This document shows, piece by piece, positions 1-64,000 of a DNA stretch of 64,000 nucleotides. The stretch lies in NCBI GenBank assembly GCA_014859085.1, contig JACUUY010000001.1, positions 2,896 through 66,895 on the forward strand. The letters run 5' to 3'. The position numbers were made by a program, and so were the translations under genes. Source of the DNA: a candidate division WOR-3 bacterium. GTDB lineage: Bacteria > Hydrothermota > Tepidihabitantia > SM23-42. Within the stretch, counting starts at the first letter, position 1, and every line of letters begins with the position of its first letter. The notes beneath the pieces were generated by a model. The model was not told where the DNA came from and ran no database searches. It worked only from the letters and a program-made list of their open reading frames with translations.

Positions 1-1044
1 CGAGTAGGCCCGGTCAATTGCCTCGGACGTCAACTGGGACGAGAGCAGCATGCCGGTGCGGTTGTGGTGCTCGCGCAGTTTTTGCGCAGCGAAATCCAAT
101 GCTTCATCCCATTCCACCTCGACCAACCCGTGTTCTTTCTTCACCAGCGGCTTCGTGATACGCTTCGGGTGATGCACGAGCGGCGCGATGCCAAAGCGGC
201 CCCGGACGCATATTTGACTGCGGTGCGGCGTGGTGCACGTCACTTTGTCGCCGGCGACGTTCAGATCGATCGCGCATCCCATGTTGCATAGGAGGCACGT
301 GGTCCTCATCTTTCTATCCGGAGGCCGGTCATACCGGCTGAACCGGTCGCGCAGGGCGCCGGTCGGGCAGACATCGACGCACGCGCCGCAGAACTGGCAG
401 CCGGATTCGAGATGCGGCAGGTCGAACGCGGTGCCGACCATCGTGTCCGGTCCGCGGTGATGGAACTCCAGGGTGCTGGCATGACGGATCTCTTCGCAGA
501 CGCGGACACATCTCCCGCATAATACGCAAAGGTTGTAATCGCGGTCAAAGAACGGATCATTGCGCTGGGGCTCGAGATTCCGGTAACGGAATTCGAACGG
601 GATGTCCTTTATCCCGAGTTCCCGGGCCAGATCTTGGAGCTCGCATTCATTGTTCTTCGGACATGATTTGCAGCCGAAGGTCACGGCGGATTTCTTGATG
701 CACTCCTGGAAGTTATTACAGTCACCTTCCCGCTCGCAAACCAGGCACGCGTTCGGGTGTTCGGAGAGGATCAGCTGGAGCGTTGCCCGGCGTAGTTTGC
801 GCACGCGCTCAGTATCGGTCTTGACGACCATGCCGTGCTCGGCGACCAGGGTACAGGCGGTCAACGGATTGCGCGTTCCCTTGACCTCGACGATGCAGAG
901 CCGGCATCCGCCATAGGGTGAAAGGTCTTTATGGTGGCACAGGGTCGGGATCCTGATGCCCGAGGCTTGCGCGATCTCGAGCACGGTCGCGCCCTTTTGT
1001 GCCTTTACTTTTCGTCCGTTGATCGTAACCGTAATCTTGATCAT
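1..1044 (-). CDS. NuoG/FdhA-like molybdopterin oxidoreductase catalytic subunit, N-terminal part (5' partial: the 3' end lies beyond the window start)
   Basis: Manual translation of the minus strand from ATG at 1044..1042 gives MIKITVTINGRKVKAQKGATVLEIAQASGIRIPTLCHHKDLSPYGGCRLCIVEV... This is a 2Fe-2S ferredoxin domain. It is followed by two 4Fe-4S ferredoxin motifs (NLCVLCGRCVRVCEE; CQFCGACVDVCPTGAL) and a MopB-type Fe4S4 motif (TTCLLCNMGCAIDLNVAGDKV). It is absent from the ORF track because no in-window stop codon exists. The ATG overlaps the TGA of the upstream NuoF-like gene (ATGA overlap). Confidence 0.6.
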   Translation of the reverse strand, partial: MIKITVTINGRKVKAQKGATVLEIAQASGIRIPTLCHHKDLSPYGGCRLCIVEVKGTRNPLTACTLVAEHGMVVKTDTERVRKLRRATLQLILSEHPNACLVCEREGDCNNFQECIKKSAVTFGCKSCPKNNECELQDLARELGIKDIPFEFRYRNLEPQRNDPFFDRDYNLCVLCGRCVRVCEEIRHASTLEFHHRGPDTMVGTAFDLPHLESGCQFCGACVDVCPTGALRDRFSRYDRPPDRKMRTTCLLCNMGCAIDLNVAGDKVTCTTPHRSQICVRGRFGIAPLVHHPKRITKPLVKKEHGLVEVEWDEALDFAAQKLREHHNRTGMLLSSQLTSEAIDRAYS

Positions 1045-2876
1045 TTGAGCACCGGAGACACTTTCTTGACCGCGCTGAACTTGGACGGACAGACTGAAAT
1101 GCAGATACCGCACTTCGTGCATTTCTGCTGGTCGATAGTGTGCACCTTTTTCGCTTCACCGGAAATGGCCGCGCTCGGGCAGTTCTTGGCGCAGACCGTG
1201 CAGCCGCCGCACAGTCCGGCGTCGATCGTGTAGGAGATCAGTTCTTTGCAGACGAGAGCCGGGCAGCGTTTCTCTTTGATATGGGCCTCGTATTCGTCGC
1301 GAAAGTACTTGATCGTCGTGAGGACCGGGTTGGCCGCGGTCTGGCCGAGGCCGCACAGGGAAGAGAGTTTCACGTTCTCCGCGATCTGCTCGAGGAACTC
1401 GATGTCGCCCTCCTTGCCCTGGCCCCTGGTGATCCGGTCGAGCACGTAGACCATGTGCTTCGTTCCCATGCGGCAGGGCGGACACTTGCCGCACGATTCC
1501 TCCTGTGTAAAATTGAGAAAATAGCGCGCGACATCTACCATGCAGGTGTCTTCATCCATGACGATCATGCCGCCCGACCCCATCATTGAACCGGCCTGGG
1601 TCAGGCTTTCGTAGTCGATCGGCAGATCGAGCAACGTTCTGGGTATGCAGCCGCCCGACGGTCCTCCAGTCTGCACGGCCTTGAACTCCTTGCCCTTGGG
1701 AATACCGCCGCCAATATCGTATATGATCCGGCGCATGGAGATACCCATCGGCACTTCGACCAGTCCCGTATTGTTGATCTTGCCGACGAGCGAGAAGATC
1801 TTGGTGCCCTTGCTCTTCGCGGTGCCGATCGAGGAGAACCATTGTGCGCCGCGGAGAATGATCATCGGGATATTGGCCCAGGTCTCCACGTTGTTGATAT
1901 TGGTCGGCTTGCCCCACAATCCTTTTTCCGAGGGATAGGGCGGCCTGGGGCGGGGGCGGCCGGCCCGGCCTTCGATCGACGCGATCAAAGCCGTCTCCTC
2001 GCCGCAGACAAAGGCGCCCGCGCCCTGCACGACGTCAGCGTTGAAGTCGAAACCGGTACCCAGGATATCATCGCCCAGCAAGCCGTAGTCCTCGGCTTGC
2101 GCGAGCGCGATCGTCAGCCGCTTGAGGGCAAGGGGATACTCGCTGCGCACGTAGATGAATCCCTGGTGCGCGCCGATCGCCCATGCGCCGATCGCCATGC
2201 CTTCGATCACTGAATGGGGGTCGGCTTCCAGGACGCTGCGGTCCATGAACGCGCCCGGGTCGCCTTCGTCGCCGTTGCAGATGATATATTTTTTTCGACC
2301 GCGTTCCCGGCGGCACAGTTCCCATTTCCGGCCGGTCGGAAAGCCGGCGCCGCCGCGGCCGCGCAATCCAGATATCTTCACCTCCCGGATGATCTGTTCG
2401 GGGGTCATCCGCGTGAGCGCCTTTTCGAGCGCCTGGTAGCCGTCAAAACCTATATACTCTTCGATGTTCTCGGGATCGAGCCGGCCCCGGTTGCGCAGCA
2501 CGATGAGCCGCTGGTGCCGGAAGAAATCGATGTCCATCATGCGCGGGACCGGCGTTTCCCGTGGGGAGGGCGTGTACATCAGCTCCTTCACAGGCCGGCC
2601 CTTGAGCAGGTGCTCTTCGACGAGATGGGGTATGTCGCGCTTCTTGACCTGCTGGTAGAATATGCCGTCGGGCTGCACGATCACGATCGGCCCGCGCTCG
2701 CAAAATCCCTGGCAGCCGGTCGTGATGACCCGTATCTCGTCATTGAGGTGTTTTCGGGCGATCTCTTTTTCTAATTCTTCTTTGATCTCGAAAGAGCGGT
2801 TGGCGACGCAGCCGGTGCCGGCGCAAACCAGCAGGTGAAGGCGGTATTCTTTAGTTCTTAGCCTTCGGCTTCTCAT
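1041..2876 (-). CDS. NuoF/HydB(HndC)-like NAD(P)H-binding flavoprotein subunit with N-terminal thioredoxin-like 2Fe-2S domain and C-terminal 2x[4Fe-4S] ferredoxin domain
   Basis: 611 aa. NuoF core motifs are present (GRGGAGFPTGRKW, NGDEGDPGAFMDR, ESCGKCPPCR). The N-terminus is LLVCAGTGC...GCQGFCERGP and the C-terminus is CGGCTVCAKNCP...CTKCGICISVCP. This architecture is typical of HydB/HndC-like subunits of NAD(P)-linked, often electron-bifurcating, hydrogenase or formate dehydrogenase complexes. Confidence 0.85.
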   Translation of the reverse strand: MRSRRLRTKEYRLHLLVCAGTGCVANRSFEIKEELEKEIARKHLNDEIRVITTGCQGFCERGPIVIVQPDGIFYQQVKKRDIPHLVEEHLLKGRPVKELMYTPSPRETPVPRMMDIDFFRHQRLIVLRNRGRLDPENIEEYIGFDGYQALEKALTRMTPEQIIREVKISGLRGRGGAGFPTGRKWELCRRERGRKKYIICNGDEGDPGAFMDRSVLEADPHSVIEGMAIGAWAIGAHQGFIYVRSEYPLALKRLTIALAQAEDYGLLGDDILGTGFDFNADVVQGAGAFVCGEETALIASIEGRAGRPRPRPPYPSEKGLWGKPTNINNVETWANIPMIILRGAQWFSSIGTAKSKGTKIFSLVGKINNTGLVEVPMGISMRRIIYDIGGGIPKGKEFKAVQTGGPSGGCIPRTLLDLPIDYESLTQAGSMMGSGGMIVMDEDTCMVDVARYFLNFTQEESCGKCPPCRMGTKHMVYVLDRITRGQGKEGDIEFLEQIAENVKLSSLCGLGQTAANPVLTTIKYFRDEYEAHIKEKRCPALVCKELISYTIDAGLCGGCTVCAKNCPSAAISGEAKKVHTIDQQKCTKCGICISVCPSKFSAVKKVSPVLK

Positions 2877-3315
2877 ATCCGGCGAGCAGTCTCTCGACTT
2901 TGTCGGCGGTGGTCTGACCGTGGTACTCTTCGTCGACGACGACGATCGGCGCCAGGGCGCAGGCGCCGAGGCAGTTGACGGTCTTGAGCGTATACTCGTC
3001 GTCGGTGGTCGTCTCGCCGGGTTTGATCTTCAACCGGTCCTCGAGGCGGCTCAGGACCGCGGGCGCGCCGCGCACGTGGCAGGCCGTGCCCATGCAGACC
3101 GTGACCAGATGCTTGCCCCGGGGTTTGAGGCTGAAGGCCGAGTAGAAGGTGGCCAGGCTGTAGAGCCGGCTCAGGGGTATGTGCAGGCGCCGGCTGACAT
3201 GCTCGAGGGCATCCCGGCGCAGGTAAGTCTGAAGTTTCTGAATATCATTGAGGATCTGGATGATCCTCGATCGCTGGTGACCGTATTTCTCAAGGATCCG
3301 GTCGATTTTGTCCAT
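2851..3315 (-). CDS. NuoE/HoxE-like 2Fe-2S thioredoxin-like ferredoxin subunit
   Basis: 154 aa with CMGTACHVRGA...CLGACALAPIVVVD motifs. It is the first gene of a co-directional E-F-G-like operon. Confidence 0.85.
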   Translation of the reverse strand: MDKIDRILEKYGHQRSRIIQILNDIQKLQTYLRRDALEHVSRRLHIPLSRLYSLATFYSAFSLKPRGKHLVTVCMGTACHVRGAPAVLSRLEDRLKIKPGETTTDDEYTLKTVNCLGACALAPIVVVDEEYHGQTTADKVERLLAGYEKPKAKN

Positions 3316-3323
3316 TAAACAGC

Positions 3324-3351
3324 ATTATATATATAATGCAGCAAAAATCAA
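3324..3351 (-). promoter_or_regulatory. sigma70-like promoter of the nuoE-like operon (-35 TTGATT, 16-nt spacer, -10 TATAAT, about 8 nt to ATG)
   Basis: Minus strand reads gaacTTGATTtttgctgcattatataTATAATgctgtttaATG. No Shine-Dalgarno sequence. The geometry implies a leaderless or near-leaderless transcript. Confidence 0.5.
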
Positions 3352-3379
3352 GTTCTTATTGTGGTATTTTTCTGCCTTG

Positions 3380-3398
3380 GATACGTGGCCCACGTATC
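3380..3398. promoter_or_regulatory. 9-1-9 perfect palindrome GATACGTGG-C-CCACGTATC, a candidate operator about 30 bp upstream of the nuoE -35
   Basis: The inverted repeat is read directly from the sequence. It is centred at roughly -60 relative to the predicted transcription start of the nuoE-like operon. No U-tract follows, so it is unlikely to be a terminator. Confidence 0.45.
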
Positions 3399-3452
3399 AG
3401 TATGCTATCGCTGACCGCTCGGCTCGCTGTATTATTCCGGTAATAATCCTTC

Positions 3453-4778
3453 CTAGTGTACAAGCACGGCTTTTTCGGTGACTGGCGTGCCATCAATATG
3501 TAGTCGGAGGAAATATGTGCCGGCGGGGACACGTCTGTTACTTTGGTCCGTTCCGTCCCATTGTAGTATGTAGTTGCCGGTACTTGCTACATCGCTGAAT
3601 AGTGTTCTGACTACCCTCCCCGTAAGGTCATGGATTTTCAGACAAGCGTTATCGGCTTTCGGTAAGAACACATTGATGTGCAAAGGAGACCGAGAGGGAT
3701 TACCTGAGATTGTCATGCTTGGTCGTGCCGCAACCGTCTGCTCGGAGGATTCTGCAACGGCGAGATTGTCAAGGGACAGGATACAGGTTTCTCCAAAATA
3801 ACTTGCGTAGGGCTGATCGCCACCGAACAGAACAACCTCCTGGCAGGGTGCGCTATAAGCCGCAACGGTCCCCCGCCTGCCTGGGATGATACCGCCTGCA
3901 TAGGATATTTGCTGCCATGCTTGCTGATCAATATCCAGTTTCCAGATGTCGCTGTACAGTACGTAATATCCGGTATAGGCATACCCCAACCCGATGATCA
4001 TATTCTCGTTGGTGTGGTCGTACGCGCAGAAATGTCTACCTCTTGCATTCGGCGGATTTCCGGTGGGAAAGAGCTGCTGCCAGCTCTCAGCTCCCGCGGA
4101 AAGATTGAGTGTCCAGGTATCGTTCATGTGCACGTCATTTCTGCCGCCGAATATGATCATTCGGTGTCCGATGGGGTCGTATACCGCCGAATGTTCGAAT
4201 CGCGGGCACGGTGCCGTGCCTGATGGGAAGAGCTGCGACCAGATAAGAGTGCTGAGGTCCAGGGAGTATGTGGTATTCATACCACCGGCGCCAGCCTCTC
4301 CGCCAAAGACGATTAGCCGATTATTGTATTCATCAACCATAGCCGTGGCTGAGGTGCGGGGAGACGGCGGTGTTCCACTGGTTGAAAGCTGACTCCATGC
4401 TTCAACGCCGAGAGACAAATTCAGAGCCCACACATCATTATACTGAGGCCCGAGTTCTCCGCCGCCACCGAACACTATCATACGGTTTCCTGTATTATCG
4501 TACGCGGCGGCTGCCATGATACGTTCAGCCGGGGCGGTTCCCGAGGGTGAGAGTTTGCTCCAGGTTTCGTCGGTGATGTTGAATGCCCATGTGTCATTGA
4601 AGACCCTGCCATCATACATCCGATAAGAACCGCCGGAAAACAAGATCATTCTGTTGTGTGCCGCGTCGTGGATCATACATGCGTAAGATCTGACTTCGGG
4701 AGCGGTTAGACGTAGTGTGGCTGCTTGCAGGCCGCAGGTTAGAACGGCTGCTATGCTCAGTATTACACGGTTCTTCAT
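3453..4778 (-). CDS. Kelch-repeat beta-propeller protein with signal peptide and T9SS C-terminal sorting domain
   Basis: 441 aa. N-terminal signal peptide MKNRVILSIAAVLTCGLQAATL. Repeated Kelch-like blades (IVFGG..., W..L...G..P..R). C-terminal por-secretion-tail-like segment ...GTYFLRLHIDGTPVTEKAVLVH. Confidence 0.7.
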   Translation of the reverse strand: MKNRVILSIAAVLTCGLQAATLRLTAPEVRSYACMIHDAAHNRMILFSGGSYRMYDGRVFNDTWAFNITDETWSKLSPSGTAPAERIMAAAAYDNTGNRMIVFGGGGELGPQYNDVWALNLSLGVEAWSQLSTSGTPPSPRTSATAMVDEYNNRLIVFGGEAGAGGMNTTYSLDLSTLIWSQLFPSGTAPCPRFEHSAVYDPIGHRMIIFGGRNDVHMNDTWTLNLSAGAESWQQLFPTGNPPNARGRHFCAYDHTNENMIIGLGYAYTGYYVLYSDIWKLDIDQQAWQQISYAGGIIPGRRGTVAAYSAPCQEVVLFGGDQPYASYFGETCILSLDNLAVAESSEQTVAARPSMTISGNPSRSPLHINVFLPKADNACLKIHDLTGRVVRTLFSDVASTGNYILQWDGTDQSNRRVPAGTYFLRLHIDGTPVTEKAVLVH

Positions 4779-4794
4779 ACGCTACCTCCGGAGA

Positions 4795-4822
4795 ATTATA
4801 ACAGAAGCAAAACTGTTGTCAA
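4795..4822 (-). promoter_or_regulatory. sigma70 consensus promoter of the Kelch gene (TTGACA, 16 nt, TATAAT), followed by a 16-nt leader with GGAGG
   Basis: Minus strand reads TTGACAacagttttgcttctgtTATAATtctccGGAGGtagcgtATG. Confidence 0.55.
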
Positions 4823-4899
4823 GAACGACGTCAAGTCAATATACTGATTCTAAATGCTATCGACAAGGACAACGTTGATGTGTGTAGTTCCGTTACCGT

Positions 4900-7389
4900 C
4901 TACGTATCATTGCTATTATGCCGTGACCTACGCATCATGAACGGCAAACGGCCAAACCTGATGCGCGATCGCAGCAGTAAAATACCTAATGCAAGAATCA
5001 AGGCAAATATTGATATGACACTTCCTGTCTCAAAACCTTTTGACAAGTACTTGAATACTAGTTGGTGCGTTCCAGCCGGCACATAGACCGCCCGGAATGT
5101 GTGGTTGGCAATGTATATCTTGCTCGGCTCGCCATCCACAAATACCTGCCAGTCCGGGTGCCAGTTGTCCGCCAGCACGACAAAGCCGTGGTGCTGGGAC
5201 TCGGTCTCGCAGACGATCCGGTTGGGCGCGTATTCCTGCAGCCGTACGGTGCCGGGGATGAGGTCGTCGCCGGTTTCCACATGCGGCACGCCCGGGTCCT
5301 CTTCGAGCAGCACGGTGCGCCAGGGGTCGTACGTTGCAGATTTCATTATCTCCAGTGCCTCGGATTCAGCGTGAACCTGGTATTCGTGAACCATGAGGAC
5401 CCTGGGTATGGCGTGCGGGTTTTCGTACACGGTGTACCGGCGGCCCCGGAATGCAGGCTGGAACCGCAGGAGGTAAGTCCTGATCTGCTCGATGAGCGCC
5501 CGCGTCGGCGCGTCATACGGTGAAATGTCGTCGGGCAGGGTCGGCGCGATCAGATACTTCGCGTTGAGCATGTCGAGAAACCCGGGATGCTCGACGAGGT
5601 TAGAGGGCGTGAACATGACGCTCTGTCCGGCACCGATGAATTCCTGGTAGCGGCGGAGCGGGTTCGGGATATAACCGCCGGCGCTCTGGATGTCGTGATA
5701 GAGCAGGTATAGGTCTGAAGCATGCTCATACCACGGCGTGGGAAAGACCCGGAAGACACCTGGTTTTTCTTTAATGAAACGCGTGACATCGTCGGCCGCA
5801 TAGTACTTTTCCGGCGGTGGCGCCTCGGGCAGGAATCGGGAAACGATCGTCAGCTGGTCGGTCAATGCAAGCGCGATCAACAGCAGGGAGATAACCCACG
5901 CCTTTATCTTGCGCCGCGTCGAAAGATAGAGGAGGCCAAGGCAGATCGTCGCGAACAGGGCCGTGCGCCACGCGCCACCCACGAGACTAGAGTAGTTATT
6001 CTTCAAGTTGGCGAGTTTTGCCTGGACCGCCTGGGTTCCCCAGAGCGGCAACAGCCGGTCTTTCATTCCTTCCTGCATCGACCGGGCGAGCGAATCGCCA
6101 CCGAGCGAAAAAATGAGCGCGACCAGGATCAGGACGGCGATCAGAACGGAGCCGATGACGAACAGCTTTTTCGGCCGTGTTTCGGTCTTCTTCATGAAGA
6201 TGTGCTCAAAGCCAATGGCGCCGAGCACGACCATGCTGAAACTGGCGAGGTAGAATATCAAAGCCGGCGCCCGGAATAGCTTGAAACCGGGGATGAGCGC
6301 GTAGGGGATCCGGAAGAAGGGGGTGGCGCCGCCGATTGCGACGAGCGTGGCCGCGGCCGCCGCGAAAGCGAAGAACTTCACGTAGCGCTTGTGCCAGCAC
6401 AATGCAACGGCGAAAGCAGCGAAGAGTACGGCAATGACGCCGAAGTATTCGACGTGTATTTTGAAGCTGTTCATGCCCCAGTATTTGTCGAGAATTCCCG
6501 AGAACGTGGGGATAATCAGGTCCACGAGTTCCAGGGGCGGCATTGCCCATGACGTGGCATATTCATAACCCCGTTCGACGCCGCGCGCCGCTTCGCCCAG
6601 GCCAGCCAGTACCGGCAGCCAGATGGCGGCCATGAGCAGGCAGATCAAGGCGACCGAGACCAGTCCGTAGCCGATGATTTGCGCGATATCCTTGCCGGAA
6701 TGTTCCTTGCGAGAAACGATGAGGTAATATATGACATAAACAAGGATCAGCAGCAGTCCGTAATAGGTTATCTGGAAGTGCCCCTCGTAAAAGGCGAACG
6801 CAGTCGTCAGGGCGGTGAGTACGAAATACACGATCCTTTTCGATGTTATTGCTTTGTGGATGAAGTAGAGCATGAGCGGAAATAGAGCAATGCTCGCGGC
6901 CCTTCCGGCATGGCCCGCGGCCGGCGTCGTTGACAGATTGCCAATGAATTGATAGATCACCGCGCCGAGCGCCGCGGTATGGGGTGAGAGACCGATCGCC
7001 TTCAGGTACAGATACGTGCCGAGACCCGCAAGAAAGAAGAAGATAATGAAAGAGAGGGCAAGCACGACCTGAGGCGGTATGATCTCCCGCAGTTGCGCGA
7101 GCGGTGCCAGGTGGCCGCCCACGGGCGAGCCGAGCACGGGTATGCCGCCGAATACATGCGGATACCACAGCGGCATCGCTTCCTGTTCGCTTATCCATTT
7201 TTCGAAAGGGTAACCGCCGATGAGATAGTCAGAGCCTGCGATCATGCGGTCCGCGCTGAGAAATGACGAGAAGTATATGAGGGGCAACACAAGAAGCAGG
7301 GCAATGACGAACTTCTCCCAATGAATTTCCAGGAAAAACGGCTTGGTTTCAGGCTGGGGGATTTTCTTCTGTTTTGATTTCTTGCTCAT
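4900..7389 (-). CDS. YfhO-family-like polytopic membrane protein (GT-C-like putative glycosyltransferase or glycan polymerase)
   Basis: 829 aa. About 14 predicted TM helices in the N-terminal two thirds, a large extracytoplasmic domain and a C-terminal TM helix. The size and topology match the YfhO family. The call is by architecture, not by a recognised motif. Confidence 0.45.
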   Translation of the reverse strand: MSKKSKQKKIPQPETKPFFLEIHWEKFVIALLLVLPLIYFSSFLSADRMIAGSDYLIGGYPFEKWISEQEAMPLWYPHVFGGIPVLGSPVGGHLAPLAQLREIIPPQVVLALSFIIFFFLAGLGTYLYLKAIGLSPHTAALGAVIYQFIGNLSTTPAAGHAGRAASIALFPLMLYFIHKAITSKRIVYFVLTALTTAFAFYEGHFQITYYGLLLILVYVIYYLIVSRKEHSGKDIAQIIGYGLVSVALICLLMAAIWLPVLAGLGEAARGVERGYEYATSWAMPPLELVDLIIPTFSGILDKYWGMNSFKIHVEYFGVIAVLFAAFAVALCWHKRYVKFFAFAAAAATLVAIGGATPFFRIPYALIPGFKLFRAPALIFYLASFSMVVLGAIGFEHIFMKKTETRPKKLFVIGSVLIAVLILVALIFSLGGDSLARSMQEGMKDRLLPLWGTQAVQAKLANLKNNYSSLVGGAWRTALFATICLGLLYLSTRRKIKAWVISLLLIALALTDQLTIVSRFLPEAPPPEKYYAADDVTRFIKEKPGVFRVFPTPWYEHASDLYLLYHDIQSAGGYIPNPLRRYQEFIGAGQSVMFTPSNLVEHPGFLDMLNAKYLIAPTLPDDISPYDAPTRALIEQIRTYLLRFQPAFRGRRYTVYENPHAIPRVLMVHEYQVHAESEALEIMKSATYDPWRTVLLEEDPGVPHVETGDDLIPGTVRLQEYAPNRIVCETESQHHGFVVLADNWHPDWQVFVDGEPSKIYIANHTFRAVYVPAGTHQLVFKYLSKGFETGSVISIFALILALGILLLRSRIRFGRLPFMMRRSRHNSNDT

Positions 7390-7395
7390 CTATCA

Positions 7396-7423
7396 AGTAT
7401 AGAAAGAATCAGTGCATAGTCAA
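7396..7423 (-). promoter_or_regulatory. sigma70 promoter (TTGACT, 16 nt, TATACT) 6 nt upstream of the YfhO-like ATG; leaderless geometry
   Basis: Minus strand reads cTTGACTatgcactgattctttcTATACTtgatagATG. It lies inside the 3' end of the upstream UPF0104 gene. Confidence 0.5.
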
Positions 7424-8334
7424 GGATTTACCCCTGCTTTCGCGCGGCGCTGGATGATCAGTCCAATGAAGAACATGAGTACCTCGAAGATCGTGATCCA
7501 GATGCGCGCAATGAGACTTACGGCAATGGCTAACGGTGTTGGAAGCACACCTGACAGAAGGAGCGTCATCATGCCTTCCCGCACGCCCAGCCCGCCTGGG
7601 GCGAACAGAGCGAGCGAGCCGCCTATCCATGCCAGAGAGTAGGCTGATGCAATGTGGAATACGTTTCCCGCAGGAACCGGGTAGATGGCTCTGATCAGCA
7701 AAAAGAAACCGGCTATCTGCGCGAGCCAAAGGCCGAAGAAATACAGAGAAATACGGAAGATTTGGTTATAACTTAGTGTGAAATGGATCTCGGGTTTCTT
7801 CAGGCGGCGGAGCATGAAGTTCGAAACAGATCTTAGGCTCGCCGGGTGGAGCATGATGGTCGCCGCCGTGGTGAGTATTACAGAGAGGGTAATCCAGGCG
7901 ATGCTGTAACCACCTGCAAGGAGTGTGCTCAGGGAGAAAATAATGCCGCCCGTGATATAGACTAGACAGGTTTCGAGCACCATGCTCAGCGTCAGTTTCT
8001 TGCCGTCAAGGCGTTCCTGCTTACCCACGTAGACACGGCCAACTATATACCACACCTTGCCTGGAAGATACTTGCCGATCTGGGTCGTGGCGATCATCCA
8101 GACCGCTTGGGAGAATAATATGGGTGAATGCAGATCGTGCATGATCGCCTGCCAACTTCTGCTGTAGATCGCGAAATATAGCGCAAGAGCACCGAAGGAT
8201 AAAGCAAGAAAAAAGACATTGAAATGAAGGTCGATAAAGGGTATCTTCGACCAATTGAGGACCAGACTCCTTATCAGGAAAAAGAACACGGCGGTAATTA
8301 TGGCTATGGTGGCAAGTCTCTTAATTATCTGCAA
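7420..8334 (-). CDS. UPF0104 / lysylphosphatidylglycerol-synthase-TM-like (flippase-like) membrane protein
   Basis: 304 aa with about 8 TM helices. The N-terminus MQIIKRLATIAIITAVFFFLIRSLVLNWSKI is typical of the flippase-like UPF0104 family that accompanies glycosyltransferases. TTG start. Confidence 0.5.
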   Translation of the reverse strand: MQIIKRLATIAIITAVFFFLIRSLVLNWSKIPFIDLHFNVFFLALSFGALALYFAIYSRSWQAIMHDLHSPILFSQAVWMIATTQIGKYLPGKVWYIVGRVYVGKQERLDGKKLTLSMVLETCLVYITGGIIFSLSTLLAGGYSIAWITLSVILTTAATIMLHPASLRSVSNFMLRRLKKPEIHFTLSYNQIFRISLYFFGLWLAQIAGFFLLIRAIYPVPAGNVFHIASAYSLAWIGGSLALFAPGGLGVREGMMTLLLSGVLPTPLAIAVSLIARIWITIFEVLMFFIGLIIQRRAKAGVNP

Positions 8335-8340
8335 TATAGC

Positions 8341-8368
8341 AGTATACGTTGCCGCGCCGTATTGTCAA
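8341..8368 (-). promoter_or_regulatory. sigma70 promoter (TTGACA, 16 nt, TATACT) 6 nt upstream of the TTG start of the UPF0104 gene; leaderless geometry
   Basis: Minus strand reads cATTGACAatacggcgcggcaacgTATACTgctataTTG. Confidence 0.5.
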
Positions 8369-8383
8369 TGAAAATGTAGAACG

Positions 8384-8411
8384 TTGACACGTCCACCGAT
8401 TAATCTATAAT
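8384..8411 (+). promoter_or_regulatory. sigma70 consensus promoter (TTGACA, 16 nt, TATAAT) 6 nt upstream of the methyltransferase ATG; leaderless geometry, divergent from the 8341..8368 promoter
   Basis: Plus strand reads cgTTGACAcgtccaccgattaatcTATAATcgtggcATG. Confidence 0.55.
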
Positions 8412-8417
8412 CGTGGC

Positions 8418-9236
8418 ATGGAAAATCCGATAGCCCCGGTCTGGGGTGAATTGAAAGATAGAGTATCATCGGCTGACCTTGATTTCCTGAAGAAGTGTTT
8501 TCGTGCCTACTCCTCGAAGGCGCATATCCACAATGTCTTGCATGATTTGGATATCATGAAAGAGATCTCGCCGCCACCGCAGAGAGTACTGGATTTTGGC
8601 TGCGGCATAGGACTGCAGTCGTTTCTTCTATCTCAGAATGGGTATGAGGTCTATGGTTTGGAGACCGTCGAGGATAAATCCCTGGACGGTTTCTTCAAGG
8701 GTAAGGGCGAAGCGCATATATCAAGTCGCGAGGCGAGCATGCACAACGTGTGGAACATAATCAAGGCAAAGGTCGACGTGGATTTCCGTTTCTATGACGG
8801 GCTGAAGCAGCCGTTTGCGGATGGTTATTTTGACATCGTATTCTCGTATGCTGTTCTTGAGCACATTCCCGCCGGCGATATCCCAGCGATCATAAGTGAA
8901 ATACACAGGACGCTGAAGCCCGGCGGCATATTCTATATTTTTCAATTACCGCGTTGTGCCTCATACACGGAATTCATTGCACGCAAACTGGGGATGGAAA
9001 GTCATCCCTACCTGTGGGATATGAGAAGCATGGAGGTGCTGCTCAATGAGGGCGGCTTCAGCACGGTATATTCTGAGCGGGTCGATATGCTACTAAACCA
9101 CCCCTACAGGATCGTGAATCCATTATTCCCAATTCTGAGACCGCTGAACAATTTTCTGGCACATACACCCCTGTCTTATTTCGCACACCATCTTACAGTG
9201 GTCGCCAGGAAGACGGACATTGACTCCCGCAGGTAA
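8418..9236 (+). CDS. class I SAM-dependent methyltransferase
   Basis: 272 aa. Motif I VLDFGCGIGLQSFLL. Post-I acidic residue. Motif LKPGGIFYIF. Confidence 0.7.
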   Translation: MENPIAPVWGELKDRVSSADLDFLKKCFRAYSSKAHIHNVLHDLDIMKEISPPPQRVLDFGCGIGLQSFLLSQNGYEVYGLETVEDKSLDGFFKGKGEAHISSREASMHNVWNIIKAKVDVDFRFYDGLKQPFADGYFDIVFSYAVLEHIPAGDIPAIISEIHRTLKPGGIFYIFQLPRCASYTEFIARKLGMESHPYLWDMRSMEVLLNEGGFSTVYSERVDMLLNHPYRIVNPLFPILRPLNNFLAHTPLSYFAHHLTVVARKTDIDSRR

Positions 9237-9248
9237 ACATCTGTTCAC

Positions 9249-9276
9249 TTGACATATACAATTCCGCTGCTATACT
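9249..9276 (+). promoter_or_regulatory. sigma70 promoter (TTGACA, 16 nt, TATACT) with an approximately 180-nt leader before the FG-GAP gene
   Basis: Plus strand reads cacTTGACAtatacaattccgctgcTATACTttcgg. The downstream gene has an AGGAGG Shine-Dalgarno sequence 4 nt before its ATG at 9461. Confidence 0.5.
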
Positions 9277-9460
9277 TTCGGTAAGAAGAGTCAGGAACGA
9301 TAGTACCGGATATTGTTTGGTGAGATATGAGTCTGCATTGCGGCTGTGAATCATACCGTGCTGTATTCACCAGCGAGTGGAGAATAAGGGCCCCGGTGGC
9401 GAGAATGTTCACATATTTTTCACACGCAAAGTGTATAATTTGAAAAAAACAGGAGGAAGT

Positions 9461-11578
9461 ATGGTAAGTAGATACATAATCGTAGCACTATTGCATGCTG
9501 CGCTGTGTTTCAGCCAGAATGCGTGGGTTGAGACAAGTCAGAGTGATTTCCGGGACGGCATTTACGAGAGAAACATCTACGCTTCGCACCGTGGTGGCGG
9601 TGCGGTCGAATTTGCCCCCAGATTCGATCTGAACAATGACGGCTATTTTGACCTGTTTGCTGCCGACCGGTTCGGTCCATATGTCCGCATTTATTGGGGT
9701 AGTACCAGCGGTTATTCGGCGGGTAATGTCACCCTTTACCCGAGCAGCGGTGGTGCGAACTGCGATGCGGCAGACCTTGACGGCGATGGATACGCCGAAT
9801 TCATCGTTTCCCACTACTTTGAGAAGACTTCAATCTATTGGGGCAGTGCCAGTGGCCCTGATCCACAGAATCACCTGGACCTACCGATGATCGCCTGGAA
9901 TCGGCAGGGAGTGTTTGTTGCTGACCTCAACAAGGACGGTTATCTTGATATCGCGACAACACAAGAGATCGTATCAGGCAAAGCTGCCATCTTCTGGGGT
10001 AGTGCCAGCGGATACAGCATAGGCAACCGTACGGATCTACCCTGCAACTTCGGAATTCACAATATTGAGGTCGCTGATTTTGACCAGAACAACTGGCTGG
10101 ACATTCTGTTCGTCGTGTACGCGGGGGATTATTATGGTTATATTCTCATATATTGGGGCAACGACACGGGATTTCAGGCATCTAATGTAACCGTTCTTCC
10201 AGGCCCATCAGGGAACACCGGCGTTTCGGTCGCCGATCTAAACGCCGATGGCTACATTGATATCGTAAGCACGGGCTGGTACGATACGCAGTCTTACTTA
10301 TATTGGGGCAGCGCAGGGGGTTATTCATCGTCCAGCGTGCAGATTCTTGACCCGGGATATTGCTACGGTGGCAGTTCAGTTGCTGACTTCAACAATGACA
10401 CATATCTTGATATCCTCTACCATCGCGGAGGATATGGGACCGCTTGTCAGATTATCTTCTGGGGCAGCGCGTCAGGGTATGCGAACAGCAACAGCAGCGA
10501 TATTGGGATTCCACTTGAAACCACAGGCGGATTGATAGCCGACCTCGATTACGATGGGGACCTCGATATCTTCGTCAACACACGAACCCCTGAATACCAT
10601 AGTTTTGTCCTTTCCGCTCCTTCGTTTACGCCAGTTGCATCATTACCGGTGATCGAGGACCACCACGCTATGTTCCGCGAAATAGGCAACGTATACAACC
10701 GCGAATACCATGAGGATTACGGTTCCTCGGTCTTCGATGCCGGTGCCGCAGCGAACTGGGGTGTGCTCGAATGGGAGGCAACGACGCCGACCGGATCCTC
10801 GGTCCTCTGCTGGGTGCGCAGCGGTAACGCGCCTCTGCCGGACAGTTCGTGGTCGGACTGGCAGCCGATGGCCAACGGCGGTGCCATCCCGGATGTACTG
10901 AACGCACGCTTCCTGCAGTACCGGGCGCGCCTTAGCTACACCAATCCCTGTTACCTGCCATCACTCAATGAGGTGAGTGTCACCTATGAAAGCGCCATCA
11001 GTCTGATCGCGTCGCTGAGGATAACGCCGGAAACGATCAACCTGCAGAGTCATGGTAAATTCACGGCATTCATAACCCTGCCGGCTGGCTACGATCATCG
11101 CAGTATCGACGTCTCGACTGTGTGCTGCCATGGAGCAAATGCCTCATCGGGGCACGCCACGCCGAATTTCTATATCGCGAAATTCAGTGTTCAGGACCTT
11201 GTGGGCGTAATACCCGGCCCGGCGGTCGAATTCGTTGTGACCGGACAGCTGTTCAACGGCACTGATTTTATCGGTTACGACACGGTGCGCGTGATCGGCG
11301 TCCCGTCCGCCGATGTCGCGTGCCGTCCCAATCCTTTCAAGACGAAAACAACGATTTCGGTCGTGCGCGCCGAAGGCGAGAAGGTGCGGATTAAGATCTA
11401 TGATGTCAGTGGAAAACTGGTGCGGACTTTCGATCAGACGCAGTGCCGGGACGGCACACAATCAGTGGAATGGGATCGAACCGATAACAGCGGCCGCAGG
11501 GTCGCGGCCGGCATATACCTGTATCACGTTGAGGGGATCGGTTCGGTCTCCAGGCAGAAGATCATCGTGCTGGATTGA
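9461..11578 (+). CDS. FG-GAP/VCBS-repeat (integrin-alpha-like beta-propeller) protein with signal peptide and T9SS C-terminal sorting domain
   Basis: The start is placed at the internal ATG preceded by AGGAGG, not at the track start 9377. Signal peptide MVSRYIIVALLHAALCFSQNA. Seven D-x-[DN]-x-D-G-[YW]-x-D-[IL] + IYWGS repeats. C-terminal Ig-like por-secretion tail KIYDVSGKLVRTF...AAGIYLYHVEG. Confidence 0.7.
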   Translation: MVSRYIIVALLHAALCFSQNAWVETSQSDFRDGIYERNIYASHRGGGAVEFAPRFDLNNDGYFDLFAADRFGPYVRIYWGSTSGYSAGNVTLYPSSGGANCDAADLDGDGYAEFIVSHYFEKTSIYWGSASGPDPQNHLDLPMIAWNRQGVFVADLNKDGYLDIATTQEIVSGKAAIFWGSASGYSIGNRTDLPCNFGIHNIEVADFDQNNWLDILFVVYAGDYYGYILIYWGNDTGFQASNVTVLPGPSGNTGVSVADLNADGYIDIVSTGWYDTQSYLYWGSAGGYSSSSVQILDPGYCYGGSSVADFNNDTYLDILYHRGGYGTACQIIFWGSASGYANSNSSDIGIPLETTGGLIADLDYDGDLDIFVNTRTPEYHSFVLSAPSFTPVASLPVIEDHHAMFREIGNVYNREYHEDYGSSVFDAGAAANWGVLEWEATTPTGSSVLCWVRSGNAPLPDSSWSDWQPMANGGAIPDVLNARFLQYRARLSYTNPCYLPSLNEVSVTYESAISLIASLRITPETINLQSHGKFTAFITLPAGYDHRSIDVSTVCCHGANASSGHATPNFYIAKFSVQDLVGVIPGPAVEFVVTGQLFNGTDFIGYDTVRVIGVPSADVACRPNPFKTKTTISVVRAEGEKVRIKIYDVSGKLVRTFDQTQCRDGTQSVEWDRTDNSGRRVAAGIYLYHVEGIGSVSRQKIIVLD

Positions 11579-11622
11579 GGGGGTAGGAATTCAGCGATAA
11601 AAAGCGGTTCGGCCGGTGCTGA

Positions 11623-12105
11623 TCAGTCAATGACGCCGTACTCTATTCCGGCCTCTTTCAGCATGCCGATCGCCAGTTCGTCCGGGTATTCTTTCTTGTA
11701 GACGATCTTCTCAATTTTGGCGTTGATCAGCATCTTGGTGCAGATGAAGCAGGGTTGGTGCGTCGTGTAGATCGTGGCGCCGCTCACGCTGACGCCGAAG
11801 GTCGCGGCCTGGATGAGCGCGTTCTGCTCGGCGTGGACGCCGCGGCACAGTTCATGGCGTTCGCCCGAAGCGATCCCCATTTTACCGCGCAGGCATCCGA
11901 CATCCTCGCAGTGCGGCACGCCGCCGGGCGCGCCATTGTAGCCCGTGGCCAGGATCCGCCGGTTCTTCACGATCACGGCACCGACCTGGCGCCGGAGGCA
12001 GGTCGACCGCTCGGCCACGAGTTCGGCGATCGACATGAAATACTGGTCCCAGGGTTTTCTTCCGGTCTTTGGTTTTCTGGTTCGGGTTTTGTCCTGACGC
12101 TTCAC
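11623..12105 (-). CDS. comEB: dCMP deaminase (ComEB / cytidine-deoxycytidylate deaminase family)
   Basis: 160 aa. [10 protein letters not shown] zinc-binding motif plus PCFICTKML. The stop overlaps the gyrA start (operon). Confidence 0.75.
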
Positions 12106-14522
12106 ACGTGCGCCTTGATCGGAGCGATACTGACTACCGAATCCTCTTTGGCCAGGGCGATCACCTTTACGCCTTTTGCCTGGCGGCTCAGCAACCGGAT
12201 CTCGTTGACCGGCGTTCTGATCACCTTACCGCTCCTGGTCATCACGATCAGGTCATCATCGTCGCTCACATTGGCCACGCCGGCCACTTTGCCGGTCTTG
12301 GCGTCGATCGTCATGCCTTTCATGCCCTTGCCGCCGCGTCCCTTTTCGCCGATCGCGTCGAACTTCACCCGCTTGCCAATGCCCCGTTCACTGACGATGA
12401 GCATGTCTTCGTCGGTACGCGCGATGTTGAAACCGACGACTTCATTCCCCTTGCCGAGCCGGATACCCTTGACCCCGGCCGCATTGCGTCCCATTGAACG
12501 GATGAGCTTCTCTTTGAAGCGCAGGGTGAGCCCGTCCCGGGTCGTGAGCAGCACCGAGTCCTTGCCGGTCGTGAGCCGGACCGCGATCAGCCGGTCTTGC
12601 TTTGCCAGTTTGATCGCGATGATACCCTTTTTCCTGGTGTTCTCGAATTCATCGAGCGATGTCTTCTTGACCTTGCCCATCTTCGTCGCCATGAAGATGA
12701 AATCTTTTGATGCGAAGTCCTTGATCGAGAGGCAGGTCGTTATGTGCTCGTTCGCGGCGAGCTGGACGAGATTGGCGATCGACCGGCCCTTGGAAAAGGG
12801 TCCGGATTCAGGTGTCTCGTAGACCTTGGACGCGAATACCTTGCCCTGGTCGGAGAAAAAGAGCAGGGTGTCGGTCGTCTTCGAGATCAGAAGCTGGAAA
12901 GCGACATCCTCGTCGCGGACCTCGTGTATCTTGCGGCCGTGGCCGCCGCGCGCCTGATTCCGGTACGTGGTTATCGGCAGTCTTTTTATGTAACCGCGCC
13001 GGGTCAAACTGATCACCATTTCCTCTTCGCCGATCAGGTCCTCGATCGTGAGTTCCTCGGCCTCGGCGTTGACGATCAAGGTCCGCCTCGGATCACGGTA
13101 CCGTTCGGTAAGCTTCGTGAGTTCTTCCTTTATTACCTGGTAGATCCCCTTTGGTGATTTGAGGACCGACTTCAGCCGGGCGATCTCCTTGATGAGACTC
13201 AGGTATTCATTCTCCAGCGTTTCCTTTTCGAGATTCGTGAGCCGCGCCAGGCGCATGTCCAGGATCGCCTGGGCCTGGATCTCGCTGAGCGAGAAACGCT
13301 TCATCAATTTCTGCCGGGCGACGGGCGTATCCTGTGATTTCTTGATGATCCTGACCACTTCGTCGATATTCTCGATCGCGATCTTGAGGCCTTCGAGGAT
13401 GTGGGCCCTCTTTTCGGCTTCGGCCAGTTCGAACTTTGTGCGGCGCGTGACGACCTCGAACCGGAAATCGAGAAAATGCTGCATGGCTTGACGCAGCGAG
13501 ATCGTCTGCGGGGTATCGGAGACCAGAGCGAGCAATTGTATGCCATACGGGATTTGGAGCGAAGTGTGTTTGTACAGATTGTTCAGCACGACCTGCGCGT
13601 TGGCATCGCGCTTCAGCTCCACGACGATCCTGATGCCGTCCTTGTCCGATTCATCCCGGAGGTCGGATATGTCTTCGATCTTCTTCTGGCGCGCAAGTTC
13701 GGCGATCTTCTCGAGCAGCGAACTTTTGTTCACCTGATACGGGATCTCGGTTATGACGATCGCCTGCTTGCCTGCCTTCAGATCTTCGACCCGGGCCTTG
13801 CCCCGGATGATTATTCGCCCTTTGCCGGTTTGGTATGCCTGTTTTATACCGGCCCGGCCGATGATGATCGCGCCGGTCGGGAAATCCGGGCCCGGAACGA
13901 GTTTGAGCAATGCATCGTCTTTTATCTTGGGATCGTCGATGATGGCGATGAGCGCCTTCACGATCTCGCCGAGGTTGTGGGGCGGAATGTTCGTTGCCAT
14001 GCCGACCGCAATGCCCGAAGCGCCGTTGCAGAGGAGATTCGGCACGTTGGCCGGGAGCACGGTTGGCTCTTTGAGCCGGCCGTCGAAATTGGGCACAAAA
14101 TTAACCGTATCCTTGCCCAGGTCTTTGAGGATCTCCTCGGCGATCGGCGTGAGTTTTGCCTCGGTATACCGGTAGGCGGCCGCGGCGTCGCCGTCGATCG
14201 AGCCGAAATTGCCCTGACCGTCAACGAGGGCATAGCGCATGGAAAAATCCTGCGCCATGCGCACCAGGGCGTCATAGATCGCCATGTCACCGTGGGGGTG
14301 GTATTTGCCGAGCACATCGCCGACGACCGTGGCCGATTTCTTGTACGGACGGCTGGCTTGCAATCCGGACTCGGACATGGCATACAGGATGCGGCGCTGG
14401 ACCGGCTTGAGGCCGTCGCGGGCGTCGGGCAGGGCCCGGCCGACAATGACGCTCATGGCATAGTCAAGATAGGAAGCCTTGATCTCGTCTTCGATATAAA
14501 CGTTGGTTATTCTCTGCTCCAT
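12102..14522 (-). CDS. gyrA: DNA gyrase subunit A
   Basis: 806 aa. N-terminal [28 protein letters not shown] with the catalytic Tyr region, and C-terminal beta-pinwheel repeats. Diagnostic GyrA sequence. Confidence 0.95.
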
Positions 14523-14529
14523 CGTAGTA

Positions 14530-14558
14530 TTATATCCAGAAAAAGGCCCTAAGTCAAT
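14530..14558 (-). promoter_or_regulatory. sigma70 promoter (TTGACT, 17 nt, TATAAT) 6 nt upstream of the gyrA ATG; leaderless geometry
   Basis: Minus strand reads cttaTTGACTtagggcctttttctggaTATAATactacgATG. Confidence 0.55.
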
Positions 14559-14589
14559 AAGACCAAATGCCCGCGTTGCGGCAAATTCT

Positions 14590-14600
14590 AAATCCTAAAC
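14590..14600. repeat. TAAATCCTAAA motif (left copy), inverted relative to the copy at 14771..14781
   Basis: An 11-bp perfect inverted repeat pair about 170 bp apart in the gyrA upstream region. The same TTTAGGATTT motif occurs twice in tandem upstream of hslU. Confidence 0.5.
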
Positions 14601-14770
14601 TCCAAATCCCAGACAAATTCAAAATACCAGGCACCAATGACCAAAATGCGTTCTTCAGTGGAGGTGTGGTCATTGTCGGCGCATGTCTTGTCAGGCGGCA
14701 GACCGCCTGAGAATCTCATCCAGTATCCAGAATCCGGTATCAAGTATTAAGTCTTAGATGTGCTTCGAAT

Positions 14771-14781
14771 TTAGGATTTAA
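14771..14781. repeat. TTTAGGATTTA motif (right copy) of an inverted pair
   Basis: See 14590..14600. The flanking sequence aggatttaagacgcgccgggtctttggttctgaac resembles the hslU promoter-proximal aggatttacccgcgtagcgggtctcttgacataac. Confidence 0.45.
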
Positions 14782-14845
14782 GACGCGCCGGGTCTTTGGT
14801 TCTGAACTTCTTAACTTCGTACCTTCTATGGTTCTGACGTAATTG

Positions 14846-15685
14846 TTACGGGATGGATAGTTTGGTGGGCGTTCTCCGCGTGTAGGTGCAGACCGCGTCG
14901 AAGCCGAATGATCCAAGGTAATCTATGGCCTTTGTCAGGTCCTTTCCCAGATCTTCGGGCCGGTGGCTGTCTGAACCGATGGTAATGAGTTCCAGGCCGC
15001 AGTCGCGCGCCATTTTCATCAGGGATTCGGCCGGGTAGAACTCGTTCATGAAACGCATGCCCGCGGTGTTGAGCTCGAGCGCGGTCCCGTTCTTCCGCAT
15101 CATCTGAAGAATACCTTCCACCATATCGCGCGGGATCCGGTGTATGTCCTTGCCGTAGTGGTCGATCCCATACTTCTTGAAGACGTCCAAGTGGGCGACA
15201 GAGTCGAACATGCGGCTTCGGACGAGGCCGGCGACCGCATTGAAATAATCCGCGAGGTACTCTTCGGCGCAGTGCGTGGCAAAGTATTGTCCGCATTCCC
15301 GTGAACTATCGATACAGATGTGGTCGAGGCAGTGGATCGCGCCGATCACAAAATCGATCTCGGCGCCGCGTAAGATCTCTTCGAGCACCGGTTCGATGCC
15401 GGTGAAGTAGCCGACTTCAATGCCGAATTTCACGTCGAGCCCATGCCTCTTGAAACGGTCGCGCGCCGCGAGGATCTCTTCCTGGAGCCGGAGCAGTTCA
15501 TTTCTTGAAAACGGCTCGCGCCGGCCGTCGAACACGATGAACGAATCGTCGCGCTGCGGATCGAGTTCGCAATGATTCGTAAAACAGACCTCCCGCAGTC
15601 CGATCTCGATTGCGCGCGAGCAGTAACCGGATACGGTGCCTGATGCGTCGATCGAATGGGCGGTGTGGATGTGGTAATCAACCAT
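14846..15685 (-). CDS. PHP-domain phosphoesterase (histidinol-phosphatase HisJ family-like)
   Basis: 279 aa. MVDYHIHTAHSIDASG (the PHP HxH motif), with additional conserved His and Asp positions along the length. Confidence 0.65.
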   Translation of the reverse strand: MVDYHIHTAHSIDASGTVSGYCSRAIEIGLREVCFTNHCELDPQRDDSFIVFDGRREPFSRNELLRLQEEILAARDRFKRHGLDVKFGIEVGYFTGIEPVLEEILRGAEIDFVIGAIHCLDHICIDSSRECGQYFATHCAEEYLADYFNAVAGLVRSRMFDSVAHLDVFKKYGIDHYGKDIHRIPRDMVEGILQMMRKNGTALELNTAGMRFMNEFYPAESLMKMARDCGLELITIGSDSHRPEDLGKDLTKAIDYLGSFGFDAVCTYTRRTPTKLSIP

Positions 15686-15737
15686 AACGATCGCGCGGTG
15701 GACCGGTCGTGCCGCAGGAGAACGGTACGTTCATGCG

Positions 15738-16364
15738 TCAATTGAGGATGACATTCTCGCCCAGGGGTTCGAAGCGGTCGGCCTTTTCTTTCAGATCGTA
15801 CGCCGTGTTATCCGGGAAGGCGAATATCTCGACCCGTTTGTTCTTGCCCTTGATGAAATCGACCAGCGGTACGAAATCACCGTCGCCCGATGCCAGGACG
15901 ATCGTGTCGACGCGCTCGAGGATGCCCAGTATGTCGAGGGCGATACCCATATCCCAGTTGGCCTTGGCCGAGCCGTTGGCGCGCGTCCTCACTTCTTTTG
16001 TTTTTACGATATAGCCGATGCGCTCGAGGCTCATCGCGAACGGTTTGACATCACCCTCGGGCGGCTGGACAATGTAGGCATATGCTTTTATCAGGTGGCG
16101 GTTCCCGGTTATCAGCCGGATCAGTTTTTCGTAATTCACTTTCGCCGCATAACCGGTTCGTGCCGAGTAGTACAGATTCTGCGAGTCGACGAAGATCGCC
16201 ACGGTTTCTTTTTTGACGAATTTCGATGATTCGAGCAATTCCCTCAGCGACCTTATCTCACTGTGTATCTGGCTGAAGTGTTGCTCCATCTGCCGGTTGA
16301 AATTTTGCTGTATCTCCTCAAATGATCCTGCTTCAGACCCCTCGTTCGCCATTTCGGCCTCCAT
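15738..16364 (-). CDS. NYN-domain (LabA-like/DUF88) protein, predicted RNase-fold
   Basis: 208 aa. IFVDSQNLYYSAR...IVLASGDGDFVPLV is typical of the NYN/LabA family. Confidence 0.6.
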   Translation of the reverse strand: MEAEMANEGSEAGSFEEIQQNFNRQMEQHFSQIHSEIRSLRELLESSKFVKKETVAIFVDSQNLYYSARTGYAAKVNYEKLIRLITGNRHLIKAYAYIVQPPEGDVKPFAMSLERIGYIVKTKEVRTRANGSAKANWDMGIALDILGILERVDTIVLASGDGDFVPLVDFIKGKNKRVEIFAFPDNTAYDLKEKADRFEPLGENVILN

Positions 16365-16399
16365 ATATAAAATGCTGAAATATAATAATATATGCTCTG

Positions 16400-17680
16400 C
16401 TAATAACCGGCGTCAATGATTCCGGGCGGCAGGTATTTGTACAGGGTCGGCTGGCTTCTTTCACCGATGGCGTTCGTCCAGACCAGGACGTAATCGTTCA
16501 CGCCCCGGATGTCCACGAAGACGAACTGCTGTCCATTAACATACTGCCAGTGTTCGTATGGTTTGGATTCATGCAGTTGCAGCGGCAGAGGGAATTCGAT
16601 CTCGTCTGGTTGACCGTACTTCACGTGTATTCGCCCGCGGTCGGTCTTGCGGCCGGGAGTATCACCGAGCCGGTAATGTTCATCGGCATACTCGAATCGC
16701 TCGGCGATCTCGTTGTAGTTATGGGTACGCCAGAATCTCTCGAGGTAGGCTTTCTTGCCGTCACCGGGCAGTTGCTTGAATTTATTGTAGTCTCTCGGAT
16801 CGAGAAAATATTCGATCTCGTCGTAGAAGGGCATGCCTTCAAAGCTGACCTCACGTTGTTTCGTATCCGCTATCCTGAACCACGTTGCCTTCTCGGCGAT
16901 CGGGTTCGCATGATTGTCCTCGATCGCGACCGCAAGCCGGTATTCACCGGCCGGAATGTTCTGAATATCGATGCCGCAGTCCACCGCTTGCGACGTAAAG
17001 GCCTTCTCTATCTTTCTTGTCACCTTGCGGATGGTCTTGCCTTCGCCATCAGTGACTGTGTACACCGCGGTCAGTGTATCATTGTCCGGCGTGATGTCGT
17101 ATATTTCATAGTAGAAGAACAGATGCCGGAAGCGGCTGTCGAACAGACGGGATGGCCGCGGGATCACCCGCAGGTTGCCCTTTCTCAGGTTGTCGCCTGC
17201 CGTATCGATCGTTATCTCGCTGGCCAGATTGATGTCGCTCAGTGTGTACCGCTCCCTTGTTATCTCGAGCTCGTCTTCGGATATCCCGCGCTTGGCGCCG
17301 GACAGCAATTCGATGCGATACTTGAACCGGCCTTCGGTGGCATAGGTGCCGAACTGAACGAGAAAGGAGAGCTGTTCCTTTGCCGCGTATGAGAACGACG
17401 GGATCGTGAATTGCCGGTAGAGCGTGTCGATCAGCGAATCGGCATGGTCGAGGTCGATGAGCGCGAACGGCATAACGGCGTTCGCGTAGATGATCTTCTC
17501 GGCCGATTGATATTGCAATTCCTGGTAAGGGATCTCGCAGTTGAATTCGATATAATACACTTCCTCGGTCGTCAAAGTGTGTTCCACGGTATCTTCCAGC
17601 TCGATATGTTCCCGGTAGACAACGGGGTCAGCAAAGAATCTTATGTCACCGGCTGATAACAATAGGGCAAGGAGCATCAT
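16400..17680 (-). CDS. GWxTD-domain protein (paralog 1), secreted
   Basis: The start is placed at the internal MMLLALLLSAGD signal-peptide Met, to avoid a 100-bp overlap with the upstream paralog. C-terminal TPGRKTDRGRIHVKYGQPDEI...YEHWQY...FVFVDIRGVNDYVLV matches the GWxTD domain signature. Confidence 0.55.
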   Translation of the reverse strand: MMLLALLLSAGDIRFFADPVVYREHIELEDTVEHTLTTEEVYYIEFNCEIPYQELQYQSAEKIIYANAVMPFALIDLDHADSLIDTLYRQFTIPSFSYAAKEQLSFLVQFGTYATEGRFKYRIELLSGAKRGISEDELEITRERYTLSDINLASEITIDTAGDNLRKGNLRVIPRPSRLFDSRFRHLFFYYEIYDITPDNDTLTAVYTVTDGEGKTIRKVTRKIEKAFTSQAVDCGIDIQNIPAGEYRLAVAIEDNHANPIAEKATWFRIADTKQREVSFEGMPFYDEIEYFLDPRDYNKFKQLPGDGKKAYLERFWRTHNYNEIAERFEYADEHYRLGDTPGRKTDRGRIHVKYGQPDEIEFPLPLQLHESKPYEHWQYVNGQQFVFVDIRGVNDYVLVWTNAIGERSQPTLYKYLPPGIIDAGY

Positions 17681-18729
17681 CTTACCCCCGATCCCGTGGG
17701 GTTGGCAAGCACGTACTGACCGAACCCGTGACGGTCGACGAAGATGAACCGCAGATTGTCCCGGTAGTACAGCCATACTTCATACGGGAAGGAGTCGATT
17801 TCGTAGGGATAGCGCTGGATCTCGTCGGGCGACCCGTGTTTTACAAAGATCCGCGCCCGGTCACTGCGCCAGCCGCGGTCGCCGCCTGAGAAGTTCTTCT
17901 CGGCGTAGGCGATCCGCTCAAAGTACTCGACCTCTTTTTCATTGTATGCCGTGTTCGGCGTCGGATCCAAGTTCTTCCAGAATGCGGTCCACAGCGAATC
18001 GCGGGTCGAAACCTCGGACTGTTTCAGGACCTTCATTTCGGATGGTGTCGCGATGTACTGCAGTTGATCCACTTTCAGCGACCAGGTTTTCTCATCAAGG
18101 TAGAATGGTCGCGTGACTTTGACCGGCACGATGGACTCGTCGATCTTCCTTTGTTCCGCATAGATGAATAATTTCAACTCATAGTCATCGATCGGAAGTC
18201 CGCCGACGTAGAACATGAGGGATTCGGCATGAGTGCCCCGACGGGCCTTCGTTGTACTTCTCAAATCCTCTATCGCCGCCGCTATGCTGTCGATATTGCC
18301 ATGCTGGTTGAGAACGGTGAACCTTAAATACATTGTATCATTCTTGACCGTATAGTGAATGCCGGCCAGGTTCCTCGCCTGGGCGAGCTTCTGGCTTGCC
18401 GTGAATATCTCACCGGCATGCAGGTCAAGAATCCTCAGCACAAAATAGTCGCCGTCTGCCGGGATGTGGAGCTTGACCGAATCCGCGATGCCGGCCGCCT
18501 CTTCGCCTTCGGAAACCTGCCGCCGCCAGTAGTCGCCGGTCAGTTGGCGGTTCGTCTTGTCATACAGCGTGAGTTGGATCTCGTACCGGGCACGGAAATC
18601 ATTCCCGGCGGAGATGTACTGCAATTTTTGCCTCGGTATGTTAATGTACGTCACGAGTTCCTGCAGTGAATCACGATGCACCCGGGTCATGGCCTGGTAC
18701 TCGATCTGGAAGAAGAGGAAAAATATCAT
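17677..18729 (-). CDS. GWxTD-domain protein (paralog 2)
   Basis: 350 aa. C-terminal GGDRGWRSDRARIFVKHGSPDEI...YEVWLY...FIFVDRHGFGQYVLA. It shares N-terminal and C-terminal similarity with 16400..17680 (tandem duplication). AAGGAG Shine-Dalgarno 9 nt before the ATG. Confidence 0.55.
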   Translation of the reverse strand: MIFFLFFQIEYQAMTRVHRDSLQELVTYINIPRQKLQYISAGNDFRARYEIQLTLYDKTNRQLTGDYWRRQVSEGEEAAGIADSVKLHIPADGDYFVLRILDLHAGEIFTASQKLAQARNLAGIHYTVKNDTMYLRFTVLNQHGNIDSIAAAIEDLRSTTKARRGTHAESLMFYVGGLPIDDYELKLFIYAEQRKIDESIVPVKVTRPFYLDEKTWSLKVDQLQYIATPSEMKVLKQSEVSTRDSLWTAFWKNLDPTPNTAYNEKEVEYFERIAYAEKNFSGGDRGWRSDRARIFVKHGSPDEIQRYPYEIDSFPYEVWLYYRDNLRFIFVDRHGFGQYVLANPTGSGVR

Positions 18730-18742
18730 ATGATTTCTCTCC

Positions 18743-21073
18743 TTATTTCTTGCTGGGGAATACTCTGTTCAACGCTTGTTCGATCTTTGACGCGAAGATG
18801 AATGACAGTCCGGTGCGAACGTGCCTTGGGATTTCCTGCAGGTCTTTTTCATTCTCCTTTGGCAGCATGATCTTTGCGATGCCGGCTCTCTTTGCGGCAA
18901 TCACTTTTTCCTTTATGCCGCCGACCGGCAGGACGCGTCCGGAAAGCGTGATCTCACCGGAAAATGCGATCTTGGGATCGATCGGTTCGTTCCTCATCAG
19001 TGAAGCCAGAGACATTACCACGGCAAGACCCGCTGAAGGACCGTCCTTGGGAATGGCGCCGGATGGAATGTGCACGTGGAGTTCCTGGTTCTCAAAGCCC
19101 TCTTCCTCGATCCCCCACCGTGTCAGCTTTGTCTTCAGATACGAGAGTGCGGCCTGGCACGATTCCTTCATGACATCCCCGAGCAGGCCGGTCAGTATCA
19201 GTCCCTTCTTCCCCCTGGTTTGCAGCGATTCGATGAAGAGTATCTCGCCGCCGTAAGGCGTCCAGGCAAGCCCGGTGGCCACGCCGACCTGTCCGGCGCG
19301 CGCGGCAACCTCACCAGGGATCTTCTGGGGCCCCAACAGGCGGGACAGGTTCTTCGCGGTGATCCTGCTCTTGCCGCGTTTGCCTTCGGCAACGCGCTTG
19401 GCTACTTTGCGGCAGATGGATCCGATCAACCGCTCGAGATTTCTCACGCCCGCCTCTTTTGTATAGTTGCTGATGATGTTCTTCACGGCCTCGTCTTCAA
19501 AGGCAATGCCGTTTGATTTCAACCCCGTTTCACTGATTTGGCGCGGGATTAAGTATTTCCGGGCGATCTCCAATTTCTCCTCGAGGATGTACCCCGGCAG
19601 TTCGATTATCTCCATGCGGTCTCTCAGCGCCGGGATTATCGAATCGACGACATTACCCGTGGCGATGAACATGACGCGCGATAGATCAAAAGGCACTTCA
19701 AGATAATGGTCGGAAAAAGCGTTATTCTGCTCGGGGTCGAGCACCTCGAGCAATGCCGAGGATGGATCGCCGCGGAAATCAGCGCCCACCTTGTCGATCT
19801 CGTCGAGCATGAATACTGGATTGTTCGTCCCGCAGTTCTTTATCGACTGAATGATGCGGCCGGGTAAAGCGCCGACGTACGTTCTGCGGTGGCCGCGTAT
19901 TTCGGCTTCGTCCCGAATGCCGCCCAGGGATATCCGAATGAATTTCCTTTCCAGGGCGCGGGCGATGGATTTGCCGAGCGAGGTCTTGCCGACACCGGGC
20001 GGTCCGATGAAACAGAGGATCGTACCCCGGGAATCGGGTTTTAGTTTCTTTACGGCAAGATATTCAAGGATCCTTGATTTCACTTTCTCCAGATCGTAAT
20101 GGTCCTCGTCGAGGATCCTCTGCGCCCGGCTGATATTGATGTTATCCTGCGTCGAGATCGACCAGGGTAATGAGACGAGCCAGTCTATGTATGTACGGGA
20201 AACCGTGTACTCGGCAGCCTGGGGCGGCATCTTTGCGAGACGGTCTAGTTCTTTCAGCGCCACCTTGTTGGTCGGCTCCGGCATTCTGGCTTCCATTATT
20301 TTCTTTCTCAGATCCTCCACTTCCCGCGTCTGCTCGTCCGTTTCACCGAGTTCGCGCTGGATCGCTTTCAGTTGCTCCCGGAGATAGAATTCGCGCTGGC
20401 CTTTGTCCAACTCGCTCTTCACGTCAGAGCGGATCTTGGCGCCGAGTTCGAGGATACTGATCTCCTTCTGGAGCATCGGGATGAGCCGTGTGAAGCGTTC
20501 CTTGGGATCGGTTAGCTCGAGCAGAGTCTGTTTTTCGTTGTAGTCGAAGTTGATCGTGCTGGTCACGAAATCGATCAGATTGTCGGGATTCTCCATGTTG
20601 AGGACGACCGCGGCGTATTCATCGGGCAGGTAGGGTGCGAGCGAAACGAGGTGCTGGAACATCACAACCACGTTGCGGACCATTGCCTCGAGCGCGACCG
20701 TCTTCCGGTAGGCCGGGGCAATGGTCTCGATCCTGGCTTTCAGGTACGGTTCTTGCTGCGTGAATGTGGCGACCCTGAAGCGTTTGAGTCCTTTGATCAG
20801 CAGCCGTATCGTGCCGTCCGGGAAACGGAGCATCTTTGTGATCTGAATGACGCAGCCGACCGTGAAGACTTCATCGGGCCGCGGATCCTCGATGTCCGGA
20901 TTGCGCTGGGTCAGGGCGCACGCAAGTTTGTTCGTCGTTAGCAGTTCATCGATCAGTTTCGCAAGTTTCGGCGTGTGGATGATAAGCGGCACTATCTGAT
21001 CCGGGAATATCACACCCCCTTTGATCGGAATGATGCCTAATTCTTCAGGTATCTTTATCGAAGTGTCGATCAA
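18743..21073 (-). CDS. lon: ATP-dependent Lon protease (La)
   Basis: 776 aa. Lon N-domain, Walker [16 protein letters not shown], and S16 protease motif [19 protein letters not shown] start. Confidence 0.9.
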
Positions 21074-21225
21074 TTATAGCCCGCCTTTGGTTTCCACCGG
21101 CCTTTGCCGGTTGATGGGCAAAACGGCGCCAGGTATCGCTCCAACGGCGCGCACGCCCGTTATTCTTCCCTGCAATTTGGACAGCATACCGCAGAGGATG
21201 TTTATCTCACTCTCGGCACGCGCCA

Positions 21226-21654
21226 TCAGTCTCCTTCAACCGGAATGATCTTCTCCTGCAGGGTTTTGCACTCGATCTTCAGGATGCCGTCCGTAACCTC
21301 ATACCGGTACTGCTCCGCCTCGACCGGGATCGGGAAGTCTATTCGGCGATAGAATGCGCCGAACGGTATCTCGAAGGTGTGGAAGATGCAGCGCTCTTCG
21401 GCAATGTCCGGTGGTGGGGTACGATTCCCGGCGATGATCATGTGTCGGCGGTGGAGGAACACGGCTGTGTTCTGCAGGGCGACGCCTGGAAGTTCGATGT
21501 GTACGATTATCGCTTCGCTCGTAGTGTAGAGATTGTACAATGGTTGCCATCCCGTGATCTCGGAGAAGATACCGATGTCCCCGTGGTCAATGCTCTCGCC
21601 GACGATGAATCTGAGGCCTTTTTCCCGGCAATTGTTCGCGGCCGATCGCTTCAA
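21226..21654 (-). CDS. Hsp20/alpha-crystallin family small heat-shock protein
   Basis: 142 aa. The alpha-crystallin domain pattern W.P...L......IVHIELPGV....V........IAGNR....FEIPFGAFYRRIDFP..V......Y...DGILKIECK is present. There is a 4-nt ATGA overlap with the upstream HEAT-repeat gene. Confidence 0.55.
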   Translation of the reverse strand: MKRSAANNCREKGLRFIVGESIDHGDIGIFSEITGWQPLYNLYTTSEAIIVHIELPGVALQNTAVFLHRRHMIIAGNRTPPPDIAEERCIFHTFEIPFGAFYRRIDFPIPVEAEQYRYEVTDGILKIECKTLQEKIIPVEGD

Positions 21655-23843
21655 TCCGTTCTCTCCTCGGCGGCGGCGGTGATGCGCTGCAGAACATCCT
21701 GGGCCGTACCGGCGATGAAGCGGTTGCGGCTGTTCGCCGCTTTCTGCAACACCTGCATGGCTTTTGGCGTGCTGATCTGCGCCAGGGCATTGAGCGCAGC
21801 CGCTTTGGTCGGCTGCAACAGGCTGCGCTTGAACAAGACACGGTCCTTGACGACGGCGATCAAAGCGTTCACGACCGCGTCCTCCTTGCTTTTAGCAATA
21901 GCCTGGATGACCGTGGTCCGGAAATGCTCTTCGGTCTCGTCCGGTATCGACTTCTGTCTCTTCAGCCACTGCAGCACCCTGGGGAGTTTTGTTTTGAAAT
22001 CCTCCGGATCCAGGCACTTCATTGCCTCGAGCGTGACCTGTGGGTTTTTGCTGTTCAGTGCTTTCTTGATATACGCGGTTGACCTGGCGCCGCCGATCTT
22101 GTTGAGACTTGCAATCACCTCGAGCTGGATCTGGATGCTTTCTTCGTTGATCAATTTGCCGATATCGTCGATTGCCGATTCTGCCTTCAACTCGCCCAGG
22201 ATGAAAACGCCATTACGCCGCGCATACCACTCATCCGCCTCAAGCAGCCTGAGAATTTCGGGGATGGCCTTGTCGCTCATCCGTTTCAGTGTGTCAAGGA
22301 TCTTCATCCGGACCGCGTAGTCATCGGCCTCGCGCAGTGTCTGGACCAGCATCGGCACGGAATGGTCGGCAATTGCGATCAGAGCTTCCCTCGCTTCACC
22401 GTAGGTGCCCGGTGCCCACAATGAGGATAGCAATTCGGGAACGTATGTAGGATCGCGTGTCTCGCCGATGGCCTTGATCACAAAGCGCTTCCGTTCATGG
22501 AATATCGTATCTTTACGCATCAGGTATTTGGCGAATTTCTTGGCGATGAATTCCATTACCTCGGCATTGTTCCGGTCCCGCGCTTTTATATAGAGTATCT
22601 TCATCGCATCGATCGCCTTGGCGAACGCGGCAAGGTCGGATTCGGCCTCGGCCATCGCATCGAGGCGGTTAGCCATGAGGCAAACCAGATCGAAATTCTC
22701 GGCTTCGAACAGGCGGTCCGCGAACGCGACCAGTTCATCAACCGCATTGACCCGTTCTTCGATCGATTTGCTGCGCAGCACCGGGAAGTGGCTCTTCATT
22801 TCCATCTCGAGGTGTTTGATCGAATACTTGAGCGCCGACTCGCTGCTCTTCGTCGTCCTCACCCTTTTCAGCAACTGATCGATGAAGTCATGCGTGTACA
22901 CATCCGGCGCGCGTTCTCCGAGCGTCGTCAGGATATCGGGCAGCTTTGTGCTCGATACATTCCTGAGGATGTCAACGACCTCTTTGTCCGAATCCGGCGT
23001 CTTCTTCCTGGCGATCGTGGTAATGATCTCGACGATGTCCTCGTCGTCCATGGTCGGCACCAGCTTGCGGAACATGTCAACCAATTTCGCGTTCTCGGAC
23101 CGGTACCGGATGATGTTCTTCTTGACCGAGGGCGACAGGATGGCAAGGATCCTCGAGAATACCAGCGAGTATTCGTGCCACCTTTCCTCGCCATACCGGT
23201 CCTTGATCCTAAGCGAGAGTTTTTCGAGTCCGGTCAGTATCTTCTCGGCCTGCGTGTCCATCGAATCTTCTCCGGTGATGCCAAGTGCGCCGAGGAAATT
23301 ACCGAGTTCCTTGAGTCTATCTTCTTCGGTCTTGGGCGCTTCCGATGTAATGATCGATTCCAGGAAGTTATCCCAATCCAATTCGCGAAATTCATCCTCC
23401 GAGGTCACGACGCCGACACGGTAGATGTTCACCTTGATGCCGGTGATCGCACGAAGGCGCAACACGACCGCGACATCGCCGTAGTCATCGATCTCGGCCG
23501 GCGGCAAGGCCATGACCGAGAAGAATTCCTTGAGATCGTGCTCGCCGGCTTCGGTGTTGAACGTGATGCTGTTCACGCCCACTTGGGTGCATATATCGAT
23601 CAGGTATTTCACGATCGGTATTCTTGCCGAATCGAAGCGCTCGTCATCGATCTTCAGTACACTTTCGATGATGATTATCGAGACGACCCGCTTTTCGATC
23701 CGCAGTTCGTCGAACAGCGCCCGCAGGCGGTGGATCGTGCGATCCATGGACGGGTGACCTTCTGGATAGGTGCGCGCAAGGTAAATGCCCATCCTCAGCA
23801 GTTTAAGCAGGTCGTCGTATAGCTTCAGTACATTCTCTTCCAT
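21651..23843 (-). CDS. HEAT-repeat (PBS-lyase-like) protein with unknown N-terminal domain
   Basis: 730 aa. The C-terminal half has repeated AVR..A...LG..KA..A...LL...D.D..VR..A..AL-type HEAT motifs (AVRMKILDTLKRMSDKAIPEILRLLEADEWYARRNGVFILGEL...). It is translationally coupled to the genes on both sides. Confidence 0.6.
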   Translation of the reverse strand: MEENVLKLYDDLLKLLRMGIYLARTYPEGHPSMDRTIHRLRALFDELRIEKRVVSIIIIESVLKIDDERFDSARIPIVKYLIDICTQVGVNSITFNTEAGEHDLKEFFSVMALPPAEIDDYGDVAVVLRLRAITGIKVNIYRVGVVTSEDEFRELDWDNFLESIITSEAPKTEEDRLKELGNFLGALGITGEDSMDTQAEKILTGLEKLSLRIKDRYGEERWHEYSLVFSRILAILSPSVKKNIIRYRSENAKLVDMFRKLVPTMDDEDIVEIITTIARKKTPDSDKEVVDILRNVSSTKLPDILTTLGERAPDVYTHDFIDQLLKRVRTTKSSESALKYSIKHLEMEMKSHFPVLRSKSIEERVNAVDELVAFADRLFEAENFDLVCLMANRLDAMAEAESDLAAFAKAIDAMKILYIKARDRNNAEVMEFIAKKFAKYLMRKDTIFHERKRFVIKAIGETRDPTYVPELLSSLWAPGTYGEAREALIAIADHSVPMLVQTLREADDYAVRMKILDTLKRMSDKAIPEILRLLEADEWYARRNGVFILGELKAESAIDDIGKLINEESIQIQLEVIASLNKIGGARSTAYIKKALNSKNPQVTLEAMKCLDPEDFKTKLPRVLQWLKRQKSIPDETEEHFRTTVIQAIAKSKEDAVVNALIAVVKDRVLFKRSLLQPTKAAALNALAQISTPKAMQVLQKAANSRNRFIAGTAQDVLQRITAAAEERTD

Positions 23844-24490
23844 TAGCCTCTCAATTTAAGCTGGTACTCGTATGCCTGAACGCCAAGAGATTCTTCCACG
23901 AATTCGCCGACTTCACGGTAGGCAAAGAATCCCTTGGTGACCCGGTATAGATTCTCACCGACAAGAATAGTGTTGCTCGCGGCGTTCTTCTGTAGTATCT
24001 GGCTCTTGCGGAATCCCTTGGTCAGGATCAGTGCATTTCTCACGTTCTGGTTAAGGTCGAAGATCGATGCAGGTTCGATCTCGGCGCCAACCTTGAGACC
24101 GATCGGGCTCTTGAAACTCCCCTTTTTGTTGAAATCGAACAACTTATTGAACATTTCCTCGGCGGTCAATATCGCCATGTGAGGCGCGAACCCCGATTCG
24201 AGATCGAGCCCGAAGATGCTGACGATCTCGTCACCGATCACCTGATATATGGTCCCTTTGTTGGCCGATATGATCTGCGCAAAGACGCTGAATATCTCGT
24301 TGAGCAGGGCCATGACGTCTTCGGCGATCATTGCTTCGCTCATCGTGGTGAACCCGGAGAGGTCGACGCGCAGGAAGGTCAGTTTCAGATCATCGAACGG
24401 TGAGGCGGTCTGATCGCGGAGGGCCGCCCCGCACCACTGGCAGAAATTGAGTGCCGGCGCGGTTTCTTTCTGGCAGCTATTGCATACCAT
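23843..24490 (-). CDS. Zn-ribbon plus class III nucleotidyl cyclase homology domain protein (small subunit; degenerate Arg position)
   Basis: 215 aa. N-terminal CxxC...CxxC (MVCNSCQ...CQWCG). The cyclase domain retains both metal-binding Asp motifs (LRVDLSGFT; VIGDEIVSIFG) and the Asn (KNAASN), but has Asn in place of the transition-state Arg (ASR->ASN). Alignment was done by eye. Confidence 0.55.
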   Translation of the reverse strand: MVCNSCQKETAPALNFCQWCGAALRDQTASPFDDLKLTFLRVDLSGFTTMSEAMIAEDVMALLNEIFSVFAQIISANKGTIYQVIGDEIVSIFGLDLESGFAPHMAILTAEEMFNKLFDFNKKGSFKSPIGLKVGAEIEPASIFDLNQNVRNALILTKGFRKSQILQKNAASNTILVGENLYRVTKGFFAYREVGEFVEESLGVQAYEYQLKLRG

Positions 24491-24491
24491 G

Positions 24492-27400
24492 CTATATCTC
24501 CAGCAGTTTCGAATATTCCGGCCGGCGCGTGTAGTATTGACGGTTCGCGCTGCTCAGTCGCGACTTGATGTCGTCATAAACGAGGAGTGCTTTTCGGCCG
24601 TAGTAGCGGGCTTGTTCGATGTTATCTTTTTGAAGAAAAACGAGAGCAATTCGGTATAGCGCATCGGCGATCAACGGCGGCAGTTTCATGCGTTCGGCCA
24701 GGTCCAGCGCTTTCTTCGCGTCTTCCATGCCGTGATTCTTGTCGATCATGGACCGCAGTATGTAACACTGGAATTCGATCTCGCGCTGATTCGACCTTTC
24801 TGCAATCTCAATGCTGTTAAGCGCGTAGTCGCTGGCTTTCTTGTAATCGCGGCTGTTATAGTGGACGAGGCCTTTTTTCAAGGCGATCTCAGCGAGGAGG
24901 CTTTCGCGAACGAGAAAGGACATCTTGCGATCGACGTCCTTAAGGTAGTCGGCGACCCGGTCTGATTCGCCGTTCAGAGAACAGATGCAGGCGAGGTCGA
25001 GCGCCGATCTGATGTACGCGTCGAGACTACCGACCGAATCCGCGGTCATCAGACACTCGCTGAGCACATTCTTTGCCTTCTCGATATTCCATATCTCGTA
25101 GTCAACGCCGGCAACGAGATATTGCAGTTCAATGTTTTTTCTGATGTCCGCGACATCGACGAGGATCTCCAGCCCGTATTGAAGATATTCAAGGGCTTTT
25201 TCGTAGTTGCCCAGACCCTTATGCAACCTTGACAGGTTTAGCAGGCAGAGTATCTCGGCTTCCTTAATGTCATTTGCGCGGGCCGTCCGCCAGCTGAGAT
25301 TATAGTTCAACAGGCAACTGTCATATTCATAGCGGCTTGCATAGAGCATTCCCAGGTTCGCGTAAAGAATGGGCAGGATGTGCGTCATCTGCTCATCACA
25401 TTTCTCAATGCTCGAAACAAGGAGTTCCTCGGCCTGCTCCGTGCGGTTGAGCAGGATCAGTCCATAGGCCGCGCGTTCGGCAAAGAGCACGGCGTTCTTA
25501 TTGTCGTGGTCCTGACGCGCTTCGAACAACCTCTCGCGGGCAGTTTTCTCCATCTTGCTGATGTCGCCCTTGATCTCATAAATGTCTATGATGTTGAGCA
25601 TGATGTCGCGGTACAGGTCTTTTGGCAGATCGTAGCTATGATCTTTCTTGATACTGAGCACTTGTTCATAGAAGGCAAGCGCCTGGTCGATCGCATACAG
25701 ATTCTTGGCTTTGTCGCCGGCAAGCTTGTAGTACTTCGTTGCGTTGTGATACTGGTCGCAGGCGAGGTAGTGCTGCGCGACATCTTCATAAAATGAGGAA
25801 ATGTTGTCGGCGTAGATCTGCTCGAACAGACCGGCAACCTGAAAATGCACTTCCTTGCGTTTCCGGACCGGCAGGACCGTATAGGCCGCATCGCGGAGCA
25901 GATTGTGCCGGAAGATGTATATCGGGTCATCTCCGGCGGCGGATAAGACGATATATCCCTCGGCGTTCAACTGGTCAAGATGCTCCTGCAGGTCGGGCCG
26001 GGGCAGGAGTTCCCTCAGAATACGGAGGCTGAAACGGTAACCGATCACCGAAGCATAATCGATTATGAGGCGCGCATCCAGGGTGAGGGAATCGATCGTC
26101 GACATGACCATGCCGTACAGGTCATCGAGGAAGACGAGGGTCTGTTTTCTTGCGAGGTACCATTTGCCGGCGGTCTGGTGGATTATCTTGTTGCGTCGTG
26201 TGTTGCGAATGGCTTCGATCGTGAAGAGCGGGTTACCACCGGCTTCGCGGTAGATGAAATCAGTGAGGCTGTCATCGACATTACCCAGGATATGCTGCAC
26301 GAGCGCGTAGATGTGTTGTCGTGGGAGCGGCTTGAGGTCTATTTCCTCGATGCTGGTCGATCCCGGCAGAGAGCCATGATCGGGCACGTTCACGAGCACG
26401 AACATCACTGGTTCCTTCTCCAGTTCGAACATCAAGTATGCAAGGAGCTCCCTGGACATCAGGTCGGCTTGGCCGCATTCCTCAAAGATGAGGATCAGCG
26501 GTTTCCGGTGGGATTCGTCCCGGACGATATTAAGCATTGACGCGTAGATCTCTTCGTTGATCATGCGCAGCTCATCGCTGCGAAGGCGTCCGATGTCGGT
26601 CAGCAGCAGATGCTTGATCCCTTTGGCCAGTGCCGCATTTAGGGTCTCTCCGACGACCATGGCCTCGATGCGTTTGTTTATGCTTTGTTGGTTGTCGAGT
26701 TCGTGCAGTTGCAGCAAGTTTCTGAGCAGGGTCCTGAACGGGAAGTAAGGTGATTGAACGTCGACCGAGCAGTTCGTCTCGAGGCAGAGGACTTCATTGC
26801 TTTTGTGCAGGTGGGCCTCCAGCTCCTCCTTGAGTCGTGTCTTACCGATCCCCAGTTGTCCATTGATGACGCAGCGTAATCCTCCGTGTTTGACTGATTC
26901 CTGAGCAAGCGTGAGCAGTCGCTGCAGTTCAGCTTCCCGGCCGAACAAAGGCATGCGCATTGGTTCGGCCGTGCGGGGCGTGGTTCGGATCTTCTGGAGC
27001 CGGTAAATGTCGACTTTTGTTTCTTTGCCTTTGAGGGTCTGCTCGCCGATGTGCTCGGCGTCAATGTAGCGAAAAACCGCGTTATGTGTGGTTCGGCTCA
27101 TGAGGATCTCGCTCTGCTGGCTCATCTCGGTCAGCCGGGCGGCGGTATTGATGCTGTCGCCGATCACGGTCAGGAAGGGCGATTCTTTGAGCACGAAGCC
27201 GAAGAATGCCCGGCCCGTGTTCATGCCGATCCTGAGATCGGTATCTTTGAGAAACTTCGATTCTTGTTTGTTTTTCAGCCACCAGTCCCGGATGCGGCTG
27301 GCGCAGCGTGTCGCCCTCAGGGCGTCGTCATGATGCGCTTGCGGCGCGCCGAAAATGGCGAGGATCCGGAAATCCGGGATGATACGGTTCGACGTACCGT

Positions 27401-27665
27401 TGTACTCGTCCACAATTTCCTCGATATTACGGAGGAATTGCTGGATATGTTCACTTGTCGCAGCGTATGTGTCCTTCCTGATCAGCCGGTCGATGCCGCT
27501 CAGGTTGACGAAGAATACGGTGAGGAGCCTGAGCTCGCCGCCCAGGAGCCGGAGCCGCTCAGACTCCATTGCGGCGGGTGGCTCCGCTTTCAATGCGGTA
27601 CCGCACCGTGTGCAGAAAATTGCATTATCAGGTATATCCGGAAAATTACAGAGCAGACACTTCAT
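24492..27665 (-). CDS. Zn-ribbon plus class III cyclase homology domain plus STAND/AAA NTPase plus TPR-repeat multidomain protein
   Basis: 1057 aa. N-terminal MKCLLCNF...CTRCG zinc ribbon. The cyclase domain has Asn replacing the first metal Asp (FFVNLSGI) but keeps the second Asp (IIPDF..AIFG) and the Asn/Arg motif (VIGDSINTAARL). Walker A GQLGIGKTRL. The long C-terminal region is TPR-like. Confidence 0.7.
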   Translation of the reverse strand: MKCLLCNFPDIPDNAIFCTRCGTALKAEPPAAMESERLRLLGGELRLLTVFFVNLSGIDRLIRKDTYAATSEHIQQFLRNIEEIVDEYNGTSNRIIPDFRILAIFGAPQAHHDDALRATRCASRIRDWWLKNKQESKFLKDTDLRIGMNTGRAFFGFVLKESPFLTVIGDSINTAARLTEMSQQSEILMSRTTHNAVFRYIDAEHIGEQTLKGKETKVDIYRLQKIRTTPRTAEPMRMPLFGREAELQRLLTLAQESVKHGGLRCVINGQLGIGKTRLKEELEAHLHKSNEVLCLETNCSVDVQSPYFPFRTLLRNLLQLHELDNQQSINKRIEAMVVGETLNAALAKGIKHLLLTDIGRLRSDELRMINEEIYASMLNIVRDESHRKPLILIFEECGQADLMSRELLAYLMFELEKEPVMFVLVNVPDHGSLPGSTSIEEIDLKPLPRQHIYALVQHILGNVDDSLTDFIYREAGGNPLFTIEAIRNTRRNKIIHQTAGKWYLARKQTLVFLDDLYGMVMSTIDSLTLDARLIIDYASVIGYRFSLRILRELLPRPDLQEHLDQLNAEGYIVLSAAGDDPIYIFRHNLLRDAAYTVLPVRKRKEVHFQVAGLFEQIYADNISSFYEDVAQHYLACDQYHNATKYYKLAGDKAKNLYAIDQALAFYEQVLSIKKDHSYDLPKDLYRDIMLNIIDIYEIKGDISKMEKTARERLFEARQDHDNKNAVLFAERAAYGLILLNRTEQAEELLVSSIEKCDEQMTHILPILYANLGMLYASRYEYDSCLLNYNLSWRTARANDIKEAEILCLLNLSRLHKGLGNYEKALEYLQYGLEILVDVADIRKNIELQYLVAGVDYEIWNIEKAKNVLSECLMTADSVGSLDAYIRSALDLACICSLNGESDRVADYLKDVDRKMSFLVRESLLAEIALKKGLVHYNSRDYKKASDYALNSIEIAERSNQREIEFQCYILRSMIDKNHGMEDAKKALDLAERMKLPPLIADALYRIALVFLQKDNIEQARYYGRKALLVYDDIKSRLSSANRQYYTRRPEYSKLLEI

Positions 27666-27688
27666 AATTATCGATAATTCCCTTTCCT

Positions 27689-27717
27689 ATTATATCGCAC
27701 CGGTTCAAATCTTTCAA
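27689..27717 (-). promoter_or_regulatory. sigma70 promoter (TTGAAA, 17 nt, TATAAT) for the cyclase/HEAT/Hsp20 operon
   Basis: Minus strand reads cTTGAAAgatttgaaccggtgcgaTATAATaggaaagggaattatcgataattATG (24-nt leader). Confidence 0.5.
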
Positions 27718-27803
27718 GAAGATTATAAGCAAATTTCACGATACGTCAAGATTGCGTGTTCTCGAGAACATTGCATCATGTTCCGCCATGAATATAATAG
27801 GGC

Positions 27804-28871
27804 GTGAAGGAGAATTTCAAAAAGTATTCGCTGAATGAAGCCCGGTCTGCGATGCTTGCGCTGGGGTGTGATAGGTACCGTGGCGACCAGGTCTTCAAGT
27901 GGATCTGGCAAAAAGGCGCTTTGGATTTTTCGGTCATGACGAATCTCTCAAGGGAATTGAGGGAAAGTCTGTCCGAACGCTACCTCGTTGCGGGGTTGAG
28001 TATGGCCGGCGCGGGACAGCAAGGTGTTGGAGCTCGACAAGAAGGTGCCGGAGTGCGCAAGTACCTGCTCGGTGCAGGAGACAATGAGGATGTTGAATCG
28101 GTGTACATCCGCGAGGCGAGGCGGCGCACGGTCTGCGTGTCCTGCCAGGTGGGTTGTCCATTGGGCTGCAGATTCTGCGCCACGGCTCTGCTCGGTTTCC
28201 GGCGCAATCTTCATGCGTACGAGATCGCGGATCAGGTGCGCCTCATCCAGCAAGTTACCGGGACTAAATGCACCAATGTCGTGTTCATGGGTATGGGCGA
28301 GCCATTGTTTAATTTCAATGGGGTCGTCGGGGCCCTCGAAATAATTACCTCACCGCTCGGTCTCAGCATTGGCCGGCGGCATACCACGTTGTCCACGGTC
28401 GGTCTTGTGGAAGGTATGGAGGCATTGTTGAGATCATCGATCCGGGTCAAACTGGCGGTCTCGCTCAACTTTGCGGATGAGGAACAGAGGAGAGAATTCA
28501 TGCCGGCCGCGCGACATAATCGGCTGCAGGACATATTGAAGGTCGCGCGGGCATACTCACTGAGAAAAGAACGGGTCACATTCGAATACGTGATGATCCG
28601 GCATGTTAACGATCACGTCCGTGATGCGAGGAGATTGATCGAGCTGCTGAAGGATGTACCGTCCAAGATCAATTTGATCCCGTACAACGAGCACCCGCTC
28701 CTTCCCTACAAAAGGCCCACTGACGCCGTGATCGAGAGGTTCCACGGAATACTTCTGCAGTCAAACCATACCGTGGTCATCAGAAAATCAAGGGGGCAGG
28801 AAATCCTCGCCGGCTGCGGGCAGTTGAGCGGTGCTGACCGCGTATTGACTTCAAGCAAGACATCTGTATAA
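27804..28871 (+). CDS. rlmN: 23S rRNA/tRNA adenine-C2 methyltransferase RlmN (radical SAM)
   Basis: 355 aa. Radical-SAM motif CQVGCPLGCRFCAT with a downstream conserved Cys. It contains a Gly/Ala-rich low-complexity insertion (SMAGAGQQGVGARQEGAGVRKY). GTG start 7 nt after a TATAAT. Confidence 0.8.
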   Translation: MKENFKKYSLNEARSAMLALGCDRYRGDQVFKWIWQKGALDFSVMTNLSRELRESLSERYLVAGLSMAGAGQQGVGARQEGAGVRKYLLGAGDNEDVESVYIREARRRTVCVSCQVGCPLGCRFCATALLGFRRNLHAYEIADQVRLIQQVTGTKCTNVVFMGMGEPLFNFNGVVGALEIITSPLGLSIGRRHTTLSTVGLVEGMEALLRSSIRVKLAVSLNFADEEQRREFMPAARHNRLQDILKVARAYSLRKERVTFEYVMIRHVNDHVRDARRLIELLKDVPSKINLIPYNEHPLLPYKRPTDAVIERFHGILLQSNHTVVIRKSRGQEILAGCGQLSGADRVLTSSKTSV

Positions 28872-28955
28872 TGATTGGACGTAACGCATTGATTTGTAGG
28901 ATATCTGGACTATTTTTTTGAGGAAGTTGTTCATGCTTGATCAATAACGGGAGGC

Positions 28956-30260
28956 ATGATGGGCAAGACCTTGGCGGAGAAGATGTTATCCGAGAAAAGC
29001 GGCCAGGATGCGTGCGCCGGCGGTATTGTGATCGCCCGCGTCGATGTTGCTGCTTTCCAGGACGGCACCGGTCCACTGGGCGTACGCCAGCTTCAGAAAA
29101 TGCATCTGGAAAAACTCCGGGCGCCGAAGGCAATTCTGTTCATCGACCACGCTGCGCCTTCGCCTCGCAAGGAACTCTCAAACGACCACATGCTGTTGCG
29201 GGAATTCAGTCGGAAATCGGGCGCCATACTGTCCGACATCGGTGAGGGTGTGATCCATCAGCGGCTGGTCGAATCCTATGTCAAGCCCGGCGATGTTGTG
29301 ATCGGCGCCGATTCGCACACGTGCACGTCCGGCGCGCTCGGCGCGTTTGCGACGGGCATGGGTTCGACCGACGTCGCGATCGGGATGGCAATGGGCCGCA
29401 CCTGGTTCAAGGTTCCCGAGACGTTCCGGGTCGAGGTGAAGGGTGATTTTACACCGGGCGTTGGTTCCAAGGATCTCATTTTGTATCTCATCGGTCTGCT
29501 GGGTGCTGACGGCGCGACGTACAAGGCTCTGGAGTTCGGTGGCCCGGCGATCGAGAAAATGTCTATGGAGTCGCGGTTCGTTCTTGCCAACATGGCGGTG
29601 GAGGCAGGAGCCAAGACCGGGTTGATCGCGTCGGACCGAATAACGAAAGAGTATTTGAGATCACGCGGCCGCACCAAGGATTGGCGCGCGCTGGCGCCGG
29701 ATAAGGATGCGGAATATGAGCGGGTGATCGAGATCGACGCGCGTAAACTCGTACCCCAGGTTGCCTTTCCGCACACGGTTGACAACACCAGGAATATCAG
29801 CAAGGCGCTGGGGATAAAGGTCGATCAGGTATTCCTCGGCACGTGCACGAATGGACGCATCGAGGATTTGAAGATCGCGGCCCAGATCATCAGGGGCAAA
29901 CAGCGCGCGCCCGGCACAAGATTGGTGGTCGTACCGGCATCGCGCGACGTCTTTCTGTCAGCAATGAAATCAGGGTTGCTGGACGTATTCGTGCGCGCGG
30001 GCGGCATTGTCCTGGGTCCGGGTTGCGGGCCGTGCGTCGGGGTCCATCAGGGCATTCTCGGCGACGGCGAGGTCTGTCTCTCGACCGCCAACCGCAACTT
30101 CCGCGGCCGGATGGGCAACCCTGAGGGCCTTGTATACTTGGCTTCGCCGGCGACCGCCGCCTACTCGGCGATAAAGGGCGAAATCAGCGATCCGAGAGAT
30201 GTGTATGCAAAGAAGCGCCGGCGTGGTAGAGTCATGAAGCCGCGGCGGAAGAAGAAATAG
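28956..30260 (+). CDS. aconitase-family large subunit, short archaeal LeuC/homoaconitase type
   Basis: 434 aa. Aconitase Fe-S ligand motifs (GADSHTCTSGA, GTCTNG, GPGCGPCVG). It ends in a polybasic tail AKKRRRGRVMKPRRKKK. Confidence 0.75.
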   Translation: MMGKTLAEKMLSEKSGQDACAGGIVIARVDVAAFQDGTGPLGVRQLQKMHLEKLRAPKAILFIDHAAPSPRKELSNDHMLLREFSRKSGAILSDIGEGVIHQRLVESYVKPGDVVIGADSHTCTSGALGAFATGMGSTDVAIGMAMGRTWFKVPETFRVEVKGDFTPGVGSKDLILYLIGLLGADGATYKALEFGGPAIEKMSMESRFVLANMAVEAGAKTGLIASDRITKEYLRSRGRTKDWRALAPDKDAEYERVIEIDARKLVPQVAFPHTVDNTRNISKALGIKVDQVFLGTCTNGRIEDLKIAAQIIRGKQRAPGTRLVVVPASRDVFLSAMKSGLLDVFVRAGGIVLGPGCGPCVGVHQGILGDGEVCLSTANRNFRGRMGNPEGLVYLASPATAAYSAIKGEISDPRDVYAKKRRRGRVMKPRRKKK

Positions 30261-30304
30261 AGGGTTTGATTTATTCAATTCATGACAAGCAAGGAGGAAA
30301 AACC

Positions 30305-31585
30305 ATGCCCAAACTAAGAGAAAAACTCGCAGCGATAATTCCGACGCTGCGCGACGATATCAAGAATCTTGTGAAGCAGAATGGCGATAAGGTAATCTCA
30401 GAGGTTACGGTTGCTCAGGCATACGGCGGCATGCGGGGCGTGAAGGCGCTCATATGTGATACCTCGGTCGTTCCTCCGGACAAGGGATTGATAATCCGGG
30501 GGTATCCGATCGGCGACCTGAAAGACAAATTGCCCGAAGGAGTCTTCTATCTGCTGGTGACCGGTGAAATGCCGGACAATGCAGCACTGGAAGCGCTCAG
30601 CAAGGATTTGAGCGCGCGCGCGCGGGTGCCGGACTATGTCTGGGAGACATTGGCCGCGATGCCCAAGGATTCGCACCCAATGGTGATGTTCAGCCTGGGC
30701 ATTCTTGCCATGGAGCGGGAATCGCTATTCAGAGAGAAATATACCGAAGGGATGAAGAAGGATGTCTACTGGGAATCGACGCTCGAGGATTGCCTCAACA
30801 TGATCGGCCGGCTGCCCGACCTGGCCGCCGGTATATACCGGATGAGGTTTGACAAGGGCCCGAGGATCGATCCAGCTCCGAATCTCGATTGGGCGGCAAA
30901 CTACGCCCGCATGCTGGGTATCCCTGATAAGAACGGAGATTTTGCCAATCTCATGCGGCTCTACATGGTATTGCATTCTGACCACGAAGGCGGTAATGTC
31001 AGCGCCCACACGTGTCACTGCGTTGGGTCCGCGCTTTCCGATCCTTACTACGCAGTTTCGGCCGGATTGAATGGCCTGGCCGGCCCGTTACACGGCCTGG
31101 CAAATCAAGAATGCCTGCGCTGGGTGATCATGGTCAAGGAGAAATTCGGCGGTGTGCCCACGGACGAGCAGCTGAAGCAATTCGCCTGGGATACCCTGAA
31201 TTCCGGGCAGGTCATTCCCGGTTATGGTCATGCCGTGTTGAGGATAACCGATCCTCGTTTTGATGCTTTCCGTGAATTCGGGTCCCGCGTCTGCGCCGAT
31301 GACCCGTATTTTCAGATCGTCGACAAGGTTTTCAGGGTCGTGCCGGATGTGTTGCGCGAGCACGGCAAGGCGAAAGATCCCTGGCCCAATGTTGACGCCG
31401 CTTCAGGTTGTCTGCTCTACCATTTCGGCCTTACTGAATTCGAATATTATACGGTCCTGTTCGGCGTATCGAGGGCCCTGGGCATGTGCGCCCAATTGAT
31501 CGTCAGCCGCGCCCTGGGTGAGGCGATCGAACGGCCGAAGTCAGTGACCACGGCGTGGATCAAGCAAACGGTGGCCAAGGGTTGA
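30305..31585 (+). CDS. citrate synthase (eukaryotic/type-I-like)
   Basis: The start is placed at the ATG preceded by AAGGAGG, not at the track start 30266. The signature VAQAYGGMRGVKALICDTSVVPPDKGLIIRGYPI is present, along with catalytic His and Asp regions downstream. Confidence 0.8.
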   Translation: MPKLREKLAAIIPTLRDDIKNLVKQNGDKVISEVTVAQAYGGMRGVKALICDTSVVPPDKGLIIRGYPIGDLKDKLPEGVFYLLVTGEMPDNAALEALSKDLSARARVPDYVWETLAAMPKDSHPMVMFSLGILAMERESLFREKYTEGMKKDVYWESTLEDCLNMIGRLPDLAAGIYRMRFDKGPRIDPAPNLDWAANYARMLGIPDKNGDFANLMRLYMVLHSDHEGGNVSAHTCHCVGSALSDPYYAVSAGLNGLAGPLHGLANQECLRWVIMVKEKFGGVPTDEQLKQFAWDTLNSGQVIPGYGHAVLRITDPRFDAFREFGSRVCADDPYFQIVDKVFRVVPDVLREHGKAKDPWPNVDAASGCLLYHFGLTEFEYYTVLFGVSRALGMCAQLIVSRALGEAIERPKSVTTAWIKQTVAKG

Positions 31586-31607
31586 GCAGCCAAGGGCAGG
31601 AGGTATC

Positions 31608-32108
31608 ATGGTTCTCAAGGGAAAGGCCTGGAAGTTCGGCGACAGCATTTCGACCGATCTGATATGCCCGGGCCGGTATTTCCATCTGCGTTCGAATCTG
31701 CCCGAACTTGCCAAACATGTGCTTGAAGACGCGGATGCGCAATTCGCGGCGCAGATGGCACGGGGCGACTTCGTTGTGGCCGGCGGCAATTTCGGATTGG
31801 GCAGTTCACGCGAGCACGCGCCGACGATCATAAAGCTGGCCGGCGTGTCGGCGGTGCTGGCCAAGTCCTTCGCGCGCATTTTCTACCGCAATGCGATAAA
31901 TGTGGGCCTGCCGTTGGTCGAGTGTGACACCGATCTTATCGAGCAGGGCGATGAGCTTACGGTCGACCTGGCCGCCGGCACGGTCCAGGATTTTACGAAG
32001 AAGATCGAACTCAAGAGCCATTCGCTACCCAGGGCGATGTTGAATATCTTGAACGACGGCGGACTGCTGGCACATATCGAGAAGCACGGCGATTTCAAGT
32101 TGGACTGA
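31608..32108 (+). CDS. aconitase-family small subunit, LeuD type
   Basis: 166 aa. GDSISTDLICPGRY...GGNFGLGSSREHAP is typical of the LeuD/HACN small subunit. Confidence 0.75.
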   Translation: MVLKGKAWKFGDSISTDLICPGRYFHLRSNLPELAKHVLEDADAQFAAQMARGDFVVAGGNFGLGSSREHAPTIIKLAGVSAVLAKSFARIFYRNAINVGLPLVECDTDLIEQGDELTVDLAAGTVQDFTKKIELKSHSLPRAMLNILNDGGLLAHIEKHGDFKLD

Positions 32109-32123
32109 GTCAAGGAGAAAAGC

Positions 32124-33434
32124 ATGAAGAAGATAAGGAAAGTCAGGCCGAGGACGGTCAAGAAGGTGAGATCAAAGAAGGGAGTGAGACGTGTAACGAC
32201 GAAGCGGCCGGCCCGGAAGAAGATGGTGAAGAAAGCCGCGCCGGTCTCGATCGTGCGGGCGCAGGAACATTTCCGGGGGATACTCGAGACCCAGCTGGCA
32301 AGGGTGACGCGTCTGAAAAAGGCGCAGGATTGGATCGACTATGCAAAATTGAAGCCCATTGTCATCGGTATCCTGGGCGGCGACGGCATCGGTCCGTACA
32401 TCACCGGTGAAGCGCAGCGGGTGCTCGAGCATCTGCTCGAGGACGAGGTGGCAAAGGGCAAGGTCGAATTCCGCGCGATCGAAGGCATGACCATCGAGCG
32501 GAGAGCCGAAGTCAACAAGGCGATCCCGGACGACGTGCTTGTCGAGATAAAGAAATGCCACGTCACCCTGAAAGGTCCGACAACGACGCCCAAGAAGGGC
32601 GATCCCTGGCCTAACATCGAAAGCGCCAACGTGGCGGTGCGCAAGGAGCTCGATCTCTTTGCCAATGTCCGGCCGGTGCGGGTCCCCAAACTGGGCATCG
32701 ATTGGATGTTCTTCCGGGAGAATACCGAGGATGTCTACGCGCTTGGCCCGTTCGGCATTGAGGTGACGCCGGACATTGCGATCGATTTTAAGCTTACGAC
32801 CAAACCAGGGAGCCAGCGGATCATCAAACTGGCGTTCGAATACGCCCGGAAGAACAAGCAGAGCCGTGTGACCGCGGTCACCAAGGCGAATGTCGTGAAG
32901 ACGACGGACGGGCTGTTCCTCAAGACATTCTATGAGATCGCCAAACAATATCCGGGGATCGAAGCGGACGATTGGTTCATCGACATAATGACGGCGAAGT
33001 TGGTCGATGAGAAGCGGCGCCGGGAATTCAAGGTGATGGTCTTGCCCAATCTCTATGGGGACATCCTCACCGACGAAGCCGCCGAATTCCAGGGTGGGGT
33101 CGGCACGGCCGGCAGCGCCAATATCGGCAAGCGCTATGCAATGTTTGAAGCGATCCACGGCAGTGCACCGCGCATGGTAAAAGAAGGCAGAGCGCAGTAT
33201 GCAGATCCGAGCAGTGTCATTCGGGCTGGCTCGATGTTGCTCAATCACATCGGTTATGTGGAACTCGGCAGCCGGCTGGGGATGGCACTGGACATCTGCG
33301 GCCAATACGAGAAGAAACTCGTGATGACCGGGCGTTCGACCGGTGCGGCGGGGCGTGACTTCTGCGATTACATACTGGCGACGATAGCCGATCCGAACCT
33401 GGCCGCGCGCTGGCAGGAGTACCAGCTGGCATAG
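32124..33434 (+). CDS. isocitrate/isopropylmalate dehydrogenase-family enzyme with a roughly 90-aa polybasic N-terminal extension
   Basis: 436 aa. The core runs from ...IVIGILGGDGIGPYI... to NLYGDILTDEAAEFQGGVGTAGSANIG (IDH-like). The N-terminus MKKIRKVRPRTVKKVRSKKGVRRVTTKRPARKKMVKKAAP is in frame, preceded by an AAGGAG Shine-Dalgarno sequence 6 nt upstream of the ATG at 32124. Confidence 0.7.
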   Translation: MKKIRKVRPRTVKKVRSKKGVRRVTTKRPARKKMVKKAAPVSIVRAQEHFRGILETQLARVTRLKKAQDWIDYAKLKPIVIGILGGDGIGPYITGEAQRVLEHLLEDEVAKGKVEFRAIEGMTIERRAEVNKAIPDDVLVEIKKCHVTLKGPTTTPKKGDPWPNIESANVAVRKELDLFANVRPVRVPKLGIDWMFFRENTEDVYALGPFGIEVTPDIAIDFKLTTKPGSQRIIKLAFEYARKNKQSRVTAVTKANVVKTTDGLFLKTFYEIAKQYPGIEADDWFIDIMTAKLVDEKRRREFKVMVLPNLYGDILTDEAAEFQGGVGTAGSANIGKRYAMFEAIHGSAPRMVKEGRAQYADPSSVIRAGSMLLNHIGYVELGSRLGMALDICGQYEKKLVMTGRSTGAAGRDFCDYILATIADPNLAARWQEYQLA

Positions 33435-33479
33435 GGCGTCGTTCACGCGCACGATCGACGAGGCCGGGGCCCCGTGCAC

Positions 33480-33507
33480 TTGACATCAATGCAAAATTGA
33501 ATAGAAT
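33480..33507 (+). promoter_or_regulatory. sigma70 promoter (TTGACA, 16 nt, TAGAAT) 3-6 nt upstream of the fabG ATGATG; leaderless geometry
   Basis: Plus strand reads cacTTGACAtcaatgcaaaattgaaTAGAATttcATGATGG. Confidence 0.5.
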
Positions 33508-33510
33508 TTC

Positions 33511-34248
33511 ATGATGGCTGTGGAGACGAGGATCGCCCTGATCACCGGCGGCGCGGCGGGTATTGGTGCCGCAATTGCCAGACGCTTTGCGCGGCAAGAG
33601 ATACGAGTAGCCGTCGGAGACGTGGACCGGGAACAGGGCGAGAAGCTGGCTGCCGAGCTCGGCGGGATATCAAGGTTCTATGACCTCGATGTCGGCGATG
33701 AAGAGGCCGTCATCCGTACCGTAGACCGGATAGTCGAAGATAACGGCAGGATAGACATTCTTGTCAACAACGCGGGGATAACCAATGACAAGCTTCTTAT
33801 CCGCATGTCCAAGGCGGACTGGGACCGCGTTCTCGAGGTCAATTTAACTGGTGCTTTTCTCGTAACCAGGGCCGTGGTGCGCCACATGATGAAGCAGCGC
33901 TACGGCCGGATCGTCAATGTGGCTTCGATCATCGGTATTATAGGCAACATCGGACAGGCGAACTACGCCGCGAGCAAGGCCGGGATCATCGCGCTAACCA
34001 AGTCGTGCGCCAAAGAGCTGGCGAGCCGCAACATAAACGTCAATGCAGTGGCGCCGGGTTTCATCAGGACGAGAATGACCGATGCCATCCCGGATGACAT
34101 AAGGCAGAATTACCTGAAGTTCATCCCCTTGAATCGATTTGGCGAACCAAAGGATGTTGCGGAGCTTGTTCTATTCCTGGCGTCGGAGCAGGCTTCCTAC
34201 ATTACTGGCCAGACAATATGCATCGATGGGGGAATGGTGATGCATTGA
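33511..34248 (+). CDS. fabG: 3-oxoacyl-[ACP] reductase
   Basis: 245 aa short-chain dehydrogenase/reductase. ALITGGAAGIGAAIA glycine-rich motif, NNAG, and the YAASKAG catalytic motif. Confidence 0.85.
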   Translation: MMAVETRIALITGGAAGIGAAIARRFARQEIRVAVGDVDREQGEKLAAELGGISRFYDLDVGDEEAVIRTVDRIVEDNGRIDILVNNAGITNDKLLIRMSKADWDRVLEVNLTGAFLVTRAVVRHMMKQRYGRIVNVASIIGIIGNIGQANYAASKAGIIALTKSCAKELASRNINVNAVAPGFIRTRMTDAIPDDIRQNYLKFIPLNRFGEPKDVAELVLFLASEQASYITGQTICIDGGMVMH

Positions 34249-34306
34249 GAGGGCAATTGGCCGGCCGGTCAGTGCCTTGAACGGTTGATATTGAAGGGAG
34301 GAAAAG

Positions 34307-34540
34307 ATGGCGCTTTTTGATGATGTGAAGAACATAATCGTGGAACAACTGCATGTACCACCAGAAAAAGTGACGATGGATGCCAAGTTCATCGAAGACC
34401 TTGGTGCGGATTCGCTCGATACGGTTGAGCTGATCATGGCATTCGAGGAGAAGTTCGGGCTCCAGATATCCGAAGAGGAAGCACAGAAACTCGATAACGT
34501 GGGCAAGGCCGTGACCTATCTCGAGGGGAAGCTGAAATAA
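34307..34540 (+). CDS. acpP: acyl carrier protein
   Basis: 77 aa with LGADSLDTVELIMAFEEKFG, the phosphopantetheine Ser motif. Confidence 0.9.
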   Translation: MALFDDVKNIIVEQLHVPPEKVTMDAKFIEDLGADSLDTVELIMAFEEKFGLQISEEEAQKLDNVGKAVTYLEGKLK

Positions 34541-34542
34541 CT

Positions 34543-35784
34543 ATGAGAAGGGTCGTTGTCACCGGGCTGGGTGCCATTACCCCGCTGGGCAAAGATGTCA
34601 GAACGACGTGGGACGGTCTGCTCCAGGGCCGGAGCGGGATCGACCGGATCGCGTCGTTTGACACGTCCGATCATGCGGTGAAGATTGCGGGCGAGGTAAA
34701 GGGTTTCAGCCCGGACGAGAGGATTCCTCCGAAATCGGCGAAGCGGCTCGACCGGTGCGTGCAACTGGCGCTCTGGTCAGCCATTGAGGCAGTGGCCGGG
34801 GCCGGGATCGACTTCAGCAAGTACGACCCGGACCGGGTTGGTGTGATAATCGGTTCGGGCATCGGTGGTCTGCGGACATGGGAAGCCGAGCACACGAAAT
34901 TCATCGAGCAGGGTCCGGGACGTGTGTCGCCTTTTCTGATTCCGATGATGATCTGTGACATGACCTCGGGGTATGTGTCCATTCACTGGGGATTGAAGGG
35001 TCCGAACTACACCACGGTCTCGGCGTGTGCTTCGGGCGCTCACGCCATCGGTGATTCATTCCGGGCGATAAAGTATGGCGATGCCGATGTGATGGTGACC
35101 GGTGGTGCAGAGGCATCAATAACGCCTTTTGCCCTGGCCGGGTTCAGCAACATGCGCGCCCTTTCGCGCCGCAATGACGAACCCCAGAAAGCCTCGAGGC
35201 CGTTCGATAAGGCGCGGGACGGTTTCGTCATGGCCGAAGGCGCAGCCGTGCTCGTGCTGGAGGAACTGGATGCCGCGCGGCAAAGGGGTGCGAAGATATA
35301 TTGCGAGATATCGGGCTTTGGCGCGACCGGCGACGGCTATCACATCACCGCACCAGCGCCTGAGGGCGAGGGTGCGCGCCGGTCCATGGCCCGGGCGATC
35401 AAGGAAGCGGGTTGTTGCATCGAAGACATAGACTATATCAACACCCACGGTACATCGACCGAATTAAATGATAAGTTCGAGGCCCGGGCGATAAAGGATC
35501 TCTTTGGCGCGCAGGCCGGGAAGATTGTGCTGAATGCGACCAAGTCGATGCTCGGCCACAGCCTGGGTGCGGCCGGTGCGATAGAGGCGGTAGTCACGAT
35601 CCTGTCGATCGTCCATCAGACCGTTCACCCGACCTTGAACCTGGAAGATCCGGACCCGGAGTGCGCGGGATTGGATATCGTGCGCAACGGACCCGGACCG
35701 CGGACGGTCAAGATCGCTCACGCCCTATCCAATTCCCTGGGTTTTGGCGGTCATAACGCGACGGTCTGTTTCAGGCGTCTTTGA
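34543..35784 (+). CDS. fabF: 3-oxoacyl-[ACP] synthase II
   Basis: 413 aa. Active-site Cys context VSACASGAHAIG, plus the HGTSTELND and GHSLGAAGAIE motifs. Confidence 0.9.
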   Translation: MRRVVVTGLGAITPLGKDVRTTWDGLLQGRSGIDRIASFDTSDHAVKIAGEVKGFSPDERIPPKSAKRLDRCVQLALWSAIEAVAGAGIDFSKYDPDRVGVIIGSGIGGLRTWEAEHTKFIEQGPGRVSPFLIPMMICDMTSGYVSIHWGLKGPNYTTVSACASGAHAIGDSFRAIKYGDADVMVTGGAEASITPFALAGFSNMRALSRRNDEPQKASRPFDKARDGFVMAEGAAVLVLEELDAARQRGAKIYCEISGFGATGDGYHITAPAPEGEGARRSMARAIKEAGCCIEDIDYINTHGTSTELNDKFEARAIKDLFGAQAGKIVLNATKSMLGHSLGAAGAIEAVVTILSIVHQTVHPTLNLEDPDPECAGLDIVRNGPGPRTVKIAHALSNSLGFGGHNATVCFRRL

Positions 35785-35796
35785 GGGCGTGTTTCC

Positions 35797-36396
35797 ATGC
35801 GCCCGGGAGCAAGAGTCGTCATTGGCATCGGCGGGAATATCGCAACGGGCAAGACGACCGTGGCGAATTTCTTCCGGGAGCTCGGTGCGACCTGTATCGC
35901 GGCGGATGAGGTCGGCTGGGAGGTGTTACCGGACATAACACCGGCGTTGAAGAAGAGATTCGGGGAGTGGATAATGTTCAGATCCGGATGCAAGATTGAC
36001 AAAAAGAAATTGCGGGATTTGGTCTTCTCAGATCGAGCAGGGCTCGAATATCTGAACCGCATTTCTCATCCGCTCCTGACGCAGAAAATAGCCGCCAGGG
36101 TTGATGGCTTGAAGTCCGGGATCATCGTTATCGACGCAGCATTGCTCTTCGAGTGGCCTGAGATCGCCGCGCTGTGCGACCATAAGATCCTGGTCACGGC
36201 TCATCCCAAAAAGACGAGAGGCCGGGTAGAAGCGAAAGGCATTGGTCATGGATTGTTTTCAAAGATCCGTTCGATGCAGAAGGATAATGAAGAGATGATG
36301 GCGCAAGCGGATTTCGTGATTCGCAACAATGGCACGCTCGATGAACTGCGGGGCAGATGCCAGCTGATATACCAGCGGATCAAAGATGATTGTTGA
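35797..36396 (+). CDS. coaE: dephospho-CoA kinase
   Basis: 199 aa with the P-loop IGIGGNIATGKTTV. Confidence 0.8.
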   Translation: MRPGARVVIGIGGNIATGKTTVANFFRELGATCIAADEVGWEVLPDITPALKKRFGEWIMFRSGCKIDKKKLRDLVFSDRAGLEYLNRISHPLLTQKIAARVDGLKSGIIVIDAALLFEWPEIAALCDHKILVTAHPKKTRGRVEAKGIGHGLFSKIRSMQKDNEEMMAQADFVIRNNGTLDELRGRCQLIYQRIKDDC

Positions 36397-36970
36397 GTGC
36401 AGCCGTTGTCCGGCAAAATACAATGTCGACGACAAGAAGATCCCGGCGTCGGGGGTCAAGGTACGCTGCAAGAAGTGCGGTAATATTATCTACATCAGAA
36501 AGCCCGCCGCGCCGACAACAAGCAAAGCCGGAGACATGATGATCGATCGGACGCCGACGCCCGCCCCGCGGCTGGCCGCCGGACAGCGTACAGAACAACC
36601 GCCCGTCGTCGAGAGACCACCCCAAATAGAATTACCCAGGAAGGTCGAAACCGAGCGCAAGGTCGTTGAAGAGGCCGTCGCGAGAAAAGTGCAGCCCTCC
36701 GGTACCGAACTGAGCGAGGAGGACAGGAAATGGCACGAAAGAGCGCGCCGCCTGGCCAAGGCGCTGGCGTCGGATCTCGTGCAATACAACAGAGTGCGTG
36801 TTGAACAGGGGTTGAGAGACGGTACGATCGCTGAACTCCTGGGCCCGGAGATCCGGAGGTCCTGGTTGTATTACTGCCAGGTGGTCCCCAAACACATTGT
36901 AGACAGCACCGATTTTTTCAAGGAACAACTGAACACGATCGTGGGCAAGGGCCTGAAGATATTCAAATAA
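36386..36970 (+). CDS. MJ0042-type zinc-ribbon protein with Pro-rich linker and C-terminal domain of unknown function
   Basis: 194 aa. N-terminal CSRCPAKYNVDDKKIPASGVKVRCKKCG, followed by a proline-rich low-complexity stretch. Confidence 0.45.
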   Translation: MIVECSRCPAKYNVDDKKIPASGVKVRCKKCGNIIYIRKPAAPTTSKAGDMMIDRTPTPAPRLAAGQRTEQPPVVERPPQIELPRKVETERKVVEEAVARKVQPSGTELSEEDRKWHERARRLAKALASDLVQYNRVRVEQGLRDGTIAELLGPEIRRSWLYYCQVVPKHIVDSTDFFKEQLNTIVGKGLKIFK

Positions 36971-37038
36971 AAACACGTCCGGTCGCGAAGCTGCCACCGG
37001 CACAAGGCGCGGCCGGTTAATGACGGGTTGGATATTTT

Positions 37039-39108
37039 CTACAGGGCTCGTTTGATCTCGACGATAACGTATTCGATGCCATCGATCGTCATGCGGTCGC
37101 CATTTTTCTTGCCCAGCATGGACTGCGCGAGCGGGGCTTCATTGGAAATGACTTTGTTGGGCAGGTCAGTATCCCACCGGCCCAGTATCGCGTACTCGAC
37201 GACAGAATCGTCTGTCGTACTCTGCAGCTTTACTGCGGTGCCGATGCTTACGCAATCGGTCGCGACGATTGCCGGATCGATCACCTTCACATTCACCAGT
37301 TCCGACTCAAGAGCCTTGACCCGGGCATAAAGTTGGTCCTGACGCTCCTTGGCCGCCTTGTATTCGAAGTTTTCGCTCAGGTCGCCGTACTCGCGCGCCC
37401 GTCCGATCTCCTTTTTGTTGGCCGGTATGTCAACCACGAGCAATCGTTCGAGTTCGGCTTTCTTCTTGCTGAGCGCGGCGCGGGTCGAATAGATAGCGCC
37501 GGTTTTCTTTTCGGCAAGTTCTGGAAAGTGATAGTCGAGGATCCGCAGGTAACTCTTTTTCTCGTGCTCGCTCAACACGGTGCTGCTTTTCAGCGCATTG
37601 CGGATCCTCTGCGCTTCGGCGCTCTGCGCTTTGACCGCGACACTGTCGAACCGCTCGAGGGCGAGGATCTTTCGTGCCGTCGTCTTGACGCCGGGCACAT
37701 GTTCAAGACTGGCGATCAGTCTTGTGACCAAGGCCGGTGTCAAATACGCTTCGAGTCCGCCGGATTCGATCTTTCTCAGCATCCAGTGATAGTGTTTTGG
37801 ATACTGCGCCGGCATGGTGATTATCCGGTCGTAGATATCCTGCTGGACGGACGGCATGTCATCGAGATGATCGATAACCACATTGAGTAGCCGCGTATCC
37901 TCGGCGTCGAATATCATGCTTGTTGCGGTCGCCGCCCACTGGTCAGGGTATTTTTCTTTGACCGCGGACAGGAAACGGTCGCGATGCTGATGGTTGGTCA
38001 TTTCGCGTAGTATTTGCCCGGGGGTGTGCGATGATAGGAGATCGTCGATCGAATAACCGGGTTCTACTTCATGGCCGGTCTCCGCAAGCAGCATGAGGAT
38101 GTCCAGGGCAAGACCCGCGTGGTCTTTTTGCGTCTCCCTCCCCAGTTCGGCCAGATACGGCGCCAGCGATTCAAATACGGCGGGCATCATGCTGGCATAG
38201 TCCTGCGCCAGCCGGTACCGGTCATTTGGCCCCGCTTTGTGAAAGGCCTCGACCGCGTGGCGGGTCTTATCGGCGGTGGACCCGACATACGCGTACATCT
38301 TGGTCGTTTTCCCCTCGACCCTCACGTTCTCGTGTTTTTCGAGGATCTTGCGCACTTTCTCCCAGAATCGGCTCAGTTCATCATCTTCCACGACGCCTTC
38401 GAGCTGGGTCTTTATTTGAGATGCCGTCAGCGGTTCATTGAAACTGCGGAGCAGTGCGATCACCGTCTCGGCGGGCTGGGAGGATGCCATTGACCGCAGT
38501 CTTTCAATGTCATTCCTCTTGGCGTAGAGGAAATGTTGTTCATCGATCGGCGAAAGCAGTCCGCGCGCAACGTCGATTGGCAGGAAATGCTTCGGCTTTT
38601 TCTCGAAGTCCACGACGATCTCTCTTTTCTCGGGGATGACCGCGACGACCTCGCCCATGCCGTAGCGCTCGAAATAGAAGCACTTGCCGATGTCGTAGGT
38701 CATGTACTCATCGAATCTCTGGATGGCTTTCATGATCGGCCCGTCCGTCACCAGGCCGGACCGTTCGAGGTAATCTTCAAGATGCTGCGAACCATCATGC
38801 TGCCGGCGGTAGAGTTCGACGATCTTCTTCCGTATCGGCGGGCTCTCCTCGTGAAAATGGAGCAGGGCTTTTTGCACTTCGATGGCGCTTCGGTAATCGC
38901 GTTGTGCTTCAAGGTGTTCACCGAGCAATTCGAGCATGAGACAGGCCCGGGCCGATTGACCTCTGGTTTTCAACTCATTGGCAATATCGAAGTACTGGTG
39001 CAGCTTGACGTCTTTGTCGGTTATCAGGTCGGTCAGGATATCATCGAATTCATCAAAACTGCCGGCTTCAATGAGCTGCTTTGCCCGGTCGATACTAAGC
39101 ACGCTCAA
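37039..39108 (-). CDS. long GreA/GreB-family protein: about 530-aa helical N-terminal region of unknown function fused to a GreA-like C-terminal domain
   Basis: 689 aa. The C-terminal 150 aa carry GreA motifs (GDLSENFEYKAAKERQ...; FKBP-like fold KVIDPAIVATDCVSIGTAVKL...). Confidence 0.6.
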   Translation of the reverse strand: MSVLSIDRAKQLIEAGSFDEFDDILTDLITDKDVKLHQYFDIANELKTRGQSARACLMLELLGEHLEAQRDYRSAIEVQKALLHFHEESPPIRKKIVELYRRQHDGSQHLEDYLERSGLVTDGPIMKAIQRFDEYMTYDIGKCFYFERYGMGEVVAVIPEKREIVVDFEKKPKHFLPIDVARGLLSPIDEQHFLYAKRNDIERLRSMASSQPAETVIALLRSFNEPLTASQIKTQLEGVVEDDELSRFWEKVRKILEKHENVRVEGKTTKMYAYVGSTADKTRHAVEAFHKAGPNDRYRLAQDYASMMPAVFESLAPYLAELGRETQKDHAGLALDILMLLAETGHEVEPGYSIDDLLSSHTPGQILREMTNHQHRDRFLSAVKEKYPDQWAATATSMIFDAEDTRLLNVVIDHLDDMPSVQQDIYDRIITMPAQYPKHYHWMLRKIESGGLEAYLTPALVTRLIASLEHVPGVKTTARKILALERFDSVAVKAQSAEAQRIRNALKSSTVLSEHEKKSYLRILDYHFPELAEKKTGAIYSTRAALSKKKAELERLLVVDIPANKKEIGRAREYGDLSENFEYKAAKERQDQLYARVKALESELVNVKVIDPAIVATDCVSIGTAVKLQSTTDDSVVEYAILGRWDTDLPNKVISNEAPLAQSMLGKKNGDRMTIDGIEYVIVEIKRAL

Positions 39109-39148
39109 TTATATGCGGATATCGCCGGGATGCAACATGGACGTGTAG

Positions 39149-39180
39149 GAAGAAGCCCCGCCGCAGGCGGGGCTTCTTTC
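39149..39180. terminator. 14-bp GC-rich perfect hairpin (GAAGAAGCCCCGCC-GCAG-GGCGGGGCTTCTTC) 18 nt downstream of the 39198 gene end
   Basis: Palindromic stem read from the sequence. The U-tract is weak on both strands. Confidence 0.45.
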
Positions 39181-39197
39181 GATTCTGCCCGTTACTT

Positions 39198-40493
39198 TCA
39201 CGCCGTGACCGGTGCTTTCTTTCTTCTCGTTATGAGGGCGTAGATCACGCTGCCCGTGCCGATCGTAACCACGAAGTAGTAAACAAACCAGCTGAATACG
39301 AGTATTGGCGTCCCGATGAGCGTAACGATGATCGGAATGAGCATCAAGGCGAGCCAGCCAAGGCTGAATCTGCCGGCCTGGGTATCAACTTTCCAGCCAA
39401 AACCCCGGGACACGCGCTCGCCCACGACAAGTGCAAGCGCGGCAATGCCGAATAGCGCCGCCACAAAGACCGCAAGCGGGAGGAATACGATGAGCGGGAT
39501 GCCGATGATGGAAACGGCGAAGAGTATGATCAATGGGATGAAGAGGATCTGCAGGGCGATGCCGAGTCCCAATGAGGCCCATACGCTCTGCTTGATCTCT
39601 TCCGCAATGTACTCGGTCGCCGCCGGAAAGATCAGGACGATCAGGATATTGAGGACGAACAGCACGGCCAGCATGCCGAGCGACATGACACGGGGGAATA
39701 CCTTGACCCCGGGGACGACACCGGGCAGCCTGAACGTTCGGCTGATGCGCGGCAGGATCTTTTCCAGGGCTTTGATCTCAACCGATTCGATCTTACCCTC
39801 GACCACCGCGTTTTCGTCCCGCTCGACCGTTCCGCCGACCATGCTTATATTGCCCTGGACCACGGACGCCGAATCGAGGTACACCGTGCCGCCGACCACG
39901 TGCAGGTCGCCCTTGATCGCGCCCCGGTTTTTGATGTTGCCGCCAAATACCGCGGCATCGCCGTCAATGGTTCCGAACAAGTCAAGGTTGCCGCCCATGA
40001 CCGCGACATCACCTTTGACCATGCCTTTGATGTTCACGGTGCCGCCGAGCACGGCCAGGTCGCCTTTTATTACACCGTCGATCTGCGCGTTACCGCTGGT
40101 GATCGTAATATCATCGGCAACCGTATCGGTGTCGGGCAGGTAATAGTCGCCGCTGAACTTCAGCGCCGCAGGATCCGCGATGATCGTTCCAGGACCGGCG
40201 ATCTGAATATTACGCGCGTCATACTGATACGCAGCCGGACTCTGACCAGCGGGTTTTGCCGTGGCCAGGGTCACAGTATGGAGCGCGCGCTGCCGTCCGG
40301 ACTCTCGGTATGCCGGCCGCGGAGCCGTTACCGTAACCTCGGGCATAAGTCCACTCCAGGCGACATCTTCGTTGTTGTATCTAAGTGCCGTTACTTCGAT
40401 CTCCGGGAGCATACCGACGTATGCTTGATTATTGGCCAGGACCGGACCAGCCATGATCGCAATGATGAACAACATAGATCTCAGATATTGCAT
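39198..40493 (-). CDS. bactofilin-like/DUF4097-type beta-helix repeat protein with signal peptide and C-terminal polytopic membrane domain
   Basis: 431 aa. Repeats GDLAVLGGTVNIKGMVKGDVAVMGGNLDLFGTIDGDAAVFGGNIKNRGAIKGDLHVVGG, then about 6 TM helices. It is the last gene of an ECF sigma / anti-sigma operon. Confidence 0.5.
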   Translation of the reverse strand: MQYLRSMLFIIAIMAGPVLANNQAYVGMLPEIEVTALRYNNEDVAWSGLMPEVTVTAPRPAYRESGRQRALHTVTLATAKPAGQSPAAYQYDARNIQIAGPGTIIADPAALKFSGDYYLPDTDTVADDITITSGNAQIDGVIKGDLAVLGGTVNIKGMVKGDVAVMGGNLDLFGTIDGDAAVFGGNIKNRGAIKGDLHVVGGTVYLDSASVVQGNISMVGGTVERDENAVVEGKIESVEIKALEKILPRISRTFRLPGVVPGVKVFPRVMSLGMLAVLFVLNILIVLIFPAATEYIAEEIKQSVWASLGLGIALQILFIPLIILFAVSIIGIPLIVFLPLAVFVAALFGIAALALVVGERVSRGFGWKVDTQAGRFSLGWLALMLIPIIVTLIGTPILVFSWFVYYFVVTIGTGSVIYALITRRKKAPVTA

Positions 40494-41005
40494 TTTTTCT
40501 CCTTTTGCAGCGTGTTACCTAAGAAATAGATGAACAGAATACTCAAGACTATTCCGATCATCGGGTAGGCTGTATCGAACGGGATCCTGACGAACGGCGC
40601 CAGGACTTTAGTGAGCGAGGCGCAGACGATCGCGGCCTTGTCGTACAACCGAACAAGGGCCGGGACCGATGTTGCGAGACGGCCCAGCAGCTGTGCCGGG
40701 AGGGGTGAATGGAAGATGCAAATAAGGGTCGCAAGCCAGGCGCCGGTAACGACCGCGGCGGCCCTGGTCCAGACGTACTTCCTGACGAATCCGAGCCGGG
40801 CGAGGACGAGTCCGTTGAAATTGCGCCGGGGGTAGAACTCGGTGAGTTGCTTGAGCGAACGGTCCATACCCATCATCTCCTCATACAGGAGCGCGCATCC
40901 AGGGCAGTCTGTCAGATGTTTGTCCAGACTGCGTTGCTCGTCCGGGCTGATCTCCCGGTCCAGTTTCTTGTGGATTAGTCTTGCTATCTCTTCATGCTTC
41001 ATCAA
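40481..41005 (-). CDS. zf-HC2 zinc-finger anti-sigma factor with C-terminal TM helix
   Basis: 174 aa. HLTDCPGCALLYEEMMG H-x3-C-x2-C motif, with a TM segment near the C-terminus. Confidence 0.65.
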   Translation of the reverse strand: MMKHEEIARLIHKKLDREISPDEQRSLDKHLTDCPGCALLYEEMMGMDRSLKQLTEFYPRRNFNGLVLARLGFVRKYVWTRAAAVVTGAWLATLICIFHSPLPAQLLGRLATSVPALVRLYDKAAIVCASLTKVLAPFVRIPFDTAYPMIGIVLSILFIYFLGNTLQKEKKCNI

Positions 41006-41035
41006 TAGGTAATACGCAATAATCGCGGTCAGGTT

Positions 41036-41620
41036 TCATGGTTTGTTCCGTTTTCGGCAGACGATGTCGTGCAGCTTCTTTCGTGCCCGGTGCAGCCGGG
41101 TCTTTATGGTCGTGACCGGCAGGTTCATTATCCCGGCGATCTCTTGATAGGAATGTTCTTCTTTATGAAAGAGAATAACCAGCTCCCGGTCGACCGGCGC
41201 CAGCCGGGCAAGGGCATCGTCGACGATCTCAGCCCGGCGTTTTCTTTCGTATTCCGTGACCGGATCATCGCCGCCAGGATGCATTTCAACGAGGTACTCG
41301 GGCGGGGTCTTGTGCTTGCGGAAATAGTCGACGGTCAGGTTGTGGGCGATCGTGAACAACCAGGTCGTGAACGGCTTCGATTGATCGAACATTGCGAGCG
41401 ATCTGAAACACTTGATGAACGTGTCGAACGTGATATCTTCGGCGTCGTGGTAGTTATGGACCAGACGGTAGACGTAACTGAAGATCCTTCCTTTGTACAG
41501 GTTCAATATGGACTGGCAGGCGCGCTCTTCGCCGGTCAGCGCCTGCTGGATCAAGTCAACGGTATCGTCCTGATTATTCATGTCCGCGCCATGGGGATTG
41601 ATGCCCGGTCTGGGGCTCAA
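41036..41620 (-). CDS. RNA polymerase ECF-type sigma-70 factor
   Basis: 194 aa. Region 2 (DAEDITFDTFIKCF) and region 4 HTH (SYQEIAGIMNLPVTTIKTRLHRARKKL). Confidence 0.85.
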   Translation of the reverse strand: MSPRPGINPHGADMNNQDDTVDLIQQALTGEERACQSILNLYKGRIFSYVYRLVHNYHDAEDITFDTFIKCFRSLAMFDQSKPFTTWLFTIAHNLTVDYFRKHKTPPEYLVEMHPGGDDPVTEYERKRRAEIVDDALARLAPVDRELVILFHKEEHSYQEIAGIMNLPVTTIKTRLHRARKKLHDIVCRKRNKP

Positions 41621-41630
41621 CCGGTGGCGG

Positions 41631-42077
41631 TCAGTGGACGGCCCGCGGGCAGCCCTTGATCGTGCTTGCGATGTCGTGCCGGCCGGTCTTTGTCAGGTAA
41701 TCTTTGATTGCTTCCTGGATCGCCTGAACGCCCATGTTCGAGCAATGCATTTTAGCCGGCGGCAAGCCGTCGAGCTGGCATGCTACATCATCGCGTGACA
41801 TGGCAATGACCTCGGACAGGGTCTTGCCCTGCGCCATTTCGCTGGCCATCGATGCCACCGCGATCGCGGCCCCGCAGCCGAAGGTCTTGAAACGTATCTC
41901 CGCGATACGCGCCAGATGAGGATCATGGTTACGGGGTTCGACCTTGATATAGAAGGTCATCAGATCGCCGCATACCGGATTGCCGCATGTTCCGACGCCG
42001 TCGGCCTTTTCTATCTCACCGACATTGCGCGGGTTCATAAAATGGTCCATTACTTTTTCCGAATACTGCATCACCAC
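41631..42077 (-). CDS. nifU: Fe-S cluster assembly scaffold NifU/IscU
   Basis: 148 aa with GTCGNPVCGDLM...FKTFGCGAAIA and a conserved C-terminal Cys. Confidence 0.85.
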   Translation of the reverse strand: MVMQYSEKVMDHFMNPRNVGEIEKADGVGTCGNPVCGDLMTFYIKVEPRNHDPHLARIAEIRFKTFGCGAAIAVASMASEMAQGKTLSEVIAMSRDDVACQLDGLPPAKMHCSNMGVQAIQEAIKDYLTKTGRHDIASTIKGCPRAVH

Positions 42078-42104
42078 TCCTCGTCCATACCCATCCGCAT
42101 CCGT

Positions 42105-43274
42105 TCACTTCTTGTACAGCGGAGAGATCGCCCTGAGTTGGTCGACGATGGAGGGTAGCACCTCTATCACGCGATCGATATCCGCCTCGGTGTTGAACCT
42201 TCCCAGGGAAAAACGCAGGCTGCCGTGCGCCAGGTCATGGGGCAGGCCCATGGCAAGGAGCACGTGCGATGGTTCGAGGCTGCCCGAAGTGCAGGCTGAA
42301 CCGCTCGAAGCACAGATCTGCTCCTGGTCGAGTTTGAGCAGCATTGATTCGCCTTCCACGTACCGCACCGAAAAGTTGAGGGTGCCGGACAGCCGCTGGT
42401 CAGGATGGCCATTCAGGCGGATCTCGGTGATCGCCCCCTGGATTCCCTGCCACAGCCGGTCGCGCAGTCCTCTGATCCGCAATTCTTCTTCGGCCATATC
42501 GCTTGCGGCGATCTCGCATGCCTTGCCCAGGCCCGCGATCCCGGGTACGTTCTCGGTGCCGGCGCGCTTGTTCCGCTCGTGATGGCCGCCATGGACGAGC
42601 GGATCGAACCGTATCCCGCGCCGCGCAAAGAGCGCGCCAGCGCCTTTGGGTCCGTAGAATTTATGGCCGGAGAGCGACAGCATGTCGATCCCCATGGCCT
42701 GGACGTCGACCGGGATCTTGCCGGCCGTCTGCACGGCGTCGGTATGAAAAAGTGCGCCGTGCTGGTGGGCGAGTTTGCTTATCTCCTGGATCGGCTGGAT
42801 CGTTCCGACTTCATTGTTCGCGTGCATGACCGAGACCAGGAGCGCGTTATCGTCCAGGGCGCGGCCGAGAGAGTCCAGATCGACCGTGCCGTGCTGGTCG
42901 ACCGGTATCTTCACGAGTTCGAAACCGAACCGGCGCAGATAGATGCAGGGCTCGAGCACGGCATGGTGTTCGATCGCCGAGGCGATTATCTTCTTTCGCT
43001 TGTCCTGGGCCAAAGCGGTTCCCTTGATGGTGATGTTGTTCGACTCGGTGCCGCCGGACGTGAAATAGATCTCCTCGACCCGGCAGCCCAAGAGCGCGGC
43101 AGTCCGTGCGCGCGCTTCTTCTATTGCGCGGCGCGCCTGCTGGCCGGCTGAATGGATCGAAGAGGGATTACCTGCTATCTCGCTAAAATATGGGCGCATC
43201 GTTTCGAACACGCGTGGATCAACGGGCGTCGTCGCGTTGTTATCGAGGTAGATCTGGCGCGCTCCGTTCTTCAT
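42105..43274 (-). CDS. nifS: cysteine desulfurase NifS/IscS
   Basis: 389 aa. PLP-lysine motif SLSGHKFYGPKGAGALF and active-site Cys loop SSGSACTSG. Confidence 0.85.
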   Translation of the reverse strand: MKNGARQIYLDNNATTPVDPRVFETMRPYFSEIAGNPSSIHSAGQQARRAIEEARARTAALLGCRVEEIYFTSGGTESNNITIKGTALAQDKRKKIIASAIEHHAVLEPCIYLRRFGFELVKIPVDQHGTVDLDSLGRALDDNALLVSVMHANNEVGTIQPIQEISKLAHQHGALFHTDAVQTAGKIPVDVQAMGIDMLSLSGHKFYGPKGAGALFARRGIRFDPLVHGGHHERNKRAGTENVPGIAGLGKACEIAASDMAEEELRIRGLRDRLWQGIQGAITEIRLNGHPDQRLSGTLNFSVRYVEGESMLLKLDQEQICASSGSACTSGSLEPSHVLLAMGLPHDLAHGSLRFSLGRFNTEADIDRVIEVLPSIVDQLRAISPLYKK

Positions 43275-43275
43275 T

Positions 43276-44343
43276 TCAGAATTCCAGAACCTGGTAGTTC
43301 TTCAATGCTGTGTAGAAGGCGTTCCAGAAAGGATCGACCTGGGGATGTTCTAATTTTCTTTCTCGACCATCTTCGATCACGGATATTCCGTGTTCCGGCC
43401 GGGTCAGTTCGCCGACGATCGAAGCCTTTATACCTTTCCCGGCGAGGAGTGTGATCAGATCGCTGGCTTTGGGTTCGCGGCAGGTTACGAGCAGCGTTCC
43501 CTCGCTGATCGACTTGTAGGGATCGATCTTGAAGAGGTCGCAGATCTCGCGGACATGATCTTCCGCGACGATGAGCGATTTATCGATCCGCGCGCCCAGG
43601 CCGGCGGCCTGGGCGATCTCATAGATACCGCCCCATATGCCGCATTCGGTTGCATCGTGCATGGCCGAGACCCCATTGTCGCGCACACCGACACTCGCGG
43701 CGGTCAACGCGTCGTCGACGACCGACATCTTGAAGAACAGATCCTGCGCGGCCCGGGCGAATTCCTCGCCGTAGTGCTTGGCGATGTACCGGGGAAACAT
43801 GGTGGCGAAGATGCCGGCCGCTTCGATCGCCGGTCCCTTGGTAATGATCAACTGGTCGCCGGCCCGGGCGAACCTGGGCGTAACGTATTGGTCGAGGCCG
43901 CCGACTGCGAGCACGGTCGCGCCGCCGACCATGGGATAGTGGCAATTCTCGTATCTTGCCGTGTGGCCGCACACGATCGCCATGGACATTTTCCCGCTCT
44001 CGCGGTCGATCGTATTCCAGACCGTCGCGAGCTCGTCTTCGGTCATCGTGATCGGCAGATTGAGGTCGATCGCCAGATACGCGGGCGGCAGTCCTGACGT
44101 GACGACATCAGAAGCGAGGATGTGGATCGCAAACCATGCTGCCTTTTCCAGCCCGTACTCCGGGACAATGAAGACCGGGTCGCTGGTCATGGCAACGGCC
44201 TTGTTCCCGATTTCGATGATTCCCACATCGACCCCGTGCTGGGGCCCGACCAGTACCTCGGGACGGAACGCGCCGAGATGGGGGAAGATCAACTGGTTGA
44301 ATGCTTCGGCCGATATCTTGCCGATTTCAGGCAGTTTGACCAT
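43276..44343 (-). CDS. PurM-like (AIR-synthase-related) superfamily protein of unknown specific function
   Basis: 355 aa. N-domain pattern DVGIIEIGNKAVAMTSDPVFIVP...AAWFAIHILASDVVTSG resembles the ThiL/HypE/PurM family. It lacks the HypE C-terminal Cys and the SelD Cys/Sec motif. It sits between iscR and nifS. Confidence 0.45.
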   Translation of the reverse strand: MVKLPEIGKISAEAFNQLIFPHLGAFRPEVLVGPQHGVDVGIIEIGNKAVAMTSDPVFIVPEYGLEKAAWFAIHILASDVVTSGLPPAYLAIDLNLPITMTEDELATVWNTIDRESGKMSMAIVCGHTARYENCHYPMVGGATVLAVGGLDQYVTPRFARAGDQLIITKGPAIEAAGIFATMFPRYIAKHYGEEFARAAQDLFFKMSVVDDALTAASVGVRDNGVSAMHDATECGIWGGIYEIAQAAGLGARIDKSLIVAEDHVREICDLFKIDPYKSISEGTLLVTCREPKASDLITLLAGKGIKASIVGELTRPEHGISVIEDGRERKLEHPQVDPFWNAFYTALKNYQVLEF

Positions 44344-44379
44344 TGGGAGCCTCGTTCAAGATACACGCAGCGCGGCCTA

Positions 44380-44799
44380 TCATTCTTTGCTCTTTTCCTG
44401 CATGATGTCGTAGAGCGTCGACGAATCAAGGAACTCATCGATCGTGTCTTTCATTCTTTTCCAGTAACGCCGCATCGAACAATCTCCGGAACGAGCGCAG
44501 TTCGCGCCGGTCCCCGAATTCAGACAGTGCACCGGTGCGTTCGATTCACCGACCGCTTCCATGATCTCGGCGATCCTGATGGCCTTGATCGGCCGGCCGA
44601 TATAGTATCCGCCGCCCGGACCTTTCTTGCTCTTGACCAGGCCGGCGTGATTCAATTTCATGAATATCTGTTCAAGATACTTGGCTTTGATGCCCTGCCG
44701 GCTCGCGATCTCCCTGAGCGAAACGACGATGCCGGCCGGCTGGACCGCCAGTTCGAGCATGGCCTGTACTGCATAGGTCGTCATCGTGGTGAAGCGCAT
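44380..44799 (-). CDS. iscR: Rrf2-family transcriptional regulator (IscR-like)
   Basis: The start is placed at the ATG giving MRFTTMTTYAVQAMLELA (typical Rrf2 N-terminus); the track uses a TTG 15 nt upstream. Conserved Cys residues C..SG....C......C for Fe-S ligation. Confidence 0.75.
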   Translation of the reverse strand: MRFTTMTTYAVQAMLELAVQPAGIVVSLREIASRQGIKAKYLEQIFMKLNHAGLVKSKKGPGGGYYIGRPIKAIRIAEIMEAVGESNAPVHCLNSGTGANCARSGDCSMRRYWKRMKDTIDEFLDSSTLYDIMQEKSKE

Positions 44800-44804
44800 G
44801 GTAT

Positions 44805-44833
44805 ATTCTATCAAATTAGTAGGTTATTGTCAA
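44805..44833 (-). promoter_or_regulatory. sigma70 promoter (TTGACA, 17 nt, TAGAAT) 5 nt upstream of the iscR ATG; leaderless geometry
   Basis: Minus strand reads cTTGACAataacctactaatttgaTAGAATataccATG. Confidence 0.5.
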
Positions 44834-44863
44834 GTTCCTTCTGACCCGTGGTGTTCGCAGAAA

Positions 44864-44891
44864 TTGACTTGCTGTCTTGATTACGTATAAT
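44864..44891 (+). promoter_or_regulatory. sigma70 consensus promoter (TTGACT, 16 nt, TATAAT) 14 nt upstream of the ECF sigma ATG, with no Shine-Dalgarno sequence
   Basis: Plus strand reads gaaaTTGACTtgctgtcttgattacgTATAATagaaccgtaactttATG. It is divergent from the iscR promoter. Confidence 0.5.
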
Positions 44892-44905
44892 AGAACCGTA
44901 ACTTT

Positions 44906-45490
44906 ATGACCGATCGTTCGTCTTTACTCATGGGCAAGGATGTCAGCCGTGACGAGCTTGCCGATCTTGTCCGGCGCGGCAAGGAAGATGACGAAGCCGC
45001 GCTCGAGCGGTTGTCGATATATGTCTATTCACATGTGTATGCCTTTATGTACTACCGCGTTGCGCAGCCGGAAGATACCGATGATCTGACCAGCGAGGTT
45101 GTACTTAAGGTCATCAAGGGACTGAAGCAGCAGCGGGGCAATTTCAATGCCTGGATGTATCGTATCGCGCGCAACCGGCTGATCGATTTCTATCGTCGCC
45201 GCGCGATGCGTTCGGAGATCAGTTTGAACGATATCCCCCGGAAGGAATTGACGAAATCGGAGGATTTTAGCAAGCAGATCATGACAAGGGAGAAATTACG
45301 ACAAGGAATGGAGCAGTTGACTGAAGATCAAAGGCAGGTGATAATCCTGAAGTTCATCGAGGGTTATGCAAATAATGAGGTCGCCGAGATACTGGGCAGA
45401 TCAGTGGGCGCAGTAAAGGTGCTTCAATTCAGGGCGCTGAGGGCTTTGCGCGAGTACTTCTCAGGGCGAGGACATGCAGAAAAAAATTGA
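44906..45490 (+). CDS. RNA polymerase ECF-type sigma-70 factor
   Basis: 194 aa. Region 2 (NFNAWMYRIARNRLIDFYRRR) and region 4 (VAEILGRSVGAVKVLQFRALRALR). Confidence 0.8.
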   Translation: MTDRSSLLMGKDVSRDELADLVRRGKEDDEAALERLSIYVYSHVYAFMYYRVAQPEDTDDLTSEVVLKVIKGLKQQRGNFNAWMYRIARNRLIDFYRRRAMRSEISLNDIPRKELTKSEDFSKQIMTREKLRQGMEQLTEDQRQVIILKFIEGYANNEVAEILGRSVGAVKVLQFRALRALREYFSGRGHAEKN

Positions 45491-46271
45491 GGATATACTT
45501 GATCAGCTGATTGCTGATGTGAACGAGGGCAAGAACGTTGGAGATCGGCTGCGTGATCACGGCGCGTATGCTGATGAGCTGTTGCCATTATTAGAGTTAT
45601 ATAAGCAGATTGGCGGTTTGTCCAAACCCGAACCAGATGTCCATCGGGTGATGGCAACGGTCAGGAAAGCCCAGGCACTCTCTAAGGAGAAGCGGACGGC
45701 AAAACTCTTCGCAATACGGGACATATTCGTCTTCAGTCCGATGCTCGTCAGGATGACAGCGACCGTCGTGCTCGTATTGCTGGCCGCGATGACCACGGTT
45801 ATGCTGAGCGCCAATAGTCTGCCTGGCGATGCGCTCTATCCTGTGAAGCGAGTCGCTGAGCGCGTGCAGTATTCCATGACTTTCGACGCCGCAGGCAAGG
45901 CAAGGCTCCACGTGATATTCGCTGATAGAAGAACGAAGGAACTAGCGTGCTTCGTTGAACCAGGTCGGCCTCTCGATAGCGGATTACTGATCGATATGCT
46001 GAATCAAACAAGGCTCGCTATTGCCCACATAGAATTGCTGAATACAGAAGACGCGGCGCTGCTGATCGCGCAGGTTGCCAGATGTAACCGAACCCAGTTA
46101 GCCTTGCTGGAGCATGCTAAACAACATGCCGGCGAGCCGGACCGTGAGAGATTTGAGGAGGCCATCAGGGCATGCAGAGAACAGAGCGAGTGTATTGAAT
46201 GCATGCAGAATCCAAATTCCTCGGACAAAACGCATCGTCCGTGTGGCGCACCGCAGACCCGTGCCTATTAA
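45474..46271 (+). CDS. putative membrane anti-sigma factor (single TM, C-terminal extracytoplasmic domain)
   Basis: 265 aa. The start overlaps the end of the sigma gene. One TM segment (TVVLVLLAAMTTVMLSA). No recognisable catalytic motifs. The call is by context. Confidence 0.4.
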   Translation: MQKKIEDILDQLIADVNEGKNVGDRLRDHGAYADELLPLLELYKQIGGLSKPEPDVHRVMATVRKAQALSKEKRTAKLFAIRDIFVFSPMLVRMTATVVLVLLAAMTTVMLSANSLPGDALYPVKRVAERVQYSMTFDAAGKARLHVIFADRRTKELACFVEPGRPLDSGLLIDMLNQTRLAIAHIELLNTEDAALLIAQVARCNRTQLALLEHAKQHAGEPDRERFEEAIRACREQSECIECMQNPNSSDKTHRPCGAPQTRAY

Positions 46272-46451
46272 CATCCTCCAGGTAATCGTGTACTCCAGGC
46301 ATTACCCTGGCAGAACATGAGACAGTTCATCAAGAACATCTTCGGTTCGATATGAGGTTTTGCGCGTAACTTTTTTCTATAACGGGCGTCAGATACAGTA
46401 GAGTCAAACAAAGGGGAAAAGCATAGGAGCTATCCTATTCGTTCCTCCCAG

Positions 46452-46506
46452 CCGGTGTCTGCCACGAAAGACATCTCTCTAAGTCATAGGCAGACACCGG
46501 TTTTCT
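46452..46506 (+). terminator. 12-bp perfect GC-rich stem (CCGGTGTCTGCC ... GGCAGACACCGG) with a 25-nt loop, followed by TTTTCT
   Basis: Read from the sequence. It lies 180 bp after the anti-sigma gene and 70 bp before the TolC-like gene. It is either an intrinsic terminator or a leader/attenuator structure. Confidence 0.45.
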
Positions 46507-46576
46507 CGTGTAGATTCCCGCTTAGGTCGCGGCATCTTGTTTGATGCGTAACTAACGGGGGTTTGGTGCGTCTACT

Positions 46577-47791
46577 ATGATTGTGAACAACAAAGGCAAG
46601 TTCTTAGTTATCGGTATCGTGAGTTTGTTCATCTTGGGCCACACGGCAAACGGGTCCGAGCTGGAACTTAGTGCCTTGATTGAAGAGGCGAAGTCAAATA
46701 ATCCTGAATTACAGGCAATGAGCGCTGAATACGAAGCAGCAGGATACGGTATATCGTGGCCACGTTACCTGCCCGATCCTCTCGTTGCCGTGGAATTCAG
46801 CGGTGAAATGACAATGTATAGCGTTACCCAGCAAATACCTTTTCTCACAAAGATCACAAAACGGTATGATCTCGCAAGACTCGGTGCGGATCAAAAATAC
46901 CTGCTCTATGAAGATAAGAAAAACATGCTGATCAGAGATGTGAAGGAAGCATACGCGGCATTCCTGCTGCTCAAGGGAAAGATCGGAGCGACGGAGAAGT
47001 CCATCTCGTTTCTGAAGCAGATACATGGTGTTGGCCGGCAGAAGTATTCGATCAATGAGGCTTCTCAAGCAGAGGTTTTGATCGCGGAGGTTGAATTGGC
47101 AAGGGCCGAGAATGAACTTTCGTCTCTTCATGATGACCTCGGTATTGTTGAGTCGTATCTGAATACTCTTCTCAACCGGGACCTTGATGATAAGCTAGAG
47201 CTGCAGGGTAGACCCGTGCAGTCAGTGGATACGCTTCCCTTATCAAGACTATACGAATTGGCCATTACAAACAGACCTCAATTGAGGGCTTCTGAACTGA
47301 AACGAAGGGAAGCACAGCTTGCCTTGTCGGTGGCCAGGCAGAGCTATCTGCCGGATTTAGTATTCAGGTACACGCACGAGTTGATGATCGATAACATGAG
47401 TAATAGCAAATACATGGTGGGTCTCAGCGTTCCCATCTGGTTCTGGGGCAAACAGGACAAGATGATCCGCGAGGCACATTCACTTCTACGCAGTGCATCG
47501 GCTCGCTATGAACTGATGGAGAATGTGACTCTCCTGGATGTAAAGGAAGCGAAGGTCCGGATCGATAAGTATCGGAGAACCGTACAATTGTACGGAAATT
47601 CAATTCTACCCCAGGCCGAGACTGCCTTGAAGTCGGCACTCGCGGCGTACAAGCTTAACCGGATTGATTTTCATACTTTGCTGGAAAGCGAGAAATCGCT
47701 CGTCCAGGCCGAGTACGCTTTTGAGGAGGCCTACGCGAATCTGTTCATGGCTACGGCAAGGCTGGAACAGATCATAGGGTATGTGGAATAG
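46577..47791 (+). CDS. outer-membrane efflux protein (TolC/CusC/CzcC family)
   Basis: 404 aa with signal peptide. Two-repeat coiled-coil OEP architecture. First gene of a three-component RND operon. Confidence 0.7.
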   Translation: MIVNNKGKFLVIGIVSLFILGHTANGSELELSALIEEAKSNNPELQAMSAEYEAAGYGISWPRYLPDPLVAVEFSGEMTMYSVTQQIPFLTKITKRYDLARLGADQKYLLYEDKKNMLIRDVKEAYAAFLLLKGKIGATEKSISFLKQIHGVGRQKYSINEASQAEVLIAEVELARAENELSSLHDDLGIVESYLNTLLNRDLDDKLELQGRPVQSVDTLPLSRLYELAITNRPQLRASELKRREAQLALSVARQSYLPDLVFRYTHELMIDNMSNSKYMVGLSVPIWFWGKQDKMIREAHSLLRSASARYELMENVTLLDVKEAKVRIDKYRRTVQLYGNSILPQAETALKSALAAYKLNRIDFHTLLESEKSLVQAEYAFEEAYANLFMATARLEQIIGYVE

Positions 47792-49124
47792 GAAAGGAGG
47801 TTTCATGTCCGCAAAAATCATTGCATTAATTATCTTCGTTATAGTTGTCGTAATGTCTGCCTTTACGCTTCTTTTTGGCGAGAAAGCGCAGAAGGTGGAG
47901 CTGGACCGAAGCCTGATCGGCACGAGAGCACTGTGCGTGGTGGTCGGCGATTCATTTGTGATAGACGAACAAACACGGGTCGTCAAATACAAGGACCAGC
48001 TGTATTACACGTGTTGCCCGGGTTGTGATGAACAATTCATTCAGAACCCGGAAAAGTATGTCAATATACTGCATCATGAACAAACGAACAGAAGTGAAGC
48101 ACGCGAAGACCCCGAAGTTCTTTACTGGACATGCACGATGCACCCCGAAGTCAGGTCCGACGACGAAGGGAGTTGCCCGATTTGTGGTATGAACTTGACC
48201 CCGGTGTACGGACCCGGTGAGTCGAGCAACATATTAGGCCTTGATGATCGGGGGATCGAACTGGCGGGTATCAGAATGGTACCGGTCAGGCGCCAGCAAT
48301 TGCACAGGGAATTGCGTCTTGTCGGTGCCGTGGCTTATGACCCGGAGCTGGTGACGGCTCAGGAAGAATATGTCAACGCCCTCGAGATGAGTGATATGAT
48401 CGGAAAGGCCGGTGTGGCGCGGGAAAGAGCTGTGCATCTCGTGGAGAGCTCTGAATACAAACTGAGACTACTTGGTATGGATCATGCTGAGATCAGAGAT
48501 CTGAAAAGGACAAGGATAGTCCAAAGGTCATTGGTGATCCCCGATGGTCACAACTGGGTGTATGCTGCTGCGTACGAACCGGATGTTGCCTGGATAACAA
48601 GGGGACAGCAGGCGACAATCGTGTCGAAGGCCTTGCCCGGTCGTGAATTCAAGGGCCGCGTTGAATCGATCAGCCCGGTCGTCGATGAGAATACACGTGC
48701 CGCAACGGTCAGAATAAGACTCGATGGGTTCGAGCCTGCGCTGACGTCCGGTCTGTATGTCGATGCCAGGCTCGCGGTACCGCTGCGGGCCCGTGGAACA
48801 AAGGGCGAGGAAATGGTTTTGGCAGTACCGTTTGAAGCCGTGCTGGATAGTGGCAATCGACAGGTCGTCTGGGTGTATCTCGGCAACGGACAGTTTCAAC
48901 CGCGTATCGTGAAATTGGGCCACCAGAGCATTGCGCACGGTGATCACACCGGCACTCGCTATTATCAAGTGATCGATGGATTGGCAGAAAATGAGATGAT
49001 AGTGACCAACGGCAATTTCCTGATCGACTCCGAGAGCAGTCTGACCGGTGCGGCCGCAATAAGCTACGGCGGTGCGCTTGGTGTTCAGGAACGTGACCAG
49101 ATGCCGGCGGACCACCAACATTGA
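47781..49124 (+). CDS. RND efflux membrane-fusion (periplasmic adaptor) protein, CusB/CzcB type, with N-terminal metal-binding CxxC motifs
   Basis: 447 aa. N-terminal TM helix. YYTCCPGCDEQF and YWTCTMHPEV...CPICGMNL (an HMBD-like motif of CusB and P1B-ATPases). MFP beta-barrel and lipoyl domains. Confidence 0.75.
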   Translation: MWNRKGGFMSAKIIALIIFVIVVVMSAFTLLFGEKAQKVELDRSLIGTRALCVVVGDSFVIDEQTRVVKYKDQLYYTCCPGCDEQFIQNPEKYVNILHHEQTNRSEAREDPEVLYWTCTMHPEVRSDDEGSCPICGMNLTPVYGPGESSNILGLDDRGIELAGIRMVPVRRQQLHRELRLVGAVAYDPELVTAQEEYVNALEMSDMIGKAGVARERAVHLVESSEYKLRLLGMDHAEIRDLKRTRIVQRSLVIPDGHNWVYAAAYEPDVAWITRGQQATIVSKALPGREFKGRVESISPVVDENTRAATVRIRLDGFEPALTSGLYVDARLAVPLRARGTKGEEMVLAVPFEAVLDSGNRQVVWVYLGNGQFQPRIVKLGHQSIAHGDHTGTRYYQVIDGLAENEMIVTNGNFLIDSESSLTGAAAISYGGALGVQERDQMPADHQH

Positions 49125-49137
49125 ATTTGAGAATAGA

Positions 49138-52100
49138 ATGACAGAAAAGATCATCGATCTCTGTCTGAGAAACAGATTTCTCGTCATCGGTACGACCGTA
49201 CTGATCCTTATCTGGGGTGTGTTCTCGTACCGTAATACGCCGATAGATGCGATCCCGGACATCGGCGATCTTCAGGTCATCATATATGCGGAATGGTCCG
49301 GACGCAGCCCCAGGGATGTCGAGGATCAGGTTCTCTATCCCTTGACAACGAAGTTGATGGGGATCCCGGGAGTCAAGACCACCAGGTCAACATCGGCATT
49401 TGGATTCGGGCTGGTTAATCTCATATTCGAGGAAGGTGTAGACTTCTACTGGGCGCGGACCAGGGTGCTCGAGAGGTTGAGTTTCGCGAGCACCGATCTG
49501 CCGGCCGATGCAAAGGTTACGCTCGGTCCTGATGTAACTTCACTTGGCCAGGTGTTCTGGTATACCGTTGAGAACGGCTACTATTGCCCTGATCATCCGC
49601 AAGAGTCCTTTGCGAATCCCGGTCATTGTCCCGTGGATGGAAAGGAGTTGGTACAGTCCACCTATGACTTGGGCGAATTGCGCAGCATTCAAGACTGGTA
49701 TGTCCGCTACGGGTTGAACGCAGTGAGTGGCGTGTCGGAAGTTGCCTCGGTCGGCGGCTATGTTAAACAGTACCAGATCGATGTGGATCCTTACCGGCTG
49801 AGGCACTACGGTCTGACGGTGATGGATGTGATAAACGCGGTCAGACGGTCCAATATCGACGTTGGAGCAAAGGTGTTTGAGGCAGGTTCGGTAGAGTTCA
49901 TCATAAGAGGTGTTGGATTCATAAAGGAACTCGAAGATCTGGAGAATATCGCGGTTTCAACACGTGAAGGTGTCCCCGTCTTAGTCCGGGACGTAGGTAG
50001 GGTTGTCATCGGTCCTGACTTCAGAAGAGGTGCGCTGGATAGAGCAGGCGTTGAGGTCACTGGCGGTGTCGTGCTTATGCGCCATGGGGACAATCCGGCA
50101 AGGGTTATCGGGGGGGTGAAGGACAGAATAGAAGAGTTGAAGCTTGGTTTGCCACCTGGCGTGCGGGTCGTTCCCTTCTATGACCGCTCCGAATTGATCG
50201 GGCGCGTGAGCAACACCCTGAGAGACGCGCTGGTTGAAGAAATACTGATAACGGTCTTCGTGATCGTCGTTTTTTTGCTACATTTTTCAGGAGGCATAAT
50301 AATCTCGGCGGTCTTGCCGCTCGGCGTTCTCATATCATTCATTTTCATGCGCATCTTCGGCATTGATGCGAATGTCATGTCGCTTGGCGGGATCGCAATA
50401 GCTATTGGGGTGATGGTCGACGCCGGTTCGGTGCTGGTCGAAAATATCTACCGCAAGATCGCTGAGCGGCAGCAGCGGGGCAAATTGAGCCCGGCCGACC
50501 GGCTCGAAATATGCGTTGACGGCGCAAAGGAGGTTGGTCGCCCCGTGTTTTTCGCTCTGCTCACGACGATCATCGGGTTCATCCCCGTATTCGTGTTGAC
50601 CGGGCAGGCGGGCAGGTTGTTCAGACCATTAGCGTATACCAAGACATTCGCGATAGTCGGGGCGGCGCTCATCGCGATCTGCGTTCTTCCAACATTTGCC
50701 TACTACTCCATCCGCGGCCGCTTGCGTTTACCTGATGAGAACATTGTTTCGAGAGCGTTGAGACGCGTATACCATCCGGCCATCAGATGGTCACTTGATC
50801 ACAAACGCCTTGTCGTGCTTCTTTTCGTGTTTTTCTTTATTATCGGTGCTGCTACATCATTTTTTGTCAAACAGGAATTCATGCCGCCGCTGAATGAAGG
50901 CGACCTGTTATTCATGCCGGTACTGCTGCCGGGTGCTTCCATGGCGCAGGTGATGGAGGTCATGCGCAAACAAGATATCATAATAAAGAAGGAATTTCCT
51001 GACGAGGTTGAGTGGGTTGTGGGCAAACTCGGACGTGCGGAAACAGCGACCGACCCCGCGCCGGTAACGATGATCGAGACGGTCATTCACCTCAGGCCGG
51101 AAAAACTGTGGCGTGCAGGCATGACCAGGGAAAAATTGATCAGTGAGATCCAGTCCAAGACAAAGATCCCCGGTGTCAGTCCCATCATGACACAGCCGAT
51201 TCGTAACCGGATCGATATGCTCGCGACAGGAATTCAGACCCCGGTCGGTATCAAGGTCTTTGGTGCGGATCTGAAGGTCGTCGAACAGATCGCCACGGAG
51301 CTCGAGGCGGTAGTGTCGATCGTCAAAGGCGCGGCGAGCGTGTACGCGGAAAGGATCGGCAACCGCCCATATTTTGAAATTAGAATCGACCGTGAGCAGA
51401 TCGCACGCTACGGTGTGAGCCTGGGTGCGCTGCAGGATATTATTGCCATGGCGGTCGGTGGAATGAACATAACCAGGACTGTAGAAGGCCGGGAAAGGTA
51501 TCCGGTGCGCGTGCGGTATATGCGTGATTTCCGGGACAATCCAGAGGCCCTTGCGGCCATACTCATCCCGACGCATGGCGGTGCGCAGGTGCCCATGGAT
51601 CTTCTGGTTAATTTCAGAAAGACCGTCGGCCCGGCAATGATACAGTCAGAAAACACCGTGCCGTATTTCAGGGTGTTCATAAACGTGGATCAAGAAGTGG
51701 CCGGTCTCGTCGATTTCGTCCGAAACGCCCAGCGCGTGGTCGACGAGGAGATCGCGTCCGGCAGACTGCAGATACCAGCCGGATACTATGTCAGCTGGAG
51801 CGGGCAGTTCGAATCTGAAGTCGAAGCGAGAAACCGATTGGCGCTGGTCCTGCCGATCTGTTTGCTGGTAATACTGCTGCTGCTCTACATGGCTTTCAAG
51901 GACGTGGCATCGGTCTTGATCGTAGCATTAGGACTGCCTTTTGCCCTGGTCGGAGGGATAGTTCCTCTTTTTCTTCTTGGTTTTAAATTCTCCACCGCGG
52001 TGTGGGTCGGGTTCATAGCGCTTTTTGGTGTTGCTACCGATAACGCAGTGGTATTATTGGCGGTTTTCAAGAAAATATTTGAGGAGAAGAAACCCCTGGA

Positions 52101-52344
52101 CACTGCTGAGGTGCGCAGCATGATCATGAAAGGTGGATTGCTGCGCGTAAGACCGATCATGATGACGGCACTGACCACGGTTCTTGCTCTTGTGCCGATA
52201 ATGTTTTTCACTTCAGCCGGCGCCGAAATGATCAAACCGATGGCCGCGCCGATCATCGGCGGTCTCGTAAGTGCAACCTTCGCCAACCTGATCCTTGTGC
52301 CGGTTCTTTATTCCTGGATAAAAGAACGGCGGGTGGCAGAGTGA
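49138..52344 (+). CDS. heavy-metal efflux RND pump (CusA/CzcA, HME family)
   Basis: The start is placed at the internal ATG (MTEKIIDLCLRNRF...). 12-TM RND architecture. A periplasmic-loop insertion YYCPDHPQESFANPGHCPVDGKEL resembles the HMBD motif of the adaptor. Confidence 0.9.
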   Translation: MTEKIIDLCLRNRFLVIGTTVLILIWGVFSYRNTPIDAIPDIGDLQVIIYAEWSGRSPRDVEDQVLYPLTTKLMGIPGVKTTRSTSAFGFGLVNLIFEEGVDFYWARTRVLERLSFASTDLPADAKVTLGPDVTSLGQVFWYTVENGYYCPDHPQESFANPGHCPVDGKELVQSTYDLGELRSIQDWYVRYGLNAVSGVSEVASVGGYVKQYQIDVDPYRLRHYGLTVMDVINAVRRSNIDVGAKVFEAGSVEFIIRGVGFIKELEDLENIAVSTREGVPVLVRDVGRVVIGPDFRRGALDRAGVEVTGGVVLMRHGDNPARVIGGVKDRIEELKLGLPPGVRVVPFYDRSELIGRVSNTLRDALVEEILITVFVIVVFLLHFSGGIIISAVLPLGVLISFIFMRIFGIDANVMSLGGIAIAIGVMVDAGSVLVENIYRKIAERQQRGKLSPADRLEICVDGAKEVGRPVFFALLTTIIGFIPVFVLTGQAGRLFRPLAYTKTFAIVGAALIAICVLPTFAYYSIRGRLRLPDENIVSRALRRVYHPAIRWSLDHKRLVVLLFVFFFIIGAATSFFVKQEFMPPLNEGDLLFMPVLLPGASMAQVMEVMRKQDIIIKKEFPDEVEWVVGKLGRAETATDPAPVTMIETVIHLRPEKLWRAGMTREKLISEIQSKTKIPGVSPIMTQPIRNRIDMLATGIQTPVGIKVFGADLKVVEQIATELEAVVSIVKGAASVYAERIGNRPYFEIRIDREQIARYGVSLGALQDIIAMAVGGMNITRTVEGRERYPVRVRYMRDFRDNPEALAAILIPTHGGAQVPMDLLVNFRKTVGPAMIQSENTVPYFRVFINVDQEVAGLVDFVRNAQRVVDEEIASGRLQIPAGYYVSWSGQFESEVEARNRLALVLPICLLVILLLLYMAFKDVASVLIVALGLPFALVGGIVPLFLLGFKFSTAVWVGFIALFGVATDNAVVLLAVFKKIFEEKKPLDTAEVRSMIMKGGLLRVRPIMMTALTTVLALVPIMFFTSAGAEMIKPMAAPIIGGLVSATFANLILVPVLYSWIKERRVAE

Positions 52345-52423
52345 TTGCGGATGTTCGGATGTGGTTCAGGCTGCAGCAAATTATGTCACAGGAAGCATAC
52401 ATATCCGAAGACTTGGGGGTTAT

Positions 52424-52744
52424 GTGAAGTTGATAAAAGCCTATGTCAGGACCTATATGTCTGATAAGGTCGTCCACGCGTTGAAAAAGATCGATGCCCC
52501 ACGGCTGACGGCGATAGATATCCGTGCCATGGGAGATGAGATCGCTCCACAGCATCTTGAGATATCATCGGCCCACGCCGGCACATATACGACCATGGTC
52601 AAGCTCGAAATAGTGTGCGATGACGATGAAGTAGACAGGATACGCGGTGCAATAATAGAAAATGCGCGGACGGGTTACAAGGGTGATGGGATCGTGGTGA
52701 TCTCCCCGGTCGAGGACCTAGTCAGCATTCGCCGCGGTCGATGA
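52424..52744 (+). CDS. P-II (GlnB-like) family protein with divergent T-loop, transporter-associated type
   Basis: GTG start preceded by GGGGG. (M)KLIKAYVRTYMSDKVVHALKK...KLEIVCDDDEVDRIRGAIIENARTGYKGDGIVVISPVEDLVSIRRG fits the GlnB fold. It lacks the canonical Tyr51 T-loop motif. Confidence 0.65.
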   Translation: MKLIKAYVRTYMSDKVVHALKKIDAPRLTAIDIRAMGDEIAPQHLEISSAHAGTYTTMVKLEIVCDDDEVDRIRGAIIENARTGYKGDGIVVISPVEDLVSIRRGR

Positions 52745-52833
52745 GACGAAGACGGTGGAGGATTGCTTCAGGATGCACCTGAGCATTGCTTGACAAGTCA
52801 ATTGCGGGTGGTATAATCATCAGGGAGGTACGA

Positions 52834-53217
52834 ATGAATTATGGTTATGTGAAGGAGACCGATCTGAAATTCAATGATGCCATGGTGAAGGTAGACGAAG
52901 AATTGCAGAAAGAGGGATTCAATGTGCTGACGAGAATTGACGTGCAGGCCAAGTTCAAGGAGAAGTTGAGTATCGATTTTCCAAAATACATGATACTGGG
53001 AGTATGTAATCCGAAGTTGGCCCACAAGGCCATTTCTACCGAATGGCACATTGGTTTGCTGTTACCATGCAATGTCATAGTGTATGAAAGGGATGTCAGG
53101 GTGGGGATCGGCATAATGAAGCCGACCGAAGCGATGGCAATAGTACAGAATGCGGCATTGCAGGAGCTGGCCGACGAAGTGGAGTCGAAATTGAGGCGTG
53201 TATTCGACAATATCTGA
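52834..53217 (+). CDS. DUF302 domain protein
   Basis: The start is placed at the ATG preceded by GGAGG. KYMILGVCNPKLAHKAI...GLLLPCNVIVYE is characteristic of DUF302. Confidence 0.65.
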   Translation: MNYGYVKETDLKFNDAMVKVDEELQKEGFNVLTRIDVQAKFKEKLSIDFPKYMILGVCNPKLAHKAISTEWHIGLLLPCNVIVYERDVRVGIGIMKPTEAMAIVQNAALQELADEVESKLRRVFDNI

Positions 53218-53227
53218 GGAGGAGATC

Positions 53228-53521
53228 ATGAGATTGTTGAGTCTTATCTTTCTGTTGTTGCTGGCATCGTCAGCGTGCTATTATCCGGGGGGTTGGCACA
53301 TGATGGGTGATTGGGATCACATGACGTGGGGATATGGAGGTGTGCTTATGTGGTTGATACTGCTCGTTTTGATCGGTGTGGTAGTATATTTTGTCGTACG
53401 CAGCAATAAATGGCCGAGACGTGGCGGCGAGGAGACTCCTCTTGAAATCCTGAAAAAGCGTTACGCTCGCGGTGAGATAACAAAGGATGAATACGACCGG
53501 ATGAAGAAAGACTTGGAGTGA
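53228..53521 (+). CDS. small membrane protein with His/Met/Trp-rich N-terminal segment and C-terminal SHOCT domain
   Basis: The start is placed at the ATG preceded by GGAGGAG. ...GGWHMMGDWDHMTWGYGG, a TM helix, then LEILKKRYARGEITKDEYDRMKKDL (SHOCT). Confidence 0.55.
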   Translation: MRLLSLIFLLLLASSACYYPGGWHMMGDWDHMTWGYGGVLMWLILLVLIGVVVYFVVRSNKWPRRGGEETPLEILKKRYARGEITKDEYDRMKKDLE

Positions 53522-53542
53522 TCTTTCTCTTCGACCTGAAGT

Positions 53543-54913
53543 TCACTTCGCCCATTTCTTCTGCCACAGATAGAAAGAACCGGTGACGATAATCGCCACC
53601 GGTTTTTCTTTGGCCCGTGATAGCAAATCCAGGGCAGTTTGTACCGATCGCGCAGTCGTTGCCCTTTTCTGATACTTGCGTGCTTTCGGCACCAGATCAC
53701 ACGGCTCCATTGCTCGTGGGTGGTCCGCTTTGACAATTAACACTTGTCTTGCTCTTGGACAGATATGCTGCAGAAAATATCGTATATCCTTGTCCCGGTT
53801 CGTTCCGAAAACCAAATCGAATGTCCTTACCTTATGGATTTCAATATTTCTCTCGAGCGCTTTGAACGAATCTTCGTTATGGGCGCAGTCGAATATCACG
53901 AGCGGCCTCCTGGACACGATCTCGAACCGGCCCCGGAGCACTGTCTGCTGCACGCCCTGCTTTACCGCCTCGGTTCTGATCCTTACGCCGTCGCGCCTCA
54001 GTTCGCTCAACACGGCCAGGGCAATGATCAGGTTTTCGATCTGATGAGGCCCGGCCAGGGGCAGGAATGTTTCGAAGTCACCGGTCTTGCCGCGAACGCG
54101 GATCTTGGTACCGTCCATGGTTTGCGACAGGGTTTTTACCCGGTGTTGTTCCTCGGCGAATACAACGGTGGACCACCGTTCCCTTGCGACCTTGCGCAGG
54201 ATACGTTCGACCGCCGGCCGTTGGTGGATCGTGACCAAAGCGCCATTATGGCGAATGATACCGGCTTTTTCTGCGGCGATCTGGGATAGTCTCGTGCCCA
54301 GCAGGTTCATGTGGTCGTAGCCGACGCGCGTTATGACCGATAGCAGCGGCTCAGATGCATTTGTAGCGTCGAGCCGGCCGCCCAGGCCAACCTCGAGCAC
54401 GGTGAAGTCGACCCGCTGTTCGAGGAAATATAGGAAAGCGATCGTCGTGAGTGCTTCAAAGAAACTCCGGGCGCCCGTTTTCTTTTTGATCACCGGTTTC
54501 ACCTTCGCCACTAATCGATCGAAATCCGTATCACTGATGTTGCGGTTGTTGACACTGATCCGCTCGTTCATTGCGCTGAGGTGGGGTGACGTGTACAGTC
54601 CCACCCGGTAACCATTACTCATCAGACAGGCGGCGAGGATCGCCGCGGTCGCCCCCTTGCCTTTGGTGCCGGCGATCAGGATGACGTTGCTCAGTTGCTT
54701 GTGCGGCGCGCCGAAATGATCGAGAAAATTCTTGTAGGCATCGAGGTCATAATCGTAGCCCGGTGTCTTCTCGTAGTCGATCAGCGAATGGAGAAAATCC
54801 TGGGATTTTTTGTTCAAATGGCTTTGTGGCCTAGCGGTTTCATCCGGAGGGCGATGTCGAGCGCTCTTGCGGAGTGGGTCAGCGCTCCGACCGACACATA
54901 ATCGGCGCCGCAC
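53543..54913 (-). CDS. folC: folylpolyglutamate synthase / dihydrofolate synthase (Mur ligase family)
   Basis: P-loop IAGTKGKGATAAILA and Mur-ligase middle and C-terminal domains. The annotated N-terminal ~45 aa overlap nadC and probably reflect an upstream false start; the true start is likely a non-ATG codon near 54810. Confidence 0.8.
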   Translation of the reverse strand: MRRRLCVGRSADPLRKSARHRPPDETARPQSHLNKKSQDFLHSLIDYEKTPGYDYDLDAYKNFLDHFGAPHKQLSNVILIAGTKGKGATAAILAACLMSNGYRVGLYTSPHLSAMNERISVNNRNISDTDFDRLVAKVKPVIKKKTGARSFFEALTTIAFLYFLEQRVDFTVLEVGLGGRLDATNASEPLLSVITRVGYDHMNLLGTRLSQIAAEKAGIIRHNGALVTIHQRPAVERILRKVARERWSTVVFAEEQHRVKTLSQTMDGTKIRVRGKTGDFETFLPLAGPHQIENLIIALAVLSELRRDGVRIRTEAVKQGVQQTVLRGRFEIVSRRPLVIFDCAHNEDSFKALERNIEIHKVRTFDLVFGTNRDKDIRYFLQHICPRARQVLIVKADHPRAMEPCDLVPKARKYQKRATTARSVQTALDLLSRAKEKPVAIIVTGSFYLWQKKWAK

Positions 54914-55710
54914 GAGGCAAGCTGCGCGATGTTATCGAGGTCGACCCCGCCGCTCACTTCGATCTCAGTTTCCGGCGACGCGTCCCGGACCCGCTTCACG
55001 GCCTCGGCGATCTGGTGCAGGTTCATGTTATCGAGCATGACACGGTCGATCCGGAGGGCGATGGCCTCGTTCAGCTCGGCCATCGTTTTTAGCTCGACCT
55101 CGATGAACCGCTTGGTCCGGCGTTTTCTCACACGGTTCACGGCTTCGGTAATGCTTCCGGCGATCTGGATATGGTTATCTTTGATCATGACCATATCGTA
55201 CAGGCCAAAGCGATGGTTCTGGCCGCCGCCCGTGCGCACCGCGTACTTCTCTATGATCCTGATGCCGGGCGCCGTCTTCCTGGTATCAAGGATCTTCACC
55301 TTGCCCTGGGCCGCATCGACGAACCTCCTGGTCTGGGTGGCGATCCCGCTCAGGTGCTGGAGAAAATTGAGCGCCGTCCTTTCGCCGGTGAGACAGACCG
55401 CAGCCTTGCCGATCACGATGGCGATCGTGGCGCCCGGGGAGAGCAGATGCCCGTCATTGAGCTGTTTCTGAAAGTCGATAGTCGCATCGAGTTGCTCGAA
55501 TACGCCGCGCGCGATGTCGACACCGCAGAGAACGCCCTCTTCCTTGGCGAAAATTATGCCCAGCGCGCGGTCATCGGCCGAGACCACGGCATCCGTTGTA
55601 ATGTCGCCCTTCCCGATATCCTCTTTCAGTGCGCGCTTGATGATGCTCAGGAATTGCGCCTTATTCCGGTCTTTCTTTGGGCGCGTCGTTCTGACGTCTC
55701 TTTTCTTCAT
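54814..55710 (-). CDS. nadC: nicotinate-nucleotide pyrophosphorylase (quinolinate phosphoribosyltransferase)
   Basis: The start is placed at the internal Met (MKKRDVRTT...), not the track start 55803, which overlaps uvrB by 143 bp. [25 protein letters not shown] and [12 protein letters not shown] motifs. Confidence 0.75.
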
Positions 55711-57667
55711 GTTTCTCCATCCTGCGTCTAATTGCCTTGATCCGGTCCCTAATCCCTGCTGCCTGTTCGAATTCGAGGAGGGCCACTGCTTCCGCCATTT
55801 CACGGTGGAGCCGGCCGAGCTCTTCGATGCCGATATCCTCGTCGTGATCCTTTTTCATGATGCGGTCGGCGACCGCGGTCGTCCTCATTATTTCGTCATG
55901 ACTTTTGATAATGCTGCGCGGCGTGATATTGTGTTCCTCATTGTATTTGATCTGCCTTTCCCGGCGCCGCTCCATTTCCCTCATTGCGTTGCGCATCGAC
56001 CTGGTTATCTCATCGGCGTACATGATGACCTCGCTGCGCACGTTGCGTGCCGCGCGGCCCGCGGTCTGGATGAGCGACCGCTCGCTGCGCAGAAATCCTT
56101 CCCGGTCCGCATCGAGGATCGCGACCAGAGCAACCTCGGGCAGGTCGAGGCCTTCCCGCAGGAGGTTGATGCCCACCAGGATATCGAACTCGCCGAGCCG
56201 GAGGCCGCGCAATATCTCAACGCGCTGTATCGCATCGATCTCCGAGTGCATATACCGCACGCGCAGGCCAAGCTCATGCAGATATTCGGTGAGGTCTTCG
56301 GCCATCCTCTTGGTCAGGGTCGTGACGAGTACGCGCTCGTTGCTGGCGACCCGTTCTTTCACCTCGCCGAGCAGGTCGTCGACCTGGTTGTTCGCCGGCC
56401 GGACCGAGATCCGGGGGTCGACAATGCCGGTCGGCCTTACGATCTGTTCGACGATCTGGCGTTTCGATCGTTCGATCTCCCAATCGCCCGGGGTTGCGGA
56501 AACGCAGATCGCCCGATTGATCAGGGATTCGAACTCGTTGAACCTCAGCGGTCGGTTCTCCAGGGCTGATGGCAATCTGAAGCCGTGCTCGACGAGGGTC
56601 AGTTTCCGGGAGTGGTCGCCTTCGTACATCCCGTTGATCTGGGGGATCGTGACGTGCGATTCGTCGATGACGATGAGGAAATCGGCCGGGAAATAATCTA
56701 TCAGGCAGAACGGTCTTGCCCCGGGCTGGCGGCCTGAAAGGTGCATGGAGTAATTCTCGATGCCCGGGCAGTAGCCCATTTCAACGAGCATCTCGATGTC
56801 GAAATTGGTCCGTTGCTGCAAGCGCTGTGCTTCGAGTAACTTGTTCTGTTTTTTCAACTCGACGGTCCGCTCTTCGAGCTCCTGCCGGATGTCCTGGATG
56901 GCTTTCTCGATCCGCGGCTGGGTTGTTATGAAATGCTTGGCCGGGAATATGACGACGTTGTCCAGTTCTTCCCGGGCGTGGCCCGAGATCGGATCGAATA
57001 GCTGTATGCGTTCGATCTGGTCGCCGCACGCCTGTAGCCGGATCCCGTGTTCCTCGTCCGCCGGGTGCACGTCGATTGTGTCGCCGCGCACGCGAAACGT
57101 GCCGCGCGCGAAATCGATGTCGTTGCGCCGGTACTGGATCGAGACGAGCTCGTTCAGCAGTGCATCCCGCTCCTTTTCCTTTCCCTTCTCAACCATGACA
57201 ACGAGTTCCCTGACTTCGTCCGGCGAGCCTATGTTGTAGATGCACGAGACCGAAGCGATGATGATGACGTCACGCCTCGTCAGCAGGGATGATGTCGCAC
57301 GCAATCGGAGCCGCTCGATCTCCTCGTTGATCGAAGCGTCTTTTTCAATGTAGAGATCGCGTTCGGGAACATACGCTTCGGGCTGGTAATAATCATAGTA
57401 GGAGATGAAGTACTCGACGCCGTTTTCCGGAAAGAAACCTTTGAACTCTCCGTACAGCTGGGCGGCCAGGGTCTTGTTGTGGGATATCACGAGCGTTGGT
57501 CGCTGCACCCGCTCGATCACGTTGGCGATCGTGAAGGTCTTGCCCGAACCCGTGACGCCCAGCAGGGTCTGGTATTTCCTGTTCCGGTCGATCCCCTCGG
57601 TTAATCTTTCGATCGCTTCGGGCTGGTCGCCTTTCGGTGAGAATTCGGTATTGAGTCTAAATCTCAC
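55661..57667 (-). CDS. uvrB: excinuclease ABC subunit B
   Basis: 668 aa. Walker [11 protein letters not shown], helicase motifs, beta-hairpin region, and C-terminal UvrB/UvrC interaction domain. Confidence 0.95.
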
Positions 57668-59342
57668 GCTTCAGGATCCGGTACGAAAGCGCATCGACCG
57701 AGAGTTTCAAGGTTTGTGCGTAGGCGATGTACTTTTCTCCGCTCATCAGATCGAGATACGTGCCGTCCCATGCCGGCAGTTTGACAAAGACCTGCGCCGG
57801 ATTGCAGTTGAGCACCGTGATGACCCCTCCCCGGTCATACGCGTAGACCTTCTTGATGTCATCGGTATAGAGCGTGAAGAAGTGCCGGCCCGTGAGGTGG
57901 CGGCTCTCACGGCGCATCCTGATCAATCCCCGGAGCCGGTGCAGCAACCTCCGGTTCTGCTCGCGCGCGTTCCAGGGGAAGCTGCCCCAGTTGAGCGGTG
58001 CCGATGTCTGCATGCCGACTTCATCACCGCAGAGCAGCATTGGCGAACCGCAGTAGGTGAAGACGAAGGCATACATCAATTCGAGCACTCTGTCGTCCAC
58101 CGCATATGCTATGCGCTGATCATGGTCATGCAGGCCGATCAAGTTGACGCGATTGACCTGGGCCGGGTTGAAGAACAGCATGCGGTTGATGATGCTGTCG
58201 AATGCCGCGGTGGTTAGTGTGTTGTCGACGAAATAGGCTCTCAGATCCCGGGTGAACTGGCGGTCGTAGCAGGCATCGGCCCCGTTTGTCCGCGGCAGTC
58301 GGCGGTCAGTGCTGATGATAAGGAGATCGGGGTACCTTGCCCGCACGTGTTCATACAGCCTTCCCATGAAGTTGCCGTCAATCTCCTCGCTCTCGCCGAA
58401 ATAGAAGCCGTCAAATCCGAAACGCGCCCAGTAATCGATGAAATCGATCAGGTAGTCCTGGAGCTGGCGATTGCGCAGGTTCAACAGGGGAAAGCGCATA
58501 TCCGAGCGCCATGCCCGGTATTTGAACCCACCCGGCTGCGAAGGCATCGACAGGATGCGGTACCAATCAGCGTAGCCCGACGCACCCTGCTTTGACGTGA
58601 TGTCGATGAAAGCCGGGAAGTCGTTGCCGGTATGGGTGACGACTATGTGCAGCACGATCTTCTTGCGCATGCTGTGAACCTCTTCGATCAATCTCTTGAG
58701 GTCGTTCGTATCCCCGTATGCCGCATCGATCGTCGCAAAATCGCGGGGGTTCAATTTGTGGTTGGATGCGGCGGTGAAGATCGGCGAGAGTATTATTATG
58801 TCCGGGCCGAGGGAATCAAGATAAGCGCTGCGCTCGATAATGCCTTTGAGATCGCCGCCGTACGGCAGCCAGTTGCTGGGCGGCCTGCCCCATTCGTTCG
58901 TGCGCTCAGGATCGTTGAGGGCGTCCCCGTTGGAAAAACCATCGACGGTAATGTAATAATATGTCCGGCCCGCGGCCCACTCCGGGATCTTCATGGTCCG
59001 CGCAAGCGGGCGGAAATAGTTCTGGTCCGGGATCGACAGGGTATCGGTTCCGCGCGTCACGATGAATTTATACGCTAAGGTCGAGTCAAAGACCCCCATG
59101 CTGGCCACGTAGTATTCGAAATCCTTGTCGCGGTGGCCGACGTCCATTTTGACCACGCGCGCGCCGGACGCGGCAAATGCCTGCTCGATGTTGTCCCTCG
59201 CAACCCTGAGCCGGAGTTCGCCCACCTGCGGGTTCACATAGAAGATGTCATTGGGATCGTGGAATATCGCCTCCGGCGGGATGGCGCCGGCGGTCTGCTG
59301 CATCATTACCAGAACGAAGACTCTCAGTGCGAGACACCCCAT
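57657..59342 (-). CDS. glycoside hydrolase family 13 (alpha-amylase family) protein, secreted
   Basis: 561 aa with signal peptide. GH13-like conserved regions ([12 protein letters not shown] region II-like; LIGLHDHDQ region IV-like). Confidence 0.55.
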
Positions 59343-59348
59343 AATGAG

Positions 59349-59377
59349 ATTCTATGCCAAATCCCCGCATTTGTCAA
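59349..59377 (-). promoter_or_regulatory. sigma70 promoter (TTGACA, 17 nt, TAGAAT) 6 nt upstream of the GH13 ATG; leaderless geometry
   Basis: Minus strand reads gTTGACAaatgcggggatttggcaTAGAATctcattATG. Confidence 0.5.
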
Positions 59378-59601
59378 CACTGCCACTACTATTGACCATC
59401 GATACTCGATGCTTGATACTTGATACACTACTGTTGTCATAGCGCATCCGCCGCCATGGACGCGCCCCATCGGTGTATCTCCAGCTCGCCGCGAAAAACA
59501 TGGGCCCGTCTGCATTATTCAGAAAGCCCAATGAATTGGGCGACTACAAGGGCATGATTACAGTGTTGGTTTTGAGATTCGTATTTTGATATTGTTTAGA
59601 A

Positions 59602-59625
59602 TTTAGGATTTCGTATTTAGGATTT
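59602..59625. repeat. tandem TTTAGGATTT-cgta-TTTAGGATTT motifs upstream of the hslU promoter
   Basis: The same motif and flanking sequences (TATTTTGAnnTTGT...TTTAGGATTT...hairpin...-35) occur upstream of gyrA on the opposite strand. Confidence 0.5.
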
Positions 59626-59643
59626 ACCCGCGTAGCGGGTCTC

Positions 59644-59671
59644 TTGACATAACCGCGATATTCACTATAAT
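59644..59671 (+). promoter_or_regulatory. perfect consensus sigma70 promoter (TTGACA, 16 nt, TATAAT) 8 nt upstream of the hslU ATG; leaderless geometry
   Basis: Plus strand reads ctcTTGACAtaaccgcgatattcacTATAATcatggtagATG. Confidence 0.6.
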
Positions 59672-59679
59672 CATGGTAG

Positions 59680-61059
59680 ATGGTGGATAAGGCTGTGCTC
59701 AAAACAACAGGAAATGACGCCTTTCCGACTCCCGAAGAGATAGTCGCCCGCCTCGATCGATACATCATCGGTCAATCCGAAGCGAAGAAAGCAGTGGCCA
59801 TTGCCCTGCGGAACCGTTGGCGCCGGCAGCGGGTCGAAGGCAAGATAAAGGAAGAGATCTATCCGAACAACATCATCCTCATCGGTCCGACCGGCGTGGG
59901 CAAGACCGAGATCGCGCGCCGCTTGGCCGGGCTGGCACGCGCGCCGTTCATCAAGGTCGAGGCCTCCCGTTTTACCGAGGTCGGGTACGTGGGCCGTGAT
60001 GTCGAGTCGATGGTCAGGGACCTCGTTGAGATATCGGTGAACATGGTGCGCCAGGAGCGTACGAGCACGGTCCAGGAAAAAGCCAAAACCTATGTCGAGG
60101 AAAGGCTTCTCGATATTCTGCTGCCGGCTCCGGTCCAATCTGCTAAGGACGAAAATACCGCGACCGCGCTCGAGACCTTGCGCAGTACAAGAGAAAAGAT
60201 GCGGGCTAAGCTACGCCGTGGCGAACTGGACGACCGTATGGTTGAACTCGAGGTCTCCCGGCCGGGTGCGGTGCCGTTCGTTGAGATCTTCGGTCAGGGC
60301 GGCATCGAGGACCTAAGCGTTGCCATGGAACAGGCGTTTGGCGGCAGGATGCCCAAGCGCAAGAAGAAGAGGAAGATGCCGGTCAAGGAGGCGATCACGT
60401 ATTTGCAGCATGAGGAGATCGAGAAACTGATCGACATGGATGAGGTCATAAACGAAGCCAGGCAACGGGCGGAAAATGCCGGCATTATATTCGTCGACGA
60501 GATCGACAAAGTTGCCGGCGGCGGCGCAATGAGCGGTCCGGACGTCTCCCGCGAAGGCGTGCAGCGTGACCTGCTGCCGATCGTCGAGGGCTCGAACGTG
60601 ATGACCAAATACGGTATGATGAAAACGAATCACATACTTTTCATCGCGGCCGGAGCTTTTCACAACAAGAAACCATCCGATTTGATCCCGGAACTCCAGG
60701 GCCGGTTCCCGATCCGGGTCGAACTCTCGGCCTTGTCTGAAAAGGATTTCCGCCGCATCCTGGTCGAACCAGAGAATTCACTGATCAAGCAGTACGTGGC
60801 GCTACTGGCGAGCGACGGCGTCGAGCTGGAATTCACAGACGACGCAATCGATTCGATTGCCAAGATCGCCGGCGTGGTGAATGAAACGACCGAGAATATC
60901 GGCGCGCGTCGCTTGCACACGATCATGACCAAACTCCTCGAGGAACTGCTCTTCAGCGCGCCCCGGGCAACGAAGAGGGTGAGAATAACGCATGACTATG
61001 TCGACGGCAAACTGGGCGAGATCGTCCGCAACGTGGACGTTTCCCGCTACATACTGTAG
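59680..61059 (+). CDS. hslU: ATP-dependent protease ATPase subunit HslU
   Basis: 459 aa. N-terminal [34 protein letters not shown], Walker [17 protein letters not shown]-domain and C-terminal sensor motifs. No hslV lies upstream. Confidence 0.9.
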
Positions 61060-61068
61060 AATGTAAAA

Positions 61069-61464
61069 ATGGAACTGAAGAGATTCCTGCTCGTTTTGAC
61101 AAGCACTGACGATCAATCGATCCTGCCGGCGGCCGTGGAGTTATGCAAGGCAGCGGGCGGCAAGTTGTTCGCCATGTTTGTGATCGAGCCCGACCAGGTA
61201 TCACGGTCAGCGGTCCTTGCCGGTCAGGACGTGAACGTGCTGCGTGATGCGACCGAAGAGGAGGGTTGGAAGTTGCTCTATCTCGTTGAGGACGATGCCG
61301 TTGAGAACGGGGTCTGGACTTCACTTCATCTAATGGAGGGTGATCCCCTGAAGTTGACAATGCGCCACGTCGAGACCTATCAGATCGACGCGCTGTTGAT
61401 TAAGAAAAAAGACGAGTCGATGGGAATGTTTGTGTCATCATCGGTCCCGGTGATCGGGTTATAA
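61069..61464 (+). CDS. universal stress protein (UspA)-like small protein
   Basis: 131 aa. KRFLLVLTSTDDQSILPAAVELCKAAGGKLFAMFVIEP resembles the Usp alpha/beta fold N-terminus. The ATP-binding G-x2-G-x9-G(S/T) motif is not evident. Confidence 0.45.
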   Translation: MELKRFLLVLTSTDDQSILPAAVELCKAAGGKLFAMFVIEPDQVSRSAVLAGQDVNVLRDATEEEGWKLLYLVEDDAVENGVWTSLHLMEGDPLKLTMRHVETYQIDALLIKKKDESMGMFVSSSVPVIGL

Positions 61465-61531
61465 ATGATGATTCGATTTTGTGCGAATTTCCCTCGGTGT
61501 GCAATATCACGGTTGGACAAGAGGAGGTTTG

Positions 61532-61993
61532 ATGCAACTAAAGATCTCTGAATATCTAAAACCAGAGGCAATAATGATGGAAATCAAGGCAAAGGAGAAG
61601 ATTGCCGCGATAAATGAGCTGGTTGCACATATGGTGGAAAACAACATGGTGAGCGATGGCGACGAATTCATCAATGCCCTGGCAAAGCGCGAGAATCTTG
61701 AATCCACAGGGATCGGCGACGGCATAGCAATACCCCATGCGCGGACAAATGCGGTCCGCGATCTCATACTGGCGTTTGCCCAATCGCCGCAAGGCATTGA
61801 TTTTTCATCGATCGACGGAAAGCCATCACACATCATTTTTCTCATTGCCTCTCCAGAGAGCCAGAAATCCGAGTACATCGTGGCTCTGGCAAAACTATCG
61901 AGGCTGCTGCGCAAGCCCTCGGTACGCGAGATGCTGAGGAGTGCCAAGGACCGCGAAGAGGTAATGGATATCATCCGGAGAAATGAAGATTAG
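61532..61993 (+). CDS. ptsN: PTS EIIA(Ntr)-type nitrogen regulatory protein PtsN
   Basis: The start is placed at the ATG preceded by AAGAGGAGG. Phosphorylatable His context GIGDGIAIPHAR and IFLIASPE. Confidence 0.7.
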   Translation: MQLKISEYLKPEAIMMEIKAKEKIAAINELVAHMVENNMVSDGDEFINALAKRENLESTGIGDGIAIPHARTNAVRDLILAFAQSPQGIDFSSIDGKPSHIIFLIASPESQKSEYIVALAKLSRLLRKPSVREMLRSAKDREEVMDIIRRNED

Positions 61994-63242
61994 GCATTTG
62001 TTATGTGTACTGATCCTGTCCGCCGTGGTGACCGGGTATTTACACGCGGACAAATTGCTCGTGCCGATGGATTTGTCGCAGTCTGACCATCTGAAGGCAT
62101 ACGGAGTCGCGTATCGCGCGCTCGGTCAGGGGGTCGATGTTGAATGGCTGCTCAATTTCCGCGGCGGTTCTTTTCTCATGAACTATGACAAATCGGTTGA
62201 GCGGGACTGTGCGGTTGCTGGTGTTCGGTGGGAGCGGGTGGCCGCATCCGATGTATTGTCGATCTACCAGGTTATCGAAGAGAACAATATGGAGACGGTG
62301 CTCCTGGAAAAGGCGCCGCGCATTGCCGTCTACATTCCCGACAACTTTGAACCATGGGACGATGCGGTCACGCTGGTGCTGGAATACGCCGATATACCCT
62401 ATGATCAGGTCTGGGATGACGACGTCCTGAAGGGCGCACTGACCAAATACGATTGGCTCCATCTGCACCATGAGGATTTCACCGGTCAGTACGGCAAGTT
62501 CTATGGTACCCAGCGACACAGCGAGTGGTATCAGGCCGAGGTGCGCATAAACGAGGAAATGGCACAGAGGCTCGGGTTCAGCAAAGTGTCCAGGATGAAA
62601 CTTGCCGTGGCCCTTGCCATAAAGGAGTATATCGCGCAGGGTGGTTTTGTTTTTTCGATGTGTTCGGCCTGCGATACCTATGATATCGGCCTGGCCGCCG
62701 GCGAGACCGACATATGCCATGAGGTTTATGACGGCGACCCGTTTGACCGCCAGGCAAACAGCAAACTCGATTTCTCCCGGTGCCTTGCTTTTGAGAATTT
62801 CCAGGTCATTCTCGACCCGCTGGTGTATGAACACTCAACGATCGATGTTACTCAGGAAGCAAGCCGGCGGGGGCCAAACACCTTTTTCTCCTTATTTGAT
62901 TTTTCTGCCAAGTTCGATCCGGTGCCATGCATGCTCGTGCAGAATCACACGTCGCTCGTGAAAGAGTTCCTTGGTCAGTGCACCGGCTTCCGGCGCGGTA
63001 CGATCAAGGTTTCGGCGGTGATCCTGGGCGAGGTCGTCGGCACCGAGGAAGTGAAATACTTGCATGGCGAATACGGAAAGGGGACGTTTACTTATCTGGG
63101 CGGTCATGACCCGGAGGATTATCAGCATTTTGTCGGCGACCCGCCGACCGACCTCAGCCTGCACCGGAATTCCCCTGGTTATCGGCTGGTGCTCAATAAT
63201 GTGCTTTTCCCGGCTGCCCGCAAGAAGGAGTTGAAGACATAA
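61983..63242 (+). CDS. hypothetical secreted protein (possible class-I glutamine-amidotransferase-like fold; low confidence)
   Basis: 419 aa with signal peptide MKIRHLLCVLILSAVVTGYLHA. No motif recognised with confidence. Confidence 0.3.
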   Translation: MKIRHLLCVLILSAVVTGYLHADKLLVPMDLSQSDHLKAYGVAYRALGQGVDVEWLLNFRGGSFLMNYDKSVERDCAVAGVRWERVAASDVLSIYQVIEENNMETVLLEKAPRIAVYIPDNFEPWDDAVTLVLEYADIPYDQVWDDDVLKGALTKYDWLHLHHEDFTGQYGKFYGTQRHSEWYQAEVRINEEMAQRLGFSKVSRMKLAVALAIKEYIAQGGFVFSMCSACDTYDIGLAAGETDICHEVYDGDPFDRQANSKLDFSRCLAFENFQVILDPLVYEHSTIDVTQEASRRGPNTFFSLFDFSAKFDPVPCMLVQNHTSLVKEFLGQCTGFRRGTIKVSAVILGEVVGTEEVKYLHGEYGKGTFTYLGGHDPEDYQHFVGDPPTDLSLHRNSPGYRLVLNNVLFPAARKKELKT

Positions 63243-63373
63243 ACCGGTCGAAGTTCCATATCCAGACCAAGGATCTTGAAGAGGAGCACGTATTTGAATT
63301 TCAGGATCTCATCCCGGCCGAGCTCGATCTTGACAAGAGCAAAAGCCTCAAGCTTGCCAGGATCGACGCGGTC

Positions 63374-63814
63374 GTGAAGCTGCGCAAGAGCGCGCTCGGC
63401 ATCGGCGCTGATTTTACGGTCGTATATCAAAGCGAGGCCACGTGCATGCGCTGCCTGCGCGCGTTCCCGCAGGAAAAACGCGTTGAGCTCCGCCTTGATT
63501 ACGTACCGGGCGAGGATCCTTTCTGCCATGCCGAGAATATCGTATTGACGCCGCATGATGCAGACCGCGTGTACTATCGCAGTCCTCACATAGATTTGAG
63601 CATCGGCATCAGGGAAGCAGTTGTTCTATCGACGCCGATCACCCAGGTGTGTAAAGATGACTGCCCGGGCTTGTGCCCGGTGTGCGGTGCGGATCTGAAC
63701 AAGGGCCGGTGTTCATGCGCGGCCGCCGAGAGCGGTCCTTTCTCGTCCAGAAAGAACCTTGCCGGAAATGTGAACGTTGCCTCCAGGAAATGGCCGAAGG
63801 CGCGCAAGAAATGA
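63374..63814 (+). CDS. yceD: YceD/DUF177 family protein (C-terminal Cys-rich metal-binding motif)
   Basis: C-terminal CKDDCPGLCPVCGADLNKGRCSC is typical of DUF177. Family-like sequence continues in frame upstream to about 63244 (RSKFHIQTKDLEEEHVFEFQDLIPAELDLDKSKSLKLARIDAVV) with no canonical start codon there. Confidence 0.6.
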   Translation: MKLRKSALGIGADFTVVYQSEATCMRCLRAFPQEKRVELRLDYVPGEDPFCHAENIVLTPHDADRVYYRSPHIDLSIGIREAVVLSTPITQVCKDDCPGLCPVCGADLNKGRCSCAAAESGPFSSRKNLAGNVNVASRKWPKARKK

Positions 63815-63858
63815 GGATCGCGGCGCCATGATCGTCTTTGTATCCCTTGCCCATTAAC

Positions 63859-64000
63859 ATGCTGCTGCTACTGCTTTCTTCGCTGGCGATCGACAGCATT
63901 CTCAATCAGCCCGAGCTCCAGCACGCGCATGTCGGCATGATCGTGCTTGACCTGAGCCGGGATACCGTGATCTATGCCCGGAATTGTCAGAAATCCATGG
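63859..64000 (+). CDS. D-Ala-D-Ala carboxypeptidase/endopeptidase (PBP4/DacB family)-like, 3' partial (runs off the window end)
   Basis: MLLLLLSSLAIDSILNQPELQHAHVGMIVLDLSRDTVIYARN resembles the PBP4 N-terminus. Truncated by the window end. Confidence 0.35.
   Translation, partial: MLLLLLSSLAIDSILNQPELQHAHVGMIVLDLSRDTVIYARNCQKSM

Follow-up and report, generated by a model that had tools for sequence, protein, structure and literature searches.

The 83-bp spacer at positions 8335-8417 raises the question of how two divergent genes are transcribed and translated when each promoter ends 6 nt before the start codon that it serves. The question was addressed in the whole stretch of DNA that was analysed (64,000 nucleotides, hereafter the window, whose numbering is used throughout) and in related genomes. 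The window is very compact, with a non-coding fraction of 5.4%.

The divergent promoter pair

Direct reading of the sequence and a promoter scan concur that two divergent genes flank the spacer and that both of its strands carry a TTGACA-16-TATA(A/C)T promoter followed by 6 nt and a start codon, as a preliminary description of this DNA had claimed (Table 1). The two promoters stand back to back, with 15 bp between their -35 hexamers. The same description had considered the pair to be devoid of Shine-Dalgarno (SD) sequences, and indeed no GGAGG-like sequence was found in either 6-nt gap, which cannot hold an SD. Its assignment of the gene at 7420-8334 to UPF0104 was not borne out, since the product matched no Pfam family even at E<=1; the N-terminus of this product resembles a membrane protein.

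Both -35 and both -10 hexamers of the focal pair are kept in four relatives (L001, L081/L082 and L083), at a methyltransferase identity of 63-69%. Within the -10 hexamer of the methyltransferase promoter, TATAA is invariant across the four relatives, and L083 has TATAAT with a 5-nt gap. The N-terminus of the methyltransferase is kept from ATG 8418 onwards in L001, L081 and L083. On the opposite strand, the membrane-protein gene starts at a position fixed 6 nt past TATACT, where the window has TTG, L001 and L081 have GTG and L083 has ATG; the use of one fixed position by three different codons implies that the start site is fixed and that codon identity is free to vary. A terminator-like inverted repeat (hairpin) at 8379-8394, which overlaps the -35 hexamer of the forward strand, was rejected as a regulatory element and is not conserved in L001.

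Table 1. Promoters and focal genes of the window. Promoters are written as -35 hexamer, spacer length and -10 hexamer; gaps run from the -10 hexamer to the start codon.
Feature	Position	Strand	Sequence	Gap and start	Remarks
-35 hexamer, methyltransferase promoter	8384..8389	+	TTGACA		TTGAC invariant in 4 relatives; sixth base A or T
-10 hexamer, methyltransferase promoter	8406..8411	+	TATAAT; 16-nt spacer	6 nt (cgtggc) to ATG 8418	
SAM-dependent methyltransferase gene, predicted leaderless	8418..9236	+		ATG at predicted +1	Pfam Methyltransf_11
-35 hexamer, divergent promoter	8363..8368 (reads 8368..8363)	-	TTGACA		Invariant in 4 relatives
-10 hexamer, divergent promoter	8341..8346 (reads 8346..8341)	-	TATACT; 16-nt spacer	6 nt (gctata) to TTG 8334	Invariant in relatives
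304-aa membrane-protein-like gene, predicted leaderless	7420..8334	-		TTG, 8334..8332	No Pfam match
NuoE-like promoter	3324..3351	-	TTGATT-16-TATAAT	8 nt to ATG 3315	Gene 2851-3315
YfhO-like promoter	7396..7423	-	TTGACT-16-TATACT	6 nt to ATG 7389	Gene 4900-7389; kept in L001
gyrA promoter	14529..14557	-	TTGACT-17-TATAAT	6 nt to ATG 14522	Gene 12102-14522; kept in L001-L006, L008-L011
rlmN promoter	27771..27798	+	TTGCAT-16-TATAAT	5 nt to GTG 27804	Gene 27804-28871; Pfam RlmN_N
fabG promoter	33480..33507	+	TTGACA-16-TAGAAT	3 nt to ATG 33511, 6 nt to second ATG 33514	
GreA-domain protein (687 aa) promoter	39108..39135	-	TTGCAT-16-TATAAT	5 nt to GTG 39102	Not in the preliminary description
Rrf2/IscR-type regulator promoter	44805..44833	-	TTGACA-17-TAGAAT	5 nt to ATG 44799, not upstream TTG	
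GH13 promoter	59349..59377	-	TTGACA-17-TAGAAT	6 nt to ATG 59342	Gap of 6 nt kept in L106, L107, L109
hslU promoter	59644..59671	+	TTGACA-16-TATAAT	8 nt to ATG 59680	Same geometry in L106, L107
Kelch promoter (contrast case)	4795..4822	-	TTGACA-16-TATAAT	16 nt with GGAGG to ATG 4778	SD-led, minimal leader
DUF302 promoter (contrast case)	52790..52817	+	TTGACA-16-TATAAT	catcagGGAGGtacga to ATG 52834	SD-led, minimal leader; kept in L106, L107, L109

Promoter-to-start geometry in the window and in its relatives

A script check of every site found the leaderless geometry, that is, a -35/-10 pair followed by 5-8 nt (mostly 5-6) and the start codon, in 11 of the approximately 55 genes of the window, about a fifth. 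These genes start with ATG (n = 8), GTG (n = 2) or TTG (n = 1, at 8334), and no SD was found upstream of the start in any of the 11. The preliminary description had listed most of these recurrences, and they stood up to the script check with two amendments, namely that the gap at rlmN is 5 nt instead of 7 and that fabG probably starts at its second ATG, 33514. Besides, Pfam profiles support the names methyltransferase, gyrA, HslU-type AAA, GH13, YfhO, Rrf2, SDR/fabG, RlmN and NuoE-like. A Usp-like gene at 61069 (TAGAAT-6-ATG) was dropped from the set; its -35 is poor, and its box is not conserved in L106-L109.

The frequency of this geometry exceeds that expected by chance. Comparison of the pattern with shuffled controls, which had been proposed earlier as a check, was run on the window: promoters with at least 10 of 12 hexamer matches followed by 5-8 nt and a start codon occur 12 times, against 0.88 +/- 0.91 (maximum 3) in 200 dinucleotide shuffles, and at a threshold of at least 11 of 12 matches the same search gave 7 against 0.06. 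The single pattern TTGACA-N16-TATAAT-N6-ATG, with two mismatches or fewer, was observed eight times in the window for an expectation of 0.01, four of these matches being leaderless sites and the remainder using up a mismatch in the ATG. Taking the first start codon of every long ORF as an objective start gave a similar picture, with a -10-like hexamer ending 5-8 nt upstream of 10 of the 55 longest-ORF starts against 0.39 expected from internal start-like codons (P ~1e-11); the non-coding background rate raises this expectation to approximately 1.4. Additionally, three 20-kb scans of the window returned 62 promoter-like sites, compared with about 36 expected. In the window and its close relatives, each promoter was also paired with the closest start among ORFs of 100 codons or more; the distance was 5 nt for 9 promoters and 6 nt for 14, and no other bin held more than 3.

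Near-consensus promoters also serve leadered genes, of which seven cases were found in the window, and the leaderless type accounts for about 60% of the identifiable promoter-gene pairs. In the leadered promoters of the Kelch and DUF302 genes, 16 nt that include GGAGG precede the start. An ECF sigma factor gene at 44906 has a gap of 14 nt from the -10 hexamer and no SD, and the gaps at the other leadered genes are 23 nt (AAA/cyclase protein), 34 nt (NYN protein), 86 nt (aconitase-family protein) and 184 nt (FG-GAP protein). Scans for tRNA genes and Rfam families returned no matches in the window. No known RNA element accounts for promoters located far from any start, such as that at 9249-9276. 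A second promoter class was also noted, in which the predicted start site is the first G of the GGAGG site; the histogram of distances from the -10 hexamer to the first GGAG has a small peak at 6 nt, although most of its counts come from DUF302 orthologues and it is too thin to be used alone.

In many other genes, mostly operon-internal, a GGAGG or AGGAG motif lies 4-9 nt ahead of the start, GGAGG itself at 4-7 nt; acpP, ptsN and the aconitase-family gene are among them. The GGAGG leaders attributed earlier to the Kelch, FG-GAP, acpP, DUF302 and ptsN genes were found at all five. The view that this organism mixes both modes of initiation agrees with these results, as many strongly GGAGG-led genes, mostly operon-internal, occur beside the set that has no SD. 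The leaderless set is likewise enriched in first genes of operons, as had been stated, but this enrichment is true by construction.

The strongest conservation was seen at gyrA, where the arrangement is present in 10 of 10 relatives. In an alignment of ten sequences (the window, L001, L002, L004-L006 and L008-L011), with protein identity down to 62%, the only invariant columns upstream of gyrA are TTGA, TATAAT and the ATG, and both the spacer and the 6-nt gap have fully diverged. None of 66 gyrA loci from other phyla shows the leaderless arrangement; many of them have an SD instead, and the others are unmarked. Another WOR-3 genome, L025, has the gyrA arrangement in a 7-nt version. The leaderless geometry is conserved in all four of the relatives L106-L109 at a gene of 289 aa that lies outside the window and is found only in the relatives. 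It is not immutable, since an indel disrupts it at hslU in two relatives, where the leaders of this gene look broken or uORF-like.

The window and its clade have 2.2 near-consensus promoters per 10 kb, versus 0.53 per 10 kb in 69 loci from other phyla, and about half of them lie 5-8 nt from the start of a long ORF, versus 4 of 64 elsewhere. The same statistics were obtained in approximately 135 kb from 10 relatives, in L011 and also in four more loci, of which three belong to closed genomes. Across the sampled loci, the leaderless geometry is a property of the lineage and not a local accident. The window HslU is 100% identical to an NCBI record named 'candidate division WOR-3 bacterium', and its GyrA shares 85% identity with that of candidate division WOR-3 bacterium SM23_42 and 76-79% with those of 'Candidatus Stahlbacteria'/WOR-3 genomes. 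The name of the phylum at NCBI is now Caldifarciminota. GC content in the clade ranges from 38 to 57%, and the Kelch and FG-GAP proteins of the window carry type IX secretion sorting domains.

Predicted transcription starts and assignment of start codons

The motifs, their spacing, their enrichment and conservation, and the absence of SD sequences at these genes are read directly from the DNA. From the position of the -10 hexamer we infer where transcription would start and how ribosomes would load. Our preferred reading, to which we give a probability of about 0.85, is that sigma70-type housekeeping promoters start transcription on, or 1-2 nt from, the start codon and would thereby produce leaderless mRNAs. 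The A or G of these start codons falls 6-7 nt (up to 9) past the -10 hexamer, which is where sigma70-type polymerase normally starts. With the hexamer sitting at -12 to -7 and a discriminator of 5-6 nt next to it, the A or G of the start codon would become +1, and a 6-nt gap would place the A of ATG precisely at that position. Such an mRNA would have no ribosome-binding site, and the ribosome and initiator tRNA would load on its 5'-terminal AUG or GUG, a mode of loading that is established for leaderless mRNAs in Actinobacteria, Deinococcus and phage lambda cI. Operon-internal genes and some first genes, which carry a strong GGAGG SD, would complete a dual system like group C of GeneMarkS-2.

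The earlier description of these genes as leaderless or near-leaderless is supported by the geometry, the SD absence, the N-termini and the conserved hexamers and distance, the 5' ends themselves being predicted. At hslU and nuoE, where the gap is 8 nt, the mRNAs may have leaders of 1-2 nt, which fit as well as a zero leader. A 5-nt gap puts +1 at the sixth base past the -10 hexamer, a less favoured start position in E. coli, and T is a disfavoured initiating nucleotide. Moreover, judged by what works in mycobacteria and E. coli, TTG 8334 would initiate poorly on a leaderless mRNA (PMC4633059).

It is conceivable that the promoters are real and that transcription starts a few bases away from the position predicted here, giving leaders of about 1-5 nt or 5' ends inside the start codon, in which case some other feature would be needed for translation. 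We regard this as improbable. The gaps do span 5-8 nt, the discriminator sequence affects start-site choice, and the 14-nt gap without SD at the ECF sigma factor gene suggests that short SD-less leaders probably exist here. However, the gaps peak sharply at 5-6 nt instead of being spread, and leaders of 1-3 nt count functionally as leaderless in the literature, so that displacements of this kind would amount to a refinement and not to a different mechanism.

The leaderless reading also depends on the start codons being correctly assigned. If the true starts lay downstream, ordinary leaders would be masked as N-terminal coding sequence, which we consider highly improbable. For most of the 11 genes the ORF offers no start codon upstream of the proposed one, and a downstream in-frame start with an SD was not found within 60 codons in any of them. 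The Pfam domains start at residues 4-7 in three of the products, with profile position 1 aligning at residue 4 of the NuoE-like protein, profile position 2 at residue 4 of Rrf2 and position 2 of adh_short at residue 7 of FabG, and relatives keep the N-terminal peptides of GyrA, the methyltransferase and the membrane protein from the proposed start. The distance from the -10 hexamer to the start is conserved as well, a constancy that a downstream start would not need. On the other side, the fabG and Rrf2 genes required a start that differs from the longest-ORF start, and the hslU product has 12 N-terminal residues more than H. influenzae HslU, ahead of the first residue aligned to solved HslU structures, with in-frame GTG at codons 2 and 6. 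Owing to these 12 extra residues and to its 8-nt gap, the hslU start is the least secure of the 11.

The least probable alternative is that the AT-rich box works at the RNA level as a non-SD ribosome-binding signal on leadered mRNAs, as in Bacteroidota/FCB genomes (GeneMarkS-2 group B, which comprises 409 of 455 sequenced FCB genomes, about 90%; PMC6028130), a proposal favoured by the type IX secretion sorting domains of the Kelch and FG-GAP proteins but opposed by the invariable presence of TTGACA 16-17 nt upstream of the box, where it would have no role at the RNA level, by operon-internal genes that have GGAGG and no box whereas group B motifs precede internal genes too (PMC6028130), and by the Bacteroidetes promoter TTTG-N19-TAnnTTTG, which is not enriched (2 observed versus 1.77 expected).

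Implications and comparison with known systems

Leaderless initiation is well known elsewhere and is already built into gene finders, and our results reveal no new mechanism. For the WOR-3 phylum the mode is apparently undescribed, and a full-text search of the literature returned no paper that connects WOR-3 with leaderless genes. Annotation of metagenome-assembled genomes from WOR-3 and related groups should predict gene starts with a dual leaderless/SD model; several public calls for the same orthologues already vary in length (453, 459 or 469 aa for HslU and 560 versus 590 aa for GH13). Besides, the compact consensus back-to-back promoter pair can serve as a clean template for in vitro leaderless expression, and the natural TTG/GTG/ATG variants at one fixed +1 provide a means to ask how strict the need for AUG is in leaderless initiation.

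A broader proposal, which we advance tentatively and as somewhat short of an even chance, is that this WOR-3 (Stahlbacteria-like) lineage places its near-consensus promoters with single-nucleotide precision, and that most transcripts would consequently begin either with the start codon (AUG, GUG or even UUG) or with the first G of GGAGG (TATAAT-N5-6-GGAGG-N5-6-ATG). If this is true, 5' untranslated regions would be almost gone in a mid-GC bacterium that has a compact genome and Bacteroidota-like type IX secretion domains, and its ribosomes would accept leaderless starts other than AUG more readily than do the ribosomes of the model organisms tested to date.

The window shares type IX secretion sorting domains with Bacteroidota but differs from them in its E. 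coli-like hexamers, its strong GGAGG SD sequences and the fact that the Bacteroidetes promoter motif is not enriched in it. The combination that defines group B, an AT-rich motif at all genes with the SD absent, was not found in the window, where internal genes carry GGAGG and TATAAT is tied to TTGACA, and matches to the Bacteroidota-type promoter (TTTG at -33 and TAnnTTTG at -7) stand close to the number expected. By contrast, the position of the -10 box and the division between SD-led and SD-less genes that are expected of group C leaderless genes both occur in it.

In published cases of leaderless genes, first genes have a Pribnow box 6-8 nt ahead of the start and internal genes have an SD (PMC6028130), and in mid-GC genomes a TAtaaT signal has been reported approximately 10-12 bp upstream of starts (PMC3160421). 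Aquificae and Chloroflexi (Zheng et al. 2011, PMC3160421) resemble the window in that their moderate-GC genomes have the full Pribnow consensus at the leaderless distance. That survey predates the WOR-3 genomes and has no analysis of the -35 region, and among 37 Bacteroidetes/Chlorobi genomes it detected the signal in just 1 (PMC3160421).

Actinobacteria and Deinococcus-Thermus have leaderless genes that are among the closest known counterparts (Cortes 2013, de Groot 2014 and Shell 2015, as cited in PMC6028130 and PMC4633059). As in those groups, the -10 hexamer of the window ends 5-8 nt before the starts of first-in-operon genes that have no SD, ATG or GTG (apart from one TTG) stands at the predicted +1, internal genes carry an SD, and the leaderless type makes up about 20% of the genes and about half of the identifiable transcription units. 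Actinobacteria and Deinococcus-Thermus, however, are mostly high-GC and have a degenerate TAnnnT box with a weak or absent -35, whereas the WOR-3 clade combines a GC content of 38-57% with both hexamers near the full TTGACA/TATAAT and a preferred spacer of 16 nt. Standard-code genomes of group C are reported to be almost all high-GC (10.1101/2022.07.25.500264). TTG is non-functional as a leaderless start in mycobacteria (PMC4633059), whereas one gene of the window is predicted to use it. A mid-GC lineage would join the short list of leaderless-rich bacteria, made up so far mostly of high-GC Actinobacteria and Deinococcus-Thermus.

The phage lambda cI mRNA is transcribed in E. coli from PRM, a sigma70 promoter that has the A of the AUG as its +1, and is translated without an SD. 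It is, however, the product of a single regulated phage gene in a host that is inefficient at leaderless translation, whereas in the window the same arrangement appears to be routine for housekeeping genes such as gyrA, fabG and rlmN.

Promoters with a predicted start at a Shine-Dalgarno site

In addition to the predicted leaderless genes, a second class of promoters was observed in which TATAAT is followed, after 5-6 nt, by GGAGG and, after another 5-6 nt, by the start codon (see Table). In this arrangement, transcription is predicted from the sequence to start at the first G of the Shine-Dalgarno (SD) site, and therefore the mRNA would open with its own ribosome-binding site. The copy upstream of DUF302 was kept in three relatives, and such sites were found seven times in approximately 245 kb of the clade, compared with three times in 1.2 Mb of other phyla.

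Table. Coordinates of promoters, genes and related elements in the window and in loci from relatives (L numbers).
Feature	Position	Strand	Description
TATAAT-GGAGG-start, Kelch	4778-4822	-	window member
TATAAT-GGAGG-start, DUF302	52790-52836	+	window member
TATAAT-GGAGG-start, relatives	L106:3365; L107:3353; L109:3331; L009:164
Promoter TTGACA-16-TATACT	9249-9276		11/12 consensus matches; 184 nt upstream of FG-GAP start
Hsp20-like gene	21226-21654	-	SD-led; overlaps upstream gene
hslU upstream regions	L109:9975-10003; L108:9980-10003
TTCTGG, semi-conserved	14535-14545; also relatives' gyrA promoters		directly upstream of gyrA -10
Two long ORFs	16400-17776; 17677-18729	-	100-nt overlap (17677-17776)
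Kelch and FG-GAP proteins	3453-4778; 9377-11578		C-terminal sorting domains of type IX secretion (FlgD_ig, Por_Secre_tail)

Initiation mode among Hsp20-like and hslU orthologues

The Hsp20-like gene is preceded by an SD site in the window, while its orthologues in three relatives (L001:3079, L002:3120, and L008:3167) have, at a distance of 5 nt from their ATG or GTG, a promoter that matches the consensus at 12/12 positions; therefore, judging from these upstream sequences, SD-led and predicted leaderless expression are interchanged among orthologues of this gene. Upstream of hslU in the SM23_42-like locus L109, an ATG located 8 nt past the -10 hexamer opens an ORF of only 6 codons (MEEKAG*), whose TGA overlaps the called hslU ATG (ATGA). 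In L108, where the hslU start lies 20 nt from the -10, an out-of-frame ATG 7 nt past this hexamer begins a 16-codon run that overlaps the hslU start. Either indels account for these short ORFs, or they represent leaderless mini-ORFs to which hslU is coupled.

The spacer between GH13 and hslU (59343-59679) comprises 337 bp in the window versus 87 bp in L106, and the additional sequence contains the short direct repeats ttgatacttgatac and aggatttcgtatttaggattt. Besides, the overlap between the two long ORFs was found again in L001 (6886-6979, 94 nt) with full-length protein matches; one of the starts may be mis-set, or the overlap may be genuine.

Divergent promoters, leader length and spacing

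Another back-to-back promoter pair occupies a 106-bp spacer (44800-44905), with a predicted leaderless Rrf2/IscR side (5 nt between the -10 and the start codon) and a divergent ECF sigma factor gene preceded by TTGACT-16-TATAAT, 14 nt before its ATG and without an SD site, which implies a very short, SD-less predicted leader for the latter mRNA. The FG-GAP gene (start at 9461) is SD-led, and a second TATAAT (9425-9430) lies between its start and the distal promoter. This interval (9249-9460) contains neither a long ORF nor a match to a tRNA or an Rfam family, and leaders of FG-GAP orthologues span 26-66 nt, against the 184 nt that separate the distal promoter from the start in the window.

The TTCTGG element of the gyrA promoters, with G almost invariant at two positions in the window and relatives, may represent an extended -10-like or regulatory element peculiar to gyrA. 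Among the strong promoters of the window and those of L001-L011 and L106-L109, the great majority of near-consensus examples have a -35/-10 spacer of 16 nt, whereas the optimum spacer in E. coli is 17 nt.

Follow-up and report, generated by a model that had tools for sequence, protein, structure and literature searches.

What does a nucleotide cyclase fused to a STAND NTPase do in a locus that has rlmN and genes of the TCA cycle to one side and lon and gyrA to the other, and with which of its neighbors does it work? The window, i.e., the whole 64,000-nucleotide stretch of DNA analyzed here, derives from a WOR-3 bacterium in which this locus had been described as a translationally coupled four-gene unit. 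We computed gene anatomy, conservation, catalytic residue patterns, and domain fusions for the locus. All four predicted minus-strand open reading frames are present and their domains are real (genes A to D, Table 1). The best explanation overall, which we favor with modest confidence, is that of a three-gene WOR-3 signaling cassette in which A and B would form a heterodimeric cyclase, C would be a regulatory or sensor subunit, and the Hsp20 gene (D) and lon would be neighbors. Their probable products are a signal-gated enzyme, which would make its cyclic-nucleotide messenger only once the large sensor A has paired with the small partner B, and a helper protein, C, whose sensor-like domain had not been named before.

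Table 1. Features of the locus in window coordinates.
Feature	Position (nt)	Strand	Residues	Description
Candidate conserved promoter	27722..27749	-		Sigma-70-type, TTGACG-16-TATAAT, 11/12 matches; upstream of A
Promoter candidate of the original prediction	27689..27717	-		TTGAAA-17-TATAAT, 11/12 matches; window-specific, not conserved in orthologous loci
Gene A	24492..27665	-	1057 aa	Zn-ribbon, class III cyclase domain, STAND NTPase, TPR
A, zinc ribbon	27603-27659	-	3-21	CxxC...CxxC
A, class III cyclase homology domain	26997-27524	-	48-223	C2-like; Pfam and alignment to CyaB 3r5g
A, STAND NTPase (AAA_16)	26397-26951	-	239-423	Walker A GQLGIGKT
A, helical arm and TPR sensor	24495-26354	-	~438-1057	
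Gene B	23843..24490	-	215 aa	Zn-ribbon, short cyclase domain
B, zinc ribbon		-	2-24	Pfam DUF7575
Gene C	21651..23843	-	730 aa	Novel alpha/beta N-domain, then HEAT solenoid
C, N-domain	23424-23843	-	1-140	Novel alpha/beta; AF2 model, alignments
C, solenoid		-	~155-730	All-helical, ending in HEAT repeats; AF2 model
Gene D	21226..21654	-	142 aa	TTG start overlapping C stop; divergent Hsp20/alpha-crystallin protein
Bipartite DNA motif	21176..21205	-		WTAAACRT-N13-YTGTCMAAA; Hsp20-lon spacer
lon	18743-21073			Next gene; LonA

The genes are tightly packed, although not quite as the original prediction had it, with overlaps of 1 to 4 nt at each junction and lon immediately downstream. B and C do overlap by 1 nt (TAATG) and C and D by 4 nt, the latter only with the TTG start of D, but A and B are separated by a 1-nt spacer (TAG c ATG), and lon lies 152 nt downstream of D rather than abutting it. 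The TTG codon of D is preceded by an SD-like GAGGAG, and the alignment of D orthologues begins with its first residue.

The 33 WOR-3 species-level loci that harbor all three genes have A, B, and C next to one another, with junctions of −8 to +3 nt, and this adjacency holds in every locus where flanks exist, with C identities down to 32%. It extends to a more remote cassette, L045, whose C protein has 922 residues, and a Candidatus Hydrothermales genome (L050) harbors the three genes in the permuted order B-C-A. The flanks vary by clade, with rlmN, asnA, or pdxJ upstream and Hsp20-lon, PolX, or PGA_cap downstream. The cassette is often divergent from rlmN, and the identities of A, B, and C track that of RlmN, e.g., 67, 77, and 70% vs 67% for RlmN in one locus (L003) and 46, 50, and 47% vs 51% in another (L001). 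Composition is uniform, mobile-element genes are absent, and gene lengths are near-constant. Judged by gene order, the conserved unit is the three genes A-B-C, found phylum-wide in WOR-3, and these patterns of divergence and composition mark the locus as a vertically inherited housekeeping locus and not a defense island. The module appears undescribed, as the original prediction supposed: our literature searches found no paper on it.

The cyclase-STAND-TPR architecture predicted for A is borne out by Pfam. Guanylate_cyc (PF00211) matches with 45.1 bits (cutoff 21.9), which places the domain in class III, and the region aligns with CyaB 3r5g over 180 residues (E = 3e-13). AAA_16 matches with 67.7 bits (cutoff 32.6), and the Walker A motif, GxxxxGK[ST], is intact in 34/34 A proteins; with its P-loop, helical arm, and repeat sensor, A is a STAND NTPase of the AAA_16/MalT-like clade. 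The C-terminal TPR matches each fall individually below their cutoffs. Among NCBIfam models, A best matches TIGR03903, the TOMM system kinase/cyclase fusion protein, in its cyclase-NTPase-TPR part (E = 6.6e-53), but this match is limited to model positions 263 to 918 and reaches 180 bits vs a cutoff of 706, and A harbors no kinase domain, so that we do not assign it to this family. Mycobacterium tuberculosis Rv0386, Rv1358, and Rv2488c are cyclase-NTPase-TPR-LuxR proteins. A shares with these and with the matching part of TIGR03903 a class III cyclase, an AAA_16/STAND module, and TPRs in one chain; it differs from them in lacking the LuxR HTH and kinase domains, in having a catalytically incomplete cyclase domain for which the small protein B is a dedicated partner, and in being obligatorily linked to the N-domain/HEAT protein C. 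B was correctly read as a small cyclase, with a class III Guanylate_cyc match over residues 38 to 135 (28.7 bits, cutoff 21.9).

The central feature of the locus, missed in the original prediction, lies in the two cyclase domains: the degeneration of A and that of B are complementary, as would be expected of two half-sites of one active site. We compared 33 A orthologues and 37 B orthologues with CyaB 3r5g as reference. In the window, A has N54 in place of the first metal Asp and keeps D98, T166, N173, R177, and the K/R-G motif. The first metal Asp is gone in 31 of the 32 orthologues aligned at this position (N in 20, S in six, Q in two, K in two, and G in one; one further orthologue is unaligned), the exception being L038, which has Asp; the second metal Asp is kept in 31/33. 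A retains the base-recognition Thr and the transition-state Asn in 33/33 orthologues, the transition-state Arg in 32/33, and the K/R-G motif in 32/33, the remaining one reading VRS. The C1-like domain of B has the reverse pattern: both metal Asps (D43 and D87 in the window) are kept in 37/37 orthologues, as is a Lys at the phosphate-Arg position (K133), whereas Thr and Asn are each found in 0/37 and Arg in 1/37, and the K/R-G motif is missing. The same pattern is found in the Candidatus Hydrothermales A and B, and it is stronger in L045, where A has lost both Asps but keeps K, T, N, and R and B keeps both Asps. The complete catalytic set of a homodimer-active cyclase is thus found in neither protein and emerges only from A and B together.

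Loss of the first metal Asp implies that an A homodimer would not be fully active, and the C2-like residues of A and the reverse pattern in B imply that an A·B heterodimer would have one complete and one degenerate catalytic site. From these residue patterns and the gene linkage, we infer that a complete active site forms only in the A·B heterodimer. Mammalian membrane adenylyl cyclase, with its C1·C2 pseudo-heterodimer, and soluble guanylyl cyclase, with its α and β subunits, are class III cyclases, and the predicted division of labor resembles theirs, with B contributing C1-like metal Asps and A the C2-like base-recognition, Asn, Arg, and Lys residues; like C1·C2, A·B would have one catalytic and one degenerate site. 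Unlike these enzymes, A and B are distinct bacterial chains, the products of neighboring genes, both harbor N-terminal zinc ribbons, A is fused to a STAND NTPase-TPR module, and membrane domains, heme-NOB, and G-protein regulation are absent. Chytrid RGC/NeoR heterodimers are reportedly a recent microbial-eukaryote analogue. To our knowledge, bacterial class III cyclases have been described as homodimers, and our literature searches found no counter-example.

In the mechanism that we propose, the C-terminal TPRs of A would receive a signal that the STAND NTPase turns into nucleotide-dependent oligomerization, which in turn would position the N-terminal cyclase domain. A would then supply the residues of the opposite subunit, i.e., the base-recognizing Thr, the Asn and Arg that act in the transition state, and the K/R-G motif for the phosphate, while B would supply both metal Asps. 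The most likely product, although not an established one, is cAMP, as suggested by the Thr at the position of class IIIb base recognition and by the Lys position, which holds K or R in 22/33 A orthologues. This Lys-equivalent position is variable (R in 15, K in seven, others in 11 of the 33), which makes substrate and product uncertain, and some A orthologues might not be cyclases.

C was predicted to be a HEAT protein with an N-terminus that matches no recognizable motif, and this description holds: the HEAT_2 and HEAT_PBS matches are confined to the C-terminal part, and the N-domain has no match in Pfam or in a profile search against PDB sequences. Structure prediction, suggested at the outset for this region, gives a confident α/β fold (pLDDT 90) with no significant structural neighbor in the PDB (Foldseek, best E = 0.27); the full-length model has a pTM of 0.47, and the domain arrangement is uncertain. 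Invariant residues of the N-domain are Y26-P27-x-G29-H30-P31, E46, E60, S92, D120, G122, and N139. A profile search with the N-domain finds 299 representative remote homologues, and 51 homologues have an unusual architecture. Among the latter are 11 GGDEF+AAA_16+N-domain+HEAT proteins, 10 of which have two N-domain stretches, six N-domain+HD_5 (HD-GYP-type) proteins, and two fusions to histidine kinases, one of which was checked in detail and reads N-domain+PAS+HisKA+HATPase_c. Stand-alone C-like genes adjoin a GAF-GGDEF gene in L046 and an overlapping HD_5 gene in L008.

The GGDEF-STAND fusions (P0082 and 10 further representatives), unannotated metagenomic proteins of ≈1400 residues, are effectively A and C in one chain. 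They share with the cassette a nucleotide-cyclase output, a C-type N-domain with HEAT repeats, and a STAND arm, which in P0082 aligns with A residues 438 to 670 (E = 8e-12) and leads directly into the N-domains. They differ in that the output is a GGDEF diguanylate cyclase, the N-domain is duplicated, and both a B-like partner and a TPR block are absent. Recurrence of the N-domain in fusions to GGDEF-STAND, HD_5, and histidine kinase modules suggests that the probable role of C is sensory or regulatory, as a subunit of the A·B complex; its N-domain would be an input domain, given that two N-domains and HEAT repeats directly follow an A-like STAND module in the fusions. A already has its own TPR sensor, which leaves the need for C as a sensor unexplained. 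A bolder version, which we offer tentatively as a possibility we would not bet on, is that the three proteins join in one STAND-gated signalosome. Its class III cyclase would be an obligate heterodimer encoded by two genes, a first for bacteria, under the control of the “YPxGHP” N-domain as a new cytoplasmic sensor domain. Across many phyla, the same domain would also gate diguanylate cyclases of the GGDEF-STAND type, phosphodiesterases of the HD-GYP type, and histidine kinases. If so, nucleotide second-messenger networks would have in the N-domain a new input or receptor domain of wide occurrence.

C might instead act downstream, with its N-domain binding the messenger made by A·B and the HEAT solenoid then altering its interactions with targets. 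The N-domain sits N-terminal to HD_5 and histidine kinase domains, the usual place of regulatory ligand-binding domains, and the cassette harbors no other candidate receptor. GAF domains bind messenger nucleotides in phosphodiesterases and cyclases, and Foldseek returns weak recurrent matches of the N-domain to cNMP-binding GAF domains (PDE6, PDE2A, and CyaB2 GAF, E = 0.6 to 1.9). These matches are far below significance (probability ≤0.13, TM ≈0.2) and interleaved with matches to PCNA, and together with the negative Pfam and PDB-sequence searches they lead us to reject a GAF assignment. Furthermore, the N-domain has no recognizable nucleotide-binding motif, and in the GGDEF-STAND fusions it occupies a sensor position C-terminal to the NTPase, which fits an input role at least equally well. 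We consider a receptor role for C rather unlikely, and retain C as a probable regulatory or sensor subunit.

The cyclase domains could also be pseudo-enzymes that make no cyclic nucleotide and serve only as dimerization or nucleotide-binding modules of the STAND scaffold. Such a reading would fit the incomplete catalytic set in each chain and the variable Lys-equivalent position in A, and inactive cNMP cyclase domains have been described in other NTPase-based systems (PMC7159879). It is hard to reconcile with the residues that are retained, which add up precisely to one active site, with a complementary half from each protein, and are near-invariant across deep divergence (Asp/Asp in all B orthologues; Thr and Asn in all, and Arg in all but one, of the A orthologues), a pattern that argues against neutral decay. 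We regard loss of catalysis as unlikely and an A·B heterodimeric cyclase as the better account.

That Hsp20 and Lon belong to the module, such that the cyclase-STAND protein would act through the HEAT protein and Hsp20 in a stress response functionally tied to Lon, is in our view quite improbable. D passes the Pfam HSP20 cutoff marginally (PF00011, 23.0 bits, cutoff 20.8) and is far below the cutoffs of the NCBIfam Hsp20 and Hsp14 models, as expected of a divergent member. The lon product is a bona fide LonA (TIGR00763, 932 bits, cutoff 608) with LON_substr_bdg, AAA, and Lon_C all present; this standard housekeeping equivalog is not a CalpL- or BrxL-type protein. The overlap of D with the C stop codon in the window, a minus strand without terminator-like sites between A and lon, and an order C-Hsp20-lon-GWxTD kept in 10 related loci speak for a larger unit. 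However, C has Hsp20 and lon behind it only in one clade, in which it is at least 66% identical to that of the window (D in L003/L004/L012, L009-L016, and L036), whereas in all loci outside this clade the place downstream of C is taken by PolX or PGA_cap, in convergent orientation, or by other genes. Even within the clade, C and D lie −4 to 136 nt apart, and usually 91 to 136 nt, and lon has a conserved upstream motif of its own, a candidate regulatory or promoter element with identical spacing in 10/10 loci of the clade, window included. Conservation of gene order, on which the four-gene proposal had been staked, is strong for A-B-C and breaks down for Hsp20 and lon, a lack of synteny that already contradicts the larger unit. 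Hsp20 and lon are ordinary heat-shock and proteolysis genes, clade-specific neighbors that lie outside the cassette.

An anti-phage Pycsar- or Avs-type system, in which a phage protein would be the signal for the STAND-TPR protein and the cyclase messenger would trigger abortive infection, is highly improbable: the cassette shares a class III-type cyclase fold with Pycsar and a STAND NTPase, TPR sensor, and N-terminal enzymatic domain with Avs, but its PADLOC PycC matches (E = 1.2e-8 for A and 8.5e-7 for B; 1e-8 to 3e-3 overall) reflect weak, generic cyclase-domain homology, PADLOC gives no Avs, CBASS, or effector match for the cassette proteins, B, C, and D harbor no effector-type domain, be it TM, TIR, or nuclease, and a locus conserved across 33 species-level loci that diverges in step with RlmN, and is neither patchy among strains nor placed in a variable island, is the opposite of a defense island. 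The analogy to Avs drawn earlier is thus set aside, while the accompanying statements that the cassette harbors no CAP/cNMP, TIR, or TM effector (Pfam and PADLOC) and is not a Pycsar or CBASS locus stand.

Finally, the three-gene cassette would be transcribed from its own conserved promoter, with coupled translation. Promoter-like sites are not in excess across the whole 9.5 kb (six vs 6.1 in shuffles). The TTGAAA-17-TATAAT site upstream of A, proposed as the single good promoter, is present, but TTGACG-16-TATAAT scores equally and is the conserved one, and we infer that it acts as the promoter of A: the element TTGAC[GA]N-N16-18-TAnnnT is found upstream of A in 18 of the 19 loci examined, window included, at 35 to 114 nt from the A start.

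The locus comprises four tightly packed minus-strand ORFs within 21226–27665, here termed A to D. A is a zinc ribbon–class III cyclase–STAND NTPase–TPR protein, B a small cyclase, C an N-terminal α/β domain (the N-domain) followed by HEAT repeats, and D an Hsp20. Pfam places Guanylate_cyc at residues 48–223 of A (45 bits, cutoff 21.9) and AAA_16 at 239–423 (67.7 bits), followed by the C-terminal TPRs. The locus sits in a housekeeping segment of the chromosome, with gyrA and genes for PHP, NYN and GWxTD proteins and lon on one flank and rlmN, aconitase, citrate synthase and isocitrate dehydrogenase on the other; GC content is uniform over the A-B-C cassette (≈0.53–0.56). The original prediction of a four-gene operon upstream of lon, with 1- to 4-nt overlaps at each junction and a single promoter, is right in its overall anatomy and requires three corrections, namely the A/B junction, the number of promoters and the identity of the conserved one. 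A and B are separated by a 1-nt spacer (TAG-c-ATG), while the overlaps of 1 nt at B/C (TAATG) and, if D begins at TTG, of 4 nt at C/D hold. An SD-like GAGGAG lies upstream of this TTG, and Hsp20 orthologs align from residue 1.

Genes and sequence elements of the locus (positions in the window)
Feature	Position	Strand	Properties
lon	18743-21073		next gene after D; standard LonA; TIGR00763, 932 bits (cutoff 608)
50-aa ORF	21074-21226	-	starts at the Hsp20 stop (TGATG); TAA abuts the lon TTG start, in the lon frame
WTAAACRT-N13-YTGTCMAAA	21205..21176	-	bipartite DNA motif in the 152-nt Hsp20-lon spacer
D	21226-21654	-	142 aa, TTG start; marginal HSP20 match (23.0 bits, cutoff 20.8)
C	21651-23843	-	730 aa; HEAT_2/HEAT_PBS matches confined to the C-terminal third
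B	23843-24490	-	215 aa; zinc ribbon DUF7575/DZR; partial Guanylate_cyc, aa 38-135, 28.7 bits
A	24492-27665	-	1057 aa; N-terminal CxxC...CxxC zinc ribbon
TTGAAA-17-TATAAT	27717..27689		promoter of the original prediction
TTGACG-16-TATAAT	27749..27722	-	promoter candidate of equal quality

The window belongs to a candidate division WOR-3 bacterium, C being 100% identical to a WOR-3 protein at NCBI. The homologs of C, of ≈725–735 aa throughout, likewise belong to WOR-3, and we fetched their loci. A further scan, with each GTDB species represented by a single genome, yielded 36 loci, which belong without exception to WOR-3, "Stahlbacteria" or unnamed MAGs. On every locus (designated by L numbers) we mapped A, B, C, D, Lon and RlmN and measured the junctions. 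In every locus that includes the flanks, the three genes lie side by side in the order A-B-C with junctions of −8 to +3 nt and near-constant lengths (A, 1056–1070 aa; B, 212–219 aa; C, 723–737 aa; the exception is L043 with 977, 191 and 704 aa), and C identity falls to as low as 32%. Lack of conserved synteny was the refuting condition of the original prediction; the A-B-C part of the predicted gene order withstands it, but its link to Hsp20 and lon fails outside the window's own clade (C at least 66% identical), the only one in which Hsp20, lon and GWxTD follow C, and the conserved unit consists of three genes rather than four. Even within this clade, the C–Hsp20 gap is mostly 91–136 nt; in other clades, a convergent PolX gene (L001, L006, L007) or a PGA_cap gene (L005) takes the place after C. 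The upstream neighbor is usually a divergent rlmN, alternatively asnA or pdxJ. Cassette identities move in step with those of RlmN (67% for RlmN versus 67/77/70% for A/B/C in L003; 51% versus 46/50/47% in L001), as vertical inheritance would produce. The order A-B-C recurs in a more distant cassette, L045, whose C is 922 aa long; in L050, from a genome of Candidatus Hydrothermales, which we take to be a WOR-3 lineage, the three proteins are encoded as B-C-A. B-type proteins of ≈212–220 aa form 122 clusters bearing WOR-3 names only. The cassette is a conserved, probably core, regulatory circuit of this uncultured phylum. Two complete-chromosome WOR-3 MAGs, L016 (CP070802.1) and L036 (CP070795.1), carry 100-N runs exactly in the expected place of A alone or of A together with B and the N-terminal portion of C, with unrelated sequence upstream of each gap. 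Loss or truncation of the genes was considered and rejected, as each break coincides with an N run; these are scaffold gaps or masked stretches, not gene decay, and the two assemblies are unusable for scoring cassette presence or absence.

We aligned the A and B orthologs with class IIIb CyaB of Pseudomonas aeruginosa (3r5g) and Cya2 (2w01) and counted the residues at each catalytic position.

Residues at the catalytic positions of the A and B cyclase domains
Position	A (33 orthologs)	B (37 orthologs)
First metal Asp	N 20, S 6, Q 2, K 2, G 1, D 1, one unaligned	D 37
Second metal Asp	D 31, E 2	D 37
Phosphate-Arg		K 37
Base-recognition Thr	T 33	hydrophobic (L, I, F, M, V)
Transition-state Asn	N 33	A, R, K, others; never N
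Transition-state Arg	R 32, K 1	I, L, V, others; R once
K/R-G phosphate motif	32/33 (one VRS)	absent

The corresponding residues in the window are N54, R94, D98, R145, T166, N173 and R177 in A and D43, Q83, D87, K133, L154, R161 and I165 in B. The active site of class III cyclases spans the dimer interface, with the metal-binding Asps contributed by one subunit and the base-recognition residue, Asn and Arg by the other, as in mammalian C1·C2. With the residues split in this way, A·A and B·B dimers would each lack a complete site, and an A·B heterodimer would harbor one complete and one degenerate site. The same complementary pattern is found in A and B of L050; in L045, A has lost both metal Asps (to K and N) and keeps K, T, N and R, and B keeps both Asps and is without the Asn and Arg. 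All 34 A proteins have an intact Walker A, so that the NTPase is probably functional. The class IIIb Lys/Thr signature points to cAMP, only as the most likely product since A varies at the Lys-equivalent position (R in 15, K in 7, others in 11).

An AlphaFold2 model of C built from a 27-sequence alignment (mean pLDDT 81.5, pTM 0.47) comprises an α/β domain (residues 1–140), a low-confidence linker (142–153) and an all-helical solenoid extending to the C terminus; modeled separately, the N-domain reaches a pLDDT of 89.9 and a pTM of 0.85. Its invariant residues include Y26-P27-x-G29-H30-P31, E46, E60, S92, D120, G122 and N139. The N-domain has no Pfam match, no PDB sequence match and no significant Foldseek neighbor in the PDB (best E = 0.27), and a fold search with full-length C against the PDB returned generic HEAT/ARM scaffolds only (SF3b, PP2A-A, importins). 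Docking of an EEVD-like acidic C-terminal tail of C onto the TPRs of A was also considered and rejected, as the tails are not conserved.

An N-domain profile retrieved 299 proteins at E ≤ 1e-3 from 1.84 billion representatives (50% clustering). Judged with profiles derived from WOR-3 C, ≈45% of the top 149 are recognizably N-domain plus helical repeats (640–960 aa), and most others match only the N-domain. Eleven proteins of ≈1400 aa combine GGDEF, AAA_16, N-domain and HEAT, 10 of them with two N-domain stretches; six of ≈450 aa join the N-domain to HD_5 (HD-GYP-type), and two carry histidine-kinase domains (in P0083, N-domain, PAS, HisKA and HATPase_c). In the fusion protein P0082, the NTPase is followed by a helical arm that aligns to A residues 438–670 (E = 8e-12) and leads straight into two N-domains (≈665–785 and 841–981) and then HEAT repeats. 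P0082 is therefore a Rosetta-stone protein that joins an A-like cyclase-STAND part to a C-like part, the latter as sensor by position. Where C-like genes not of the WOR-3 type stand alone, they adjoin a GAF-GGDEF gene (L046) or overlap an HD_5 gene (L008); L047 has no such neighbor, and the L049 contig is too short to judge. In all, the C family is tied to nucleotide second-messenger enzymes in five of six informative cases, and the N-domain is an unannotated domain family attached to cyclic-nucleotide and two-component enzymes. Its ligand, once found, would provide annotation for hundreds of signaling proteins. An additional group, P0074 (L047, 8001–10739) and ≈12 similar representatives of 866–918 aa, bears an extra N-terminal extension of ≈225 aa before the N-domain that has no Pfam match; P0074 is followed by an unannotated 370-aa gene, with no cyclase gene seen nearby.

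The locus combines a conserved promoter-like element, tight A-B-C coupling, an intact NTPase motif and complementary catalytic halves, and fusions and gene neighborhoods link the C family to cyclases and phosphodiesterases. From these sequence features we infer a mechanism in which A, B and C would be made together, and signal recognition mediated by the TPRs and C would trigger STAND oligomerization. This in turn would assemble or align the A cyclase domain with B into an active heterodimer producing a cNMP, probably cAMP, with C as a sensor or regulatory scaffold of the A·B complex; the zinc ribbons of A and B may, more speculatively, aid co-assembly. The main alternative casts C as the receptor of the A·B product, and the data do not separate this role from that of sensor. 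That the cyclase domains are pseudo-enzymes is disfavored, since the complementary catalytic residues are selectively retained and near-invariant over deep divergence. A four-gene stress module with Hsp20 and Lon is contradicted by synteny, and this tempting but wrong inference can be set aside; lon also has a conserved upstream element of its own, the bipartite motif, found with fixed spacing in 10 of 10 clade loci (the window, L003, L009–L011, L013–L016 and L036). A defense system of the Pycsar or Avs type finds only weak PycC, TPR and HEAT matches among defense models, the PycC matches being generic, and is opposed by the lack of an effector and by a vertically inherited, housekeeping locus.

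Cyclase-NTPase-TPR proteins are already known, for example, the mycobacterial Rv0386 type, and the best NCBIfam match of A is to the cyclase-NTPase-TPR portion of TIGR03903, at 180 bits far below the cutoff of 706. Mammalian adenylyl cyclase and soluble guanylyl cyclase, for their part, work by catalytic complementation of two cyclase domains. Literature searches for heterodimeric class III cyclases described in bacteria, for operons of the cyclase-STAND-HEAT kind and for cyclases of WOR-3 returned nothing relevant, and full-text searches found no description of a heterodimeric cyclase, an N-domain/HEAT linkage or the N-domain family. What appears to be undescribed is, first, a class III cyclase that bacteria encode in two genes and that is apparently an obligate heterodimer, with one half as the predicted output domain of a STAND switch; second, its invariable linkage to an N-domain/HEAT protein; and third, the N-domain family itself. 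The C1/C2-type division of labor is regarded as an elaboration of class III cyclases in eukaryotes. Should A·B prove to be an obligate heterodimer, this division of labor would have arisen in bacteria too, in the form of two separate genes, and its coupling to a STAND switch would offer a simple system for studying how oligomerization gates cyclase assembly.

Upstream of A, the predicted promoter is present but is window-specific and not the only such site; besides the equally good TTGACG-16-TATAAT, there is a third, weaker one. Among orthologous loci, it is the upstream TTGACG-16-TATAAT site that is conserved: counting the window, 18 of the 19 loci have TTGAC[GA]N-N16–18-TAnnnT 35–114 nt before A. 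No terminator-like site was found on the minus strand from A to lon, and read-through is therefore possible in the window; a riboswitch or other RNA element in the 5′ UTR or the spacers was sought and rejected, as nothing in 17000–29000 matches Rfam at E ≤ 1. The A leader (from the conserved promoter to the start codon) of L003, L013 and L014 contains a perfect 10-bp palindrome, GGCTTAAGCC, once or twice per locus (twice in L014), and that of L025 a weaker form; the palindrome is absent from the window and could represent an operator or small repeat element. The bipartite motif before lon bears no known resemblance to the sigma-70, CIRCE or HAIR consensus and may serve WOR-3 as a promoter or operator specific to lon; the remainder of the spacer varies in sequence and length (56–157 nt). 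The 50-aa ORF in this spacer was rejected as a real small gene, its peptide not being conserved and its frames and stops differing among related loci. Its apparent "INI...LSK" similarity arises from the conserved DNA motif, and the ORF is probably a by-product of that motif.

Directly downstream of lon, 16400–18729 (minus strand) encodes a 350-aa GWxTD-domain protein and a 458-aa protein without a Pfam match that is weakly similar to the GWxTD protein in related loci (a second GWxTD tblastn match); the pair is syntenic with lon across the whole clade. A 95-aa acylphosphatase gene lies between rlmN and aconitase in related loci (L003, 4653–4940) and is missing from the window, where this interval (28872–28955) spans only 84 nt. 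Finally, GC content dips to 0.49–0.50 at 8001–10000, 46001–48000 and 52001–54000 against a window background of 0.53–0.60; the first dip overlaps an FG-GAP/T9SS-sorting-domain protein (9377–11578), the other two flank a 1090-aa ORF (49072–52344), and these stretches are possibly acquired or surface-protein regions.

Follow-up and report, generated by a model that had tools for sequence, protein, structure and literature searches.

A conserved three-gene operon of WOR-3 bacteria and relatives with the residue pattern of a split, asymmetric class III nucleotidyl cyclase

Background

Bacterial class III cyclases are generally described in the structural literature as homodimers (PMC4174876), self-sufficient and with two sites. 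Asymmetric enzymes with one site, namely membrane adenylyl cyclases (AC), soluble adenylyl cyclase (sAC) and soluble guanylyl cyclase (sGC), are regarded as eukaryotic. In sGC and mammalian membrane AC, one active site and one pseudo-site form where the two halves meet head to tail. One chain brings the Asps and the other the residues for specificity and the transition state, a division of labour between C1 and C2 halves that has been set out in detail (PMC4174876). Among systems that join cyclase homology domains (CHDs) to ATPase modules, full-length mammalian sAC (ADCY10) carries a predicted STAND P-loop region after its C1-C2 (PMC12802110), a Chloroflexus sAC-like cyclase has been mentioned (PMC11006738), and the mycobacterial Rv0386 links its CHD to an AAA-ATPase (PMC3938503).

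Here we analyze a locus in a 64,000-nt stretch of DNA from a WOR-3 bacterium (hereafter the window; assembly GCA_014859085.1, contig JACUUY010000001.1), in whose positions all coordinates are given. We favor, with moderate confidence, the reading that two of its adjacent genes encode the two halves of an asymmetric class III nucleotidyl cyclase, and infer the heterodimer, its catalysis and its product from the residue patterns described below.

Results

A conserved three-gene operon

Three genes, read on the minus strand in the order large, small, HEAT, form a conserved operon in WOR-3 bacteria and relatives (Table 1). The two cyclase ORFs called in a first-pass annotation of the window are both borne out, although the small-gene start does not overlap the large-gene stop by 1-3 nt as had been claimed: the actual junction is TAG-c-ATG, with a 1-nt spacer, and a Shine-Dalgarno-like GGAG lies 6 nt upstream of the small-gene ATG, within the large gene. 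The small-gene stop and the HEAT-gene start overlap by 1 nt (TAATG). A sequence scan found no promoter-like or terminator-like sites between the three genes, and two tandem promoter matches (TTGACG-16-TATAAT and TTGAAA-17-TATAAT, each 11/12 to consensus) sit in the 138-nt gap that separates the large gene from the divergent rlmN. The layout is that of translationally coupled genes.

Orthologues were found in WOR-3, Stahlbacteria and TA06, at identities of 42-84%, including large-protein orthologues of ~1052-1061 aa in 33 loci. In 38 orthologous loci, and in one distant locus (L043), the large, small and HEAT genes directly follow one another, with junctions that overlap or are spaced by no more than 5 nt; the large/small pair is never found apart in any of these, and the HEAT gene is co-conserved in all 38 wherever the contig allows, and also in L043. 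The operon sits among housekeeping genes whose order is conserved, with rlmN on its upstream side and sHSP and Lon downstream in close relatives, the G+C content is unremarkable, and the locus appears to be vertically inherited across the lineage. A domain search identified no cNMP receptor in the operon.

Table 1 Features of the operon and its products, in window coordinates
Feature	Position	Strand	Remark
Promoter matches, two tandem, sigma-70-like	27689..27749	-	Consensus matches only
Large gene, 1057 aa	24492..27665	-	Zn ribbon, C2-like cyclase domain, STAND (AAA_16) NTPase, TPR
Large protein N-terminal Zn ribbon, aa 1-26	27588..27665	-	C3, C6, C18, C21 invariant
Large protein class III cyclase homology domain, aa 36-232	26970..27560	-	C2/beta-like
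Large protein AAA_16/STAND NTPase, aa 239-423	26397..26951	-	E 2e-18
Large protein Walker A, G269-T276	26838-26861	-	
Large protein Walker B, LILIFEE..D401	26463-26498	-	
Large protein C-terminal TPR/helical repeats, ~aa 640-1057	24495..25748	-	TPR_12, TPR_2, TPR_16 matches
Small gene, 215 aa	23843..24490	-	Zn ribbon and C1-like cyclase domain
Small protein cyclase homology domain, aa 34-212	23855..24391	-	
Small protein motif G159-F-x-K-S-Q-x-L166-Q167-K-N169-A170	23981-24016	-	Strong conservation
Third gene, HEAT protein, 730 aa	21651..23843	-	
HEAT protein motif YPxGHP, aa 26-31	23751-23768	-	Invariant

Catalytic residues are divided between the two cyclase domains

As first proposed, both proteins carry a Zn ribbon and a class III cyclase domain: each ribbon has four invariant Cys (CxxC...CxxC), both proteins score above the Pfam gathering score for PF00211, and the family profiles match CyaB, CyaC and other cyclases (E 1e-14 for the small family and 2.5e-25 for the large). 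The large-protein match spans positions 9-181 of the 183 in the PF00211 profile; for the small protein the single-sequence match covers positions 10-105 only, and the small-family profile aligns across the entire cyclase domain. The AF2 model of the small protein (pLDDT 86) predicts a complete cyclase fold, with TM scores, normalized to the target, of 0.65-0.89 against CyaC, CyaB and RhGC. In the profile alignments, neither chain carries all six canonical residues (two Asp, Lys, Asp/Thr, Asn and Arg) that a self-sufficient bacterial homodimer would have.

In the small family (n = 44), D43, F47, T48 and D87 are invariant, which preserves the GFT loop and, as had been annotated, both metal Asps. 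The other four canonical residues are missing: Q83 replaces Lys, L154 replaces Thr/Asp, R161 replaces Asn (variable across the family: K/R/A/T/N/I) and I165 replaces Arg (I/L/V/A), the last two positions being set by ungapped profile alignments to CyaB (3r5g) and CyaC (1wc0). The first-pass annotation had read KNAASN as the counterpart of VNxASR and concluded that the Asn was kept and the Arg lost; the loss of the Arg stands, while the Asn is lost as well. Within the conserved motif that spans these positions, G159, F160, L166, Q167, N169 and A170 are invariant and the others are kept in 32-43 of the 44 sequences. Among PDB chains, the small-family profile matches those of C1/alpha type (VC1, the C1 of AC5/8/9, sGC alpha and sAC residues 40-196).

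The large family (n = 32) shows the reverse pattern. T166, G169, D170, N173, A175 and R177 are invariant, so that GDSINTAARL is retained with its Asn and Arg as previously noted, and D98 is invariant too. The chain lacks the first metal Asp, also as noted, with N54 here and a varying position across the family (N in 19 sequences, S in 7, D in 3, Q in 2, G in 1), and its GFT loop is degenerate. At the Lys position, 94, Arg is found in 17 orthologues (R94 here), Lys in 8 and another residue in 7. The large-family profile prefers the C2 half of sAC over the C1 half (58.5 vs. 18.9 bits), as well as the C2 halves of AC5 and AC9 and sGC beta; VC1 and IIC2 are not clearly separated by it, and its best AC8 stretch is C1.

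Beyond the cyclase domain, the Walker motifs GxxGxGK[TS] and hhhFEE..D are conserved in 33 large orthologues. Together with the AAA_16 match and the helical/TPR repeats, they mark the protein as a predicted STAND NTPase (MalT/AfsR-like) with a TPR sensor, in agreement with the annotation.

Comparison with described cyclases

These proteins resemble sAC in that a C1-like half brings the Asps, a C2-like half brings Lys, Thr, Asn and Arg, and a predicted STAND region lies C-terminal to the latter. The likeness extends to the C2 half itself, which in sAC, as in the large family, has an Asn at metal Asp 1 within a common 'FVNL' motif, retains the second Asp and carries T/N/R, with sAC K334 aligning to position 94. 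However, sAC is a single C1-C2-STAND polypeptide, whereas here C2-STAND-TPR and C1 are encoded by separate genes, each with a Zn ribbon. The bicarbonate-site residues of sAC, K95 and R176, both lie in C1, and their small-protein equivalents are Q83 and I165, so sAC-type bicarbonate activation is not expected. With two genes in the order C2-STAND then C1, and these residues at the bicarbonate positions, the locus does not belong to the sAC (ADCY10) family; the bacterial class IIIb CyaB scores above sAC with the large profile (92 bits), which argues for an analogue of sAC rather than an orthologue.

Like the WOR-3 locus, sGC has its two halves on separate polypeptides, but sGC and membrane AC are eukaryotic, are regulated by H-NOX/PAS/coiled-coil domains or by membrane domains with G-protein control, and lack the STAND module, the Zn ribbon and the HEAT partner. 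Rv0386 differs in having a C-terminal HTH domain, which the large protein lacks.

Fused and canonical relatives

In a search of 1.84 billion representatives, the best non-family matches of the small profile were CHD-CHD-AAA_16-TPR proteins (such as P0180, P0189, P0194, P0273 and P0202), which have the STAND/TPR back end and complementary CHDs in common with the WOR-3 proteins. These relatives are fused and mostly without Zn ribbons, whereas the WOR-3 system consists of two coupled genes with a HEAT gene always after them. In P0180, P0189, P0194 and P0273, one CHD keeps D/GFT/D without N/R and the other keeps T/N/R without the Asps; in P0197, P0202 and P0297 the complementary order is reversed. 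The small profile favors the C1-like CHD of the fused relatives and the large profile the C2-like CHD. That fused CHD-CHD-STAND-TPR proteins show the same complementary degeneracy supports pairing of the WOR-3 proteins and also means that the principle is not new: the mechanism is already known, fused bacterial analogues exist, and what is new is the split, two-gene arrangement. A C1/C2 arrangement had been called uncommon in bacteria, which is true of characterized enzymes but not of the nearest metagenomic relatives, among which tandem pseudo-heterodimeric CHD-STAND proteins are frequent.

Two further relatives, P0185 and L041, share the Zn ribbon, CHD, AAA_16 and TPR order of the large protein but combine all of D/K/D/T/N/R in one chain, as canonical homodimeric cyclases do, and need no partner. 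Such canonical single-gene proteins fit a history of duplication followed by subfunctionalization.

A candidate paired cyclase and competing interpretations

In keeping with a C1/C2-type split, the Asps lie on the small CHD, and the large CHD carries the specificity residues together with Asn and Arg. These complementary residues are invariant across orthologues of 42-84% identity, and the pattern is far beyond chance. Each gene carries half of the catalytic residues, and the large and small proteins probably work only as a pair, like the two halves of mammalian adenylyl cyclases. In the mechanism that we propose, the small cyclase domain would act as a mammalian C1, sGC-alpha or sAC-C1 half, contributing D43, D87 and the phosphate-binding GFT loop, and the large domain as the C2, sGC-beta or sAC-C2 half, contributing the base-contacting R/K94 and T166, the ribose-orienting N173 and the transition-state R177. 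Head-to-tail pairing would then create a single competent site, whose most likely reaction is ATP to cAMP, and one degenerate pseudo-site lined by N54 and D98 of the large chain and Q83, L154, I165, Q167 and N169 of the small chain.

One competent and one dead site had been predicted from the outset, a prediction that the residue pattern, its invariance, the co-occurrence of the genes and the fused analogues all favor, once the bookkeeping of small-protein residues is corrected. The same correction applies to substrate specificity: the Q and L that had been taken as specificity residues, leaving the product open, belong to the small chain and would line the dead site, and the live site would use R94 and T166 of the large chain. 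Since R/K94 and T166 would form a class IIIb-like pair of the Lys/Thr type, cAMP is the likeliest product. More speculatively, a regulator may bind at the pseudo-site, nucleotide-dependent switching or oligomerization of the STAND NTPase and TPR region may gate the enzyme, and the HEAT protein may be a stoichiometric scaffold or regulator.

The Arg in place of Lys at position 94 in this genome is unusual for adenylyl cyclases and weakens the case for the paired cyclase. The incomplete separation of C1 from C2 chains by the large profile, and the domain search that found no cNMP receptor in the operon, also count against it. Together with the orthologues that have neither residue at position 94, the Arg would suit a pair of non-catalytic pseudo-cyclases whose CHDs serve dimerization or nucleotide or ligand sensing in a HEAT-scaffolded STAND hub that makes no cyclic nucleotide, as would the frequency of degenerate CHDs among STAND relatives (e.g., L040 and L042). 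No catalytic role is known for D98 of the large chain or for Q83, Q167 and N169 of the small chain, although all four are invariant, and selection may therefore act on the dead site or on a non-catalytic function; conserved L166 points the same way. We nevertheless consider such a sensor unlikely, as the invariant residues are an exact complementary catalytic set that is hard to explain without a composite site.

Two separate homodimers, with the small protein a weak cyclase or regulator, the large protein a STAND protein with an inactive CHD, and adjacency a mere product of tandem duplication, would agree with the general description of bacterial class III cyclases (PMC4174876), with the separate Zn ribbons of the two proteins and with the Asp found at position 54 in 3 of 32 large orthologues. 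Yet a small homodimer would be without Asn and Arg and a large one without Asp 1 and the GFT loop, the translationally coupled pair is unseparated throughout the orthologous loci and L043, and fused C1-like/C2-like relatives exist, making this arrangement quite improbable.

A role in anti-phage defence, through Pycsar-like cyclic-nucleotide signalling or as a STAND sensor of the Avs kind, is very hard to credit: STAND NTPases are frequent in defence systems and both CHDs give weak PADLOC PycC matches (<=33 bits), with TPR and HEAT-ARM model matches besides, but the PycC scores do not rise above the similarity that CHDs share in general, the domain search found no effector in the operon (neither a cNMP-binding domain nor TM, TIR or nuclease domains), and synteny, apparent vertical inheritance and G+C content all speak against it. 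Pycsar systems pair PycC with an adjacent cNMP-binding TM/TIR effector; the neighbors here are the HEAT protein, sHSP, Lon and rlmN.

Implications of a possible paired enzyme

It is a more ambitious and, in our view, doubtful proposal that this is the first natural bacterial class III cyclase made from two separate, obligatorily paired gene products, working as a three-protein machine with the HEAT protein and using its dead site as a ligand sensor. If true, WOR-3, Stahlbacteria and TA06 would share a three-protein signalling machine whose HEAT protein, with its YPxGHP alpha/beta domain, is lineage-specific, the conserved dead site (small Q83, Q167 and N169; large D98) would be the sensor, and Arg for Lys at the base-contacting position might move substrate or product away from plain ATP and cAMP. 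The locus would also preserve a step in the evolution of pseudo-heterodimers of the C1/C2 kind, sAC among them, at which the domains had been duplicated but not yet fused.

Even without this bolder proposal, a conserved two-gene bacterial cyclase attached to a STAND switch would be a natural intermediate between homodimer and pseudo-heterodimer, and would offer a simple, separable system for the division of labor between a catalytic site and a regulatory pseudo-site. For the uncultivated WOR-3 lineage it would be a first handle on cyclic-nucleotide signalling, HEAT partner included.

The HEAT protein

The translationally coupled third gene was overlooked in the first-pass annotation. Its product begins with a confidently predicted alpha/beta domain (aa 1-140), which holds the invariant YPxGHP motif, and continues with a helical middle region and C-terminal HEAT repeats (aa ~450-730), and its strict co-conservation suggests an obligatory-looking third partner of the cyclase pair.

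Complementary half-sites in two adjacent cyclase proteins

Pfam searches assigned the 1057-aa large protein a Zn ribbon, an almost full-profile Guanylate_cyc match (residues 48-223, E 1e-11), an AAA_16 domain at 239-423 (E 2e-18) and TPRs, and assigned the 215-aa small protein, searched as a single sequence, a DUF7575 Zn ribbon and the N-terminal half only of Guanylate_cyc (E 1e-6). The top NCBIfam match of the large protein was the TOMM kinase/cyclase fusion family, at a score so far under the family cut-off that it indicates shared architecture only. For the small protein, a 44-sequence family alignment matches CyaB (3r5g) across the whole domain, the AF2 model (pLDDT 86, pTM 0.79) has a complete cyclase fold, and the best Foldseek matches of this model are CyaC, CyaB and rhodopsin-GCs over ~180-195 aligned columns; the alternative of a non-cyclase fold therefore fails, and the cyclase assignment made in the first-pass annotation stands.

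We assigned catalytic positions using profile alignments and pairwise alignments to CyaB and CyaC. The division proposed in the first-pass annotation, with D43 and D87 in the small protein and N54 plus the Asn/Arg pair in the large one, was confirmed by the profile alignments and by 44 and 32 orthologues, respectively. The same annotation had equated KNAASN of the small protein with the VNxASR motif, leaving the Asn in place; this register is not supported, because it requires a deletion of ~8 residues whereas two independent ungapped profile alignments put the Asn position at 161 and the Arg position at 165, and both residues are lost. A further register, in which G159 is the Gly of GDxVN (yielding S163 and Q167), was dropped in favor of the ungapped one, and under either of these two the small protein lacks both Asn and Arg.

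Catalytic positions of the small and large proteins and of the cyclase homology domains (CHD1, CHD2) of two fused relatives
Position	Small	Large	P0180 CHD1	P0180 CHD2	P0189 CHD1	P0189 CHD2
Metal Asp 1	D43	N54	D	N	D	S
GFT loop	F47, T48	degenerate	GFT	GFT	GFT	GFD
Lys position	Q83	R94	K	K	R	K
Metal Asp 2	D87	D98, then 1-residue insertion	D	-	D	-
Thr/Asp position	L154	T166	S	S	T	T
Asn position	R161	N173	N	N	T	N
Arg position	I165	R177	W	R	K	R

Across the small family (n = 44 orthologues, 43-84% identity), D43, F47, T48, G86, D87 and E88 never vary, and all but one sequence (43 of 44) have Q83; the residues seen are K/R/A/T/N/I at position 161 and I/L/V/A at position 165. In the large family (n = 32, 33-80% identity over the N-terminal 245 aa), D98, T166, I168, G169, D170, N173, A175 and R177 are invariant, the GFT loop is scrambled, position 54 is variable (N19/S7/D3/Q2/G1) and position 94 is R in 17, K in 8 and Q in 3 orthologues, with four singletons. 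Each family thus retains, under strong purifying selection, exactly the half-site absent from the other. The complementary residue pattern is real and non-random.

Resemblance to C1 and C2 halves and predicted product

Within the PDB set of heteromeric cyclases, matches to the small-family profile fall on C1/alpha chains, namely VC1, the C1 domains of AC5, AC8 and AC9, sGC alpha and residues 40-196 of sAC. The large-family profile scored 58.5 bits against sAC C2 vs. 18.9 bits against sAC C1, ranked sGC beta above sGC alpha, and had its best stretch within the C2 domains of AC5 and AC9. VC1 and IIC2 scored about equally, and the best stretch in AC8 was C1, so the preference of this profile for C2/beta-type halves is clear but not universal. 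The large protein and sAC C2 both have 'FVNL', which puts Asn at metal Asp 1, and both keep the second Asp and the T/N/R set; a Lys of sAC C2 (K334, numbering as read here) aligns to large position 94.

In C1/C2-type enzymes, one chain contributes the specificity residues together with the Asn and Arg (PMC4174876). By this rule the live site would draw on R/K94 and T166 of the large chain, a near-canonical class IIIb (Lys/Thr) adenine-type pair, and not on the Q and L of the small chain, which the first-pass annotation had taken to leave the product open. We predict cAMP as the likeliest product, although some doubt remains because the protein of the window, like roughly half of the orthologues, has Arg in place of Lys.

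A conserved three-gene operon

The large and small genes form, with a third gene encoding a HEAT-repeat protein that adds to the previously described cyclase pair, three tightly packed ORFs on the minus strand. The large/small junction reads ...GGAGATATAG-c-ATG, revealing a 1-nt spacer in place of the start/stop overlap claimed earlier, with a Shine-Dalgarno-like GGAG for the small gene sitting within the large gene; the small/third junction (TAATG) is a 1-nt overlap. We found no promoter-like or terminator-like sites between the three operon genes.

Features of the operon and its surroundings
Feature	Position	Strand	Basis or note
Three-gene operon	21651-27665	-	ORFs
Large gene, 1057 aa	24492-27665	-	ORF
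Small gene, 215 aa	23843-24490	-	ORF
Third (HEAT) gene, 730 aa	21651-23843	-	ORF
Alpha/beta domain of HEAT protein, aa 1-140	23424-23843	-	AF2 model
Two sigma-70-like promoter matches, 11/12 each	138-nt gap, large gene to divergent rlmN		consensus match
sHSP gene (Hsp20-family)	21226-21654	-	after operon, same strand
lon	18743-21073	-	after operon, same strand
NYN-domain gene	15738-16364		flanks 458-aa ORF
458-aa ORF	16400-17776	-	
GWxTD-domain gene	17677-18729		flanks 458-aa ORF
Compact cluster	28956-33434	+	
166-aa ORF	31608-32108	+	within cluster
IDH/IPMDH-family ORF	32124-33434	+	within cluster

Scanning one genome per GTDB species with small-family motifs, we identified 38 orthologous loci (44-80% identity), distributed over WOR-3, 'Stahlbacteria', TA06 and unclassified MAGs. 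Where the contig extends far enough, the gene order is large (1052-1061 aa), small (212-219 aa) and HEAT (723-733 aa); neighbors within the triad overlap by, or are separated by, <=5 nt, and close relatives also retain the divergent rlmN as well as sHSP and lon. The triad is likewise kept in a much more distant WOR-3 locus (L043), at identities of 31% (small), 25% (large) and 32% (HEAT). L043 also keeps the complementary logic of the main family: the small protein has D/GFT/D with Leu at the Asn position, and in the large protein Asp 1 is Gly, the loop is deleted, T and N are conserved, and Lys stands for Arg. We looked for adjacent CHD pairs in other lineages among the remaining fetched loci (L039-L080): apart from L043, only L070 carries two CHD genes, on opposite strands, and all the rest have a single one.

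Fused and single-gene relatives

Searched exhaustively with the small-family HMM, 1.84 billion representatives yielded only 9 at E <= 1e-30, all from the ~215-aa family or its fragments, and after a score gap the next matches were long CHD-STAND proteins. The best of these (P0180, P0181, P0182, P0189, P0194 and P0273) carry two CHDs followed by AAA_16 on one chain, with MalT-like TPRs additionally in P0180. Canonical single CHDs gain ~30-50 bits when scored with the large-family rather than the small-family profile, whereas CHD1 of the tandem proteins favors the small profile (61 vs. 33 in P0273; 62 vs. 43 in P0194) and CHD2 strongly prefers the large one (85 vs. 27 and 80 vs. 41, respectively). 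The catalytic columns of the tandem proteins (P0180 and P0189 in the table above) have decayed in the same complementary manner as those of the small and large proteins. The order is reversed in P0197, P0202 and P0297, where the C2-like CHD (the Asn/Arg half) comes first, and P0185 and a protein of locus L041 are canonical, with a ZnR-CHD-AAA_16-TPR layout and the full D/GFT/K/D/T/N/R set.

Collectively, these tandem and canonical relatives lend Rosetta-stone-type support to a C1-like and a C2-like CHD acting jointly on a STAND platform, and show that the asymmetric principle is no rarity among bacterial STAND cyclases that await characterisation. The WOR-3 system stands out by its split into two genes, with a separate Zn ribbon on each.

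We also observed a second class of long two-CHD proteins (P0188, P0195, P0205, P0207, P0226 and P0230; 1486-1625 aa) whose CHDs, at ~1-190 and ~410-680, lie ~400 aa apart. The first CHD keeps N/R, and the second is C1-like, keeping D/GFT/D with the Asn lost and, in most, the Arg too, which points to another, apparently uncharacterised, pseudo-heterodimer layout. Finally, a Nitrospira MAG (L042:3986-7711) and an Olavius symbiont (L040:6001-9267) carry single-gene ZnR-CHD-STAND proteins whose catalytic sets are degenerate in part and which have no partner CHD next to them; these may be pseudo-cyclases, or may pair with a CHD encoded elsewhere. In the Nitrospira protein, Gln occupies the Lys position and Ile the Asn position; in that of the Olavius symbiont, a delta-proteobacterium, Asp 1 is replaced by Ser and the Asn by Asp.

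Relation to known cyclase systems

According to one structural paper, bacterial class III enzymes hold every catalytic residue within one domain and assemble into homodimers with two sites (PMC4174876). Sequence analysis supports, to the limit of what it can show, an asymmetric site shared by the small and large proteins, and the WOR-3 locus would be best classed as a split, three-gene form of an asymmetric C1/C2-type class III cyclase on a STAND platform. Closest in predicted function is sAC, which combines C1-C2 with a predicted STAND P-loop region (PMC12802110). The likeness to sGC alpha/beta lies in the use of two polypeptides. The WOR-3 system is not a member of the sAC family, because C2-STAND and C1 are encoded by separate genes, with C2-STAND first, because bacterial class IIIb enzymes outscore sAC, and because the C1 Lys and Arg of the sAC bicarbonate site correspond to Q83 and I165 of the small protein. 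Rv0386-type and MalT-like STAND cyclases share its architecture (PMC3938503) but are self-sufficient. An anti-phage defence reading was rejected, and Pycsar excluded. Literature phrase searches of incomplete coverage found no report of a natural two-gene bacterial class III heterodimer, which is absence of evidence only. The principle itself is already known, and the WOR-3 system is a clean, testable case of it from an uncultivated phylum.

STAND NTPase and HEAT-repeat protein

Conservation of Walker A (G269-x-x-G-x-G-K-T) and of Walker B (LILIFEE...D401) across 33 large orthologues makes an active NTP switch in the large protein plausible. The Pfam HEAT_2 and HEAT_PBS repeats of the HEAT protein are confined to its C-terminal 280 aa, with no match above threshold in the N-terminal 445 aa, and PDB sequence searches gave no matches beyond the HEAT repeats. 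Homologues of the N-terminal 445 aa occur only within the 730-aa family, whose genes always follow immediately after the cyclase pair, and an invariant Y26-P-x-G-H-P31 motif is present. The AF2 model (pLDDT 75) comprises a confident N-terminal alpha/beta domain, a low-confidence helical middle and HEAT-like helices; Foldseek returned generic ARM/HEAT solenoids only (TM ~0.2) and no fold match for the YPxGHP domain. Scaffold, regulator and effector are candidate roles for this protein.

Genomic surroundings

The surroundings are housekeeping in character (gyrA, rlmN, an aconitase-family protein, citrate synthase, IDH/IPMDH and AcrB), the G+C of the region is unremarkable, and an NCBI record of 'candidate division WOR-3 bacterium' is 100% identical to the small protein. 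Linkage of sHSP and lon to the operon is kept in the closer relatives (L001-L007 and L038) and was not detected in the fetched flanks of distant loci. Their linkage to the operon may point to a stress link; mRNAs of the M. tuberculosis STAND-type cyclases Rv0386 and Rv2488c are up after heat stress (PMC3938503).

The 458-aa ORF, flanked by NYN-domain and GWxTD-domain genes, matches no Pfam family at E <= 1e-5. The compact plus-strand cluster consists of genes for an aconitase-family large subunit, citrate synthase, the 166-aa ORF and an IDH/IPMDH-family dehydrogenase. As called, the dehydrogenase ORF has an extremely Lys/Arg-rich N-terminal extension of ~45 aa (MKKIRKVRPRTVKKVRSKKGVRRVTTKRPARKKMVKK...), which is a basic tail of an unusual kind if the start has not simply been called wrongly, and its Pfam match runs from residue 81 onward only. 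The citrate synthase gene sits between the aconitase-family large-subunit gene and the 166-aa ORF, whose position suggests a putative aconitase/LeuD-type small subunit.
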